This document shows, one piece after another, positions 1 through 64,000 of a DNA stretch of 64,000 bases. A program made the translations under genes and the position numbers. This stretch comes from Heptranchias perlo (lineage: Eukaryota): assembly GCF_035084215.1 (NCBI RefSeq), contig NC_090357.1, positions 19,096,001-19,160,000 of the forward strand, given 5' to 3'. Positions within the stretch are counted from its first letter, which is position 1. Each line of letters starts with the position of its first letter. The notes beneath the pieces were generated by a model. It saw only the letters and a list, made by a program, of their open reading frames with translations, had not been told where the DNA came from and made no database searches.

Positions 1-27
1 GCAACACAGTCTCAACAAGCGGGAAAC
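1..27 (-). CDS. IgSF receptor paralog (gene B), start of exon 2 (probable V domain); runs off the window edge
   Basis: Acceptor ATTTTATTCCATCAG|G is identical to the acceptor of the gene A V exon (23686-23700). Phase-1 join gives G-FPLVETVL, aligning with G-VPHLGKVTQ. Confidence 0.8.
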
Positions 28-267
28 CTGATGGAATAAAATAAGTTTGTCATTTTCAGTTTGGGTCCAGTTAGTAATTCTTTTAACATAAATGGGAAAC
101 GTCAAAAACTAAATTTAAACAATGCTGAATTTTAAATATTGTTTCTATTGGATCTGATATAAATAACTGTTAAAATATTTGTATTCTTTTCCAGCTTTAA
201 TTCTAAACTATGTGACAGTTTGAGATCTGATATTCTGCAGTAATGTTCTTTTACTATGTTGAATTTG

Positions 268-412
268 GAGATGCCGGTGATGGACTGGGGTTGACAATTG
301 TAAACAATTTTACAACACCAAGTTATAGTCCAGCAATTTTATTTTATTTTTAGCTTGTGAATTTAAAATAAAATTGCTGGACTATAACTTGGTGTTGTAA
401 AATTGTTTACAA
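268..412. mobile_element. Penelope-like element, short palindromic insertion (family A) in intron 1 of gene B
   Basis: Inverted arms about 297-343 / 366-413, tail GGAGATGCCGGTGATGGACTGGGG on the left only, TSD TATGTTGAATTTG at 255-267 and 413-425. Confidence 0.85.
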
Positions 413-847
413 TATGTTGAATTTGTTGTTTTCTATATAAACCGTCCCAGACTGATCAGGATGTTGCCACAAGATCTTGTTTCCAGTTCTGTGAACTCGA
501 TGGTATCATTGAGCACTGTTCAATGAATGACCCACTTTTACTCAAGCTCCACACAACTTTAAATAATCCGACCCTTGTCGCAGTGTAAAGATTCACAATC
601 AATAAATACTCAAATTATTACCTCAACCTAAATGTAAGTTATGGAGAGGAGACTGAACCCAACCAACGTGATGTGGGGCTTTGAACAATAATCTTAAAGT
701 GTCCAAATGACACGGCTCTTTCTAACTTAGACTCTCTCTGCAGTTACACAGTCACAGAAAAATGCTGAAGTATTTTAAAAGGGGAATAGGATGCCTCTAA
801 AATCCATATCCTAGCTCTACGTTAATTTACCGATCAGAGTGACTTAC

Positions 848-896
848 CTCGAACTCCTGTTTGTAAAATCAAAAACAGCTTCAGCAAGAGTTGCAT
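848..896 (-). CDS. IgSF receptor paralog (gene B), leader exon MQLLLKLFLILQTGVR(G)
   Basis: ATG at 896, hydrophobic signal peptide, 49 nt (phase 1), consensus donor AG|GTAAGT. Confidence 0.8.
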
Positions 897-1942
897 ATTT
901 CACTGTTTCTGAACTTTCCTAAAGCTGTTTAAACTCTTGACTTGTAACCAGTTACCGTGTTGCTCCCGTCGTATTTTAGACATACGTGCGGGTGCTCCGC
1001 CCAGTAAATAATCCGCATTTCACCCCCGGACCGGCATAAACTGCGAAATGCCATGAGTTTTGCCACAGTAAGGGAGGAAGTTACGTGGGAAGCGAAGAAA
1101 GGTTTTTTTTCTGAGTAATGGTTCAGCCGAGTTCTACCAGATGACGAGGATCCGTGTGAAGAAAGTTAAGATCTGACAGTGTCTGTCAAATAAATCGGAA
1201 TCCCACCACAGTATGCAAGATAGTTTCTGCTTCATGGAAACTGTATATCTGACCTGGAGTTCTGAATGCTACTTGGAATGACTTCGCTGCCACATTATCA
1301 CTTCAATTAGAATGCTGTGGACGTGCTACGAGTTTTACAACCACGGGTTTTTATTGCTTCAAATGATTATTTATTCCAGTTGATATTTTCTACCTGTAAA
1401 TACTTTTACAGAACAAATTCCTCACTTCCTAGAATTGCATCAGTTAAATTGATCAGAAGAATGTGTTTCTTTCTTTGCTGAAGTTACAAATACATGACAC
1501 TCCCCTGCCCAAGCAAAGCACAAAGGCTGCAGTGATCCTGCAGATAACAGTCTGCAGATTGGAGTTATACCACCTCAGTGCACCCCTCCAGCTCTTAGTA
1601 AAGAAAGAACTTGCATTTATATTGTGCCTTTCATGACCTCAGGACATCCCAAAGCGTTTTACAGCCAATAAAGTACTTTTGAAGTGTAGTCACTGTTGTA
1701 ATGTAGGAAATGCAGCTGCCAATTTGTGCACAGTAAAGTCCCACAAACAGCAACGTGATAATGACCAGATAATCTGTTTTTTTGGGGTGTTGGTTGAGGG
1801 ATAAATAATGTCCAGTGCACCTGGGTGAACACCCCTGATCTTCAAATAATGATGTGGAGATGCTGGTGATGGACTGGGGTGGACAAATGTAAGGAATCTT
1901 ACAACACCAGGTTATAGTCCAACAATTTTATTTTTTTTTAAA

Positions 1943-1980
1943 CCACAAGCTTTCGGAGATTATCCCCTTCGTCAGGTGAA
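1943..1980 (-). ncRNA. Minimal type I hammerhead ribozyme
   Basis: TTCAC-CTGACGA-A-GGGGA/TAA/TCTCC-GAAA-GC-TT-GTG on the minus strand. Confidence 0.8.
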
Positions 1981-2397
1981 TGAGTGAAAGATTCTCAAAT
2001 CGCATATCTTATATTAGGCTGGGACAGCATCACACCAATCAAAAGGTGTCGTTGTTGTTCAAACAGGCCAGTCGCGGAGAACAGCACGTCCCAGTACACT
2101 GGATATACATTGTGTCAATTACAGACAGAAAGAAAGAGACCCAAATGGCAGAGAGAGAGAGAATATTAAAACACATAACTTTTTTTTATGTTATGTGTTT
2201 TAATATTCTCTCTCTCTCTCTCTCTGCCATTTGGGTCTCTTTCTTTCTGTCTGTGTAATTGACACAATATATATCCAGTGTACTGGGTCGTGCTGTTCTC
2301 CGTGACTGGCCTGTTTGAACAACAACGACACCTTTTGATTGGTGTGATGCTGTCCCAGCCTAATATAAGATATGCGATTTGAGAACCTTTTCACTCA

Positions 2398-2436
2398 TTC
2401 ACCTGACGAAGGGGATAATCTCCGAAAGCTTGTGAT
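2398..2436 (+). ncRNA. Minimal type I hammerhead ribozyme
   Basis: Stem I TCAC/GTGA, core CTGACGA (2403-2409), stem II GGGGA-TAA-TCTCC, GAAA (2424-2427), palindromic AAGCTT stem III. Confidence 0.82.
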
Positions 2437-4269
2437 TTAAAAAAAATAAAATTGTTGGACTATAACCTGGTGTTGTAAGATTCCTTACACTTCTTCAAAT
2501 AATGCATGGGATCTCTTAGGTGCACCTGAGAGTGCAGAATGGGGTTCAGTTTAACGTCTCATCTGAAAGATGGCAGCTCCATCAGTGCAGTACTACCTCA
2601 GTATTGCACCGAAGTGTCAGCCTAGATTATGTGCATTATGAGTGTAACTTGAACCATGACCTACTGACTCAGGGGTGAGAGTGCTTCCAACTAAGCCATG
2701 GCTGACCCAAAAAACAGCTCAGTGCTTCGATGCATGTTGAGTGCCCCACTCTCTGGTGGTTAGTTTTGACTGTTATCAGGGGTGGTTGGGAGTATCTTCT
2801 TCCTCATAACAATAAAAAGACTCCATACAAAATTTTCACATTGTCCATTGGATGGAATTGCACTTTTAAAATGTGGCTTCTCACCATGTAGTTTGTGTGC
2901 ATTCAAACCATGTGAGATGGCTTTCTGGTCATACTTTCACACCACTTGCCTTTAGTGCGTTCCAGGGTCAGATTGTGAGCTGACCCCTTACTTACACTGC
3001 CACATTGATATCAATGCATATCTGAAACTGCTTTAAATTGGCACAAAGTCAAAGTATAACTGTAGCGTAATGGCACTGTCGGCTTTATCCCTGTGTTAAC
3101 AACCAGTGCTCCACCTTGTGCACAACTTTAATATAACATTGTTAGTTTGCTGATGAATTGGTGCAGCTCACTTGTAATGTCCCCTGTGGTAAAATAGCCA
3201 ATTGGCACTCACTGTCTGGGCTCAATGTAGAATAATGGCTACGTGGGCACAGGCTAAAGTATTCTGGCAAGGAAGCAATGCTTTCAGATAAAGTGGGGAG
3301 AAAATAATAAAAAAAATTCTGTTTTGGCAAAACAAGGGAATATCAAATAGGAATCTTATAAGAATCTGTTACTTTGTTGTAATAATCAAAGTGGACAATT
3401 TTCACCAGCTCCAGTGTGAACTGTGCCTCCTCCATATTTATTATGTGGGGTATAATTTTTATGCCAGTATTGTTTCATTTTAACATGATTTATTTAGTCA
3501 CTTGGTTAGACAGTTCCTTAAAAATACGATAGGTGAGTGAGCAGGAAAGTGGGAATAGATGAGGTGGCTGATGTGGAGGAAAACCTTGGCACAAACTTAG
3601 TTTCTCCCTTCACCTTGCAGACTTAAACCTTGCTTTATCAAATTGCCTAAATATGCTCCAGGTTTCTGCATTAAAGCCCTACAAATGTACTTAATTTACA
3701 TCATAGATTCACTCTGAGAGCAAAAGATTCTTAAAAGATTCAATCAGGTAGGGAATTCCGCTTTAACTATTAGGACTGTGTTCTGATCCTTGGTAAATCC
3801 AAAAACCACAATAACAGAACTGGGGTAGGAAACAATAGCAGACGAGAATACCAGACTAACACCATCAAACAGAGAAGTGGCACTGATCTGCACCATGTAC
3901 ATAACACCAACTAATGACTGGATCATTTATTTGGGGGCCACGCTGCTTCTTGTTACATTTACAACTTCTTTTCCTTTTTAAACAGGTACTTCCAGATCCC
4001 ACTCTTCCATCCATTAATTCTCAATAGATGAAGAGGTCTATCTGAATATTTGTAAATTATAGACATGAAATTCCCCTCGGCAGAAAAGTGGATTTTGAGC
4101 ACAGTTTTTTTTGTGGATTTTGTGCCATTCTGAATGTTCCACTGAACGTTTATGGTAGAAACTATTAACCAGTACCATTGAAAACTATCAGTTCAACCAA
4201 CTAAGAGGGCAGATTCAATCTGCTTTAGACTTCTGCCTTCCCGACAACATCATTGTGGTACAGCCTTTT

Positions 4270-6237
4270 GTCTAGAAGTATACGGGGCAAGATAAAGCAG
4301 AAAAAGAAAGCTTATGACTGTCACAGAAAACTAAATACTGCAGAAAGCCTAGAGGAGTATAGAATGTACAGGGATGATGTAAAAAAGAAAATAAGGAAAG
4401 CAAAGAAAGGGCATGAAAAAATATTAGTTAGTAAGTTTAAAGAAAACCCAAAGATGTTTTATCAGTACTTTAAGAACAAGAGGATAGCTAAGGAAAAGGT
4501 GGGACCTATCAGGGATGATAAGGGTAACTTGTGTGTAGAAGCAGAGGATGTGGGTAGGGTTTCAAATGAATATTTTGTCTCCGTATTCACAAAGGAAAGG
4601 GATGATCCGGACATAGTAGTTAAAGAGGAGAGGTGTGAAATATTGGATAAGGTAAACATAATGAGAGAGGATGTACTAGAGGGACTGGAATCCTTGAAAG
4701 TTGATAAGTCACCAGGGCCGAATGGATTGTTTCCTGGGCTATTGAAGGAAGCCAGGGAGGAAATAGCGGATGCTCTGAGGATCATTTTCCAATCCTCACT
4801 AGATACAGGGGAGGTACGGGAGGACTGGAAGACTGCAAATGTAGTACCATTGTTTAAAAAGGGTATGAGGGAAAGGCCGAACAATTATAGGCCGGTCAGT
4901 CTTACCTCGGTGGTGGGCAAACTATTAGAATCAATACTGAGAGATAGGATAAACTGTCACTTGGAAAGGCATGGTTTAATCAGGGATACTCAGCATGGAT
5001 TTGTTCAGGGAAGGTCATGCCTTACAAATCTGATTAAATTCTTTGAGGACGTGACAAGGAGGATTGATGAGGGTAGTGCAGTGGATGTTGTCTACATGGA
5101 TTTTAGTAAGGTATTTGACAAGGTCCCACATGGCAGACTGGTCAGAAAGGTAAAAGCCCATGGGATACAGGGAAATGTGGTGAATTGGATCCAAAATTGG
5201 CTTAGTAACAGGAAACAAAGGGTAAAAGTTGATGGATGTCTTTGCGAATGGAAATCCGTTTCCAGTGGTGTGCCACAGGGCTCAGTGTTGGGTCCCTTGC
5301 TGTTTGTGGTATATATTAATGATTTGGACTTGAATGTAGGGGGCATGATTGACAAATTTGCAGCTGACACAAAAATTGGTCGTGTAGTTGATGGTGAAGA
5401 GGATAGCTGTAGACTCCAAGAAGATATCAATGGGTTGGTGGAGTGAGCGGAAAAGTGGCAAATGGAGTTCAACCCGGAGAAGTGTGAGGTAATACACTTA
5501 GGGAGGGCAAACAGTAAAAGGGAATAAGCAGTAAACGGGAATATATTGAGAGGGGTAGAGGAAGTGAGAGACCTTGGAGTGCATGTGCAAAGGACCCTGA
5601 AGGTGGCAGTACAGGTAGATAAGGTTGTGAAGAAGGCATACGAATGCTCTCTGTTATTAGCCGAGGTATAGTATACAAAAGCAGGGATGTAATGATGGAA
5701 CTGTATAAAACGCTGGTAAGGCCACAGCTGGAGTATTGTGCGCAGTTCTGGTCACCACATTACAGGAAGGACGTAAAATTGCAGCTACGAGGAGAGATTG
5801 GATAGGCTGGGGTTGTTTTCCTTGGAGCAGAGGAGGCTGATGGGTGACTTGATTGAGGTGTACATAATTATGAGGGGTCCAGATAGAATAGGCAGGAAGT
5901 ATCTGTTTCCTCTAGCGGAGAGTTCAAGAACTAGAGGACATAGATTTCAGCTGATTGGCAGAAGGATTAGAGGGGACATGAGGAAAAACTTTTTTACCCA
6001 GAGGGTGGTGGGTGTATGGAATTTTCTGCCTGTATTGGTGGTCGAGGCAGGGACCCTCAGCTCTTTTAAAGAGTACCTGGACCTGCACCTAAAGTGCTGT
6101 AAGCTGCAGGGCTACGGACCAGGTGCTGGAAGGTGGGATTAGAATGGGCACCTGGTTGTTCTTTGAGCCGGCGCGGACACAATGGGGCGAATGGCCCCCT
6201 TCTGTGCTGTATCTTGTCTACGGTTCTACGGTTCTAA
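4270..6237 (+). mobile_element. CR1 LINE, 5'-truncated, disrupted ORF2 (RT)
   Basis: ORF 4253-5446 has RT motifs (KSPGP, NYRPVSLTS, GVPQGSVLGP, FAADTK); 3' (GGTTCTAC)n tail. Confidence 0.93.
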
Positions 6238-7370
6238 CCTTCCTTCACTGTGTTTAAGGAAATAAAAACATAAGTGTATGAAATCTTGAAGAGGAATTAT
6301 AAATGTTGAAGGCATAAAATTGGTGGTGCATTTCCAGGGAGGTTAGGGCCGTTACCCTGAAAAGTTTTGAATTCTCACATTAAAACGTTTGCATCCCTGT
6401 TAATTGTAAGCCCTTTTATACTTCACAATAGCTTGATTTTTTTCTCAGAAAGAAAAACAAAGTGACTTGGATTTACAACAGATCGAGCAGGCCTGCACTC
6501 TTTCATATCCAACCCTTCATCTCAGCTCATTTAGGCATTCTACTCACTTCAGATCTGTCATAAAAACATTGTACCCCATCCAACTCACCCTTTCACAGTG
6601 ACAATCTGTCCTTCTCCAATCCTCACAATTAATACTGACATTCTCTTCCTCCTCCAAGTCCCTCAGCTGAAGCTGGCACTCTCCCTAATCACTCCCTCTG
6701 AGTAATTTGTCCTTCCATCCACTCCCCCAGATGATGCTGTTACTCTCTTTCTCCCTGCTTCACTCTGGTACCAGCATTAACTGAGAGAGTAGGGAAAGGG
6801 CAGTGCCAGTGTTAACTAAAAGGGAGTGGAGAGGGAGAGTACCAGCTCGTACTCAATGCATCACTGCCGGTTTCTGCCCATTCCCCTTTCTTTCCTTCCT
6901 CCCTTTGCCTTCTATTTCTTGCTGCTCCTTTTACTCTCCCCCCTTCCCTTTCCCTTCAAGCCCATATCTACCTCAGCTCTGCTGCTACTTGAAGTGATGC
7001 CAGCCATTGTATACTGTCAACACAAATTCCTGTTTTCATGAGAATTCCTGTCCACCGCATGCAGAAGACAGAACCATTTCAATTAGCAGCCGTACTCGAG
7101 TAGGAACAACATTGAGGGGAGACAGGTCCAGTCCATGCTGATTCTTGTCTGCAGACAGGACTCTCAAAACAAGGAAGGTCAGCATGTATGATTTGCCCAG
7201 AATCATATTATAAACTGTATGACAAAAACAGAGTTTGACTAGTTACCCTGCATACAGATGAGGTACATTAATACAGTTGATCTGTAAGTGTTGCTCCAAC
7301 TGCTCTCCCACTTTTGCCATTATAAGTCAGTATATGCAGTTGCTGACCACTGTCCAATCTAGTTTTATTA

Positions 7371-8290
7371 GGAACATAGGAACAGGAGTAGGCCATTCAG
7401 CCCCTCGTGCCTGCTCCGCCATTTGATAAGATCATGGCTGATCTGTGATCTAGCTCCATATACCTGCCTTTGGCCCATATCCCTTAATACCTTTCGTTGC
7501 CAAAAAGCTATCTCTCTCACATTTAAATTTAGCAATTGAGCTAGTATCAATTGCCGTTTGTGGAAGAGAGTTCCAAACTTCTACCACCCTTTGTGTGCAG
7601 AAATGTTTTCTAATCTCACTCCTGAAAGGTCTGGCTCTAATTTTTAGACTGTGCCCCCTACTCCTAGAATCCCCAACCAGTGGAAATAGTTTCTCTCTAT
7701 CCACCCTATCTGTTCCCCTTAATATCTTACAAACTTCGATCAGATCACCCCTTAACCTTCGAAACCCTTGAAGTCCGGGTATCATTCTAGTAAACCGATG
7801 CTGCACTCCCTCCAAGGCCATGATGACCTTCCGAAGGTGCGGTGCCCAGAACTGCTCACAGTACTCCAGGTGCGGTCTAACCAGGGTTTTGTATAGCTGC
7901 AGCATAACTTCTGCCCCCTTGCACTCTAGTCCTCTAGATATAAAGGCCAGCATTCCATTAGCCTTATTGATTATTTTCTGCACCTGTTCATGACATTTCA
8001 ATGATCGATGTACCTGAACCCCTAAGTCCCTTTGGACATCCACTGTTTTTAACTTTTTACCATTTAGAAAGTACCCTGTTCTATCCTTTTTTGATCCAAA
8101 GTGGATGACCTCACATTTGTCTACATTGAATTCCATTTGCCACAGTTTTGCCCATTCACCTAATCTATCAATATTGCTCTGTAATTTTATGTTTTCATCT
8201 ACACTGCTTACAATGCCACCAATTTTTGTGTCATCGGCAAACTTAGATATGAGACTTTCTATGCCTTCATCTAAGTCGTTAATAAATATT
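7371..8290 (-). mobile_element. CR1 LINE 3' fragment with internal deletion
   Basis: ORF 7450-8136 (LVRPHLEYC, RLRGDLIE, FCTQRVVEVWNSLP), plus 3' stem-loop and tail. Confidence 0.92.
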
Positions 8291-8399
8291 GCCTCAATTA
8301 TTCACAATATTTATTAACGACTTAGCTGTCGTTATTAGCTGTCCACCTCCAGTTTATGTCAGGATTGTGCAGCACAATGTATAATCTCTCCATGGTCTT

Positions 8400-8705
8400 A
8401 ATGAGTAAATGTTAAGCATTACAGGCCAGGAAGGTCCAAAGTTCATTCTCCTGCATGTGCCATTGGCTGATGACATCAGCTTCCCTGTCCGAAAGAGAGG
8501 AAAGAATTAGCCAGGATTCCTGTTCCTGATGCATATGCATTGAGGTTAGAGTAAGGGTAAGGTCAGGCTCATTTATGGGGCCTGTTGAAAGGCCTCTCGC
8601 CATTCTCACATGATAAATGACCAATTGGTAGAGATACTGAAAGGTTGCCAGTGGCCGTGTAACAGCATCTCAGCATGAGTTGGTGCTTTCAGCAGCAGGA
8701 GAAAA
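8400..8705 (-). mobile_element. Degenerate SINE-like repeat
   Basis: Resembles a decayed tRNA-derived SINE; recognised by eye only. Confidence 0.35.
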
Positions 8706-9970
8706 TTGTAATCATACAGATGTGTGAAGGCTTTATTTCTTGTTTTGCAATTCCACATTGATTAAAAAAAACTTCCCTTATGAGCAGGCATTGAACATTT
8801 TATTACACTTCAACTTCTATTATCAAGCACAAATGCTTATGAAGAGCAAGTAGAAATGAATTGTTAGCTTGTGTCATTTGAATTATCAATAAAATAATGA
8901 AAACGAAAGTTATTTTAACAATATGATGCATTTTAAATGAAATCTTGAGATTTGTTGCGTAAAGATGGAAGGGCAGAGGAATTTACCATGTTGTCAGTCA
9001 CACTACTGATCGAAGATCACTCAGTAAATATTGGAGCATTGTGACTTTCAACAGTGTTCAATCATTTCTTCCATTGTAGAGGGTGAAAGTAAGAAAGTAA
9101 AAACAAGGAACCAGTCACCATTTTAAAGTATTTTTGTTCATACTTTTTTTTTCCCCATAACAGTTTTTTTGGACAATGCAGAGTAAGCTTCAAATGTTTG
9201 ATGATGACACTCTATTAGAAAGAGCAATGTAGCTTTTCATGTAAGACATTGTCGCAGTGAAAATAGTCAGCTCCTAAAATATAAAATTGAAGACTGTTTA
9301 GTTTGTAGAAATTAAGCAAAAATTATTTTAATAGCAAAGAAAACCAGAACAGAAAAAATATACAATAGGCCTGACATTCTGGGGCCAGTGAGGGTAGAAT
9401 TATAGTCTTTTTTGTACCCAAGTTTCTCTCATTCTCTGGTAATAAATATTATATGATCGTTTACTCTTCTTTCAGCAGATTTGCACCCACATTTTTCCTG
9501 TTATGATTGATGAATTTGTACTTCATTTAGCACTAGATATGGACACCACATTATCTAAATTCACAAGTCTCTGGTATGCATTTTCCTGCTGGTTAGGTTT
9601 GTATTGTGAGATAGTTTCACAAACAAGCAGAGAGGAACAAAATGGCTACCACCACTCCCTTGACCAACTCTACTTCCTCGAATTAGACCTTCCTCCTGGT
9701 TATTAACTAAATGGTAATTTAAACAATTCTGCACATATACACAAATACACTCACATGTCTTCAATAAAGCAATCTAACAGAAAGTTATATAACAATGAAC
9801 AACAGACTGATGCTCCACAGAGCAATTCATTTACTGAGGCATATTTCTAAAAGACAACAATGATTACATTAGGTGCGAAAGTTGCATTATTTTACCATTA
9901 CTGATTGAAAGGAAAATATCAATATCTTATAGCTTCTTGGAGACTTAAGCTTAATATTCTTACCTGTTAC

Positions 9971-10065
9971 TCAGCAATTAACCAAGCAGCTCAGTGTGGT
10001 TAGAATAAAAATGAATGCAGCAACAGCAATGAATCTTATAACAAAAATCCAAATCAAAGTGGAAT
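9971..10065 (-). CDS. IgSF receptor gene A, exon 5: transmembrane with Arg, stop, no cytoplasmic tail
   Basis: Acceptor CTTCTTGCAG, phase 1, translates (D)STLIWIFVIRFIAVAAFIFILTTLSCLVNC*. A donor AG|GTAAG follows 7 nt after the stop. Confidence 0.8.
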
Positions 10066-10341
10066 CTGCAAGAAGTTTGTGAAAGATCAGTTTGACATTT
10101 TTAAACAAAGAACCTTTAGCAAGTTTTAAAAAACAATACCAAGACTAAAGATCCCATCACTCCATTACACGCCACACCAAAAATATTCAAACTGGTGGAC
10201 AGAAACACCTCATTTCAATCTATCCTTACAAACTTCTGATCGACAGAAGTGAGGCAACCAAGATTTTTAAAAACCCAGTTGTTGTAGTTCAGGCTTCTTC
10301 CCCTCAGACTCCATCCGTGCTCACAACAACATGCAGTTTCT

Positions 10342-11042
10342 ACAATAAAAACAGAAAATGCTGGAGAAACTCAGCAGTTCAGGTGACATCGGTGGAGAGA
10401 GAAACGGACTTAACGTTTCAGATTGATGGCCTTTCATCACAACTGGAGGAAGTTGGAGATTTAACGGTTTATAAGCAAGTACAGAGCCAGGAAAAAAAAG
10501 CGGTGGGGGGTTCCATCCCACTCCCACTCTGATCTTTCTATCCTTGGCCTCCTACACTGTTCCAATTAAGCTCATCGCAAACTCAAGGAACAGCACCTCA
10601 TCTTTCCATTAGGCACTTTACAACCTTCCAGCCTTAACATTGAATTTAACACTAGATCTGAACCATTGCTCCCATTTTCTTGGACAGCAGGTGCTGGTTA
10701 TAGTACTGCTCTAACCATTTACATCTCCTCCGGGCCCATCTTTTGTTTCTTTATTGTCCCATTATCACCCCTTTTGCCTCACACCATCAACCCTTTTGTC
10801 ATTTCATCACTCCTGCCCTCCACCCAAACAGAGACCATCTCTTTTGTTTTTTCCACCCCCACCACCCCTATGTTCTGTACTTGCTTATAAATGTTAAATC
10901 TCTAACGTCTTCCAGTTCTGATGAAAGGTCATCGACCTGTAATGTTAACCCTGTTTCTCTCTCTACAGATACTGCCTGACCTGCTGAGTATTTTCTGCTT
11001 TTATTTCAGATTTCCAGCATCCACAGTATTTTGTTTTTGAGA
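10342..11042. mobile_element. Older Penelope-like element (family B), inverted structure, GIY-YIG C-terminal remnant
   Basis: About 10343-10460 is the reverse complement of about 10895-11005. 10545-10650 translates LGLLHCSN*AHRKLKEQHLIFPLGTLQPSSLNIEFN. Degenerate hammerhead CTGATGA-AAGGTCATCGACCT-G(T)AA at about 10918-10945. Confidence 0.8.
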
Positions 11043-11734
11043 CAGTTTCTGTAGGCTGTCCAAAATCTTGTGTCTGGGCTAGTACCTACCCTTTTACTGA
11101 GCTATCTCATACCGAAAGGTGCATGGAATGCCACCATGCACTCTTGGCCCCTTTGAAACATGAAAAAATCACGCTGTCAGGCCATATAATTCACACTAAA
11201 ATCAAATTTATTATAAGAAAAAAATTCACACAGAAGCAAAGCAAATTAATTCAGCTGAACAACATAAGAATTTCCTGACTTGAAAATAATAAAGCTCACT
11301 AGAATCTGCAAGTGTCTGTCCAGACTCTTAAAACAAAGTCCTTTGATGATCTTTTACACAAGACACCCACAGAATGGAGTCTCGTTATTGTAACACAGAA
11401 ATACAATTTCTGATATAAACAGCCAAAGGCTGCTCTTTGGATATACCCTTCACTTCACATGAAGAAGAGCCTAGCACCTTTTATGCTCCCGGTTCTTTCT
11501 CAACAGGCCAGTAACTATAATATTAATATTTCTATCATCTGAATAGATCATGATATGGATAGAAGGCCCATCACTGTCTGGGCAGATGTTTACAGGCTTG
11601 AAACAAGGTTTCTTGGAATTTCTGTCTGGCAAGTGTGACAATCACAGACAATGATCTCCATTCTTCTCACAGTAGTAAATATGCTGACAGTATAATTTCA
11701 TAAACTAGAGACATTAACCACTAATCTTAACCTG

Positions 11735-13516
11735 ATCCCTTATAGTCAGAAACGGGAGAATTTATAATGGGGAACAGAGAAATGACAGAGCAATTGAAGA
11801 AATACGTTGGTTCTGTCTTCACGGAAGAGGACACAAATAACTTCCCAGAAATGCTGGGGAACCAAGGGACTAGTGAGGAGGAATGAAAGGAAATTAGTAT
11901 TAGTATAAAATAGTGCTGGAGAAATTAATGGGACTGAAAGCCGATAAATCCCCAGGACCTGATAATCTGCATCCCAGAGTACTAAAAGAGGTAGCCATGG
12001 AAATAGTGGATGCATTAGTTGTCATCTTCCAAAATTCTATAGATTATAGAACAGTTCCTGCAGATTGGCGGGTGGCAAATGTAACGCCACTATTTAAAAA
12101 AGGAGGGAAAGAGAAAACAGGGAACTACAGACCGGTTAGCCTAACATCAGTAGTAGGGAAAATGCTAGAGTCTGTTATAAAGGATGTGATAACAGGACAC
12201 TTAGAAAATATCAAAGGGATTAGACAAAGTCAACATGGATTTATGAAAGGGAAATCATGTTTGACAAATCCACTGGAGTTTTTTGAGGATGTAACTGGTA
12301 GAATAGATGAGGGAGAACCAGTGGATGTGATTTATTTGGATTTTCAGAAGTCCCACATAAGAGGTTAGTGTGCAAAATGAAAGCACATGGGATTGGTGGT
12401 AACATTCTGGCATGGATTGAAAATTGGTTAACACACAGGAAACAGAGAGTAGGAATAAATGGTTCTTTCTCTGGGTGGCAGGCAGTGACTAGTGGGGTAC
12501 CGCAAGGATCAGTACTTGGGCCCTAGCTATTCACAGTATATATCAATGATTTGGATGAGGGAACCAAATGTAATATTTTCAAATTTGCTGATGACACAAA
12601 ACTAATTGGGATTGTGAGTTGTGAGGAGGATGCAAAGAGGCTTCAAGGCAATTTAGACAAGTTGAGTGAGTGGGCAAATACATGGCAGATGCAGTATAAT
12701 GTGGATAAATGTGAAGTTAGCCACTTTGGAAGGAAAAACAGAAAGGCAGAGTATTATTTAAATGGTGATAGATTGGGGAATGTTGATGTACAAAGAGACC
12801 TGTGTGTCCTTGTACACTAGTCGCTGAAAGCAAACATGCAGGTGCAGCAAGCAGTTGGGAAGACAAATGGTATGTTGGCCTTCATTGCAAGAAGATTTGA
12901 GTACAGGAGCAAGGATGTCTTACTGCAGTTATACAGGGCCTTGGTGAGACCACACCTGGAGTATTGTGTGCAGTTTTGGTCTCCTTACCTAAGAAAGGAT
13001 ATACTTGCCATAGAAGGAGTGCAGCGAAGGTTCACTAGACTGATCTCTGGGATGGTAGGACTGTCGTATGAGGAGAGATTGGGTCGACTAGGCCTGTATT
13101 CACTAGAGTTTAGAAGAATGAGGGGGATCTCATTGAAACATATAAAATTCTGACAGGGCTAGACAGACTGGATGCAGGGAGGATGTTTCCCCTGGCTGGG
13201 GGTCCAGAACAAGGGGTCATAGTCTCAGGAAATGGGGTAGGACATTTAGGACTGAGATGAGGAGAAATTTCTTTACTCAGAGGGTGGTGAACCTGTGGAA
13301 TTCTCTACCACAGAAGGCTTTGGAGGCCAAGTCACTGAATATATTTAAGAAGGAGCTAGATAGATTTCTAGACACAAAAGGCATCAAGGGGTATGGGGAG
13401 AGAGCGGGAATATGGTATTGAGATAGAGGATCAGCCATGATCATACTGAATGGCGGAGCAGGCTCGAAGGACCGAATGGCCTACTCCTGCTTCTATTTTC
13501 TATGTTTCTGTGTTTC
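11735..13516 (+). mobile_element. CR1 LINE, 5'-truncated, frameshifted ORF2
   Basis: ORFs 11913-12368, 12551-12820 and 12836-13153 carry RT motifs (FADDTK); (TTTCTATG)-type tail. Confidence 0.93.
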
Positions 13517-13902
13517 AATGGTTTTGTTTATCAGCAATAACATAAATAGATGCAAGTCACCTCCTCTTAATCTGTCAGATAGCCTCTTAATTTGGTAGTT
13601 ATTCTTCAGATCGTGTTGTGTATTCGGCTTCAAGGCAAAGGCAAAAGAATTCCTTTAAAACAACTCACAGATGTCCATTATAAACTCACAGCACATTATC
13701 TGAGCTATAGTTTTATACGAACAAGATATAAAATAGAAATATGTTATGTGTGATGAAGGATGCGGCCCACATCCATCACACCTTTACAATGTTTTGCAAA
13801 TTAAATTGCTGGATAGGGTGATTTTTGTCAGTTCATGTCACAGAATGTCACCTTATCAATTCATGCATCAAATTAATCATTCTTTGTTTAATTTCTATTT
13901 AC

Positions 13903-14223
13903 CTTCCTGTTCAGCTTTTATCCAAACACTTGCGTTTCCCCAGCCGTAGCTGTTGTTTGCCGTACACCAGTAGACTCCGCCATCTTCAGACTGCAAATGT
14001 TTTATCTTTACTATTGAACTATTTAATTCAGCTGCGATTTGTAACATCTCAGTGTGGTTTTCCCTGTCCTTCATCCAGATCAAAGAGGATGCTGGGTTAC
14101 TATCCACAGAGCATCTCAGTTCCAGGAATGAGTCAGGAGGGACAATGATGGGACTGCTGGTCACAGGATGGTAACTGTCTGTGTTGTTCAACCTGTATAT
14201 TATTTTGGGATCTTGTGGTCCAT
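13903..14223 (-). CDS. IgSF receptor gene A, exon 4: C2/I-set Ig domain
   Basis: AG at 14225-14224, GT at 13902-13901, 321 nt, phase 1-1. (Y)GPQDPKI..LRCSVDSNPASSLIW..DGGVYWCTANNSYG..KAEQE. Confidence 0.9.
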
Positions 14224-14429
14224 CTAACAGTAAAATGGAATTAAAAGATTTGTACCATGCTAACTACATAGAAAAGAACCTGAATTTACTACATTTGCAG
14301 AAATATAATAACTGTAAATTAATTCATAAATATATACAAGTTCATAGAATCATAGAATCATAGAAGTTACAACATGGAAACAGGCCCTTCGGCCCAACAT
14401 GTCCATGTCGCCCAGTTTATACCACTAAG

Positions 14430-17378
14430 CTAGTCCCAATTGCCTGCACTTGGCCCATATCCCTCGATACCCATCTTCCCCATGTAACTGTCCAAATGCT
14501 TTTTAAAAGACAAAATTGTACCCGCCTCTACTACTGCCTCTGGCAGCTCGTTCCAGACACTCACCACCCTTTGAGTGAAAAAATTGCCCCTCTGGATCCT
14601 TTTGTATCTCTCCCCTCTCACCTTAAATCTGTGCCCCCTCGTTATAGACTCCCCTACCTTTGGGAAAAGATTTTGACTATCGACCTTATCTATGCCCCTC
14701 ATTATTTTATAGACTTCTATAAGATCACCCCTTAACCTCCTACTCTCCAGGGAATAAAGTCCCAGTCTGTCTAACCTCTCCCTATAAGTCAAACCATCAA
14801 GTCCCGGTAGCATCCTAGTAAATCTTTTCTGCACTCTTTCTAGTTTAATAATATCCTTTCTATAATAGGGTGACCAGAACTGTACACAGTACTCCAAGTG
14901 TGGCCTCACCAATGCCCTGTACATCTTCAACAAAACATCCCAACTCCTGCATTCAATGTTCTGACCAATGAAACCAAGCATGCTGAATGCCTTCTTCACC
15001 ACCCTATCCACCTGTGACTCCACTTTCAAGGAGCTATGAATCTGTACTCCTAGATCTCTTTGTTCTATAACTCTCCCCAACGCCCTACCATTAACGGAGT
15101 AGGTCCTGGCCCGATTCGATCTACCAAAATGCATCACCTCACATTTATCTAAATTAAACTCCATCTGCCATTCATCGGCCCACTGGCCCAATTTATCAAG
15201 ATCCCGTTGCAATCCTAGATAACCTTCTTCACTGTCCACAATGCCACCAATCTTGGTGTCATCTGCAAACTTACTAACCATGCCTCCTAAATTCTCATCC
15301 AAATCATTAATATAAATAACAAATAACAGCGGACCCAGCACCGATCCCTGAGGCACACCGCTGGACACAGGCATCCAGTTTGAAAAACAACCCTCGACAA
15401 CCACCCTCTGTCTTCTGTCGTCAAGCCAATTTTGTATCCAATTGGCTACCTCACCTTGGATCCCATGAGATTTAACCTTATGTAACAACCTACCATGCGG
15501 TACCTTGTCAAATGCTTTGCTGAAGTCCATGTAGACCACGTCTACTGCACAGCCCTCATCTATCTTCTTGGTTACCCCTTCCAAAAACTCAATCAAATTC
15601 GTGAGACATGATTTTCCTCTCACAAAACCATGCTGACTGTTCCTAATTAGTCCCTGCCTCTCCAAATGCCTGTAGATCCTGTCCCTCAGAATACCCTCTA
15701 ACAACTTACCCACTACAGATGTCAGGCTCACTGGTCTGTAGTTCCCAGGCTTTTCCCTGCCGCCCTTCTTAAACAAAGGCACAACATTTGCTACCCTCCA
15801 ATCTTCAGGCACCTCACCTGTAGCGGTGGATGATTCAAATATCTCTGCTAGGGGACCCGCAATTTCCTCCCTAACCTCCCATAACGTCCTGGGATACATT
15901 TCATCAGGTCCCGGAGATTTATCTACCTTGATGCGCGTTAAGACTTCCAGCACCTCCCTCTCTGTAATATGTACACTCCTCAAGACATCACTATTTATTT
16001 CCCCAAGTTCCCTAACATCCATGCCTTTCTCAACCGTAAATACCGATGTGAAATATTCATTCAGGATCTCACCCATCTCTTGTGGTTCCGCACTTAGATG
16101 ACCTTTTTGATCCTTAAGAGGCCCTACTCTCTCCCTAGTTACCCTTTTGCCCTTTATGTATTTGTAGAAGCTCTTTGGATTCACCTTTGCCTGATCTGCC
16201 AAAGCAATCTCATATCCCCTTTTTGCCCTCCTGATTTCTCTCTTAACTCTACTCCGGCAATCTCTATACTCTTCAAGGGATCCACTTGATCCCAGCTGCC
16301 TATGCATGTCATATGCCTCCTTCTTATTTTTGACTAGTGCCTCAATCTCCCGAGTCATCCAAGGTTCCCTACTTCTACCAGCCTTGCCCTTCACTTTATA
16401 AGGAATGTGCTTACCCTGAACCCTGGTTAACACACTTTTGAAAGCCTCCCACTTACCAGACGTCCCTTTGCCTGCCAACAGACTCTCCCAATCAACTTCT
16501 GAAAGTTCCTGTCTAATACCATCAAAATTGGCCTTTCCCCAATTTAGAATTTTAACTTTTGGGCCAGACCTATCCTTCTCCATAGCTATCTTAAAACTAA
16601 TGGAATTATGATCACTGGTCCCAAAGTGATCCCTCACTAACACTTCTGTCACCTGCCCTTCCTTATTTCCCAAGAGGAGGTCAAGTTTTGCCCCCTCTCT
16701 AGTCGGGCCATCCACATACTGAATGAGAAATTCCTCCTGAATACACTCAACAAATTTCTCTCCATCCAAGCCCCTAATGCTATGGCTGTCCCAGTCAATG
16801 TTGGGAAAGTTAAAGTCCCCTACTATTACCACCCTATTTTTCTTGCAGCTGTCTGTAATCTCCTTACATATTTGCTCCTCAATTTCCCGTTGACTATTTG
16901 GGGGTCTGTAGTACAATCCTATCAAAGTGATCTCTCCCTTCTTATTTTTCAGTTCTACCCATATGGACTCAGTGGGCGAACCCTCGGATATATCCCCTCT
17001 CACTACTGCCGTGATGTTCTCCCTAATCAAGAACGCAACTCCCCCTCCTCTCTTACCTCCTGCTCTATCTTTCCTATAGCATCTGTACCCTGGAACATTG
17101 AGCTGCCAGTCCTGCCCCTCCCTTAGCCATGTTTCAGTAATAGCTATAACATCCCAGTCCCATGTACTCATCCATGCCCTGAGTTCATCTGCCTTGCCCA
17201 TCAGACTTCTTGCATTGAAATAAATGCAGTTTAATCTAGACTTCCCTTGGTCTTTGCCCTGCTTTCTCAGACCATCTGTCCGGTCATGTTCTGTACACTC
17301 TCCCTTACTGCCTTTTGTTTCTGTCACCACTTTATTTCCCACTGACTTCCTGCATCGGTTCCCATCCCCCTGCCACAT
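14430..17378 (-). CDS. CR1 ORF2: AP endonuclease + reverse transcriptase (982 aa from the ATG overlapping the ORF1 stop)
   Basis: YFNARSL, ITETW, GDFN and SDH endonuclease motifs; QGSVLGP and FADDTK RT motifs; no stops. Confidence 0.93.
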   Translation of the reverse strand: MWQGDGNRCRKSVGNKVVTETKGSKGECTEHDRTDGLRKQGKDQGKSRLNCIYFNARSLMGKADELRAWMSTWDWDVIAITETWLREGQDWQLNVPGYRCYRKDRAGGKRGGGVAFLIRENITAVVRGDISEGSPTESIWVELKNKKGEITLIGLYYRPPNSQREIEEQICKEITDSCKKNRVVIVGDFNFPNIDWDSHSIRGLDGEKFVECIQEEFLIQYVDGPTREGAKLDLLLGNKEGQVTEVLVRDHFGTSDHNSISFKIAMEKDRSGPKVKILNWGKANFDGIRQELSEVDWESLLAGKGTSGKWEAFKSVLTRVQGKHIPYKVKGKAGRSREPWMTREIEALVKNKKEAYDMHRQLGSSGSLEEYRDCRSRVKREIRRAKRGYEIALADQAKVNPKSFYKYIKGKRVTRERVGPLKDQKGHLSAEPQEMGEILNEYFTSVFTVEKGMDVRELGEINSDVLRSVHITEREVLEVLTRIKVDKSPGPDEMYPRTLWEVREEIAGPLAEIFESSTATGEVPEDWRVANVVPLFKKGGREKPGNYRPVSLTSVVGKLLEGILRDRIYRHLERQGLIRNSQHGFVRGKSCLTNLIEFLEGVTKKIDEGCAVDVVYMDFSKAFDKVPHGRLLHKVKSHGIQGEVANWIQNWLDDRRQRVVVEGCFSNWMPVSSGVPQGSVLGPLLFVIYINDLDENLGGMVSKFADDTKIGGIVDSEEGYLGLQRDLDKLGQWADEWQMEFNLDKCEVMHFGRSNRARTYSVNGRALGRVIEQRDLGVQIHSSLKVESQVDRVVKKAFSMLGFIGQNIECRSWDVLLKMYRALVRPHLEYCVQFWSPYYRKDIIKLERVQKRFTRMLPGLDGLTYRERLDRLGLYSLESRRLRGDLIEVYKIMRGIDKVDSQNLFPKVGESITRGHRFKVRGERYKRIQRGNFFTQRVVSVWNELPEAVVEAGTILSFKKHLDSYMGKMGIEGYGPSAGNWD

Positions 17379-17780
17379 TAGTTTAAACCCTCCCCAACAG
17401 CACTGGCAAACACTCCCCCTAGGACATTGGTTCCAGTCCTGCCCAGATGCAGACCGTCCAATTTGTACTGGTCCCACCTCCCCCAGAACCGGTTCCAATG
17501 GCCCAGGAATTTGAATCCCTCCAGCTTGCACCATCTCTCAAGCCACGTATTCATCTTAGCTATCCTGTCATTCCTACTCTGACTAACCCGTGGCACTGGT
17601 AGCAATCCTGAGATTACTACCTTTGAGGTCCTACTCTTTAGTTTAACTCCTAACTCCCTAAATTCAGCTTGTAGGACCTCATCCTGTTTTTTACCTATGT
17701 CGTTGGTGCCTATATGCACCACGACAACTGGCTGTTCACCCTCCCCCTCCAGAATGTCCTGCAGCCGCTCCGAGACATCA
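17378..17780 (-). CDS. CR1 ORF1 C-terminal part (SGNH/GDSL esterase-like), 5'-truncated
   Basis: VHIGTND and DGLH motifs; ends GEGLN*. Confidence 0.88.
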
Positions 17781-18262
17781 ACCCTTTTGTTTTATATTGA
17801 GAAAAAGACTCCTAGAGCAAGCTAGAAAAGTGTAGATGAGGTTAATCAGGTATTAGTTGTCAAGTGATGCCCAGTTTTGGTTTTTAAAGCCTGATGATTG
17901 TAAGAGGAAAGGAAGACTGAGATGTTGTACAATTTGGAGGTCTTGGTAGAGACTGAGTTACAGTAGGGGTCAGTGCGATGGGTTTTCAGTTCAACATAGA
18001 AGATAGGCGTAAAAGAAAGTGCTTGCAGAATGTCTTATTTGCAGTTTAGAAGTAACAAGGAGGAAGAGTTCAGACCATAGTAGCATTGATAAAATTGAGA
18101 GACAATTTAATAAATATTATAATCATACTTGCATTTCTGTAACAGAATGTTTCAAAGGCACATCACACGATGAATGAGTATAGTGACCGTTTTTTGTAGG
18201 AAAAATAACGTGGAAAGCCTGGTAATATACTAAGAATTACTGTGCTGTTAAAATAATAAAGA

Positions 18263-19034
18263 TGTACATGATCTCTCTCCCCTCCTGGGACTCCTGGGCG
18301 GTGTACAGGCATCGGATGGCCATGCTGGCTCAGACTATGGCGGTAGGGGCAGCCGAAGCCAGTTGAAACCCTGTTGTTTTAAAAACCCCACAGCAAGAAC
18401 TTCTCTGCCTTTTCCCTGAATGGTCAGAGTCTGACAAGACTGCCCTGCCGAACTCGGCAAGGAAGTGAAGCATGGCTTGAACCGAAAGTGACATAGCCAA
18501 GGTGATTGAAGCATGGCTTGGACAGGAAGAAACACAACGAGCACACATGAGTGCTGAAGAGGCACCAGACTGCAGATTAATCTAATCATGGCCCAGCACC
18601 AGCTAAACGAGGTACTTAACAAAAGGGACACTATAGGCCAAGGCCTGTACATGAGCAAAGGAACCAATTGAAGATTGGCCATGTAGCTGAGGCTGCATTA
18701 ATCGCCGGGCCCAACAGAATTGTGCATGAGGTGGCCATGCACTCAAAAGGTATGAGAGGGATGCCAAGTTCAGACCACACGGTGGAGAAGGACAATGAGC
18801 CAGGAAGGTTCCCTAAAGGCCAGAACAAGAACTTAAGGATACCGAGTCAGCACGCTCCGTCACCTAAGGGAAAAACGGGAAGTAAAGCCCATATAATACC
18901 TGTACATTACTGCCCTGTTTATTAAACTATATGGACGCATGTGTTTAATAAATCTTTCCCAGTTGTTTTGAACGAATTGGTCTTACTGTCAATTTGTGCC
19001 AGTCGCAACCTTAAAAGTAAGCAAAATTCTTACA
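18263..19034. mobile_element. Possible solo LTR
   Basis: About 770-bp GC-richer island with TG...CA ends and TATA/AATAAA-like motifs; no convincing TSD. Confidence 0.3.
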
Positions 19035-19089
19035 TTTCATGCAGTTGAACGCAACAACCATTCAAGGCCAGAGGTATCCCAAACCCTCC

Positions 19090-19400
19090 ATGCAGTGAAC
19101 AATTAGTTAATCTGTTTACTGTAGGTATTTGCTGCTAGGGGGATTATTGATCAGCACACTGGGTAACTACCTGCTTTTCCTCAATTAGAGCCACGGGATC
19201 ATCAGCATCGACCTGAACCAGCAGCCAGGACCTTGGTTTAACATACCCGAAGGACGGCACCTCCAGCAATGAAGCACATTCTCAGTACTCTATGTGACTT
19301 CCAGCCTAGATTATGAGGTCAAATCATGGCATGTAGTTAAAAGCCACAACTTTCTCGTGCAGGAGTGAGTGCGCTATTGAATGAACCAAACTGACGCAGT
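19090..19400 (-). mobile_element. Degenerate Deu-type SINE fragment
   Basis: GGTTTAACATCACCCGAAGGACGGCACCTCC..CAGCCTAGATTATG matches the SINE at 2540-2640. Confidence 0.65.
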
Positions 19401-19516
19401 TGTAAACTAAACCACAGACGAAAGTGGAATTGCTAATCGGACAGTGAGCATTTTTCTTATACCCTATATTCTTAAACATTACTAAAAATAACAATAATGT
19501 TAAGGATAATACTCAC

Positions 19517-19819
19517 ACAAAACATGTAGAATGACCTCATTTATTACTGGCTGTCTGAAAGTCACATGATTGATCTGACATCTACAGACGGTTCCGTGGT
19601 CTCTCACTTTAGGGACGATCTCAAGTCGGTTGGTGACAACAGATGTACCATCACCAGTTCTTTTTGTGATCAGTGTAGTGACGTTTGTGGAGATGTTTAT
19701 TCCATGACATGCCCAAATAAAGGAGATATTCTCAGAGTACAACCCCTTTGCAGAACAGGTCAGGCTGGACTTACGTCCAGCAACCAAAGCACCATCTACA
19801 ATAGAAACTTCAGGAGGTT
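19517..19819 (-). CDS. IgSF receptor gene A, exon 3: C1-like (SIRP/CD80-type constant) Ig domain
   Basis: AG at 19821-19820, donor GTGAGT at 19516, 303 nt, phase 1-1. LTCSAKGLYSENISFIW...VCRCQINHVTF. Confidence 0.9.
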
Positions 19820-20139
19820 CTGAGAGAGAGGACAAAACAGAATATATGAAACTATAAAGAACATATTCTACAGTGAATATTTATTAACATCATGTCCAGT
19901 GAAGTTAATGGCAACATTATTAGAGATTCATAGTGCTGCCATTCTGAAAATGTATTGAGTATCATAATGTAAAATAATTTATAGCTGAATAAATAGTTAA
20001 TTTTAAATTTAAATACACTTCGTTGTAGTTTCATGCAGAACCTGTTATTTTGGTTCAATGGAGACACAGCAGTAGTTAAAGTAGCCTTTTCTCTAGATCA
20101 AAAGAATCAAGAAACATAATATATGTTAGAGAATTACAC

Positions 20140-20379
20140 TAATGTCACTCTAGATCCCCGACAGACAGCTCCTTGGTCCCCCACTTTAGGAACAACCTCA
20201 AGCTGTCTGGTGACAACAGATGTACCATCACGAGTTCTTTTTGTGGTCAATGTAGTGACATTTGTAGAGATCTTTGTTCCATGATTTATCCAAGTAAAAG
20301 AGATATTCTCAGAGTAAAAGCCCTTGGCAGAGCAGGTACTGCAACCAATGCACCAGCCAAGTAGAAACTTCAGGAGGTT
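20140..20379 (-). pseudogene. Frameshifted tandem duplicate (pseudo-exon) of gene A exon 3
   Basis: Clear similarity to 19585-19860. Acceptor retained, deletions give TGA after 23 codons, 3' end and donor lost. Confidence 0.85.
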
Positions 20380-21299
20380 CTAGAGAAGGAGATAAAGTAC
20401 AATGCATGAAATTATGAGAAGGAAGAGCCAGAAATATTAAATGTTGGTACTGGCACGGTGGGTATATTTAAAAAATGGTTTCTAACTAAAGTTAAAATAG
20501 GTCCTCTGATGCTTTCTGCTGCATGTGACTACAAGATATGACAGCAAATAATCAGATTATCCATAATTGTATCAGTTAATTGCTACCCGATAAAATGCAG
20601 TAACCTGGTAAGTGTACTTTCAACATTGTCAGTTTTGGGCACATTTTGATATTGATTAATTCGACAGAAAGCTACTGCTACTGATGAATTAAAACACTTA
20701 TTTATCAAATAATTGTAAGAGATCCAAATAATTGAAGAAACTCTACATAATCTGACATGTTAGCAACATTGCAATGTAGCTTCGTCCAATATAGGCAGTA
20801 CGCCTGTCTGTTTTACACTGGAGTACTCCAGTAACCAGAGTGTAAGCTTAACAAAAGTTTGCAATTGTAAAAATTTCTGTAAGTTCCCTTGTTTTTAACA
20901 TGTTACAAATGAAAGGAAAATAAATAAACACTACAAAGGACGCCAGATGACATATGCACCCAAAGAGGCAGGTAGAAATAAATCTTCTGAGAGTCCCAGA
21001 AATAGAAAGATTTTTGGAAATTGCACGGTTTGTAAACTTGTCAATTTCTAGTGAAAAAATGAGTAAATTCTTCTCAGGAATTTTTTTCGAAATCTGTGAT
21101 ACAATGGTATAACTAGAAGTGAAGAATGTAACTTATTATAACCGGATAATTCAAAGACATGTTTTGTGTTTAAAAAATGGAATTATCCTGAAATTTGAAT
21201 TAAGTGATATAAATAATGAAGGAAAGTATACATTTTTGCCAGAAAAGTTGAATTATCAGATAATTTGAATTAAGTAACTTTGAGTTATGAGGATTAGAC

Positions 21300-21820
21300 T
21301 TTTTTTTATTCGTTCATGGGATGTGGACGTCACTGGCAAGGCCTTACTGCCCTTGAGAAGGTGGTGGTGAGCCGCCTTCTTGAATCGTTGCAGTCCGTGT
21401 GGTGAAGGTTCTCCCACAGTGCTATTAGGTAGGGAGTTCCAGGATTTTGACTCAGTGACGATGAAGGAACGGTGATATATTTCCAAGTCGGGATGGTGTG
21501 TGACTTGGAGGGGAACGTGCGGGTGGTAGTGTTCCCATGTGCCTGCTGCCCTTGTCCTTCTAGGTGGTAGAGTTCGCGGGTTTGGGAGGTGCTGTCGAAG
21601 AAGCCTTGGCGAGTTGCTGCAGTGCGTCCTATGTATGGTACACACTGCAGCCACGGTGTGCCGGTGGTGAAGGGAGTGAATGTTTAAGGTGGTGGGTGGG
21701 GTGCCAATCAAGGGGGCTGCTTTGTCCTGGATGGTGTTGAGCTTCTTGAGTGTTATTGAAGCTGCACTCATCGAGGCAAATGGAGACTATTCCATCACAC
21801 TCCTGACTTGTGCCTTGTAG
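21300..21820 (-). mobile_element. Non-LTR retrotransposon 3' end (non-CR1-type shark LINE)
   Basis: ORF 21256-21771 looks like a post-RT C-terminus (IQDKAA..WNSLP..FKKAAHHHLL) followed by an A-rich tail. Confidence 0.75.
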
Positions 21821-23337
21821 AAACTGTACTTACATTGCAAAATCAGCCACTGAAAATGTTTAAATGAAATTACTGCATTTGAAGCTACTAAATCAGATGC
21901 TACCAGGAATCAAATAACTTTTTTTTCTTAAATGCTGCAGCTGTGAATCACCATAAATCAAACATAATTTGTAAACTGTAAGGCGACTGTAACGTTAACA
22001 ATTGCATATCAAACAATATGTTTGGTTTACATAGTAATAGAGTTTGCCATATTTGATTGCATTAATGGCAATGACAGCTTGCATTGAGTTAGTACCTTTA
22101 ATAATGTAACAAAAATCGCATGGCACTTTGTATAAAAAGGCCCAATGGGTGAAGGCACCGATTGGCATACTGTGCAATTATATTTCTATTTTCATGCCAA
22201 TGGGCAGTAGTTTTTTTTTGCCTGCATTAATGCCACTCAAAAGTTGGGTTGGCGATCAGACTCCTTATACATTAAAGCAAGAATTGTGAGACCACCTCCA
22301 ACAACATGCCTTTAACGTAATAAAAAAGTCCCAGGGCACTTCACAGCATGGACATCAAGCAGTAATAGGAATGTTGGGAGAGACGCAGTAAGCTGAAAAG
22401 ATTTAGCAAGGGAGTCCAGAGAGTGGACCATGGTGGCTGTAATGGCTATGCATCAATGGCATATGGTGGGTGGGGGGGGGCAGTGTTAGAGATATACAGG
22501 TGGCCAGGATTGATGGACCAAAGGACATAGGCTATGATATAAGACTGGAGGAGATTGGAAAGTTGGTATGACGTGAGAACATGAAGGAATTTGTAAACTG
22601 GGGCAAGGAGTTTTGAAATTCCAATCGATAGTCTTTCACTACTTGGAGTTTGTTTCAGGTGTAGGTCAACTCTAGACCCTCATGAATCACATTTCAAAAG
22701 TGCCTGGGCACAGGATAATAAACGTTACCAGAGATCTCCTTTCTCATTGCTCCTAGTAAGTCAGATGAAACTCTTTTTTAACAGCAGTAGCATTATATTT
22801 ATAAAACGTACAATGTGTTATTCTGCTGTTAAAATGGAGCTGTGTTTAAGGCAGCCTGTCCATTTAAAGGCATATAATGCAGTTCCTATAAACAACCACA
22901 GTCTGAGGTTAGAGTTTCATTGCTATTTGGTGAGGAAAGTTTTCAGATTGAAAAGTGCGGATAAATTTTAAGGTTCCCATTAAAAAAAAACAGCCTGATT
23001 AGTTGTTTTTCTTCCTCTTTTTCAAACTTTTCACGCTTTGAAGTACAACATCCGAAGTGCGACATTTCAAAGCTTTTGGATGGAAATATAGATGAGAAAG
23101 TGGACTCCTGTACTCATTTCCTCACAACAGTAACAACTAGCTGCCCTATGCCTCTCTAGAAGCTTGTGTACAAGCGCACATGCACAGAGCCGAATAAGCA
23201 CAGCCTGTCCTACAATTTAGGTCTGCTAGTGCACACTGCATTAAGCCTGAGACTGGTATCTGTAGTTATATTATGTATGTGTGTAAAATATAAATGACGT
23301 TGTTATCTAACTGCAACACTATATGCAAATACTTTAC

Positions 23338-23685
23338 CATAAATCTGTATCCATGTTCCTTGTCCCCTTCTCTCTAACGGCGGGGAGACTGTCGGTATCT
23401 GCGCCAAACAGGTGTAATTATATTCAGAGTGATCAAAAGAAGCACGTTCAATCTTCAGTGATGCAATACAGTGGCTAAAACCACCCGGAGTACCGTCGGG
23501 AATGCAGATCAGGGTATTCTCTTCATTTTGAACATAAGGGGCCAGTGGAGATGTCTTGTACCAAGCTGTATAGACCCATTCACTATTAGTTCCATTATAA
23601 ATAAATGTACAGTTTATTGTGACTGACTTTCCTCTCAGGACACTGACCAGAGGCGGCTGAGTCACCTTCCCAAGGTGTGGGACAC
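23338..23685 (-). CDS. IgSF receptor gene A, exon 2: VJ-type V-set domain
   Basis: AG at 23687-23686, GT at 23337-23336, 348 nt, phase 1-1. VTQPP..VTINC..AWY..YTC..GQGTWIQI. Confidence 0.92.
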
Positions 23686-24222
23686 CTGATGGAATAAAAT
23701 GCATTATCTGCCAATCAAACACATCTACCGAAAACATTGTAAATCGAATCACACGATGAAACACAGCAGATGACACAAATTTCACAGTATTTACACAGGA
23801 AGAAAACAAATCAAAGTATTGTAATAACAAAATGTGTTAGGCGAATTTGACCTGGTATTTATTTTAGCAGTATATAATTATTCTGTAACAAGACCGGTCA
23901 AACTGAACAATCTGGATTTCAGTGCCTGACCCTCTCAATTAACAGACAGTATAAACCCTCACTGCAAATGTTGAGCCAGAGCTCTACTTACTGGAGGATT
24001 TTTCTATCATTTTATTCTATTGAAACAGGAACCAGTCAAAGAAATGTCTGTATTAACATATTAACTAACTTTATTTTGGAACTGTTATTCTGAACACTGT
24101 TATTGATCAATTCTTCAGCTGTACTTCAGAATACTCCGCACTTGTTGTCAGTAACAGCTACTTGTTGCCAGTAAATTTAATTCAAGGATTGAATGTTAAA
24201 AGACTTTAATCAGATCACTTAC

Positions 24223-24280
24223 CTACTATACTCGTCCCTGGAAGTAGAAGTGCGATCAGCTGCGCTAACATGCTTCCCAT
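24223..24280 (-). CDS. IgSF receptor gene A, exon 1: leader MGSMLAQLIALLLPGTSIV(G)
   Basis: ATG in AAAATGG context, 58 nt (phase 1), donor AG|GTAAGT. Confidence 0.85.
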
Positions 24281-24464
24281 TTTACTGTTCATTATATTCC
24301 TTCCTTTCAGATATTATACTTTATTGAGCTCTAATCCTGATTTCATACTTGTTTAGTACATGAGGGTGTCTCCTCTCTATTATTTGTATTTATTCCTGTA
24401 AGGGACGAACTGTGATATAAATACAGACACGATTCCTCTCATGAACCAAGTTTAATGACAGGAG

Positions 24465-24555
24465 ATAGGAAATGTGTTTTTCTTTTTGACTTGTTAGTGG
24501 TTATGTTATGACGTAATGGAAATAGTAAAAAGTTACTCCCCATAGAAACCACTGA
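24465..24555 (-). promoter_or_regulatory. Candidate proximal promoter motifs of gene A
   Basis: ETS-like AGGAAA, CRE/C-EBP-like ATGACGTAAT (about 24508-24517) and RUNX-like AACCAC, 190-275 nt upstream of the ATG; motif match only. Confidence 0.25.
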
Positions 24556-24959
24556 TTTTGGCTAAAACAAATACATAATCAATAAATGAAAGGAACAATG
24601 AGCTGTTTTAGCATATTTTATATTCACCAATAATACAAGTAATGTTTCCATGTAATGAATATTTATTTGTGTATATTCATTTTACGTTTTTATGCATTAA
24701 TTTGTTTGACATTTATTTTGTGCAAAAGGCAATAATGAGGGGGTTGAATTTTTCGTCTGGGTTTATTTCAATGTAAAGAGAGGGACATTGTATAAAAAAG
24801 AGATGATAATTAAAACTCAAAAAACAATTATAAACCTAACCTCTTTCCTTTGGTGAAGGGAGGAAGGAAATGTTTATTCTTAGTGTGCTGATAGTTTATA
24901 GAATTCAACACGATGGAAATATGGAGGAGCTGCTGCAATTGCAGATAAAGCAACAACTT

Positions 24960-25700
24960 ACAGGTAGACAGTGATCGTGAGGCGCAGAGAGAAATGTCAA
25001 CGTGCTTTATAAGGGTGGATACTGAGTGGGAAAAGGGGAGTAGAGAAAAGATGATGAGAAATTGAAGGGATAATTGACCAGGAGGATTTTGAGAAGGTTT
25101 TCGAAATCAGGGAATGACAATGTGGAGGCAACTGGGTAGAAAGTTCCAGAGGGCAGAAGCATTGTGCTTGAATGAATCTCTTTAGATGGAGGAACAAAGG
25201 GAGCAAGGAGTGAGAAGTCTGAGCTCAAATGATCAGAGGATGAATGGAAGGATGAGAGTTTTGAAATTGGCATTTTGGGGTACAGAGCGTCAGTGGTACT
25301 TGGAGAATATGGGTGATGGAAGTGTGGGATTTGAGTGCGGTGAGGTCACAGGCTGCAGCATTTTGGATGAGTTGATTGGGCAGGTGGCTAAAAGGATGTT
25401 TGAGACATCAAACTTTGAACCTTGGACGAGGATTTCAGTGAGAGAGATAATGGTGGAAGCAGGCATGGTTGCAGAGATGGAAGAAAGCAGTTTTGGTAAT
25501 GAAGCAGATGTGGAGGAGGATACTGAACTTGGAGTGGAACAGGACACCGAGGTACCACACCTTCTGACTCAGGTTGAGATGGCATTTGAGAAGGTTGATG
25601 GATATGAGGCCCAAGAAATTGAAGGTGCTGACAGGATTTGAAGAGGGTGGCCTCAGTGTTGCTGCAATTCAGGAAAATTTGCTCATCCAGCACCATAGAC
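24960..25700 (-). mobile_element. Old L2-type LINE fragment
   Basis: Decayed post-RT sequence (NCSNTEATLF, VLFHSKFS-like frame), many stops. Confidence 0.55.
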
Positions 25701-25904
25701 ATTTACAGCTCAAGAGGCTACCATTGGGGCCATCATATCTCACTCTTCGCTAGAGCAATCCAAAATTAATTCCACTGCTCTGCTCGCGCTCTCCATAATT
25801 CTGCATCTTCCTCTGCATCATACCTTCAAAGAAGCAATGGTTTCTGCTTCAACTAATCTCGATAGCAAAACACTCCATTCTCCAACAATCAGAGCTCTGC
25901 ATAG

Positions 25905-26430
25905 CATGGCATTCATGTGTTGGATCAGTTGAGATTCTGGTAAATGGTAACCCCCAGGATGTTGATGGTGGGGGATTCAGTGATGGTAATGCCATTGAAT
26001 GTCAAAGTAAGGTGGAAATGCTCTCTCTTATTGGAAATGGTCATTGCTTGGCACTTATGTGGTACAAATGTTAGATTTGCCATGTATCAGCCCAAACCTG
26101 AATGTTGTCTGCATGTGGGCATAGACCTCTTCATTGTCTGAGGAATTGCAAATGGAACTGAGCACTGTGCAATCATCAGCAAACAACTCCACTTCTGACC
26201 TTATGATGGAGGGAAGTCATTGACGGAGTAGTTGAAAATAGTTGGGCCTACAATGCTGCCCTGAGGAGCTCCTGCAGTGATGTTCTGGGGCTAAGGTGAT
26301 TGACCTCCAACAACCACAACCATCTTCCTTGAACGAGGTATGACTCCATCCACTGGAGAGTTTACCCCCTGATCCCCATTGACATGACATCAGTTTTACT
26401 AAGGCTCCTTGGTGGCATACTTGGTCAAAT
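25905..26430 (-). mobile_element. LINE RT fragment (probably the same family as 21300-21820)
   Basis: FDQVCHQGALVKL and a PQGS-LGP-like segment in shifted frames. Confidence 0.65.
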
Positions 26431-26434
26431 GGTG

Positions 26435-26665
26435 CAGAGAGTTCTCCTGGTGTCCTGGACAAAATTCACCCCTCATCCAACACCAGCAAAACAGACGAAT
26501 TGATCATTTTTCTTATTTGTTGTTCGGGGACTTTGCTGTGCACAAATCGGCTGCTGCGTCTAAAAAACAAGTGACTGCACTTCAAAAGTAATTAATTGGC
26601 TGTGAAGCACTTTGGGAAGTCTTGAGGATGTTAAAAGTGCTGTATAAATGCAAGTTTAGTCTTTC
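26435..26665 (+). mobile_element. Deu-type SINE 3' half
   Basis: Reverse complement of 1600-1835 (GTGACTGCACTTCAAAAGTA..ATAAATGCAAGT). Confidence 0.7.
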
Positions 26666-27094
26666 CATAGTTAAATTTCCTTAAATGCTCCACTCATCCT
26701 CCAGCATTCCAGCCATTTCAGGCACTTACATGAAGCCATACAATGGCATGAACATGGAGGTCGGCTTAAGCATTACCATCTTTCCTCTCACACATTTTGA
26801 AATGGTTCTTTGAAGATTTTTATTGGCACTAAACACTAAACACGCCCTGTGCTCTCAGTTGTGGAATCGTGTGTGGGGCAGAAAAACCCGAGAAGGCTTG
26901 TGACAAAAGGTTCAGCAGCAATATAGGACAGAGACAGGGGAGGTCACATGGGCTACCTGCAACATGACTGCCCTTGCCACATCCTGCCTGCAAGCACTGG
27001 CAATGGTCTCGGAGCTAGCCACTGCCTTACCGTCTTTGCTGCATTAGGTATATGGCTTGGGGACATTTCTGAGGGTAGAAAATTGGCAAAATAA

Positions 27095-30000
27095 AGAACA
27101 TAGAAACATAGAAAATAGGTGCAAGAGTAGGCCATTCGGGCCTGCTCCGCCATTCAAAATGATCATGGCTGATTGTCTAACTCAGTACCCTGTTCCTGCT
27201 TTTTCCCCATATCCCTTGATCCCTTGAGCATGAAGAAATATATCAATCTCCTTCTTGAATATATTTAATGACTTGGCCTCCACTGCCTTCTGTGGTAGAG
27301 AATTCCATAGGTGCACCACCGTCTGAGTGAAGAAATTTCTCCTCATCTTGGTTCTAAATGGCATACCCCATATCCTGAGACTATGACCCCTGGTTCTGGA
27401 CTCCCCAGCCATCGGGAACATCCTCCCTGCATCTAGTCTGTCTAGTCCTGTTAGAATTTTATATGTTTCGATGAGATCGCCTCTCATTCTTCTAAACTCT
27501 AGTGAATATAGGCCTAGTCGACCCAATCTCTCCTCATGCGTCAGTCCTGCCATCCCAGGAATCAGTCTGGTAAACCTTCGTTGCACTCCCTCCATGGCAA
27601 GGACATCCTTCCTCAGATAAGGAGACCAAAATTGCACACAATACTCCAGATGTGGTCTCACCAAGGCCCCGTACAACTGCAGTAAGACATCCCTGCTCCT
27701 GTACTCAAATCCTGTTGCAATCAAGGCCAACATACCATTCACCTTCCTAACTGCTTGCTGCACCTGAATGCCTGCTTTCAGCGACTGGTGTACAAGGACA
27801 CCCAGTTCTCGTTGCACCTCCCCTTTTCCCAATCTATCACCATTCACATAATAATCTGCCTTTCTGTTTTTACAACCAAAGTGGATAACCTCACATTTAT
27901 CCTCGTTATACTGCATCTGCCATGTTCTTGCCCATTCACCCAACTTGTCTAAATCATATTGGAGCCTCTTTGCATCCTCCTCACAACTCACATTCCACCC
28001 CAGCTTTGTGTTGTCTCCAAACTTGGAAATGTTACATTTAGTTCCCTCATCCAAATCATTGATCTATATTTTGAATAGCTGGGGCCAAAGCACTGATCCC
28101 TGTGGTACCCACTAGTCATTGCCTGCCACCCGGAAAAAGACCCGTTTATTCCTACTCTCTGTTTCCTGTCTCTCAACCAATTCTCAATCCATGCCAGTAT
28201 ATTCCCCCCAATCCCATGTGCTTTAATTTTGCACACTAACCTCTTGTGTGGGACCTTATCAAAAGCCTTCTGAAAATCCAAATACACCACATCCACTGAT
28301 TCTCTCCTATCTATTCTACTAGTTACATCCTCAAAAAACTCCTGTAGATTTGTTAAGCATGATTTCCCTTTCATAAATCCATGCTGACTTTGTCCAATCC
28401 TGTTAATACCCTCCAAGTGTTCTGTTATCACATCTTTTATAATAGACTTTAGCATTTTCCCCACTACTGGTGTTAGGCTAACTGGTCTGTAATTTACTGT
28501 TTTTTCTTCCCCTCCTTTTTTAAATAGTGGGGTTACATTTGCCACCCTCCAATCTGTAGGAACTGTTCCAGAGTCTATAGAATTTTGGAAGATGATCACC
28601 AATGCATCCACTATTTCCAGGGCCACTTCCTTTAGTACTCTGGGATATAGATTATCAGGCCCTGGGAATTTGTCAACCTTTAGCCCCATTTATTTCCCTA
28701 GCACTATTTTTTTACTAATACTGGTTTCCTTCAGTTCCTCCCTCTCACTAGACCCTTGGTTCCCTAACATTTCTGGGAGGATACTTATGTCCTCCTTTGT
28801 GAAGACAGAACCAAAGTATGTGTTTAATTGTTCTGCCATTTCTTTGTTCCTCATTATAATTTCCCCCATTTCTGACTGTAAGGGACTTACATTTGTCTTC
28901 ACTAATCTTTTTCTCTTGACATATTTTTGAAGCTTTTACAGTCAGTTTTTATGTTCCCTGCTAGTTTACTCTCATACCCTATTTTTCACCTCTTAATTAA
29001 TCTCTTTGTCCTCCTTTGCTGAATTCTAAACTGCCCCCAATACTGAGGCTTGCCGCTTTTTCTGGCAATTTTATATGTCTCCTCTTTGGATCTAATACTA
29101 TCCCTAATTTCTTTTGTAAGCCACGATTGAGCCATCTCTCTGGTTTTATTTTTGCCCCAGACAGGAATGAATATTTGTTGTAATTCCTGCACACGTTCTT
29201 TAAATATTAGCCATTGCCTATCCACCGTCATCCCTTTTAGTAAAGTTCCCCAATCTATCATAACCTACTCGCACCTCAAAGTTTCGTAATTTCCTTTATT
29301 TAGATTCAGGACCCTAGTTTCGGATTCAAATACTTCACTCTTCATCTTAATGAGTAATTCCATCACGTTGTGGTCGCTCTTCCCTCAGGGACCCCGCACA
29401 GCAAGATCGTTAATTAACTCTTTCTCATTTCACAATACCCAGTCTAGGATTGCCTGTTCTCTAGTTTCTTCCTCAACGTATTGGTCTCGAAAATCATCAC
29501 GTACACACTCCAGGAATTCCTCCCCCACAGTATTATTGCTAATTTGGTTTGACCAATCTCTCTGTAGATTAAAGTCACCCATGATGCTAGTTGTACCCTT
29601 CTTGCATGCATCTCTAATTTCCTGTTTAATGCCCTCCCCTACATCTCCACTACTGTTTGGGGGCCTATAGACAACCCCACCAACGTTTTCTGCCCCTTGG
29701 TGTTTCTTAGCTCCACCCATACAGATTCCACATCATGATTTTCCGAGCCAATATCCTTCCTCACTATTGCATTGATTTCCTCCTTTACTAACAATGCTAT
29801 CCAACTTCCTTTCCCTTTTTGCCTGTCCTTCCTAAATATTGAATACTCCTGGATGTTCAGTTCCCATCCTTGGTCACCCTGCAGCCAATTCTCCGTAATT
29901 GCATTTACATCATAACCGTTAATATCTATCTGCGCTGTTAATTCATTTAGCTTATTGAGAATGCTCCGCGCATTAAGACACAATGCCTTTAGACTTGTCT

Positions 30001-31590
30001 TTTTAAGATTGCTAATCATGTTAGTTTTATTTTGCACTATGGCTCCATTTGTTTTTCACCCTTATTTTATCTGCCTTCCACTATTGCTTCTTCCCCTTCT
30101 GACTTTTGTTTCTATCCTTGTTTCCCCCTCTTCTGTCTCCCTGCTCAGGTTCCCATCCCCCTGCCATTCTAGTTTAAACCTTCCCCAACAGCACTAGCAA
30201 ACACCCCCATGAGGACATCGGTCCCGGTCCTGTTTGAGTGTAACCCATCACGCTTGTACAGGTCCCACCTTCCCCAGAACCGGTCTCAATGTCCCAGGAA
30301 TCTAAATCCCTCCCTCCTACACCATCCCTGCAGCCACGCATTCATCTGGTCTATTATCCTGTTCCTGTACTCACTAGCACATGGCACTGGTCGTAATCCT
30401 GAGATCACTACCTTAGAGGTCCTGCTTTTTAATTTATCTCCCAACTCCTTAAATTCACCTTGCAGGACTTCATCCCTTTTTTTTTTACCTATGTCGTTGG
30501 TACCAATATGGACCATGACTACTGGCTGTTCACCCTCCCACTCCAGAATGCCCTGCAGCTGCTCCGTGACATCCTTGATCCTAGCACCAGGGGGGGGCAA
30601 CATACCATCCTGGAGTCACATTTGCGGCTGCAGAAATGCCTATTTGTTCCCCTTACAATTGAATCCCCTATCACTATAGCCTTGCCACTCTTATTCTTCC
30701 CCTCCTGTGCAGCAGAGCCACCCGTGGTGCCATGAGCTTAGCTCTTGCTGCTTTCCCCTGATAAGTCATCTCCCCCAACAGTATCCAAAGCGGTATATGT
30801 GTTTGAGAGGGAAATGGCCCCTGGGGACCCCTGAACTACCGGCCTAGTCCTTTTACTCTTCCTGGCGGTCACCCATTTCTTTTCTGCCTTCGTAATCTTT
30901 ACCTGCGGTGTGACCACCTCACTGAACGTGCAATCCACGATAATCTCAGCATCGCGGATGCTCCACAGTGAATCCACCCGCAGCTCCAGCTCCGAAATAC
31001 GATTCGTCAGTAGCTGCAGATGGACACACTTCCTGTACACTTCGTCGCCAGGGACACCTGTAGTGTCTATGGCTTCCCACATAGCACAGGAGGAGCATAT
31101 CACGGGTGCGAGCTCTGCTGCCATGACTTGCCTTAGATTAAGCTCATTAGTTACTCCCTTTAAGGAGTTTCCTCCTTTAAATTACTCTTAATTTAGAGAA
31201 TGTTAACTACACTAGGGACCTTGATTCACTAAAAAACTCTACTTGCTATAAGACCTGCAGACCTTCCCTTTCTTTTTACTTAAGTTGCTGCAGTTTAGAA
31301 TAGTAGAAATACTCACCTGAACCTACTTACCAATCAGCTGCCTCCCCTGCGTCGCGTCACTTTTTCACTGGTGACTTCACCTCTGGAACTCCGCCGCTGA
31401 TCCCAGTTTATCCGCCTCCGATCTCGCTTAGCTCAGCTCTCCCGCTCTCGGGCCCTCCTTTATCCGCCTCCGATCTCGCTTAGCTCAGCTCTCCCGCTCT
31501 CGGGCCCTCCTTTATCCGCCTCCGATCTCGCTTAGCTCAGCTCTCCCGCTCTCGGGCCCTCCTTTATCCACCTCCGATCTCGCTTAGCTC
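27095..31590 (-). mobile_element. Full-length, inactivated CR1 LINE (ORF1 zinc finger + esterase, ORF2 EN-RT)
   Basis: ORF1 start MAAELAPVICSSCAMWE at 31124, esterase motifs, EN and RT fragments, 3' tail, 5' tandem repeats. Confidence 0.95.
31407..31590 (-). repeat. 52-bp tandem repeat (3.5 copies) at the CR1 5' end
   Basis: Unit starts at 31407, 31459, 31511 and 31563. Confidence 0.95.
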
Positions 31591-31989
31591 CATCATATCC
31601 TCCAACGTACCTCTCCATAGTATACATTCTCAAATTATGTTACAACTTTTAGAATGAAAGTACAGTGTATGTTATTTTCTAAGAGTAATCATGGAATAGT
31701 CTTTGGAAGGCTGTATTTTCAGGCATTATATTGTCTGAGACCTCAGCTATGCATCACTGTACATATATCTGTATCCTGCACACTGTCCAAGTGTGGTAAA
31801 AAGGGAGAGAGAGAGGTGAGAGGAGGAAGGGTAGAGTCATAGTGACCACAAACATAAAGTGTATGACAAGATTTAGTTTGAATGGGCAAGATTTTTACAG
31901 AGATAACAGCCACTGGAAACATTATTAATGAACTACAGTAATATTGTTAGAAATGTTGAAGCCGTACTGATTTTAACTGGCACATTTTA

Positions 31990-33935
31990 TAGAATCATAC
32001 AGTGCAGAAGGAGACCATTTAGCCTGTTTTGCCTGTGCCGGCTCTTTGAAAGTTATCTAATTAGTTCCACTCCCCTTCTCTTTCCCCGTAGCCCTGCAAT
32101 TCTTCCTTTTCAAGTGTATATCCAATTCCCTTTTGAAAGTTACTATTGAATTTGCTTCCACCACGCTTTCAGACAGTGCATTCCACACCATAACAACTTG
32201 CTGCGTAAAAAATTCTCCTTATCTCCCCCCTAGTTCTTTTTGCCAATTACCGTAAATCTGTGTGCTCTGGTTACTGATTCTCCTGCCACTGGAAAAAGTT
32301 TCTCCCTATCTACACTATCAAAACCTCATATAAATTTGAACACCTCTATTAAATCTCCCTCCTAAAGAGAACAACCCCAGCTTCTCCAGTCTCTCCATAT
32401 AACTGAAGTCCCTCATCCCTGGCACCATTCTAGTAAATCTCTTCTGCACCCTCTCTAAGGCCTTGACATCTTTCTTGAAGTGTGATACCCAGAATGGAAC
32501 ACAATATTCCAGCTCAAGCCTAACCAGTGTTTTATAAAAGTTAAGCATAGCTTCCTTGCGTTTGTACTCTATGCCTCTATTAATAAAGCCCATGTTCCCA
32601 TATGCTTTTTTTAAACAGCCTTCTCAACTTATCCTGCCACCTTCAAAGATTTGTGTATGTGCACCCCCAGGTCTCTCTGTTCCTGCACCCCCTTAAAAAT
32701 TGTACCATTTAGTTTATATTGCCTCTCCTCATTCTTTCTACCAAAATGCATCATTTCACATTTCTGTGTTAAATTTCATCTGCCGTGTGTCTGCCCATTT
32801 CACCAGTCTGTCTCTGTCCTCCTGAAGTCTGTTACGATCCTTCACATTGGTTGCTACATTTCCGAGATTCAGTTCATTTGCAATCTTTAAAATTATACCC
32901 TTTATACCCAAGTCCAGGTCATAGAAACATAGAAACATAGAAAATAGGAGCAGGAGTAGGCCATTCGGCCCTTCGAGCCTGCTCCGTATTTCAATATGAT
33001 CGTGGCTGATCCTCTATCTCAATACCATATTCCCACTCGCTCCCCATACCCATTGATGCCTTTTGTATCCAGAAATCTATCTAGCTCCTTCTTAAGTATA
33101 TTCAGTGACTTGGCCTCCACAGCATTCTGTGGTAGAGAATTCCACAGGTTCACCATCCTCTGAGTGAAGAAATTTCTCCTCATCTCAGTCCTAAATGTCC
33201 TAACCCTTATCCTGAGACTGTGACCCATAGTTCTGGACCCCCCAGCTAGGGGAAACATCCTCCCTGCATCCAGGTCATTAATATATATCAAAAAGAGCAT
33301 TGATCCTAATACTGACCCCTGGGGAACACCACAGTGTACTTCGCTCCAGTCTGAAAAACAACCATTCACCACTACTCTCTGTTTTCTGTCCCCTAGCCAA
33401 TTTTGTATCCGTGCTGCCACTGTCCCTTTAATCCCACGGGCTTTAATTTTGCTAACAAGTCTATTATGTGATACTTTATCAAATGCCTTTTGAAAGTCCA
33501 TATACACATCAACCGCACTACCCTCATCAACCCTCTCCATTACTTCATCAAAGAACTCAATCAAATTGGTCAAGCACAATTTTCCTTTACAAATCCGTAC
33601 TGACTTTCATTTATTAGCCCATACTTTTCCAAGTGCCAATTAATTTTGTCCCGGATTATTGTCTCTAAAAGTTTCCCCACCACTGACTGGCCTGCATTTG
33701 TTGGGTTTATCTCTCTCCCCTTTGTTGAACAGGGGTGTAACATTTGCAATCAACTGATCCTCTGGCACCATCCTCCTATCTGAGGAGGATTGGAAGATTG
33801 TGGCCAGAGTCTCCGCAATTTCCATCCATACTTCCCTCAGTAACCTAGAATGCATCCTGTCTGGACTGGGTGACTTTTCTACTTTGAATACTGCCAATAT
33901 TTTAACTGCTTCCTCCTTTATTTATTTTTATCCTG
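31990..33935 (-). mobile_element. CR1 LINE 3' half containing a nested CR1 3' end (32923-33268)
   Basis: RT fragments; nested piece flanked by TCCAGGTCAT at 32913-32922 and 33269-33278. Confidence 0.9.
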
Positions 33936-33939
33936 ATAG

Positions 33940-36900
33940 CTTGAGCACAGAGGTTAGGAAAGTCAGAGAGTGAACCTCTAACAGAGTGAACCTCTAACAG
34001 AGTGAACCGCTAACAGAGTGAGGACATTCAACCCGGAATTTGGTGAGTGTGGGAATTAGGTGCAGAGGGGGAAGGAGGTGCTAAGCGATTTAAACCAAAG
34101 AGATTTAAACCAAACCACTGTACTAAGACTGAGTGGAGCATAAAGGGATCCGCACGAGGAATCAAAATATGGCAAAGAGGAGCTCCGAGGGTAAGTCAGT
34201 AAGTATTTAGTTCATTGGTTAGTGTTTTTTAGCAGTTGGTTAGTGTTTTTTAGTGGTTAGTGTTTTAGTGTCAGACAAAGAGTAAAGTGCCTTAAAGGTA
34301 AACAAACAGTTTAAATAACTGTTAGCTAACATGGCAGGACAGTTGGAGCCTGTCGCATGCACATTCTGTGCCATGTGGGATCTCTGTGCGTGCTGGAAAA
34401 CCACATATGCAGGAAGTGCCACCAACTGCTCGAGCTTGAGCTCAGAGATTCTGAGCTTGAAGGGCGGCTGATGTTACTACAGTGCAGCTGGTGTTTCAGG
34501 AGGTGGTCAACACGCAGCTATCGAGAGTTCAGGCGGGGAGGGAGCGGGTGACCACCAGACAGACTAGGAGGAACAGGCAGGCAGTGCAGGAGTCCCCTGG
34601 GAGTGTGGTACTCACAAACCGGTATTCAGTGTTGAATATTAGTGAGGGTCTTGACACCTTGGGGGAGTGCAGTCAGGAGCAAATCCACGACGCTGTGGGA
34701 GACTCGGCTGCACAGGGGGAAAAAGAAATGCAGTTGTTGTAGGGGATTCGATAGTCAGGGGGATAGACAGGCATTTCGGCAACCACCGAACTGAGTCCTG
34801 CATGGTGTGTTGCCTCCCTGGTGGCAGGGTAATGGACATCACTGAGAGGGTGCAGAACATTTTGAGGGGGGAAGAGGAATAGCCAGAAGTCGTGGTCCAC
34901 ATGGGAACCAATGACATGGGAAGGAAAAGGGTCGAGTTCCTGCAGTCAGAGTTTCAGGAGCTAGGGAGGATGTTAAAAAGCAGGACCTCAAAGGTAGTAA
35001 TCTCTGGATTACTCCCACTGCCACGTGCTATTGAGTAGGAATAGTAGGATAAGACAGGTTAATGTGTGGCTGGAGCAATGGTACAGATGGGAGGGCTTCA
35101 GATTCCTGGGGCATTGGGACCAGTTCTGGGGCAGGAGGGATCTGTTCAAGATGGACGGGTTGCACTTCAACAGAGTTGGGACCAATGTCCTCACAGGGAG
35201 GTTAACTAGTGCTGTGGGGGAGGGTTTAAACTAATTTGGAAGAGGGAAGGGCACCAGGATGAAACATTAGAGAGGAAAAACACGGTGCACTGAGGACTGG
35301 GAGCGACAAGTAGCACTAGAGTAAAGAATAGTTCAGAAATAGCAGGGAGCAGACAGGGGGCAAATGTGAGGCAATCTAGGATGAGTTTAGAGTGCATGTG
35401 TGTAAACGCACGTAGCATGGTAAGTAAGGTTGGTGAGCTGAAAGCTCAAGTCGCCACACGGGACTATGATATAGTGGCAATAATAGAGACCTGGCTCAAA
35501 GAAGGGGAGGATTGGGTACTCCTGGCTACAAGGTATTCAGGAAAGTTAGGGAAAGAAAGAAAGGAGGGAGGGTGGCAGTATTGATCAAAGAAACTATTAT
35601 AGCACCGGAAAGGGATGAGGTAGTTGAGAGGTCAAAGACAAGATCTATTTGGTTAGAATTAAGGAACAATAGAGGAGCTATTACGCTACTGGGTGTATAC
35701 TATAGGCCACCAAATAGTGGGAAGGAGGTAGAGGAGCAAATTTGCAGGCATATTACAGAAAGATGCAAGAACTATAGAGCAGTGATAATGGGGGACTTCA
35801 ATTATCTCAATATAGACTGGGACAGTATCAGTGTAATGGGCAAAGAGGGGGAGGAATCCCTGAAATGTGATTAAGAGAACTTTCTGGAACAGTGTATTTC
35901 CAGCCCAACCAGGAAGGAAACAGTGCTGAATCTAGTTCTTGGGAATGACATGGGGCAGGTGGAGCATGTGATCATATCATTAGGTTTAGAATAGTTATGG
36001 AAAAGGACAAGGAACAATCAAATGTGAAAATGCTTAACTGAAGGAGGGCAAATTTCAGTGAGTTAAAAAGGGATCTTTCCCAAGTGGATTGGAATCAAAA
36101 ATTCTTAGGCAAAACAGTAGTTGAACAATGGGAGGCCTTCAAGAAGGAGTTGGTTCGGGTACAGAGTAGACACATCCCTACAAGGGGGAAAGGAAGGGCA
36201 TCCAAAGCTAGAGCTCCCTGGATGACTAAAGATATAGAGATTAAAATGAAACCATAAAAGGGGGCTTATGATGAATATAAGGTTCATAATATAGTAGAGA
36301 ACCAGGCTGAATACAGAAAATAAAGAGGAGATCTAAAAAGGGGAATAAGAGGGGCAAAGTGAGAGTATGAGATTAAATTAGTGGCTAACATAAAAGTGAA
36401 CCCAAAAATCTTTTATAAACATATAAATAGTAAAAGGGTAGTTAAAGGAAGGGTGGGACCGATTAGGGACAAAAAAGGAGATCTTCTTGTGGAGGCGGAG
36501 GGCAAGGCTGAGGTGCTAAATGAATACTTTGCATCCATCTTCACTAGAGAAGAGGACGCTGCCATTGTAGCAGTAAAGGAGGAGGTAGTAGCGATATCGG
36601 ATAGGATTAAAAATAGATAAAGAGGAGGTACTTAAAAGATTAGCAGTACTCAAAGTAGAAAAGTCACCCGGTCCAGATGGGCTTCATTCTAGGTTACTAG
36701 GGAAGTAAGGGTGGAAATTGCGGAGGCTCTGGCCACAATCATCCAATCCTCCTTAGATATGGGGATGGTGCCGGAACACTGGAGGATTGTAAATGTTACA
36801 TCCCTGTTCAAAAAAGGGGAGGGGGATAAACCCAGCAGTGACAGGCCAGTCAACCTAACGTCGGTGGTGGGGAGTCTTTTAGAGACATTAATCCTGGACA

Positions 36901-38170
36901 AAATAAATTGGCTCTTCGAAAAGTATGGATTAATAAATGCAAATCAGCATGGATTTGTGAAAGCAAAATTGTGTTTGACTAACTTGATCGAGTTCTTTGA
37001 TGAAGTAATGGAGACTTTCAAAAGGCATTTGATAAAGTATCACATAATAGACTTGTTAGCAAAATTAAGGCCCATGGGATTAAAGGGACAGTGGCAGCAT
37101 GGAATCAAAATTGACTAGGGGACGGAAAGCAGAGAGTAGCGGTGAACAGTTGTTTTTCAAAGTGGAGGGAAGAATACAGTGGTGTTCCCCAGGGGTCGGT
37201 ATTAGGACCAATGCTCTTTTTGATATATATTAATGACCTGGACTTGGGTGTGGAGGGTATAATTTCAAAGTTTGCAGATGACACGAAACTTGGAAATGTA
37301 ATAAACAATGTGGAGGATAGTAACAGACTTCAGGAGGACATAGACAGACTGGTGAAATGGGCAGACACATGGCAGATGAAATTTAACGCAGAGAAATGTG
37401 ATGTGATGCATTTTGGTAGGATGAATGAGGAGAGGTTATAAAATAGATGGTACAATTTTGAAGGAGGTGCTGGAACAGAGAGACCTGGGGGTGCACAAAC
37501 ACAAAATCTTTGATGGTGACAGGATAAGTTGAGAAGGCTGTTAACAAAGCTTATGGGATCCTGGGCTTTATTAATAGAAGCATAAAGTACAAAAGCAAGG
37601 AAGTTATGCTTAACCTTTATGAAACACTGGTTAGGCCTCAGCTGGAATATTGTGTTCAATTCTGGGCACCACACTTCAGGAAAGATATCAAGGCCTTAAA
37701 GAGGGTGCAGAAGAGATTTACTAGAATGATGCCAAGGGCTTCAGTTATGTGGAGAGACTGGAAAAGCTGGGGTTGTTCTCATTAGAACAGAGAAGGTTAA
37801 GGGGAGATTTAATCGAGATGTTCAAAATCATGAATGGTTTTGACAGAGTAAATAAGGAGAAACTGTTTCCAATGATAGAAGGATCAGTAAACAGAGGACA
37901 CAGATTTAAGGTGATTGGCAAAAGAGCCAGAGGTGACACAAGGAAACACTTTTTTACGCTGCGCGTTGTAACGATCGGGAATGCACTGCCTGAAAGTGTG
38001 GTGATTCAATCGTAACTTTCAAAAGGGAATTGGATAAATACCCAAAGGGGAAAATTTGCAGGCCCATGGGAAAAGAGCAGAGGAGTGTGACTAATTGGAT
38101 AGCTCTTTCAAAGAGCCAGCACAGACACGATGGGCCAAATTGCCTCCTCCTGTGCTGTACCTACTACTGC
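33940..38170 (+). mobile_element. Full-length decayed CR1 LINE (second subfamily)
   Basis: ORF1 (CTFC..CRKC zinc finger, VVGDS, GTND, DGLH) and ORF2 fragments; 16-bp x3 repeat AGAGTGAACCTCTAAC at 33967-34021 at its 5' end. Confidence 0.93.
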
Positions 38171-39219
38171 TATCAATCCAATATTATGGGCATGTTTATT
38201 ATTACACCAGTCCAATATAATGGATTTGACTGACAACCAAATTCGTTTCACTGAGTCTTTCATTGCCATCCCTGAGAAACAGTCATGATTAGACACTGTA
38301 AATGAAACATTAACAATTTAACGCACAATTTCTGGATTTTTGCTAAAGTTCAGTGGACTTTTTGAAAATAAAGTAGCTTTAATTAGTCTATGTATTTGAC
38401 AGTTGTGCTAACCCATGGGACTTCCTGTAAGCTGAACTGCTGCGTGTTTAAGTTCGTCTTATTGTAACATGTCTACTGCAGGCAGGAAGCTTGACCCCAT
38501 CAACCACTTTATTGGACTGTCAGTATGCACTTCGCAGCCTGTCATTCATTTAGTGCTTATTTTAGTCCGGAGGCCCTGAGCAACTTGTTCCAATTACTGT
38601 TCAGGGTGGTCGGAGACCAGCTCCACTACGATCTTACACTGCTTCAGTCTCACCCTGGTTGCCATCGGCTCTTCTCTAAAACTGAAGAATTCTTCTGGCG
38701 TTGGCACATCGGTGGACATAGGACCATAGGAACAGGAATAGGCCATTCAGCCCCTCGAGCCTGTTCCACCATTCAATTAGATCATGGCTAATCTGTACCT
38801 TAACTCCATCTACCCGTAGTTTATCAACGTACACAGGGCGCTCTTTTTATGGAGCAGAGAACGGTACAATCAGAATAAAATAACTCCATTTTAATTGCAG
38901 CATTTGATATCTCTGTTGCTAGTTTGTCTATTTACTAGAGAACTAAGGGGGTGCATTTTCATGGGTTTCTTTCGTTAGTCCATCATAACTTCAGCCGAGG
39001 AGCACCCAAAACCAGAAAAAAATAGTGTAAATGCCATTTACGCCTGTTTTCCATGACTCTTCCACTGAAGTTAAAGGAGGTGATTCTCCTAAGGATGCAA
39101 CATACTACTGCTCAAGAGTTGCCAACTCACATGCTGATCTGAAGTTCACATGGTTATCTCTCTCAATTTCACTGAGCTTTGTGGTCATTATGGTGAGGCA
39201 TGTGACTGCAGGAGAATAG

Positions 39220-39960
39220 AACACTTTACGTAGAATTACGTAGATATTACAACAGGGAAACAGGCCGTTTGGCCCAGCCAGTTCGTGTTGGTGTTTATCC
39301 TCCACTAAAGCAGTAGTCTGAACCCCATGCACTTGCTCTATTTCCAGATCCCTTTATTCACTTTTCCTCCCACCAATTTATTCTTAAATGTTGACATGCT
39401 CTCTGCTTCAGTCAGTAACTCTGGTAGTGCATTCCACAACCTTCCAACTACTGTACAAAAAAGTGTCACCTGCACACTGTCCTAAATCTCTTACATTTAA
39501 TCTTGTATCTATGTCCCCCTGTTCTAGACTGCTCAATCACTGGAAACAGTGTGTTTCTATCTACATTATCCCAACCCTTCATAATGTTAAAACACCTCTA
39601 TCAAATCACCCAGTAATCTCCTCTGTTCTAATGAAAATAGCCTCAATTTTTCAAGTCTTTCTCTGTGTTTGAATTTCCTCAGACCAGACAGCTTCCCAGT
39701 GAATCTGTGCTGTGCCCCTCTCTGATGCCTCAACAACCTTCCTAATACATAAAGCCCAAAACTGAACACAGTACTCCAAATGTAGTCTTATATAGATTCA
39801 CCATTTCATCTCGATTTTTAAATCCTATACCTCTTACCATAAAACACAGTATTCCATTAGCTTTTTTTTAAATGGGCTTCTCCACTTGAAGTGCTGCTTT
39901 TAATGTTTTGTGAATCCCTCTGCTCTTCCACATCATCCAGCTTTCCCCCATTTAAACTCT
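39220..39960 (-). mobile_element. Old CR1 3' fragment
   Basis: RLEKLRLFSLEQRRLLGDLIEVF. Confidence 0.75.
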
Positions 39961-39974
39961 AATTATTACTGTCA

Positions 39975-40600
39975 TTGGGGGAGAAAATAGGTTTTCGCGT
40001 GGAACCAGCGCAAAAACAGCGACTCATTGAAAATGTGTGCCAAAGACGGAGGCCCGTTACTCGCCCCAAATTGGACTGTGGGCTTCAAATTCCATCATAC
40101 CGGTGAGCTGCAGATGCCAATCAGCTATCTTGATGCAGCTCACTAGTCCGGGCCATCTGGAAATCATCTGGTTTGAACGCGAGTCAACCCACAGGTAAGT
40201 CCTGGGGTGGGTGGATGGGGGAGAAGGTGAACAGGAAGGTGATGAGCGCAGGCCAGCAGCACCCCGCAGTATTACTGTAGAGACAGGAGGAGCACTCTTG
40301 CTCTGCCTCACGCCACATTAAGGTAAGTGGAAACTGGAGAATGGAGCACTTCTTCCTTGGCCTGCAGCGGTCCCTTTAAGGACCGTTGGTTAGGCTGCCG
40401 TAGACCAGAAAAACTGAGCGCAGCATGCTCAGCACATGGTCCGCCCAGTCTTTGCCCAATTTGGTATTGGGGTCATGAAACAGGCCCTGATTAGCATATT
40501 CAAAGGGCCACATGCCTGATTCAGGTGAGCATTCTGAACTAAAAGTGGCCTGATCCAAAATGGTGATCTCGGAACATCCGGGTGCAATCGGGAGAATTGG
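39975..40600. mobile_element. Non-autonomous DNA transposon (Harbinger-like MITE)
   Basis: GGGGGAGAAAAT-type end; internal blocks shared with 63690-63860. Confidence 0.55.
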
Positions 40601-40699
40601 GGTTTCTTTCTATGCTTTTATTTTCTGATCATCCACTCTAGATACTGCTGTTTTGGTTCTTGAACACCAAGTTATAGTCCAACAAATTTATTTTAAATT

Positions 40700-40737
40700 C
40701 CACAAGCTTTCGGAGGCTTCCTCCTTCCTCAGGTGAA
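40700..40737 (-). ncRNA. Minimal type I hammerhead ribozyme
   Basis: Reverse complement of 40791-40829. Confidence 0.8.
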
Positions 40738-40790
40738 CGGTGTGGAAACTGTTGTTCGCTGCTTGTATTGTTTTTTCCATTTCCACACCG

Positions 40791-40829
40791 TTCACCTGAG
40801 GAAGGAGGAAGCCTCCGAAAGCTTGTGGA
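40791..40829 (+). ncRNA. Minimal type I hammerhead ribozyme
   Basis: TTCAC-CTGAGGA-A-GGAGG/AAG/CCTCC-GAAA-GC-TT-GTGGA. Confidence 0.82.
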
Positions 40830-41164
40830 ATTTAAAATAAATTTGTTGGACTATAACTTGGTGTTGTAAAATTGTTTACAATTGTCAACCCCAGTCCATC
40901 ACCGGCATCTCCACATCTTGGTTCTTGAAGTTATCAGTATTTCGATTCATTTACTGTATCACCGGTTACTGCACCACCTGCTGGTCACATACAGTGCCAT
41001 CTGTGACATCTGGCTGCAGAAGACTGTTGTTCGCTGCTTGTATTGTTTTTTGAAACAGCAACAGTTTTTGGTTTTGATATTCATATTATGTCAACTAGCA
41101 AACTCACAAACACCGATGAATAATTTTTTAAAAAGCTGTCAACTCAGAAAACGACCAACAACCA

Positions 41165-42300
41165 ATGAACAAATTTGTGGACGACACCAAATTGGGGGGT
41201 GTAGTTAATACAAAGGAAGAATGCGCCAAAAGGCAAGAAGTCATTAATAAGCTTGCGGAATGGGCGTGTAATTGGCAAATGGATTTCAATATAGATAAGC
41301 TTGAGGTGGTGCATTTTGGTAGGAAGAATAAGGAGGCCACATACTGCTTGGATAATAAGAGTTTAAATGGGGTAGAGAAGGAAAGGGATCTAGGGGTACA
41401 GATACACAAATCACTAAATGTGGAGATGCCGGTGATGGACTGGGGTGGACAAATAGGGAATCTTACAACACCAGGTTATAGTCCAACAGTTTTATTTGAA
41501 AATCACAAGCTTTCGGAGGCTTTCTCCTTCGAAGGAGAAAGCCTCCGAAAGCTTGTGATTTTCAAATAAAACTGTTGGACGATCACCTGGTGTTGTAAGA
41601 TTCCTTACAAATCACTAAAAGTAGCGACACAGGTTAATAAGGCCATGTAAAAGGCAAATCAAACACTAGGATTCATTTCTAGAGGGACAGAATTGAAAAG
41701 CAGTGAAGTTATGTTAAGCTTGTATAGAACCTAGGTGAGACCACACTTGGAGTACTGTGCACAGTTCTGATCTCCATATTATAAAAAAGATATAGAGGTA
41801 TTGGAGAAGGTGCAAAAAAAATCCACAAAGATCATACCAGAACTGAGAGGATGTACTTATCAGAAAAGGCTGAACAGGCTGGGGCTCTTTTCCTAGAAAA
41901 GAGAAAGTTGAGGGGAGACCTGATAGGGGTCTTTAAGATAATGAAAGGATTTGATAGGGTAGACATAGAGAAAATGTTTCCACTTGTGGGGGAGTCTAAA
42001 ACAAAAGGTCATAAGTATGAGCTGGTCACTAATAAATCCAATAGGGAATTCAGGAGAAACTTCTTTATCCAAAGAATGGTAAGAATATGGAATGCGCTAC
42101 CACAAGGAGTAGTTGAGGCAAATAGCATAGATGCCTTTAAGGGAAAGCTAGATAAGTGCATGAGGCAGAAAGGAATAGAAGGATATGCTGATAGGGCTGT
42201 ATGAAGAGGGGTGGGAGGAGGCTCTTGTGGAGCATAAATGCCGGCATAGTCCAGTTGTGTCGAATGACCTGTTACTGTGCTGTAGATTCGATGTAACTCA
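41165..42300 (+). mobile_element. CR1 3' fragment interrupted by a Penelope-like insertion
   Basis: KFVDDTKLGG..., LRGDLIGVFKIMKG, WNALP. Confidence 0.9.
41419..41606. mobile_element. Penelope-like palindromic insertion (family A), loop-less centre
   Basis: Centre CTCCTTC|GAAGGAG at 41530/41531, tail on the left, TSD ACAAATCACTAAA at 41406-41418 and 41607-41619. Confidence 0.92.
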
Positions 42301-42337
42301 AACACAGTCCTGCATGTAAGCCTAGGACCAAGACCCA

Positions 42338-43088
42338 CTGCTCTGAGATGACTAAATAAATTGCATTTTTTTGCAGCATGGGATTTCAGAACTGTTTACA
42401 AAGTTTTGGGGATTGAATTCTGCAGTTGTGCTTGTTTTACAGTGAAAATTAAACCGAAAAATGTTGAGTGGAGCAGACTAGGCCCGTAGGCAAGTCCAGC
42501 GACTGCACAACATCATCAACGTCATCTGTGCAAGGGGTACATCTCCAGAAATTGCCAGACACTCGAAGGCAGTCCCTTATAATGCCATCTGAACACATCA
42601 TTGATGAAGACATTGAATAGGATGGGTGACAGTGGACAATCTTACCACACTCTTCTGTCAAGAGATATAAGCCCCAATTTTAACCTAACCACCCGATGAG
42701 AAGGTGGCGAGTTCGGATCGCTGGCCTGATTTGCAACCCGCTTCATTTTACGCTCTATTATCTTCAACGGAACGTGAAATCAGGCGGGGTGTAAATCGGA
42801 CATCTGTGCTGCACCCGATCCAATCTCGCGGGGCAGTTGTGTTCAGATGGCATTATGAGGGACTGCCTTCGAGTGTCTGGCAATTTCTGCAAATGTACCC
42901 CTTGCACAGATGACGTTGTGCAGTCGCTGGACTTGCCTATGGATCTAGTCTGCTCTACTCAACATTTTTCGGTTTCATTTTCACTGTAAAACAAGCACAA
43001 CTGCAGAATTCAATCCCCAAAACTTTGTAAACAGTTCTGAAATCCCATGCTGCAAAAAAATGCAATTTATTTAGTCATCTCAAAGCAG
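42338..43088. repeat. About 250-bp inverted repeat (42338-42597 / 42838-43088)
   Basis: Arms are reverse complements with scattered mismatches and one short indel. Confidence 0.93.
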
Positions 43089-43102
43089 GTTAAAATCGGG
43101 TC
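42671..43102. mobile_element. Candidate MITE enclosing the right arm of the inverted repeat
   Basis: Imperfect terminal inverted repeats GCCCCAATTTTAACC / GGTTAAAATCGGGTC (13/15); no clear TSD. Confidence 0.5.
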
Positions 43103-43529
43103 ACAGGTTCACGGAGTCTCCTCTCGAACTTTTGGCTAACCTTAGAACTGGAATACACATCCTTGCTAAAATCCAAGATTTAACCATCCACTGCCACAGC
43201 TTTCAGCTTCTTCACGAGGGCTGCAGGAGGTATGAGAAAATCAATGAAAACAATGCAAGTGGATTTCCTGAGTCCTTCAATCTTGATAAAACCACAAACT
43301 GTTCTATATGTTCCTCGTGTACAAATTCCAACCTGTTCCTTTATGATTGCTCTGCAGGTTTACATACCATGTCAGGGGTATGCCATGACAATCCAAAGAA
43401 GCATCTTAAAAACCACTGATAGCAGCAAGATTCCTTGGTAATTTTGGGCCCACTAGGATTCCCCTTTTTGTTGATAGAATGCACAGTTCCACTCTGGGAC
43501 ACTGAGTGCATGGGTACCTTATAAAGGTG

Positions 43530-45776
43530 TGTAAAAGGAGAGTCCGAGAGTGGGAGGAGAGTCCAAGAGGTGAGCGCAGTGTAAAAGGAGAGTCCAAGAG
43601 GTGAGCGCAGTGTGGGAGGAGAGTCCAAGAGGTGAGCGCAGTGTGGGAGGAGAGTCCGAGAGGTGAGCGCAGTGTGGGAGGAGAGTCCGAGAGGTGAGTG
43701 CAGTGTGGGAGGAGAGTCCGAGAGGTGAGTGCAGTATAAAAGGAGAGTCCGAGAGGTGAGCGCAGTGTGGGAGGAGAGTCCGAGAGGTGAGTGCAGTGTG
43801 GGAGGAGAGTCCGAGAGGTGAGTGCAGTATAAAAGGAGAGTCCGAGAGGTGAGTGCAGTGTGGGAGGAGAGTCCGAGAGGTGAGCGCAGTGTGGGAGGAG
43901 AGTCCGAGAGGTGAGTGCAGTGTAAAAGGAGAGTCCAAGAGGTGAGCGCAGTGTGGGAGGAGAGTCCAAGAGGTGAGCGCAGTGTGGGAGGAGAGTCCGA
44001 GAGGTGAGCGCAGTGTGGGAGGAGAGTCCGAGAGGTGAGTGCAGTGTGGGAGGAGAGTCCGAGAGGTGAGTGCAGTATAAAAGGAGAGTCCGAGAGGTGA
44101 GTGCAGTGTAAAAGGAGAGTCTGAGAGGTGAGTGCAGTGTAAAAGGAGAGTCCGAGAGGTGAGTGCAGTGTGGGAGGAGAGTCCGAGAGGTGAGTGCAGT
44201 GTGGGAGGAGAGTCCGAGAGGTAAGTGCAGTGTGGGAGGAGAGTCCGAGAGGTGAGTGCAGTGTGGGAGGAGAGTCCGAGAGGTGAGTGCAGTGTAAAAG
44301 GAGAGTCCGAGAGGTGAGTGCAGTGTGGGAGGAGAGTCCGAGAGGTGAGCGCAGTGTGGGAGGAGAGTCCGAGAGGTGAGTGCAGTGTGGGAGGAGAGTC
44401 CGAGAGGTAAGTGCAGTGTGGGAGGAGAGTCCGAGAGGTGAGTGCAGTGTGGGAGGAGAGTCCGAGAGGTGAGTGCAGTGTGGGAGGAGAGTCCGAGAGG
44501 TAAGTGCAGTGTGGGAGGAGAGTCCGAGAGGTGAGTGCAGTGTGGGAGGAGAGTCCGAGAGGTAAGTGCAGTGTGGGAGGAGAGTCCGAGAGGTGAGCGC
44601 AGTGTAAAAGGAGAGTCCGAGAGGTGAGCGCAGTGTGGGAGGAGAGTCCGAGAGGTGAGTGCAGTGTGGGAGGAGAGTCCGAGAGGTGAGCGCAGTGTAA
44701 AAGGAGAGTCCGAGAGGTGAGCGCAGTGTGGGAGGAGAGTCCGAGAGGTGAGTGCAGTGTGGGAGGAGAGTCCGAGAGGTAAGTGCAGTGTGGGAGGAGA
44801 GTCCGAGAGGTGAGTGCAGTGTGGGAGGAGAGTCCGAGAGGTAAGTGCAGTGTGGGAGGAGAGTCCGAGAGGTGAGTGCAGTGTGGGAGGAGAGTCCGAG
44901 AGGTGAGTGCAGTGTGGGAGGAGAGTCCGAGAGGTGAGCGCAGTGTGGGAGGAGAGTCCGAGAGGTGAGCGCAGTGTAAAAGGAGAGTCCGAGAGGTGAG
45001 CGCAGTGTGGGAGGAGAGTCCGAGAGGTGAGTGCAGTGTGGGAGGAGAGTCCGAGAGGTGAGTGCAGTGTGGGAGGAGAGTCCGAGAGGTGAGCGCAGTG
45101 TAAAAGGAGAGTCAGAGAGGTGAGTGCAGTGTAAAAGGAGAGTCCGAGAGGTGAGTGCAGTGTAAAAGGAGAGTCCGAGAGGTGAGTGCAGTGTAAAAGG
45201 AGAGTCCGAGAGGTGAGTGCAGTGTGGGAGGAGAGTCCAAGAGTGGGAGGAGAGTCCGAGAGGTGAGTGCAGTGTGGGAGGAGAGTCCAAGAGTGGGAGG
45301 AGAGTCCGAGAGGTGAGCGCAGTGTAAAAGGAGAGTCCGAGAGCGAGAAGAGAGTCCGAGAGGTGAGTGCAGTGTCAAAGGAGAGTCCGAGAGCCGGAGG
45401 AGAGTCCGAGAGCGGGAGGAGAGTCCGAGAGGTGAGCGCAGTGTAAAAGGAGAGTCCGAGAGGTGAGTGCAGTGTGGGAGGAGAGTCCAAGAGTGGGAGG
45501 AGAGTCCGAGAGGTGAGTGCAGTGTGGGAGGAGAGTCCAAGAGTGGGAGGAGAGTCCGAGAGGTGAGCGCAGTGTAAAAGGAGAGTCCGAGAGCGAGAAG
45601 AGAGTCCGAGAGGTGAGTGCAGTGTCAAAGGAGAGTCCGAGAGCCGGAGGAGAGTCCGAGAGCGGGAGGAGAGTCCGAGAGGTGAGCGCAGTATAAAAGG
45701 AGAGTCCGAGAGGTGAGCGCAGTGTAAAAGGAGAGTCTCGAGAGCAGGAAGAGAGTCCGAGAGGTGAATGCAATGT
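43530..45776 (+). repeat. 31-bp tandem array (about 70 units), GAGAGTCCGAGAGGTGAGYGCAGTGT(GGGAG/AAAAG)
   Basis: Direct periodicity, 31-aa periodic antisense ORFs, and a 250-bp higher-order duplication near 45240-45720. Confidence 0.97.
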
Positions 45777-48700
45777 AAATCTAAGGCAAGTTTGTGGCAG
45801 CAGAGCTCGCACCAGTGATATGCTCCTCCTGTACCATGTGGGAAGTCATGGACACTATAGGTGTCCCTGGCGACCATGTATGCAGGAAGTATGTCCAGCT
45901 GCAGCTACTGACTAACCGTATTTCAGAGCTGGAGCTGTGGGTGGATTCACTGTGGAGCTTCCGCGATGCTGAGATTATCGTGGATAACACGTTCAGTGAG
46001 GTGGTCACACCGCAGGTAAAGATCACGCAGGCAGAAAGGAAATGGGCGACCGCCAGGCAGAGTAAAAGGACTAGGCAGGTAGAGCAGGAGTCCCCTGGGG
46101 CCATCTCCCTCTCAAACAGATATACCGCTTTGGATACTGTTGGGGGAGACGGCTTATCAGGGGAAAGCAGCAAGAGCCAAGTTCGTGGCACCACGGGTGG
46201 TTCTGCTGCACAGGAGGGGAGGAATAAGAGTGGCAGGGCTATAGTGATAGGGGATTCAATTGTAAGGGGAACAGATAGGCGTTTCTGTGGCCGCAAACGT
46301 GACTCCAGGATGGTATGTTGCCTCCCTGGTGCTAGGGTCAAGGATGTCACGGAGCAGCTGCAGGGCATTCTGGAGGGGGAGGGTGAACAGGCAGTAGTCG
46401 TGGTCCATATCGTTACCAACAACATAGGTAAAAAAGGGATGAGGTCTTGCAAGGTAAATTTAAGGAGCGAGGAGATAACTTAAAAAGCAGGATCTCAGTG
46501 CCATCTGCTAGTGAGTATAGGAACAGGAGAATAGACCAGATGAATGCGTGGTTGCAGGGATGGTGTAGGAGGGAGGGGTTTAGATTCCTGGGGCATTGGG
46601 ACCAGTTCTGGGGAAGGTGGGACCTGCACAAGCGTGACAGGTTATACCCGAGCAGGACTGGGACCGATGTCCTCGCAAGGGTGTTTGCAAGTGCTGTTGG
46701 GGAAGGTTCAAACTAGAATGGCAGGGGGATGGGAACCTGAGCAGGAAGACAGAGCAGGGGGAACAAGGATAGAAACAAAAGACAGAAAGGGAAGAAGCAA
46801 TAGTGGAAGGCAGAGAAAATAAGGGCGAAAAACAAATGGAGCCACAGTGCAAAATAAAACTAAGATGACTAGCAATCTTAAAAAGACAAGTCTAAAGGCA
46901 TTGTGCATTAATGCGCGGAGCGTTTGGAATAAGTTAGATGAATTAACAGCGCAGATAGATATTAATGGATATGATATAGTTGCGATTATGGAGACATGGC
47001 TGCAGGGTGACCAAGGATGGGAACTGAACATTCAGGGGTATTCAATATTTAGGAAGAACAGGCAAAAAGGGAGAGGAGGTGGGTTAGCATTGTTAGTAAA
47101 GGAGGAGATCAATGCAATAGTGAGGAAGGATATTGGCTCGGAAAATCACGATGTGGAATCTGTATGGGTGGAGCGAAGAAACACCAAGAGGTAGAAAACG
47201 TTGGTGGGGTTGTCTATAGGCCCCCAAACAGTAGTGGAGATGTAGGGGAGGGCATTAAACAGGAAATTAGAGATGCATGCAAGAAGGGTACAACTATAAT
47301 CATGGGTGACTTTAATCTACATATAGATTGGTCAAACCAAATTAGCAATAATACTGTGGGGGAGGAATTCCTCGAGCGTGATGGTTTTCTAGACCAATAC
47401 GTTGAGGAACCAACTAGAGAACAGGTGATCCTAGACTGGGTATTGTGCAATGAGAAAGGATTAATTAACAATCTTGCTGTGCGGGGTCCCTGAGGGAAGA
47501 GCGGCCATAACATGATAGAATTCCTCATTAAGATGGAGAGTGAAGTAGTTGAATCCGAAACTAAGGTCCTGAATCTAAATAAAGGTAATTATGAAAGTAT
47601 GAGGTGCGAGTTGGCTATGATAGATTGGGGAACTTTACTAAAAGGGATGACGGTGGATAGGCAATGGCTAATATTTAAAGAACGTGTGCAGGAATTACAA
47701 CAATTATTCATTCTTGTCTGGGGCAAAAATAAAACAGGAAAGGTGGCTCAACCGTGGATTACAAAAGAAATTAGGGATAGTATTAGATCCAAAGAGGAGA
47801 CATATAAAATTGCCAGAAAAAGAGGCAAGCCTAAGGATTGGGAACAGTTCAGAATTCAGCAAAGGAGGACAAAGAGATTGATGAAGAGAGGACAAATAGG
47901 GTATGAGAGTAAACTAGCAGGGAACATAAAAACTGACTGTAAAAGCTTCTATTACTATGTCAAGAGAAAAAGATTAGTGAAGGCAAATGTAGGTCCCTTA
48001 CAGTCAGAAATGGGGGAAATTATAACAGGGAACAAAGAAATGGCAGAGCAATTAAATACATACTTTGGTTCTGTCTTCACAAGGGCGGACACACATAACC
48101 TCCCAGAAATGTTAGGGAACCAAGGGTCTAGTGAGAGGGAGGAACTGAAGGAAACCAGTATTAGTAAAAGAAAATAGTGCTAGGGAAATAAATGGGGCTA
48201 AAGGCTGACAAATCCCCAGGGCCTGATAATCTATATCCCAGAGTACTAAAGGAAGTGGTCCTGGAAATAGTGGATGCATTGGTGATCATCTTCCAAAATT
48301 CTATAGACTCTGGAACAGTTCCTACAGATTGGAGGGTGGCAAATGTAACCCCACTATTTAAAAAAGGAGGGAGAGAAAAAACAGGAAATTACAGACCAGT
48401 TAGCCTAACATCAGTAGTGGGGAAAATGCTAGAGTCTATTATAAAAGATGTGATAACAGAACACTTGGAGGGCATTAACGGGATTGGACAAAGTCAGCAT
48501 GGGTTTATGAAAGGGAAATCATGCTTAACAAATTTACTGGAGTTTTTTGAGGGTGTAACTAGTAGAATAGATAGGGGAGAACCAGTGGATGTGGTGTATT
48601 TGGATTTTCAGAAGGCTTTTGATAAGGTTCCACACAAGAGGTTAGTATGCAAAATTAAAGCACATGGGATTGGGGGGAATATACTGGCATGGATTGAGAA

Positions 48701-49745
48701 TTGGTTGAGAGACAGGAAACAGAGAGTAGGAATAAACGGGTCTTTTTCCGGGTGGCAGGCAGTGACTAGTGGGTACCACAGGGATCAGTGCTTGGGCCCC
48801 AGCTATTCAAAATATAGATCAATGATTTGGATGAGGGAACTAAATGTAACATTTCCAAGTTTGCAGACGACACAAAGCTGGGGTGGAACGTGAGCTATGA
48901 GGAGCATGCAAAGAGGCTCCAATATGATTTAGACAAGTTGGGTGAGTGGGCAAGAACATGGCAGATGCAGTATAATGTGGATAAATGTGAGGTTATCCAC
49001 TTTGGTTGTAAAAACAGAAAGACAGATTATCATCTGAATGGTGATAGATTGGAAAAAAGGGAGTTGCAATGAGACCTGGGTGTCCTTGTACACCAGTCGC
49101 TGAAAGCGAGCATTCAGGTGCAGCAAGCAGTTAGGAAGGCGAATGGTATGTTGGACCTCATTGCAAGAGGATTTGAGTACAGGAGCAGGGATGTCTTACT
49201 GCAGTTATACGGGGCCTTGGTGAGACCACATCTGGAGTATTGTGTGCAGTTTTGGTCTCCTTATCTGAGGAAGGATGTCCTTGCCATGGAGGAAATGCAA
49301 TGAAGGTTTACCAGACTGATTCCTGGGATGGCAGGACTGACGTATGAGGAGAGATTAGGTCGACTAGGCCTATATTCACTAGAGTTGTAACAGGACTAGA
49401 CAGACTAGATGCAGAGAGGATGTTCCCAATGGCTGGGGAGTCCAGAACCAGGGGTCACAGTCTCAGGATACAGGGTATGCCGTTTAGAACCGAGATGAGG
49501 AGAAATTTCTTCACTCAGAGGGTGGTGAACCTGTGGAATTCTCTACCACTGAAGGCATAGGAGTACAAGTCATTAGATGTATTCAAGAAGGAAATAGATA
49601 TATGTATTAATGCTAAGGGGATCACGGGATATGGGGGAAAAAGCGGGAACAGGGTACTGAGTTAGATGATCAGCCACGATCATTGTGAATGGCGGAGCAG
49701 GCCCAAAGGGCCGAATGGCCTACTCTTGCTCTTATTTTCTATGTT
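45777..49745 (+). mobile_element. Near full-length inactivated CR1 LINE, inverted twin of 27095-31590
   Basis: ORF1 45794-46716 and ORF2 fragments 46847-49660, highly similar to the minus-strand copy. Confidence 0.95.
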
Positions 49746-49857
49746 ACCTTAAGCAGCTGATTGAGGAGACGCCAATAATCCTGGAGAACAATACCAGGAA
49801 CTACCCACTTACTTTGGAGCTGCCTTTTCCGAGACAGGTGAATAGAATTTTCTGCTA

Positions 49858-51870
49858 ATAACAGCAACTTGCATTTATATAGCACCTTAAACGTCCCAAC
49901 TTCACAGGAGCGATTATCAAAAAAAATTTGACACCGAGCCACATAAAAAGATATTAGAGCAGGTGACAAGAGGTAGGTTTTAAGGAGCGTCTTATAGGAG
50001 GAGAAAGAGGTAGAGAGGTGGAGAGGTTTAGGGAGGGAATTCCAGAGCTTAGGACCTAGGCAGCTGAAGGCACGGCTGCCAATGATGGTGGCAAAAAAAT
50101 TGGGAATGCGCAAGAGGCCAGAATGGGAGAAGAGCAGTGACCTCAGAATGTTTTAGGGTTGGAGGATGTTACAGAGATAGGGAGGGGTGAGGCCATGGAG
50201 AGATTTGAAAACAAGGATGAGAAGTTTAAAATCGAGGCATTGTCGGACCGGGAGCTAATGTCGGTCAGCGAGCACAGGGTGATGGTTGACTAGGACTTGG
50301 TGCGAGTTAGGATATGGTCAGCAGAGTTTTACAGAGGGTGCAAGGTGGGAGGCCAGCCTGAAGAACATAAGAACATAAGAAATTGGAGCAGGAGTAGGCC
50401 AATCGGCCCCTCGAGCCTGCTCCGCCATTCAATAAGATCATGGCTGATCTGATCCCAACCACAAATCTAAAGAACACAAGAAGTCGGAGCAGGACCCGGC
50501 CACACAGCCCCTGGGCCCTCTCCGCCACCCACAGGGCATTGACCGATCCGAACTCAGCTTCATGTCCAATTTCCTGCCCGCTCCCCATAACCCCTAATTC
50601 CCTTTACTTCTAGGAAACTGTCTATTTCTGTTTTAAATTTATCTAATGATGTAGCTTCCACAGCTTCCTGGGGCAGCAAATTCCACAGACCTACCACCCT
50701 CTGAGTGAAGAAGTTTCTCCTCATCTCAGTTTTGAAAGAGCAGCCCCTTATTCTAAGATTATGCCCCCTAGTTCTAGTTTCACCCATCTTTGGGAACATC
50801 CTTACTGCATCCACCCGATCAAGACCCTTCACAATCTTATATGTTTCAATAAGATCGCCTCTCATTCTTCTGAACTCCAATGAGTAGAGTCCCAATCTAC
50901 TCAACCTCTCCTCATATGTCCGCCCCCTCATCCCCGGGATTAACCGAGTGAACCTTCTTTGTACTGCCTCGAGAGCAAGTATGTCTTTTCTTAAGTATGG
51001 AGACCAAAACTGTATGCAGTATTCCAGGTGCGGTCTCACCAATACCTTATATAACTGCAGCAATACCTCCTTGTTTTTATATTCTATCCCCCTAGCAATA
51101 AAAGCCAACATTCCGTTGGCTTTCTTGATCACCTGCTGCACCTGCAAACTAACTTTTTGATTTTCTTGCACTAGGACCCCCAGATCCCTTTGTACTGCAG
51201 TACTTTCCAGTCTCTCGCCATTAAGAAAATAACTTGCTCTCTGATTTTTCCTGCCAAAGTGCATAACCTCACATTTTCCAATATTATATTGCATCTGCCA
51301 AATCTCCGCCCACTCACCCAGCCTGTCTATATCCCCTTGCAGGTTTTTTATGTCCTCCTCACTCTCTACTTTCCCTCCCATCTTTGTATCATCTGCAAAT
51401 TTTGATATGTTGCACTCGGTCCCCTCCTCCAAATCGTTAATATAGATTGTAAAGAGTTGGGGACCCAGCACCGACCCCTGTGGAACACCACTGGTTACTG
51501 GTTGCCAGTCCGAAAATGAACCATTTATCCCAACTCTCTGCTTCCTGTTCGATAACCAATCCTCCACCCATGCCAGAATATTACCCCCAATCCCGTGATT
51601 TTTTATCTTAAGTAATAATCTTTTATGTGGCACCTTGTCGAATGCCTTCTGGAAGTCTAAATACACTATGTCCACTGGTTCCCCTTTATCCACCCTATAC
51701 AATTGGAATAGTAGAGTCTGGAGGTAACAAAAGGTTATCATCTGCTGCTGAGGGTTTCAGCAGCAAGTGAGCTGAGGCAGGGGCGATATTATGGAGGTGA
51801 AAGTGGGCGGTCTTGGTAATGGAGAGGATATGTGGTCGGAAGTTAAGCTCAGGGTCAAATAGGAACCAAT
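49858..51870 (-). mobile_element. L2 LINE 3' end split by a young CR1
   Basis: GSRAFSCLGPKLWNSLP..KTLLKTYL; tail AACTTGCATTTATATAGC; resumes at about 51700. Confidence 0.8.
50361..51697 (-). mobile_element. Young 5'-truncated CR1 with open RT C-terminal half
   Basis: Stop-free frame 51697->50560; (TTCTTATG)n tail. Confidence 0.95.
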
Positions 51871-51934
51871 GTAATCAATGTACATCTTCTTGAAGTCTTT
51901 ATAGTCCTTGCTTTTTGCAAACCTCCTAGTTTTA

Positions 51935-53655
51935 AGAACGTAAGAAATAGGAGCAGGAGTAGGCCATACAGCCCCTCAAGCCTGCTTCGCCATTCAATAA
52001 GATCATGGCTGATCTTCGACCTCAACTCTACTTTCCCACCTGATCCCCATATCCCTCGATTCCCTTCGAGTCCAAAAATCTATCGATCTCAGTCTTGAAT
52101 ATACTCAATGGCTGAGCATCCACAGCCCTGAGAGATTTCCAAAGATTCACAATCCGATGAGTGAAGAAATTTCTCCTCATCTCAGTCCTAAATGGCCGAT
52201 CCCTTATCCTGAGACTATGCCCCTAAGTTCTAGTCTCTCCAGCCAGGGGAAGCAGCCTCTCAGCATCTACCCTGTCAAGCCCGCACTCAATGAGATCACT
52301 TCTCATTCTTCTCACTCTAGAGAGTACAGGCCCATTCTACTCAACCGTTCCTCATAGGACAACCCTCTCATCCCAGGAATCAATCTAGTGAACCTTCGTT
52401 GCACCTGCTCTAAGGCAAGTATATCCTCTTTTGGAGACCAAAACTGTAAACAGTATTCCAGGTATGGTCTCACCAAAGCCCTGTACAATTGTAGCAAGAC
52501 TTCCTTACTCTTTATTGCAAGGGGGTTGCAGTTCAAGGCCAACATACCATTTGCCTTCCTAATTGTTTGCTGTATCTGCATGTTAATTTTCTGTGGTTTG
52601 TGTACAAGGACACCCAAATCCCTCAGAACACCAACATTTAATGGTTTCTCACCATTCAAAAAATATTCTGTTTTTCTATTCTTCCTACCAAAGTGAATAA
52701 CCTCACATTTCCCCACATTATATTCCACGTTTACTTTCGCTACTCGCTTTCTTTTTACATACTTATAGAAGCTCTTACAACCTGTTTTTATATTTCTTGC
52801 TAGTTTACTCTCATTTTCTATTTTCTCCCTCTATATAAATTTTTTGGTTATCCTTTGTTGGTTTCTAAAACTCTCCCAATCCTCAGGCTTACTACTCTTC
52901 TTGGCAACATTATAAGCCTCTTCTTTTAATCTAATACTATCCTTAACATCTTTAGTTAGCCTCGGATGGATCACTTTTCCTGTGGAGTTTTTATTCCTTA
53001 ATGGAATGTGTATTCATTGAGAATTATGAAATATTTAATTAAATGTTCACCATTGCTCATCTACCGTCATATCTTTTAATCTAATTTCGCAACCAACCTT
53101 AGCCAACTCGCCCCTCGTACCTTTGTAATTGGCTTTGTTTAAGTTTAAGTTTAAGACTCAAGTTTCGGATTAGTTAGGTCACTCTCGAACTTAATATGAA
53201 ATTCTGTCATATTATGATCACTCTTCCCCAGAGAGTTCCTTACTATGAGATTACTAATTAACCCTGTCTCATTACACAAGACAAAATCTAAAATAGCCTG
53301 ATCCCTTGTTGGTTCCACGACGTATTATTCTAGGTAACTGTCTCGAATACATTTCATGAACTCGTTCTCCAAACTACTTTTGCCAATTTGATTTGCCCAA
53401 AGTATATATGAACTTTTTACTATTTTACCCTGATTTGACCTTATTCACTGATGCACTATTACCGTTAAACTCTCTGTCCCTTCCTGACACACTCTACTTA
53501 TCTTTACCCAAATCGCTACACTGCTCTGCGGCCTTGACTTTTCCCTTTAGATTTATAAATTTACCCTTACCTGAACCCTCCCCCCTTTTTAGTTTAAAGC
53601 CCTATTTTCCACCTTAGTTATTCGATTACCAGGACGCTGGTCCCAGCCCTGTTCT
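51935..53655 (-). mobile_element. CR1 LINE with several internal deletions
   Basis: ORF1 end (about 53590-53655), EN remnant, RT C-terminus and 3' tail. Confidence 0.88.
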
Positions 53656-55469
53656 ATGCCATCAGTAAATTTCAAAATCGTTTCCTGTATAGAAATGTCC
53701 AAATCACCCATACATAGAGAACAAAAGTGGAGTCAACATTCACCCCCAGGGTACGTCATTTTAAACCAGTTCGAAAACACCAATTTAACTTAACTTTTGG
53801 TTCCTTTTTCACCAACCAAATTTCTGTCTTTTCTCTTGTGCCATACTCCTGGCACATCCCTCTTGTGAGATACCTTACTGAATACCTTCTGTGAATCCAT
53901 ATGCACTACATCTACTAATTTTTGTGCATCCTCCTTTTCCTTCACTCTGCCATTGATGGCAGAGCCTTTAGCTATTATAGATGGACAATCTGGAATTTTC
54001 TTTCTAAATTGCCCCACCTTCAAACTAACCCCTCGACTACACCTTTCTTTGCCTCCCTAACCTCCTTCTTCCACTTCCTGTTTGGTGTCTGAATCACTCT
54101 CGGACATTTCAATAGTTAAAAACACAATATAAGTCTAAGGGTTTTCACTATTGACCATACTCAGAAACAAAGGTGACTGCTCAGTCTGTACACCAGTTGG
54201 CGCTGTTCTAGAAGTCTACATGCTGGGTGTCACTTTATTATATCCTTTTCCTTTTTCTCAAATTGACCATTGTCCCTCTAAAGTTCAACATGACTGGGTT
54301 AAATCCCTTTCCCTAGTATGAACTATAATTCTCTTCTAAAATGTCATATACTTTGAGCTCAAAATGGAACGAACAAAGAAACATTTCAAACAAGCAATAA
54401 ATGACGAAGTAACAAAATCTTTCAAGTGAGTTAGCCTCATTACAGTCCTTCTGGATCTGGTCACAACTACTTGCGATCATGATTCATCATCATCATCCTT
54501 TTGAGGTTTAACCTTGTCTGATGATGTCATTCACCTTGTTATTTAAATATACAGTTTGCAGAGAAGGAGGAGCTTCAATTGCCTCTTTTTAATTGATCCA
54601 TAAAGATGACACTGCGTTGCCCCAGTGTCAACCACAGAGAAACAAATGTGCATGTGCCCCTTTGTTTTAAGGAGGCACAACTAATAAAAGAATTGAACCA
54701 TCAAATCCGATTTCAACAAAATGTCTATTCCGTTAGGCCTGTTTTGGCACCTGATCTCAGTCTGGAGGTGTGAGCAGATAATTTAAGCTGTATGTTCTTC
54801 TAGGCCACAGATTCGAAATGGAATCATCCACATAACATGATCAGCAATTGGTTTAACCCCAGCCTGACGTGTGATAACATAAAAACACAGGTAATTGCTC
54901 AGGCTGTACACCAGATACCGCTGGCACAGGACTCTAAATCTAAACACGCTGTTGACAGAACAATTCACATTGTTGCATCCACTGCCACAAATGATAGACA
55001 TCAGGCTGAGCCCAGATTGATTAACTTGGCAATGCAATGATCGAAATGAACCACATATGTGCAGTAAGAACAGCAAGGACCAGATTTCTGCCCCTTTCTG
55101 CCTACATACACGAGGGGCAGCCAAGAAGCAAATTTCCTGCTCCACCCTCTTATCAGAACATCAGGATGATTCAGGCAACAAAATATGTTTTAAAAAATAA
55201 ATAAACCCCTATTTTTGAAGCCACTTGTCTGTCACCTAATCTAACTGTTGTGCAATAGCTTTCAGGGATCATCTATTTTCGAAGATGGAACCTGATTAAA
55301 TTTCATTTTCAGCTGAGTTTTAGTGTGCGTGAAAATGCCACGGTCACGTTGGAGAGAGAAGCATAAGGGCCTTTTCAAAAGCTGCAGTTCATATCAAGAA
55401 AATGTCAGTTGTACAAAAAAAAGGCAGACTAACCCTGAGCTGCGAGTTTAGCAGCTCTTACTGGCTTGT

Positions 55470-55792
55470 GCAGGCGGGATCTGTTCAAGATCGACAGGTT
55501 GCATCTCAACAGAGCTGGGACCAATATCCTCGTGGGAAGGTTAACTAGTGCTGTGGGGGAGGGTTTAAACTAATTTGGCAGTCAGATGGGCACCAGGGTG
55601 AAATATTAGAGAGGACTAGGAGGGACAAGTAGCACTGGAGTAAAGAATAGTTCAGAAATCGGAGAGATTAGACAGGGGGCAGATGTGAGGCAGTCTAAGA
55701 TGAGCATATGTGCGAAAACGCTCGTAACGTGGCGTTATATAAATATTTGTTGTTTGCTATAACTTTTAATAATATCTCATGGTAAATAAGGC
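55470..55792 (+). repeat. Duplicated CR1 ORF1/ORF2 junction fragment
   Basis: Similar to 56260-56550 joined to 59180-59221. Confidence 0.8.
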
Positions 55793-56803
55793 GGCATATG
55801 CAGGAGGCAGACCTCAGTTCATCCAGGATACAGTGAGGTTGTTACCGTGATGTTTTATATCACTAATTATATTTAGCTGCAGCCTGGTACTGTACAAACA
55901 GTCAACACCACTTCTGACATTTGTTTAAGAGCAGCATGCAATAATTCCACTACATCCCTTCAAGAACATCACTGAGAGGGTGCAGAATATTGAGGGGGGA
56001 AGGGGAACACCCAGAAGTCAAGGTCCATGTGGGAGTCAATGACATAGGAAGGAAAAGGTCCTGCAGTCAGAGTTTCAGGAGCTCGGGAGTAAGTTAAAAA
56101 GCAGGACCTCAAAGATAGTAACCTCTGGATTACTCCCAGTGCCATGTGTTAGTGAGTATAGGAATAGTTGGATAAGACAGGTTAATGCATGGCTGGAGCA
56201 ATGGTGCAGGAGGAACGGCTTCAGATTTCTGGAGCATTGGGACCAGTTCTGGGACAGGAGGGATCTGTTCAAGATGGACGGGTTGCACCTCAACAGAGCT
56301 GGGACCAATATCTGCCCGGGGAGGTTAACTAGTGCTGTGGAGGAGGGTTTAAACTAATTTGGCAGAGGGGTGGGCACCAGGATGAAACATTAGAGAGGAG
56401 AAACAAGGTGCACAGAGGACCGCGAGAGGCAAGTAGCCCTAGAGTAAAGAATAGTTCAAAAATAGGAGGGATCAGGGGGCAGATGCGAGGCAGTCTAAGA
56501 TGAGATTGGAGTGCATATGCGTAAACACGTAGCGTAGTGTTATATAATTATATTGGGGGTTAAATTGGATAAGGCCTGATATAGAGCGCGGGGGTCGCGG
56601 TGCGAGGTTAACCCCTGCCCAGCGTTACTGATGCAGGCACCACGAGAGATTCGTGCTGCATCCTTATTTCCATGATTCCCATGTGCAGCCAGCGCTACCC
56701 GCGCCGTTGAGTGGCTGAACGCACCAACAAGAGGCCCGATATGGGGCGGAGCCAGCACTAGGTAAAGGCAACCTGCACCTCTTAAAGGGGAGGTGCACTG
56801 TCA

Positions 56804-57070
56804 ATGGAAGCAGTGCAGGATGACAGGCAGAATGGCTGGAGCAGCAAGAGAGCTTGCACCGAGGTTCTCCGACAGCACACTGGAGGCCTTAGTGGAGGGA
56901 GTGCAGGAACGGAGAGCCATCCTGTACCTGTAGGGCGGCAGGAGACCCTCCAGACACCAGCTGCAGAGGCAGTGGGAGGAAGTGGCCGTGGAGGTGAATG
57001 GCAGGAATATAGCACCACGCGTTAATACAGTGCTGGAAAAAGTTAAATGATTTGATGTGAGTGGTCAAGG
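56804..57070 (+). pseudogene. Harbinger Myb/SANT-like DNA-binding protein remnant
   Basis: Shifted frames give PRFSDSTLEALVEGVQERRAILY..QWEEVAVEVNGR..QCWKKLNDL, followed by a GTGAGT donor. Confidence 0.75.
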
Positions 57071-57689
57071 TGAGTGAATGCAAGTGTCAAGTGGCACATC
57101 CTGCCAACCGTAGCTCTGCTCCAAGCATGACACCCACCCCTCACCCACCCACCAACAAACGCTGCCCATCTATATACAACGCTGCTCGTTGGATGCTGCA
57201 TCTCACCCTCACATAGTAGCACACTTGCATTCCACACATCCACTATTCACAGGTCACATATACTAGCAGCTATTCAACAATGAGAGGCACATCACCCAAA
57301 CACATTGAAGGACACTCACTGACACACTTCCCTATGTCTTGCAGGAGAAGGTGGCACATAACACCTGGGAAGACTGAAAGACCCAAGGGAGGACACCTAC
57401 ATGTCCTCATCCTCCTGGAGGAGACCGTGCCATTGGGCAGAACGTCGCTGTGTCCGTAGCAATGTGTAATCATATGACGGGTGATGTGATGGCCATGTGG
57501 GAGAGGACAGGTGGGGAGTATGGGACTGTTGCTGACTTGGGAGGTGTCATTGAGGTTAGTGATATTGCTCACGAATAAGGTGAGCACACAGAGCCCTGGC
57601 AGGCAGGGCCTGTGCACCTTGTTGCCTCCTTGCATCTTCCTCCACTCCCTCCTCCGTCTCTTCCCTTCCTCTTCTCCTCCTCTTCCTCT

Positions 57690-58682
57690 GCCTCAGGGTC
57701 TTGCCGGATAGGCGGTAGAAAAGGCAATTCCCTCATGAGGTTGTGCAGCATGCAGCATACCATGACGAATCTTGACCCCAGTCAGCGGAGTACTGCAGGG
57801 CTCCTCCAGAACGGTCCAGGCAGCAGAAGCAGTGCTTTAGTTGGCCCATAGTGTGCTCAACGATGTTCCGTGTGGCCGCGTGGCTCTCGTTGTCGGCCTG
57901 CTCTGCACATGTGTGTGCGTGCCTGACTGGAGTCATGAGGCACCTCATGAGGGGATAGCCCTTGTCACTCAGTAGCCAGCCTTTGACTTGCCAAGCCGGA
58001 TCAAAGATAGTTGGGACATTGGACTACCGCATAATGAAGGCGTCATGACTGCTGCCAGGGTAGCGGGCATTGATCTGCATGAGGCGCTGCGTGTTGTCGC
58101 ACACCAGCTGCACATTCAAAGACCGGTATCCCTTTCTGTTCATAAAGATGGCCGAGTTGATATTTGGAGCACGCATGGCGATATGCGTGCAGTCAATGGC
58201 GCCATGCACCATGGGGAAGCCTGCAATGCGAGCAAACCCTCATGCTCGCTTGTTCTGCTTCTTTCTGTCAAGCAAGAAGGATATGAATCTGTTGCGCAGC
58301 TCGTACAGTGCCTCAGTGACCTCCCTTATGTAGCAGTGCACTGCAAACTGCGAGGTGTTGCACACATCACCAGCAGAGGCCTCAAAGGATCCAGCGCCGT
58401 AAATGTTCAGCACCACGGTTACCTTGACAGCCACAGGCAATGTTGTCCTTGCCCTGCTCTGAGGCTGCAGCAGTTAATGTATCTCCGTCACAACCTCTTT
58501 AGTGAACCGCAGCCGTCAGATGCACTGATCTTCGCTCAAGTGTATTGTTCCCTGAAGGCCCTCATGGGTTATGGCCTCCTGCTCAGTGCCCTATGCCTCC
58601 TCATCCCTCTCCTCACCTGCTCTGCATGCTCCCATATTTTTTCTATGCCCAGCGGGACCCCTAACCGGCCACCCATGGTTGC
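57690..58682 (-). pseudogene. Harbinger (HARBI1-like) DDE transposase remnant
   Basis: GAIDCTHI, NRKGYRSLNVQLVCD, YPGSSHDAFI, HAATRNIVEHTMGQLK, CCMLHN; frameshifted. Confidence 0.9.
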
Positions 58683-61179
58683 CAGAAATTTTGTTCAGCA
58701 CACTGTTGTAAATGACACAAACAGTAATGCAGGACCTGCCTAACCACTCTTTATATACTATTGCAACATTCTCCAAGTATTGGAAGTTTCAACAAACACG
58801 TACAATTGTACCAGCAGCCAGAAGCAATAATCCAGCCACTAACCTGCAACACCTGCATGATCCCTTTAAATAGCACTGGTGGGGGATCCTCAAGGCCGTC
58901 TAAGATGTGTTCAGCTGTTCCTGGTTAAGAAAGTTAATTGGCTGGAGCATTGAGTTCCAAAATGGTGTCTATCCCTTTAAATCAGCATTGCACACTGATC
59001 TAATGCACATTCTTCCTAATTTACATGATGCTGGCGTTCATTATCTGCATGTGTGCAAACGCCTTTACCAAAATAGCGTCTGACGCACAACATGCCAGAA
59101 GCATGGCGCATTCTGGATGCCATTTTGGGGCCTTAAGAGGCCGCGTAGTGCCAGAAAAACGGGTGCTACACAGCCAAATTTGTTTACAATAGCTCTTAAT
59201 AATAACTTGTGGTAAATAAGGTTGGTGAGCTGAAGGTTCAAGTCGCCACATGGGACTATGATATAGTGGCAATAACAGAGAGCTGGCTCAAAGAAGGGGA
59301 GGATTGGGTACTTAATATTCCTGGCTACAAGGTATTCAGGAAAGATAGGGAAGGAAAGAAAGGAGTGGGGGGGTGTGGCAGTATTGATCAAAGAAACTAT
59401 TCTAGCACTGGAAAGGGATGATATAGTTGAGGGGTCAAAGACAGAATCTATTTGGTTAGAATTAAGGAACAATAGAGGAGCTATTACACTACTGGGTGTA
59501 TACTAAAGGCTACCAAATAGTGGGAAGGAGGTAGAGGAGCAAATTTGCAGAAAAATCACAGAAAGATGCAAGAACTATGGAGTAGTGATAATGGGGGACT
59601 GCAATTATCCCAATATAGGCTGGGACAGTAATAGTGTAAAGGGCAAAGAGGGGGAGGAATTCCTGAAATGTGTTTGAGAGTACTTTCTGGAACAGTGTGT
59701 TTCCAGCCAACCAGGAAGGAAACAGTGCTGAATCGAGTCCTGGGGAATGAAGTGGGGCAGGTGGAGCATGTTACAGTGGGGGAGCATTTGGGGAACAGTG
59801 ATCATAATATCATTATGTTTAGAATAGTTATGGAAAAGGACAAGGAACTATCAATGTGAAAATGCTTAATTGGAGGAGGGCAAATTTCAGTGAGTTATAA
59901 GGGGATCCTGCCCAGGTGGAATGGAATCAAAAATTGGTAGGCAAAATAGTAATTGAACAATGGGAGGCCTTCAAGGAGCAATTGGTTCAGGACAAATTAG
60001 GGACAAAAAAGGAGATCTTCTTGTGGAGGCAGAGAGCACGTCTGAGGTGCTAAATGAATACTTCGCATCCATCTTCACTGGAGAAGTGGATGCTGCCATT
60101 GTAGCAGTAAAGGAGGAGGTAGTAGCGATATTGGATAGGATAAAAATAGATAAAGGAGGTACTTAAAAGATTGGCAGTACCCAAAGTAGAAAAGTGACCT
60201 GGTCCAGATGGTTCCATCCAAGGTTACTGAGGGAAGTAAGGGTGGAAATCATCCAGTCCTCCTTAGATATGGGGATGATGCTAGAGGACTGGAGGATTGC
60301 AAATGCTACGGTCCCTGTTCAAAAAAGGGGAGAGGGATAAACCCGGCAATTACATGCCAGTCGGCCTAACATCGGTGGTGGGGAAACTTTTAGAGACAAT
60401 AACCTGGGACAAAATGAATTGGCACTTGGAAAAGTATGGGCTAATAAATGAAAGTCAGCACAGATTTGTTAAAGGAAAATCACGTTTGACTAACCTGATT
60501 GAGTTTTTTGATGAAGTAACGGAAAAGGGTTCATGAGGGTAGTATGGCTGATGTTGTGTATATGGACTTACAAAAGACATTTGATGAAGTACCACATAAT
60601 AGACTTGTTAGCAATATTAATGCCCGTGAGATTAAAGGGACAGTGGCAGCATGGATACAAAATTGGCTAGGGGACAAAAAGCAGAGAGTAGTGGTGAACG
60701 GTTGTTTTTCAGACTAGAGGGAAGTATATGGTAGTGTTCCTTAGGGATCAGTATTGGGACCAATGCTTTTTTTGATATATATTAATGACCTGGACTTGGG
60801 TATAGAAGGTATAATTTCCAAAATTTGAGATGACACAAAACTCAGAAATGTAGTAAACAATGTGAAGGTTAGTAACAGACTTCAGGAGGACACAGACATA
60901 CTGGTGAAATGGGCAGACATGTGGCAGATGAAATTTAACGCAGAGAAGTGTGAAAAGTGTGAAATGCATTTTGGTAGGAAAAATAAGGAGAGGCAATATA
61001 AACTAAATGGTACAATTTTAAAGGAACAGAGACACCTTGGGGTGCACATACATAAATCTTTGAAGGTGGCAGAACAAGTTGAGAAGGCTGTTAAAAAAGC
61101 ATATGGGATCTTGGGCTTTATTAATAGATGTAAGGAATCTTACAACACCAGGTTATAGTCCAACTGTTTTATTTGAAAA

Positions 61180-61216
61180 TCACAAGCTTTCGGAGGCTTT
61201 CTCCTTCGTCAGGTGA
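61180..61216 (-). ncRNA. Minimal type I hammerhead ribozyme
   Basis: TCAC-CTGACGA-A-GGAG/AAAGC/CTCC-GAAA-GC-TT-GTGA. Confidence 0.8.
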
Positions 61217-61479
61217 GCGAGTGTGGGATTCCATGGAAGGTTACCGCATTTATATTCAGAGAACAATACCTGGTGATTACAGATAATCTTTCCAACTGCC
61301 CGTTGTCAAGGCAATCAAAGTGTTCAGACAGAGTGATGTTACCTACAGGACCACCGAATACACAAACGGCCAGAACACAAAACAGAGAGAGAGAGAGAGG
61401 GAGAAACATCCGAAAGGAAGAGAAAGACAGAGAATGACCCGTTGTGTTAAAAACAGATAACTTTTTTTCGCTGGTGGGG

Positions 61480-61760
61480 TTACGTGTAGCGTGACATGAA
61501 CCCAAGATCCCGGTTGAGGCCGTCCTCATGGGTGCGGAACTTGGCTATCAATTTCTGCTCGACGATTTTGCGTTGTCGTGTGTCTCGAAGGCCGCCTTGG
61601 AGAACGCTTACCCGAAGATCGGTGGCTGAATGTCCTTGACTGCTGAAGTGTTCCCCGACTGGGAGGGAACCCTCCTGTCTGGCGATTGTTGCGCGGTGTC
61701 CGTTCATCCGTTGTTGCAGTGTCTGCATGGTCTCGCCAATGTACCATGCTACGGGGCATC
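61480..61760 (-). pseudogene. C-terminal GIY-YIG endonuclease of a Penelope-like ORF (5'-truncated)
   Basis: CPVAWYIGETMQTLQQRMNGHR..VGEHF..RKIVEQKLIAKFRT..GLNRD. Confidence 0.9.
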
Positions 61761-62153
61761 CTTCAAGCGTACTCCAAGGCGGCCTTCGAGACACACGACA
61801 ACGCAAAATCGTCGAGCAGAAATTGATAGCCAAGTTCCGCACCCATGAGGACGGCCTCAACCGGGATCTTGGGTTCATGTCACGCTACACGTAACCCCAC
61901 CAGCAAAAAAAAGTTATCTGTTTTTAACACAACGGGTCATTCTCTGTCTTTCTCTTCCTTTCGGTTGTTTCTCCCTCTCTCTCTCTGTTTTGTGTTCTGG
62001 CCGTTTGTGTATTCGGTGGTCCTGTAGGTAACATCACTCTGTTTGAACACTTTGATTGCCTTGACAACGGGCAGTTGGAAAGATTATCTGTAATCACCAG
62101 GTATTGTTCTCTGAATACAAATGCGGTAACCTTCCATGGAATCCCACACTCGC

Positions 62154-62190
62154 TCACCTGACGAAGGAGAAAGCCTCCGAAAGCTTGTCA
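62154..62190 (+). ncRNA. Minimal type I hammerhead ribozyme (one stem I mismatch)
   Basis: CTGACGA at 62158-62164, GAAA at 62179-62182. Confidence 0.72.

Positions 62191-64000: not shown

Follow-up and report, generated by a model that had tools for sequence, protein, structure and literature searches.

Gene A and its neighbours

The window, a stretch of 64,000 nucleotides of Heptranchias perlo DNA on contig C36, holds gene A, one of three clustered genes (A, B and C), on the minus strand. The five-exon model of the preliminary description, 1125 nt including the stop and 374 amino acids, was re-derived from the window DNA with four phase-1 GT-AG introns, whose acceptors are pyrimidine-rich. 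Exon 1 (24223..24280, 58 nt) encodes the signal peptide, with alternative ATGs at 24292, which is in frame 12 nt upstream of the model start, and at 24271; the database model P0001 is the gene A protein starting at Met4. Exon 2 (23338..23685, 348 nt) encodes a VJ-type V domain with the canonical pair Cys45/Cys112, a further pair on the D and E strands (Cys80/Cys92), a Pro-rich FG loop of CD28 type (IPTVSPP) and, within the same unsplit germline exon, the GQGT G strand. Exon 3 (19517..19819, 303 nt) encodes a C1-set Ig domain, exon 4 (13903..14223, 321 nt) an I/C2-set domain resembling a Siglec stalk, and exon 5 the transmembrane segment (coding 9971..10065, 95 nt with the stop; 102 nt to the donor, 9964..10065). 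Arg354 occupies the eighth place in the 19-residue stretch of highest hydrophobicity (347-365), near the N-terminal side of the membrane segment, and the stop (9973-9971) follows directly after Cys374; all the features first reported for the V exon and the membrane exon are present. A strong phase-1 donor is retained after 9964. By sequence, these exons encode a tailless type I membrane glycoprotein that has three Ig domains and carries its Arg in the outer half of the helix.

Pfam recognizes V-set/Ig in exon 2, C1-set in exon 3 (32.8 bits, cut-off 21) and I-set/Ig_3 in exon 4, and 14 shark proteins among 2167 candidates match gene A at E<=0.001; for these reasons, the model is not a product of chance. 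One contig from a related organism (X4 record 31) joins the V and C1 exons without an intron at the exact borders of gene A; it comes from one sample, its RNA status is a guess, and its 59 and 27 differing letters mark it as a homologue. The RNA records searched gave no transcript of gene A itself or any across its membrane exon, so splicing past the stop or into another tail exon would go unseen.

Intron 2 contains a broken duplicate of the C1 exon (20161..20415, minus strand), which is 78% identical to it with 19 gaps, has lost its reading frame and lacks the 3' end; a pseudo-V exon lies near the gene. The window also holds the signal-peptide exon of gene B (848..896, minus strand) and the start of its V exon (1..27, minus strand); the remainder of gene B, including the C1, I, transmembrane and cytoplasmic exons, lies outside, at G000:C36:19033795-19096000. 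The broken C1 copy, these gene B parts and the donor 7 nt behind the stop had escaped the preliminary description. The leader of gene A is of a type shared with its catshark orthologue P0194 and unlike that of gene B. No tail exon was found between genes A and B by tblastn with B. Gene C stands head-to-head in the cluster and has a short tail; a scan for its leader exon gave no convincing candidate.

Pairing and origin of the membrane exon

Gene B (P0009), whose exons map beside those of gene A, encodes a V-C1-I ectodomain like that of A, an uncharged transmembrane helix and a tail with an ITSM and two ITIMs (TVYAEV, VSYADI, SEYSVV). The two genes thus combine two marks of paired receptors: a basic membrane residue without a tail (A) against an ITIM/ITSM tail (B), and close ectodomains in tandem neighbours (identity 59% in V, 85% in C1 and 75% in I). 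In S. torazame, the models of the two genes likewise carry consecutive locus tags on one contig. What had been described as an unnamed activating-type receptor keeps its activating type, but rather than standing alone it appears to form an activating/inhibitory pair with gene B, within a family conserved among jawed fishes.

The membrane exons of A and B are both 102 nt long, and their alignment scores 59 against a maximum of 49 in 500 shuffles. That of gene A is therefore a copy of gene B's that gained the Arg and the stop while keeping the old donor; an activating receptor would have been born from an inhibitory exon by steps that can still be read in the DNA. Gene C was ruled out as a source by DNA alignment against shuffles, 211/500 of which reach its score with the gene A exon. 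Tailless A-type proteins with the membrane Arg are also found in a sawshark (P0010) and in catsharks (P0014 and P0194); their membrane segments are 57-81% identical to one another and 14-46% identical to those of shark B-type proteins. The Arg form of the coelacanth arose separately from shark A.

In S. torazame, A and B are 91% identical in V, 84% in C1, 53% in I and 33% in the membrane segment; the AU test rejects a grouping of the three A-type V domains as one clade (p-AU 5e-74), and the coelacanth Arg and ITIM forms are 96-98% identical outside the cell. By these sequence comparisons, ectodomains have been homogenised between partners in the catshark and coelacanth pairs, a further trait of paired receptors. 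Between window gene A and gene B, dN/dS is 0.55-0.66 in C1, 0.60-0.77 in I and 1.8-2.2 in V, the last being one pairwise count among five comparisons, with dN<=dS in 0.15-1.75% of 2000 bootstraps.

Proposed function

Gene A is probably the activating member of an undescribed jawed-fish family of paired immune receptors, signalling through a dimer of CD3zeta/FcRgamma type. In CD89, NKp30 and NKp46, an Arg near the top of the membrane segment is the assembly signal for zeta/gamma dimers (PMC13107469). Given that A is activating, it is likely by analogy that Arg354 would engage the paired Asp residues in a dimer of CD3zeta or FcRgamma type, and that ligand binding would lead to ITAM/Syk-ZAP70 signalling. 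The analysed genome (G000) contains a zeta-type transmembrane exon; no FcRgamma exon was clearly found there, and a CD3 Pfam search of the same genome gave no match anywhere. Modelled in complex with two copies of that zeta-type segment, the gene A membrane segment scored 0.08 and 0.07, values that speak neither for nor against docking.

Established receptor biology suggests that gene B would recruit SHP-1/SHP-2. More tentatively, the V domains of the family may bind their ligand through the FG-loop face, and it is conceivable, if somewhat doubtful, that gene B recognizes a self ligand, for example one of B7 type. Gene A might then tune the B signal, or serve as a decoy that senses microbes or altered ligands exploiting B; either role would explain the repeated ectodomain conversion and the diversifying change in V.

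Kinship and alternative readings

A profile of the family V domains, run on 55 of 56 fetched loci, placed four CD28-type exons on top (44.1-53.6 bits), although three of them had been collected through likeness to a family V, a bias in their favour. NCR3-like exons came directly after (38.2 and 30.3 bits), and Ig/TCR V exons scored lowest (10-32 bits). The V tree joins the family weakly with three CD28-type exons (82/67 and 86/71) and places the fourth elsewhere, and AU tests reject no alternative: p is 0.21 for the family with NCR3-like exons, 0.31 with a VJ cluster on contig C18 and 0.054 with rearranging Ig/TCR V. The F-strand Cys lies 14 residues from GxG in 17/21 parsed family rows, a spacing shared by shark CD28 and by shark CD28H as given in PMC11599192. 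The loop is Pro-rich and ends in GxG (PP and GQG), as in the CD28 family; the exact PPP/EIP motifs are absent from shark V, and bony-fish members retain only IP. These sequence features suggest, with less support than the pairing itself, that the family V domain is a CD28-family relative.

With the CD28/CTLA4 family (CD28, CTLA4, ICOS, CD28H, CD28HL1-3, CD28X and PD-1), the shark genes share the VJ-type V domain, GxG and a Pro-rich FG loop of equal length, and gene B resembles PD-1 and CD28HL3 in its ITIM/ITSM tail. However, the abstract of PMC11599192 defines that family by a single extracellular V domain, and all nine of its members have one V domain, whereas the shark family is V-C1-I. It also differs in the D-E strand Cys pair, in an adaptor-coupled form, as we infer it, and in its locus.

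The earlier likening of the head to both NCR3 and CD28H holds better, by profile score, for its CD28 side; NCR3-like exons score lower, yet kinship with NCR3 is unrejected by the tree. It is unlikely that gene A belongs to the NCR3/NKp30 lineage, with stalk domains added to the head, and serves as an NK activating receptor for a B7-H6-type ligand. The rank of the NCR3-like exons, the p-AU of their joint clade, the single-exon germline VJ domain, the Arg high in the outer membrane segment and the presumed zeta/gamma coupling all fit such a lineage, but NKp30 has a single VJ domain where gene A has three domains, and its FG loop counts 14 residues, while that of the NCR3-like exons counts 11. 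Those exons, which we take to be NCR3, lie on another contig, C42, and none of the MHC-paralogon markers searched for matched on the contig of gene A. The membrane Arg, moreover, was not inherited from NCR3, as its likeness had implied, but was gained independently in an exon derived from the uncharged one of the inhibitory twin.

It is distinctly unlikely that gene A is a truncated, non-signalling duplicate, either a membrane decoy competing with B or a decaying gene. The stop just ahead of an intact ancestral donor, the broken C1 copy and the nearby pseudo-V, the lack of a gene A transcript in the RNA records searched and the absence of an A-type form from the search matches for several sharks would fit this reading. 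Against it, four shark species from two superorders retain the Arg and the loss of the tail, their stops lying at different positions, the frames are open, dN/dS is below 1 in C1 and I, and a pure decoy would not need the Arg.

Domain 2, first called C1-like, is a true C1 domain by Pfam, and its profile scores 43-49 bits on C1 exons and 16-22 bits on Siglec domain 2 exons. The mosaic composition, in which the final domain is of Siglec type, is borne out as well. Domain 3 is I-set/Ig_3 in Pfam with no C1-set match, and the layout is not the V-C1-C1 of SIRPs. A pair of SIRPalpha/SIRPbeta type, reading a self marker on phagocytes, is quite improbable. Its appeal lies in the shared V(J)-C1 start, the activating/inhibitory pairing, the multi-ITIM tail of B, the p-AU for a clade with the C18 VJ exons and the match of the family profile to the SIRPalpha and SIRPgamma structures over V and C1 (E 1.7e-36 and 8.9e-33). 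But domain 3 is I-set instead of a second C1, and activating SIRPbeta uses a Lys in the middle of its membrane segment with DAP12, whereas the shark Arg sits near the top. For SIRP-like genes, the VJ and C1 exons clustered on C18 are a separate and larger candidate.

The preliminary description also saw relevance to antigen-receptor precursors. Hagfish APAR and teleost NITR exist in paired signalling forms. An unsplit VJ exon is common to the shark family, UrIg/UrIg2, PRARP, other VJ-C1 genes, APAR and NITR, and in gene A it is followed by C1, as in UrIg and PRARP. That the gene is a relic of a VJ-C1 gene ancestral to Ig and TCR would also agree with the solved structures that match domain 2 best, which include UrIg2, IgE Fc and B7-H6, with the matches of the V profile to Ig light chains in PDB and with the borderline p-AU for rearranging V; we nevertheless regard it as very improbable, Ig/TCR V exons being lowest with the family profile. 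In partial searches for MHC-paralogon markers, C36 gave no match for PBX (0/9), BET (0/4) or A2M-receptor (0/10), and the search for RSS-like sites gave nothing beyond one poor match. Two BET matches lie on small unplaced contigs. UrIg and UrIg2 are all-C1 and MHC- or antigen-receptor-linked (PMC12227049), and UrIg dimers are made in liver and gill; the I-set domain 3 and the locus of gene A depart from this, and the link to antigen-receptor precursors is weak. The combination of VJ-C1-I with an Arg/ITIM pair is not described for UrIg or PRARP in the sources available to us, nor is it known from APAR or NITR. Judging from this locus, VJ-C1 genes may have been assembled outside MHC-linked regions as well.

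In Siglec V domains, an F-strand Arg binds sialic acid, and an extra B-strand Cys replaces the F-strand Cys. A true Siglec binding sialic acid ('Siglec-14') can be dismissed as exceedingly improbable despite the database names, the LIM2 gene adjoining as at the shark Siglec cluster and a likeness to CD33-related Siglecs, MAG and CD22 (including the Siglec-5/14 pair) in V-C-C layout, third domain, ITIM tails and partner homogenisation, for the F-strand Cys is present in 24/24 family V domains, an Arg after it in 0/24 and the extra B-strand Cys in 0/24, domain 2 is a true C1, and C36 gave 0/30 Siglec-V matches, the shark Siglec exons with F-R and the extra B-strand Cys lying on C45. Fold searches with the full gene A model (pLDDT 71.5) returned MAG, nectin-1 and CD22, and with the V model (pLDDT 90.8) I-set and V-set structures in a tie (Z 11-12.6) together with antibody light chains; on these models neither search would name a family, and the absence of NKp30 and CTLA-4 from the rows shown counts against neither kinship. 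Matches in the ESM Atlas fell into generic clusters of Ig and Siglec-like proteins.

Distribution and wider meaning

Homologues were found in sharks, rays, coelacanth, bichir, paddlefish, gar, bowfin and basal teleosts, and 12 of the 13 long-tailed ones examined carry at least one ITIM. No tetrapod or euteleost member appeared among 30 looked-up of 150 listed matches (28 family, 2 Siglec-type) or among 22 others, although giant multi-Ig proteins crowd that list and make the absence non-demonstrative. The preliminary description could assign no orthologue, and gene A indeed has no one-to-one orthologue among characterised genes. The literature searched gave no description of the family, subscription papers on shark NCR3, PRARP and UrIg, where prior mention is possible, lying outside its scope. 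Family accessions are absent from tables S2 and S4 of the 2024 CD28-family survey (PMC11599192), the parts compared, and alignments in its other supplements may bear on novelty. The V-C1-I paired receptor family is apparently unnamed.

On C36, the locus neighbours LIM2, a homeobox gene and a CBS-like gene, with nectin-1 on the same contig. A broader reading, possible but speculative, is a checkpoint pair that is ancient in jawed vertebrates and has disappeared from mammals, with a CD28-type VJ head, an antigen-receptor-type C1, a Siglec-type stalk and an ITIM tail. It would recognize a B7-type ligand and occupy a segment paralogous to the Siglec cluster, both being flanked by LIM2 and nectin genes, and activating partners would have arisen at least three times (shark A, coelacanth and type C). 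If true, the CD28 lineage would gain its first branch with several domains and adaptor coupling. Little of the NK and myeloid receptor repertoire of sharks has been mapped, and VJ genes contained in one exon are sought as clues to the origins of antigen receptors and co-stimulation; this candidate activating/inhibitory pair, placed at the root of the jawed vertebrates, sits in a compact, conserved three-gene locus hidden behind wrong automatic names, which call its members Siglecs.

A probable activating and inhibitory receptor pair

Gene A, whose five exons encode a V-C1-I ectodomain and a tailless transmembrane (TM) segment bearing Arg354, is half of a pair and not a lone gene. The preliminary description of it holds: the gene is real, its five exons, phases and splice sites were confirmed (1125 nt, 374 aa), and its context exceeds what was first seen. 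The window, G000:C36:19096001-19160000, is repeat-rich shark DNA, and the identical database protein, P0001, is a Heptranchias perlo entry named 'sialic acid-binding Ig-like lectin 14'. In one contig, assembled from a single sample of a related organism, the V and C1 exons meet at the predicted borders; no read covers the membrane exon. Intron 2 holds a broken duplicate of the C1 exon (window 20161-20415, minus strand), and intron 3 an apparently intact 1035-codon frame, a LINE endonuclease/reverse transcriptase by look (14430-17537, minus strand).

An exon-by-exon search of the assembly, G000, found three intact family genes and two broken pieces on the window's contig, C36. Gene B (database protein P0009) follows in tandem: the leader occupies positions 896-848 of the window, and the V exon starts at 27; the TM of this gene is uncharged, and its cytoplasmic exons encode TVYAEV (ITSM) and VSYADI and SEYSVV (ITIMs). 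The donor sits 7 nt behind the stop of gene A, and the TM exon read to that donor is 102 nt, the same as in gene B; the alignment of the two exons beats 500 of 500 shuffles. By this match in length and alignment, gene A descends from a B-type gene that gained the Arg and a stop. The search with gene B found no residual tail exon between them. Gene C as the source of the exon is rejected, its DNA alignment with gene A being no better than shuffles.

Gene C (G000:C36:19186430-19198578, plus strand, L017-L018) represents a third subtype, whose tail is about 45 residues long and whose TM has an Arg at its outer edge; it may be a second activating form. Its leader exon was searched for and not found, and the short tails of its homologues revealed neither ITIM nor ITSM. 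The subtype, with its Arg-x-V-T-x-P-x-F-V type of TM, is conserved to gar, bowfin and paddlefish. A pseudo-V exon, disrupted by a stop and a broken frame, lies 7 kb before its V exon (G000:C36:19178700-19179064, plus strand, L004/L016), and a solitary V-type exon that weakly resembles pIgR/IgLON lies 45 kb past the gene (L022:9604-9969, minus strand).

Domain composition and range of the family

In Pfam, the V domain is V-type, weakly (22 bits), and domain 3 is I-set. Domain 2, previously described as C1-like, is a true C1: it scores 32.8 bits as C1-set versus 19.5 as C2-set_2, its structure-search matches include UrIg2, IgE Fc, B7-H6, SIRPgamma and MHC IIbeta, and its profile gives C1 exons 43-49 bits and Siglec domain-2 exons 16-22. 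The seven non-family genome matches of domain 3 all lie on contig C45, which carries 27 of 30 Siglec-V matches. The database name is wrong, because Siglec V signatures are absent from all 24 family V domains. Judged by what defines the CD28, NCR3 and SIRP groups, gene A is not a member of any of these either.

Fourteen shark proteins match among 2167 candidates. Thirty of at least 150 listed matches were looked up; two were Siglec-type and 28 were family members, from sharks, rays, coelacanth, reedfish/bichir, paddlefish, gar, bowfin, bonefish, tarpon, conger and arowana, under automatic names as varied as Siglec, MAG, SIRP, CADM and hemicentin. No tetrapod was seen among these, a sample that does not establish absence from tetrapods. 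The V domains form one clade (support 96/90), an ITIM is present in 12 of the 13 long-tailed forms examined, and all seven C-type forms keep the TM-edge Arg. The B-type model of epaulette shark, P0002, has two tandem V domains. We found no description of this family in a literature whose key subscription papers lay outside our coverage; the family is apparently unnamed, and apparently a family-level variant among paired Ig-superfamily receptors.

Affinity of the V domain

An extra E-strand Cys occurs in 24 of 24 aligned members and an extra D-strand Cys in 21; the structure model places them on neighbouring strands, where a D-E disulfide is likely. Across 55 of 56 fetched V loci, the family V profile ranked four CD28-type exons highest (44-54 bits), then two exons that we take to be NCR3-like (38 and 30 bits), with Ig, TCR and nectin V domains below. 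The loop between the F-strand Cys and GxG spans 14 residues in 17 of the 21 rows parsed, a length shared with shark CD28 and CD28H. A paddlefish family V matched genes A, B and C first, then an exon with the CD28X motif and a CD28H exon, labelled by 18 of 20 CDR3 residues shared with the epaulette-shark row in table S4 of PMC11599192; the VJ cluster on C18 and a CD28-type exon came next. In the V tree, support for the CD28-type grouping is weak, and sisterhood with NCR3, C18-VJ or Ig/TCR was not rejected. The suggested relevance to antigen-receptor precursors fares poorly, a direct precursor being unlikely.

Two CD28-type V exons with PPP loops, L106 (C27:44.9 Mb) and L144 (C11:54.4 Mb), have no certain match to a named member. 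The large, many-copy C18 cluster of germline VJ and C1 exons (2.7-5.2 and 15.4-15.6 Mb; L029-L034, L108-L110) may be a multigene family of SIRP- or PRARP-like kind. An array of joined VJ exons lies at G000:C8:1.24-1.95 Mb (L113, L115, L120, L121, L125, L128, L139, L141), one match falling inside a 1325-codon open frame.

Exchange and selection

Arg-bearing tailless forms are annotated in a sawshark (P0010) and two catsharks (P0014, P0194/P0060). The TMs of these forms are 57-81% identical among themselves and 14-46% to shark B-type TMs, and gene A shares its leader with the catshark form. Between the A and B forms of S. torazame, identity falls from 91% in V through 84% in C1 and 53% in I to 33% in the TM, and the tree test rejects a clade uniting the A-type V domains (p-AU 5e-74): partners exchange their outer domains. 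In coelacanth, the Arg form and the ITIM form of that species share 96-98% identity extracellularly and 60% in the TM. The coelacanth form is of separate origin, and the paired arrangement is old and repeated.

Between genes A and B, dS is similar across exons (0.13-0.20), whereas dN/dS is 1.8-2.2 in V and 0.55-0.77 in C1 and I, by simple pairwise counts and in one of five comparisons. Exchange with V divergence is the pattern seen in pathogen-driven pairs such as CEACAM1/CEACAM3 (PMC2832619).

Possible function

Architecture, pairing, TM-exon origin, and exchange and divergence of V are established at the level of sequence. In CD89, an Arg near the TM top docks on the two Asp residues of a zeta or FcRgamma dimer, and the same docking is assumed for NKp30 and NKp46 (PMC13107469). 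By analogy, the gene A Arg would dock on a zeta/FcRgamma-type dimer; a zeta-type TM exon is present in the assembly. Gene A would then activate, and gene B inhibit, the same leukocyte on overlapping ligands. Because of its CD28-like loop, one may guess at a B7-type self protein as the ligand of gene B and, because of the selection pattern, at a decoy role for gene A.

Genomic neighbourhood

Within 300 kb lie LIM2 (PDB 9cbv match, E 4e-28), a CBS-like gene, a V exon unrelated to the family (19.24 Mb), a multi-exon gene with no Pfam match, which we read as mesothelin/otoancorin-like, and a homeobox gene (Pfam), presumably BSX. Human BSX maps to 11q24.1 (PMC2211742). Searches of the assembly gave no PBX, BET or A2M-receptor match on C36. 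A nectin-1 exon also lies on C36, and nectin-like exons on C45. We take C36 and C45 to be paralogous segments of nectin/Siglec type, and place the locus outside the classic MHC paralogons; their human counterparts we assume to be 11q23-25 and 19q13. A second, frame-broken LIM2 exon (exon 1; L166, C45:13.17 Mb) lies beside the Siglec cluster, with a Siglec V exon about 20 kb away, and could be an assembly error or a pseudogene. The window also holds a minisatellite of about 70 copies of a 31-bp unit (43550-45744).

What the first reader, a model, noticed from the sequence alone, without database searches (positions are those of the whole stretch)
17340..17395. Conserved U_UUA_AAC slippery site at the CR1 ORF1/ORF2 junction: candidate programmed -1 frameshift
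Seen: ORF1 ends ..T TTA AAC TAA/TAG in 6 of 7 junctions from several subfamilies (17381-17387, 30172-30178 and 53592-53598 on minus; 35225-35231, 55564-55570 and 56348-56354 on plus; mutated at 46707-46713). In the intact copy ORF2 is in the -1 frame (TTT AAA CTA). The heptamer persists even when the preceding codon changes (GGT vs GCT), and a G-rich block (TGGCAGGGGGATGGGAACC or similar) follows about 5 nt downstream. Only the intact copy has an in-frame ATG here (TAATG); the others read TAATTTGG, TAGAATGG or TAAAAAGG. Established: U_UUA_AAC is a canonical X_XXY_YYZ site (as in coronaviruses), while the best-studied LINEs make ORF2 by reinitiation. Inference: these CR1s may make a Gag-Pol-like ORF1-ORF2 fusion protein.
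Basis: partly seen in the sequence, partly recalled or inferred. Interest (0 to 1): 0.8.

Follow-up and report, generated by a model that had tools for sequence, protein, structure and literature searches.

The report
Likely ribosomal frameshift in CR1 retrotransposons
CR1, a common jumping gene of sharks, reptiles and birds, keeps a virus-style 'slippery' sequence exactly where its first gene ends, so it probably makes its copying enzyme by ribosomal frameshifting as a fusion protein, as retroviruses do, rather than by restarting translation like the best-studied LINEs.

Summary
T_TTA_AAC followed by the ORF1 stop occurs in 6 of 7 CR1 junctions here. ORF2 continues in the -1 frame through an open linker. 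The same heptamer-plus-stop sits at 17 published CR1-group consensus junctions, from chimaera, sharks and rays to coelacanth, bowfin, frog and crocodilians. Of 112 distinct esterase ORF1 C-termini, 69 end in a tripeptide codable as X_XXY_YYZ, against a 3.2% background: 59 x-L-N, 9 Q-G-N and 1 S-K-N. These match U_UUA_AAC, G_GGA_AAC and A_AAA_AAC. Only 1 of 60 residues before terminal LN lacks an NNT codon. A junction ATG (TAATG) is present in only 1 of 7 window copies and 3 of 17 consensus rows. Best reading: programmed -1 frameshifting giving an ORF1-ORF2 fusion (about 0.78); this is inferred, not measured. Against it: no stable downstream RNA structure, and some lineages have TAATG or an ATG near the endonuclease, so reinitiation is not excluded. 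The 'intact' copy has a 5'-truncated ORF1. Ten literature searches found no report, but the founding CR1 papers were not readable.

The parts
17381..17387 (-). Slippery heptamer T_TTA_AAC, covering the last two ORF1 codons (Leu-Asn) plus the preceding third base
17378..17380 (-). ORF1 stop codon TAA, directly 3' of the heptamer
17376..17378 (-). ATG overlapping the stop (TAATG), in the ORF2 frame; present in this copy only, 1 of 7
17357..17375 (-). G-rich block. Its core GGG-GAT-GGG (17369-17361) starts 11 nt after the heptamer. Candidate stimulator and/or a conserved W-Q-G-D-G peptide
   Evidence: same register by eye in 6 of 17 published rows; no stable fold
17381..17782 (-). 3' remnant of ORF1 (134 codons, SGNH/GDSL esterase); the element is 5'-truncated here
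   Evidence: PF13472, E 2e-10
17220..17387 (-). Open -1-frame linker (about 56 codons) from the heptamer to the endonuclease
   Evidence: 0 stops in the -1 frame, 3 and 5 in the other two
14430..17387 (-). ORF2 frame, 985 codons: APE endonuclease (aa 57-260) and reverse transcriptase (aa 543-777)
14342..14365 (-). 3' tail of three 8-nt repeats (ATTCTATG type), the end of the element
   Evidence: read from the printed sequence
30172..30178 (-). Heptamer of a second-family copy from an ORF2-dead source; linker 204 nt, in -1 phase
46707..46713 (+). Mutated heptamer (TTCAAAC) in the sister of the 30178 copy; private 1-nt deletion in the linker
35225..35231 (+). Heptamer of a third-family copy; linker 180 nt, in -1 phase, one stop not shared with 56348
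55564..55570 (+). Heptamer of a short third-family fragment
56348..56354 (+). Heptamer of a third-family copy, interrupted by an insertion at the endonuclease start
53592..53598 (-). Heptamer of a fourth, divergent family (preceding codon GCT); the -1 frame opens only 1 codon before the heptamer

Best explanation
Esterase-type CR1 LINEs express ORF2 mainly by programmed -1 ribosomal frameshifting. Ribosomes translating ORF1 reach U_UUA_AAC with the stop codon next. Most terminate and release ORF1p ending in Leu-Asn. A minority slip back one base (tRNA-Leu UUA to UUU, tRNA-Asn AAC to AAA), read CUA, and continue through a 45-70 codon linker into the endonuclease and reverse transcriptase. The result is an ORF1p-ORF2p fusion made at a fixed low ratio, as for Gag-Pol. 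Shown: the heptamer, its frame, its position at the stop, its conservation, and an open -1 linker. Inferred: slippage itself, the fusion protein, the codons behind Q-G-N and x-K-N, and any stimulation by the adjacent stop codon or the G-rich block.
For: (a) 6 of 7 window junctions carry the heptamer, in four families. (b) 17 of 23 rows matching tttaaacta in the CR1-group consensus table of PMC13343379 are ORF1-end junctions, in chimaera, sharks, rays, coelacanth, bowfin, bullfrog and crocodilians (read by eye). With an anchor independent of the motif, 8 of 8 rows with a visible ORF1 end carry it. (c) 69 of 112 distinct ORF1 tails end in a tripeptide codable as X_XXY_YYZ, against 911 of 28,649 (3.2%) elsewhere. 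(d) The residue before terminal LN takes 12 identities but is E/Q/K/M/W (no NNT codon) in 1 of 60, against 26 of 60 at -4 and 21 of 60 at -5. (e) Other lineages end in Q-G-N (9 of 9 GN ends) or have x-K-N with an NNA-codable x (8 of 8), compatible with G_GGA_AAC and A_AAA_AAC. With U_UUA_AAC these are three of the four most shift-prone heptamers named in PMC5009743. (f) LN follows the stop codon rather than the helix: tails of 22-39 residues. (g) In 4 of 5 measurable window copies the linker length keeps the -1 phase. The -1 frame opens only 1-5 codons before the heptamer in 5 of 7 copies, with no ATG/CTG/GTG/TTG/ACG there. (h) Eight database ORF2s that reach 37 or more codons upstream of the endonuclease motif have open linkers, and none has a Met within 15 codons of it. 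(i) TAATG is present in only 1 of 7 copies and 3 of 17 rows.
Against: No stimulatory structure was found: MFE -1.8 to -6.7 kcal/mol in the first 40 nt, no z below -2, consensus fold empty, no long-range partner clearly better than shuffles, no Rfam match. All three scorable window families have an in-frame ATG either at the stop or 3-15 codons before the endonuclease motif. Five of the eight database ORF2s show Met at the junction; gene callers favour such copies, and a first-position M may be GTG/TTG. The terminal Leu lies in the last predicted helix, 296-314, so part of its conservation may be structural. A control on internal x-L-N was weak (P = 0.069). The codons of Q-G-N and x-K-N were not seen as DNA. 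No bird or turtle junction DNA was seen, only proteins. The counts are not phylogenetically independent. No naturally fused ORF1-ORF2 frame was found among 31 and 5 hits. No frameshift was measured.
Confidence: 0.78

Rival explanations
1. Termination-reinitiation. ORF2p is a separate protein started at TAATG (SART1 type), at an ATG just before the endonuclease, or at a non-AUG codon (L1 type). TTTAAACTA is then part of a termination or reinitiation signal.
For: TAATG in the one copy with an open ORF2 and in 3 of 17 rows. In-frame ATGs near the endonuclease in the other two scorable families. A UGGGA 54-55 nt upstream of the stop in 5 of 7 copies, inside the 40-90 nt TURBS range given in PMC3542737. 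Reinitiation is the reviewed mechanism for SART1 and L1.
Against: No single start site is conserved: 14 of 17 rows and 6 of 7 copies lack TAATG, and 8 of 8 database linkers lack a Met near the endonuclease. The UGGGA at that distance is missing from the TAATG copy itself and lies in conserved Gly-Thr codons. Reinitiation does not explain the NNT restriction, the switch among three slippery classes, or a linker kept in -1 phase. It may still operate alongside frameshifting in TAATG lineages.
Confidence: 0.13
2. Protein-level constraint plus shared ancestry. The ORF1p C-terminal Leu-Asn (helix packing, or a C-terminal recognition signal) and an ORF2 N-terminal W-Q-G-D-G peptide are each selected, and the heptamer is a by-product of overlapping constraints.
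For: L314 is in the terminal helix; 76 of 112 tails end in Asn; third positions are broadly conserved within the window.
Against: The solved zebrafish L2 esterase 4C1B (171 residues) matches the profile only to position 306 of 311, and the L2-like clade has 0 of 8 terminal motifs. LN sits at variable distance from the domain. Asp/Asn/His/Tyr/Cys/Phe are allowed before LN but Glu/Gln/Lys/Met/Trp are not (21 vs 1), which fits codons better than chemistry. An ORF2 peptide with no start codon upstream still needs a way in.
Confidence: 0.06
3. A non-translational signal: a splice element, a transcriptional slippage site, or an RNA-binding site for RNP assembly.
For: The G-rich block is conserved at nucleotide level (GGG codons), and no structure supports a classical frameshift.
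Against: The stop varies between TAA and TAG and the sequence downstream is purine-rich, unlike an acceptor site. Such a signal has no reason to be locked to the ORF1 reading frame or to alternate among X_XXY_YYZ classes.
Confidence: 0.03

Closest known systems
Canonical -1 PRF at X_XXY_YYZ: coronavirus (IBV) U_UUA_AAC and retroviral gag-pol sites (PMC3542737, PMC5009743; passages)
   Same: Same heptamer, in the same phase relative to the upstream ORF; the polymerase ORF lies in the -1 frame; related lineages appear to use G_GGA_AAC and A_AAA_AAC.
   Different: Host is a non-LTR retrotransposon. The zero-frame stop follows the heptamer directly. No predicted stem-loop or pseudoknot 5-9 nt downstream; instead a G-rich block after an 11-nt spacer.
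Vertebrate canonical CR1 with type IVB esterase ORF1 (PMC4120745, PMC13343379; passages)
   Same: Esterase ORF1, APE-RT ORF2, 8-nt 3' repeats and 5' truncation. The element is an ordinary member.
   Different: The passages searched do not mention frameshifting or ORF overlap (0 hits).
SART1 UAAUG stop-start coupling and L1 unconventional reinitiation (as reviewed in PMC3894237 and PMC2881922; primary papers not read)
   Same: Bicistronic LINE RNA with low ORF2 output; one copy here has TAATG.
   Different: TAATG is not conserved, the slippery heptamer is, and the predicted product is a fusion protein.
Protein-stimulated frameshifting in PRRSV (nsp1beta with PCBP; PMC5009743 passage)
   Same: Frameshifting stimulated in trans. 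That it needs a short 3' motif about 10-11 nt downstream and no RNA structure is recalled, not from a call.
   Different: The motif here is G-rich, and no binding protein is identified.

Membership tests
CR1 clade LINE (esterase ORF1) | ORF1 with an SGNH esterase domain | tested here: met
   PF13472 E 2e-10; profile hits the ZfL2-1 esterase 4C1B at E 9e-37
CR1 clade LINE (esterase ORF1) | ORF2 with APE endonuclease and RT | tested here: met
   PF03372, PF14529, PF00078
CR1 clade LINE (esterase ORF1) | 3' tail of short tandem repeats, no poly(A); 5' truncation | tested here: met
   three 8-nt repeats at 14342-14365; ORF1 cut near 17782
CR1 clade LINE (esterase ORF1) | RT phylogeny within CR1 rather than L2 | not tested
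   Only an esterase tree was built. The junction closely resembles the published Scyliorhinus CR1-1a row, by eye.
Canonical -1 PRF signal | X_XXY_YYZ heptamer in the zero-frame phase | tested here: met
Canonical -1 PRF signal | Open -1 frame from the heptamer into the downstream ORF | tested here: met
   open in 17387 and in database linkers; stops in the decayed copies are private or come from a dead source
Canonical -1 PRF signal | Nucleotide-level conservation beyond protein need | tested here: met
   not corrected for phylogeny
Canonical -1 PRF signal | Stimulatory stem-loop or pseudoknot 5-9 nt downstream | tested here: not met
   Pseudoknots were not modelled explicitly; a two-tier quadruplex ties with or beats the weak hairpin in 3 of 7 copies.
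Canonical -1 PRF signal | Measured trans-frame product | not testable with these tools
   needs a reporter, ribosome profiling or mass spectrometry
SART1-type UAAUG stop-start | Conserved overlapping TAATG | tested here: not met
   1 of 7 copies; 3 of 17 rows
TURBS termination-reinitiation | UGGGA 40-90 nt upstream plus a start codon near the stop | tested here: inconclusive
   UGGGA at 54-55 nt in 5 of 7 copies, none of which has an ORF2-frame ATG at the stop in the intact register; absent there in the TAATG copy

The most novel reading that the evidence does not exclude
Esterase-ORF1 CR1 elements across jawed vertebrates, and distant relatives that have swapped heptamers, make a Gag-Pol-like ORF1p-ORF2p fusion by -1 frameshifting with no RNA stem. 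The pause comes from the adjacent stop codon plus a G-rich element 11 nt downstream, which acts as a two-tier quadruplex or binds a protein, possibly ORF1p itself, giving autoregulation. The fusion would tether the endonuclease-RT to the lipid-binding esterase assembly.
Probability: 0.25. Interest if true: 0.92.

Novelty: new variant of a known kind. Interest (0 to 1): 0.78.

Why it matters
How LINEs translate ORF2 is described as an open question in the reviews read (PMC3894237, PMC2881922), with reinitiation as the working model. CR1 makes up about 11.8% of chicken chromosomes (PMC11835228) and dominates many vertebrate genomes. A conserved -1 frameshift would mean that a major LINE clade uses the retroviral Gag-Pol strategy. 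It would mean that the true RT protein is a fusion of about 1,300 residues, so ORF2 is mis-annotated wherever a downstream ATG is assumed, and that engineered CR1 assays must keep the junction intact. The apparent lack of a stem suggests an unusual stimulator; natural quadruplex-stimulated frameshifting was 'not currently known' in 2016 (PMC5009743). One reporter experiment can test the claim.

Tried and rejected
Downstream folding of single copies, the consensus fold, Rfam and long-range pairing of the G-rich block (best -23.1 kcal/mol; 4 of 30 shuffles were lower) gave no structure. The shared TAA in 30178/46707 was considered as a refutation and set aside because the pair shares three further ORF2 lesions. 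The genome-contig scan returned two unrelated bacterial SGNH loci, and the plasmid search found nothing, so no further junction DNA could be computed on. Searches for a naturally fused ORF1-ORF2 protein found none. P0186 is a gene-model splice that skips the junction. The internal x-L-N control was weak (P = 0.069) and is probably dominated by the conserved H-L-N of the catalytic block. The binomial P is not used, because the rows are related. The careful tree did not finish; the quick tree (SH-aLRT only) was used. A search of the supplement by the downstream G-rich motif gave only 3 rows, all already seen. Supplements of PMC11303007 and PMC4316615 were listed but not searched. Two older CR1 papers were not held.
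Full report
Observation. The window is rich in CR1-type LINE copies. The closest named ORF1 relatives are from cartilaginous fishes, with 87% identity to Pristiophorus japonicus proteins. The 9-mer occurs 6 times against 0.80 by chance, but the copies are related and the bare heptamer occurs 30 times. The copy at 14342-17782 (minus) has ORF2 open for 985 codons from the heptamer in the -1 frame, with APE and RT domains and a tail of 8-nt repeats. It keeps only the last 134 codons of its esterase ORF1, so it is not intact.

Frame. In the -1 frame six copies read F-K-L-x-W-(Q/K)-x-x-G and the seventh F-K-L-K-R-G-E-G; x is Met in one copy and Glu or Ile in the other five. The distance from heptamer to the endonuclease NAR codons could be measured in 5 of 7 copies: 171, 204, 180 and 153 nt (all -1 phase) and 203 nt in the sister of the 204-nt copy. 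The 153-nt copy has four stops, so its phase is weak evidence. Upstream, the -1 frame opens only 5, 5, 5, 5 and 1 codons before the heptamer in five copies (23 and at least 50 in the other two), and in 6 of 7 that stretch holds no ATG/CTG/GTG/TTG/ACG.

An apparent refutation. Copies 30178 and 46707 share a TAA at linker codon 39 and an ATG 15 codons before NAR. They are 94% identical (2,839 of 3,027) and also share 1-nt deletions at ORF2 codons 159 and 677 and a TGA at 255; the deletion at 677 is absent from the four other copies aligned there. I infer descent from one ORF2-dead source, which makes the stop uninformative. P0216, a relative of this family, is open from the junction with no Met near the endonuclease. 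Of 42 ORF2-type proteins retrieved, eight shark-like CR1s reach at least 37 codons upstream of the endonuclease motif. Five of them show the junction peptide and none has a Met within 15 codons of the motif. However, those five show Met at the junction, and about ten close hits start inside the endonuclease and are uninformative.

Breadth, DNA. In Supplementary Table 2 of PMC13343379 only the first 400 nt of each consensus are visible. 23 rows match tttaaacta. By eye, 17 are ORF1-end junctions: alligator 2, saltwater crocodile 3, bullfrog, coelacanth, bowfin, a row labelled AldAff_Crack-2, Callorhinchus, Hypanus, Pristis, Scyliorhinus 2 and Squalus 3. Six are unrelated places. Species are read from the row prefixes. 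Because that search selects for the motif, I anchored separately on the esterase catalytic-block codons: 14 matches, 9 at that block, 8 with the ORF1 end visible, and 8 of 8 with heptamer plus stop (all eight are among the 17). TAATG occurs in 3 of 17. GGG-GA(T/G)-GGG starts exactly 11 nt after the heptamer in 6 of 17 rows (chimaera, sawfish, catshark, alligator 2, crocodile) and in 3 of 7 window copies. Other rows have G-runs out of register, and the rows visibly carry single-base deletions.

Breadth, protein. 180 ORF1-type proteins were collected: 31 and 149 more among the best 150 of 7,274 hits. 125 have the catalytic block 18-45 residues from the end, giving 112 distinct tails; the other 55 were left out. 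69 of 112 end in a tripeptide codable as X_XXY_YYZ (59 x-L-N, 9 Q-G-N, 1 S-K-N). Offsets 1-15 from the end give 1-17 of 112, and the background is 3.2%. Before terminal LN twelve residues occur, but one lacking an NNT codon appears in 1 of 60, against 26 and 21 of 60 at the next two positions. Seven more tails have x-K-N 10-12 residues before the end, always with an NNA-codable x. On a quick tree built without the tails, a 55-row clade (support 97) has 48 x-L-N ends and seven exceptions, mostly one substitution away or apparently frameshifted. It holds the named shark, ray, chimaera, swallow, snake, monitor-lizard and turtle proteins. An 8-row sister clade (support 100), inferred to be L2, has none. 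The Q-G-N and K-N lineages carry no organism names. [quoted passage not shown] This switching is, in my view, the strongest argument, but it is inferred from peptides only.

Against. No downstream structure was found. A two-tier quadruplex merely ties with or beats a weak hairpin in three copies. The terminal Leu lies in the last predicted helix. The internal x-L-N control gave P = 0.069. Each scorable window family has some ORF2-frame ATG before the endonuclease core, and 5 of 7 copies have UGGGA 54-55 nt upstream of the stop. Reinitiation, alone or alongside frameshifting in TAATG lineages, therefore stays possible. No naturally fused ORF was found. Metagenome and viral contig collections stayed unchecked, and no bird or turtle junction DNA was seen.

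Mechanism. Most ribosomes terminate after Leu-Asn. Some slip -1 on U_UUA_AAC and make an ORF1p-ORF2p fusion (confidence 0.78). The stimulator is unknown; the adjacent stop codon and the G-rich block are the candidates (inference).

Literature. Ten full-text searches showed no title or abstract opening that reports frameshifting in CR1; most listed papers were not opened. What I saw of each paper: PMC5009743, passages from the first 300,000 of 449,034 characters, with 'CR1' 0 times; PMC3894237, parts 1-2 of 3; PMC13343379, passages, with 'frameshift' 0 times, plus truncated supplement rows; PMC3542737, PMC2881922, PMC4120745, PMC3905857, PMC4255032 and PMC11835228, passages only; PMC11303007 and PMC4316615, supplement lists only. 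The founding turtle, chicken and esterase CR1 papers were not seen (Haas not tried). They may have noted an ORF overlap and suggested frameshifting, so priority is uncertain. The hidden parts of the consensus rows and the unsearched supplements could bear on conservation and on ATG positions.

Verdict. The feature is real. The element is an ordinary CR1, with a probably unrecognised retrovirus-like mode of expression: a new variant of a known kind, interest 0.78.

Noticed in passing
window 27105-31139 (-) and 45778-49745 (+): Two CR1 copies, 91% identical over 4 kb, with homology limited to the element and at least four shared ORF2-inactivating lesions: a dead master copied in trans, or an inverted duplication.
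   Followed up: partly
window about 56535-59208: A degraded DNA transposon-like insertion splits the 56348 CR1 copy at the endonuclease start. Its minus-strand fragments resemble a Harbinger/HARBI1-type transposase; the name is recalled, and Pfam gave no hit for the plus-strand ORF tested.
   Followed up: partly
window 23303-23836 (-): An immunoglobulin V-set-like exon (PF07686, E 7e-4, below the curated cut-off), probably part of a host immune-receptor gene.
   Followed up: partly
window 43550-45744: A 31-bp minisatellite of about 70 copies abutting the 5' end of the 46707 CR1 copy.
   Followed up: no
window 61128-61609 and 61765-62242: A 482-bp inverted duplication, 98% identical, inside a decayed CR1.
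   Followed up: no
P0005 and P0181: Shark-like CR1 proteins annotated as Pseudomonas aeruginosa and Carnobacterium maltaromaticum on 3-4 kb contigs; probably host DNA contamination.
   Followed up: no
P0081, P0099, P0118, P0128: Within the Q-G-N clade some ORF1s end near F-F or F-L, perhaps a fourth, U-rich shift site; not all fit the strict heptamer rule.
   Followed up: partly
PMC13343379 supplement rows SquAca_CR1-18 and SquAca_CR1-3: The same TTTAAACTA 9-mer also occurs in their 5' regions, upstream of ORF1; unexplained.
   Followed up: no
window 31407-31590: A 52-bp unit repeated 3.5 times at 99% identity near the 5' side of the 30178 copy.
   Followed up: no

Follow-up and report, generated by a model that had tools for sequence, protein, structure and literature searches.

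A palindromic insertion of a Penelope-like element in the shark Heptranchias perlo contains, at its centre, a short filler that was copied from host DNA beside the insertion. It lies in a window of 64,000 nt (NC_090357.1, positions 19,096,001 to 19,160,000, forward strand), which is the whole stretch of DNA that was analysed and to which all positions below refer. The filler is host-derived and does not correspond to the sequence found upstream in other copies of the family; this means that the centre was made at this locus, and was not inherited from a palindromic master copy. The filler also shows that a free, extendable 3′ end was present at the centre. We consider that two target-primed cDNAs were joined at integration, after one of them had made an aborted priming on the flank, with a probability of roughly 60%.

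The insertion is enclosed by a 12-nt target-site duplication (TSD), the left copy of which is at 40653-40664 and the right copy at 40918-40929, with 12 of 12 positions identical (features are on the plus strand unless stated otherwise). In the alignment of the element end, the final two bases of the left TSD also match the element, which gives a 2-nt microhomology at the priming site. The inverted arm, which has no tail, occupies 40663-40748 on the minus strand, and all of its 86 nt are complementary to the paired portion of the tailed arm (40780-40865), which is in the sense orientation of the element. A tail of 52 nt (40866-40917) is present on this second arm only. With total lengths of 86-141 nt, both arms are stumps. 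The perfect 86-nt arms are separated by a loop of 31 nt (40749-40779), and the copy of host DNA occupies 40748-40776. Base 40748 is common to the left arm and to the donor, forming a 1-nt microhomology; therefore, the inserted length is 28 nt, not 29 nt. The initial annotation had taken a 29-mer as the loop itself, and was thus correct about the exact copy and incorrect about its extent. The three unpaired bases after the filler (40777-40779) are probably element sequence, the right arm being slightly longer. Contig support for this covers 40778-40779, where a loose end precedes 40778 in three contigs (X5); 40777 is outside that support.

The donor (41023-41051) is on the same strand as the filler and starts 93 nt beyond the right TSD; the distance from the template to the junction is 246 nt. 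These two sites are the sole matches to the 29-mer in the 64 kb at up to three mismatches, which bears out the earlier claim of an exact local copy in the same orientation. The match is not extendable in either direction. Among 31-nt tiles of the window, 113 of 2026 had a match of at least 20 nt within 500 nt, and all of these matches other than the filler and donor pair lie in palindromes or tandem arrays. A modest hairpin, which closes near 41065 (fold of -5.8 to -7.4 kcal/mol), has its base at the start of the donor, where there is also a 7-nt inverted repeat; 401 of 61400 positions have a repeat of this kind. The sequence spanning the left junction has a 10-nt match at 40327-40336, 330 nt upstream (78 of 5000 random junctions reach at least 10 nt), and a 9-nt inverted match is found at 41059-41067. 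The hairpin and these two matches are after-the-fact leads for multi-step priming, and leads only.

Coverage was checked with contigs from 4 of 21 listed sequencing runs. In X1, which is possibly the source of the window itself, the donor region has a depth of 7.24 and is covered by one contig (40896-41199, two other letters). The summed depth in X1 is approximately 1e6 on the arms as against approximately 7 on the unique flank; the former value is not a copy number. By this difference, the donor is single-copy. X11, which is from a different organism, shows a depth of zero in the bins of the element (40670-40889) and on the arms of a sister copy (E4, described below). One X11 contig covers approximately 41029-41127, and its differences from the window are at 41067-41114, with none within the donor among those listed. 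X11 thus has the donor region without the element, which means that the donor is older host DNA and that copying ran from the flank to the centre. The depth of X11 on both focal flanks is compatible with an empty site; no empty-site joint for the focal insertion was found among the joints listed. Position 41114 is T in both X1 and X11 and C in the window, which is either an allele or an assembly difference.

No contig spanning the focal centre was found among those listed, and the filler is known from the assembly alone. This would be in keeping with a filler that was inherited from a master copy, or arose by assembly error or by chance. However, no match to the 29-mer was obtained in 100 shuffles, and the chance of such a match over 2000 local sites is approximately 1e-14 under a dinucleotide model. 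Among the joints listed, the other copies of the family skip the 29-mer and show different centres and a different upstream sequence; the 29-mer is therefore not part of the element consensus, which the initial annotation had named as a refutation. In addition, the donor is single-copy in X1 and adjoins the focal insertion. An origin of this kind is very improbable.

The template might also have been a nascent transcript of the host. A single host gene was found, with its coding exons at 24271-9974, 16 kb off, which weighs neither way, and we are neutral on this point. This gene is Siglec-like and on the minus strand, with coding exons at 24271-24221, 23686-23339, 19826-19518, 14230-13904, and 10069-9974, and with a partial, diverged exon copy at 20337-20158. 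An Ig exon in the window has 100% identity to a Siglec-like protein from the annotation of Heptranchias perlo, and the window proteins match those of cartilaginous fish. An intron of the gene contains, in the same orientation, an open frame of 1034 residues with AP endonuclease and RT domains (LINE ORF2; 14430-17537, minus strand). Other repeats in the window are a large inverted repeat at 42338-43088 (260-nt arms, 93% alike, with a 240-nt spacer), which is unlike the Penelope arm; a 31-bp minisatellite of approximately 70 copies at 43550-45767, grading into periods of 50 and 119 bp; and two opposed LINE-like RT fragments at 48570-51690, which are 69% alike over approximately 1.1 kb.

The focal insertion is a young Penelope-like element. 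Its plan matches that of endonuclease-bearing (EN+) Penelope-like elements, as given in the available text of PMC8557442 and PMC3846280. In all five copies in the window, an inverted, 5′-truncated copy lies beside a direct copy, with the whole unit within the TSD. The tail of 30-40 bp at one end is seen as approximately 30-39 nt in the four sister copies and 52 nt in the focal copy. The focal copy carries no ORF, and is tied to the sister copy E5 by 88% identity across 136 nt. An RT with a C-terminal GIY-YIG domain is represented in E5 only, by a 93-aa C-terminal piece (61761-61483, minus strand). This piece is 93% identical to P0002, which carries RVT_1, and at most 95% identical to Heptranchias perlo proteins; its Pfam match to GIY-YIG is weak (E 0.011, below the cut-off). 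A candidate minimal type I hammerhead was found by motif scan at 40791-40829, and its mirror image runs from 40737 on the minus strand. It consists of CUGANGA, stem II, GAAA, a palindromic helix III, and a 5-bp stem I. By the same scan, hammerhead motifs are predicted in both focal arms, both E2 arms, and one E5 arm. An Rfam search gave no hammerhead match; an architecture of this kind is known in Penelope pLTRs (PMC4209133, in its available text). The microRNA matches from Rfam were sub-threshold and were produced by the hairpin shape, and a microRNA identity was rejected. A search with the first family motif gave no matches in metagenome, genome, and viral contigs. The second family motif gave three metagenome loci, which are alike over 23-24 nt only and were regarded as unrelated.

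The four sister copies have the same plan and different centres. E1 (255-425) has a 13-nt TSD and a T5 filler, and its tail-less arm is approximately 12 nt longer at the centre. E2 (1839-2504) has arms of approximately 300 nt, a 13-nt TSD, and a 2-nt filler, the tailed arm being 8 nt longer. E4 (41406-41619) has 77-nt arms with three mismatches and a 13-nt TSD, and its centre is a self-complementary 2-nt overlap (CG). E5 (61117-62293) has arms of approximately 480 nt, a 12-nt TSD, and a 1-nt filler, and its tail-less arm is approximately 154 nt longer and carries the GIY-YIG C-terminus. E4 was inserted into a high-copy LINE-like repeat; loose ends are found at 41530/41531, and other copies of the repeat give empty-site joints. 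In order of E1, E2, the focal copy, E4, and E5, the centre sizes are +5, +2, +28, -2, and +1, and they look like end-joining products. The initial annotation described the other centres as blunt or with fillers of 2-3 nt; this is roughly right, except that the centre at 41530/41531 is not blunt. Many further distinct centres were found in X1 among the joints listed. All five window copies have a TSD of 12-13 nt enclosing the pair of arms, of which one alone is tailed, and one of the five copies has a templated filler: at the other four centres, no flank match was above background (longest 8 nt). The 2-nt filler of E2 lies within a 5-nt tandem duplication (2180-2195), which might have arisen by a tiny slip-back on the start of the right arm; it amounts to 5 nt only.

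We propose the following course of events for the focal copy. The RT/GIY-YIG enzyme of the element would cut both strands 12 nt apart, and one cDNA would be primed at each nick, one at the tail end of the RNA and the other at an internal site. Both cDNAs would stop early, leaving two identical 3′ ends face to face. Identical facing ends could pair only via a chance self-complementary overlap, and would be a poor substrate for annealing; the join in E4 seems to have used a palindromic dinucleotide. At the focal site, the simplest path would be that the left cDNA end used the 1-nt microhomology to prime on the downstream flank, on its opposite strand, copied 28 nt, and was released in a T run. 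The released end would then be annealed to the right cDNA end and filled in, with a final microhomology of 0-2 nt. The filler might have been made by an end-joining polymerase of the host or by the RT of the element itself. According to the available text of PMC11167929, in vitro cleavage and extension of both strands were shown for the Poseidon protein of the anole, with starts at two sites of the RNA by which the tail is defined, and a dimer is predicted. Insertions in the form of a direct repeat are in keeping with one end having been primed on the other end after its resection (PMC7165422, available text).

The initial annotation considered that the filler directly supports a two-ended model. 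In this wording the claim is not supported, since a filler would also result if a single cDNA had visited the flank before folding back: on leaving the RNA, this cDNA would have copied 28 nt of the flank, and then itself as the second arm. This is a variant of the reading of Arkhipova et al. in 2013, by whom palindromes at Penelope inversion junctions were read as self-priming (PMC3846280, available text). Of the two focal arms, the tailed one is the longer, as fold-back predicts, and the perfect identity of the arms would be accounted for. However, the tail-less arm is longer at the centre in two of the five copies (E1 and E5), and the arms of these copies each have private sequence. This means that they are not the product of one folded-back cDNA, unless the centre was trimmed later; the asymmetry could come from a later one-sided deletion. 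The asymmetry of E1 and E5 argues for two cDNAs more strongly than the filler does. Furthermore, a single cDNA leaves unexplained why the second arm ends near the same internal site in four of the five copies, and the in vitro extension of both strands mentioned above also speaks against it. A single folded-back cDNA is improbable at the focal site.

Some features count against the joining of two cDNAs at integration. The templated filler is a single event, and its template distances of 93 and 246 nt are beyond the 50 bp of polymerase theta and the 15 bp typical of L1. In addition, the tail-less arm of the focal copy has its start 16-18 nt deeper inside the element than those of its four sisters. 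In the sister copies, the tail-less arms (at 413, 2490, 41609, and 61128) begin just 3′ of a small RNA stem-loop; the focal start (40663) falls on the 5′ side of that stem-loop. The displaced start may be a second internal start site.

As to timing, the earlier claim that the centre was built in place stands, the filler being host-derived; the further claim that this took place at integration does not follow, since a later break at the centre could leave the same scar. The palindrome might have formed a hairpin or cruciform that was cut at its centre, with end joining adding the templated filler, which would then stabilise the palindrome and be silent on integration. In mice, palindrome centres undergo revision in the germ line. 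According to the available text of PMC7999016, a palindrome is prone to breakage when its arms are long and identical and its spacer is short, and spacers have a stabilising effect. Breakage at the centre would present the same pair of 3′ ends and give an identical product; therefore, the finished sequence alone cannot date the filler or separate integration from repair. Against later repair, there are no differences in the arms, TSD, or filler, which leaves little elapsed time: the focal copy has 0 differences in 127 compared positions, a count that bounds the divergence only at less than approximately 2.3%. The older E4, which has no spacer, kept its centre through its three mismatches, and E2, which is also older and has a centre of approximately 10 nt between 300-nt arms, is likewise unrevised. 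Later repair would need a resection of approximately 275 nt, as against approximately 122 nt from the integration nick. On the absence of differences and the persistence of the E4 centre, joining at integration is favoured, and later repair seems possible but unlikely.

A single filler, taken alone, is an ordinary repair scar. In the literature covered on Penelope structure and mechanism and on sharks, as far as its text was available and with the structure papers of 2005-2008 outside its scope, no paper was found to describe locally templated fillers at the inversion junctions of Penelope elements. Such fillers are already known for L1. The focal filler is a real and clean instance of a familiar type of scar, here in a new context. 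The formation of Penelope-like inverted structures is called undefined in the available text of PMC8557442. The available text of PMC11167929 calls the steps after priming not yet validated and offers no explanation of the inverted structure. It is conceivable, though rather doubtful, that all inverted Penelope insertions arise from two cDNAs primed by a dimer, with the element RT, in place of a host polymerase, hopping from RNA to host DNA approximately 100 nt from the cut and so bridging the two. If so, templated fillers would be a recurring class in the shark family, and would map the reach of free cDNA ends. As the family is very abundant in the shark, a genome-wide census of centres could separate joining of two cDNAs, fold-back, and later repair.

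The focal copy shares with EN+ Penelope-like elements (PMC8557442, PMC3846280, PMC11167929; available text) the inverted, 5′-truncated copy, the tail at one end, and the TSD. The hammerhead motif of the pLTR is also shared, as is, through the sister copy E5, the C-terminal GIY-YIG. It differs in that its arms are stumps and its junction contains locally copied host DNA; the captured host spacers of 0.9-1.5 kb in PMC3846280 are a different structure. The initial annotation had named polymerase theta-mediated joining as a source of such fillers. In the available text of PMC7165422, the template of a theta insertion lies within 50 bp, at least 5 bp are identical to the flank, and single tracts are rarely longer than 10 nt. 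The focal filler resembles these insertions in being a direct repeat of the flank (28 nt), in falling within 3-30 bp, in its weak first microhomology, and in its end in a T run. However, its tract is 28 nt and the distance to its template is 93 nt when taken from the TSD and 246 nt when taken from the junction, so that the assignment to polymerase theta is not established; moreover, the ends joined would be cDNAs, not chromosome ends. L1 inversion junctions are end-joined (PMC2912911 and PMC11702581, available text), and templated genomic inserts were found in 22 of 3598 L1 insertions, typically at most 15 bp from the site (bioRxiv 10.1101/2024.08.27.596794, available text). L1 twin priming is alike in that two target-primed cDNAs are end-joined and local DNA is occasionally copied in. 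It gives mostly non-overlapping inverted pieces, whereas the focal arms duplicate the same 86 nt as a palindrome, and its templates are usually within 15 bp, whereas the focal template is 93 nt off. The focal copy is different in structure from the products of L1 twin priming, though the two may be alike in working.
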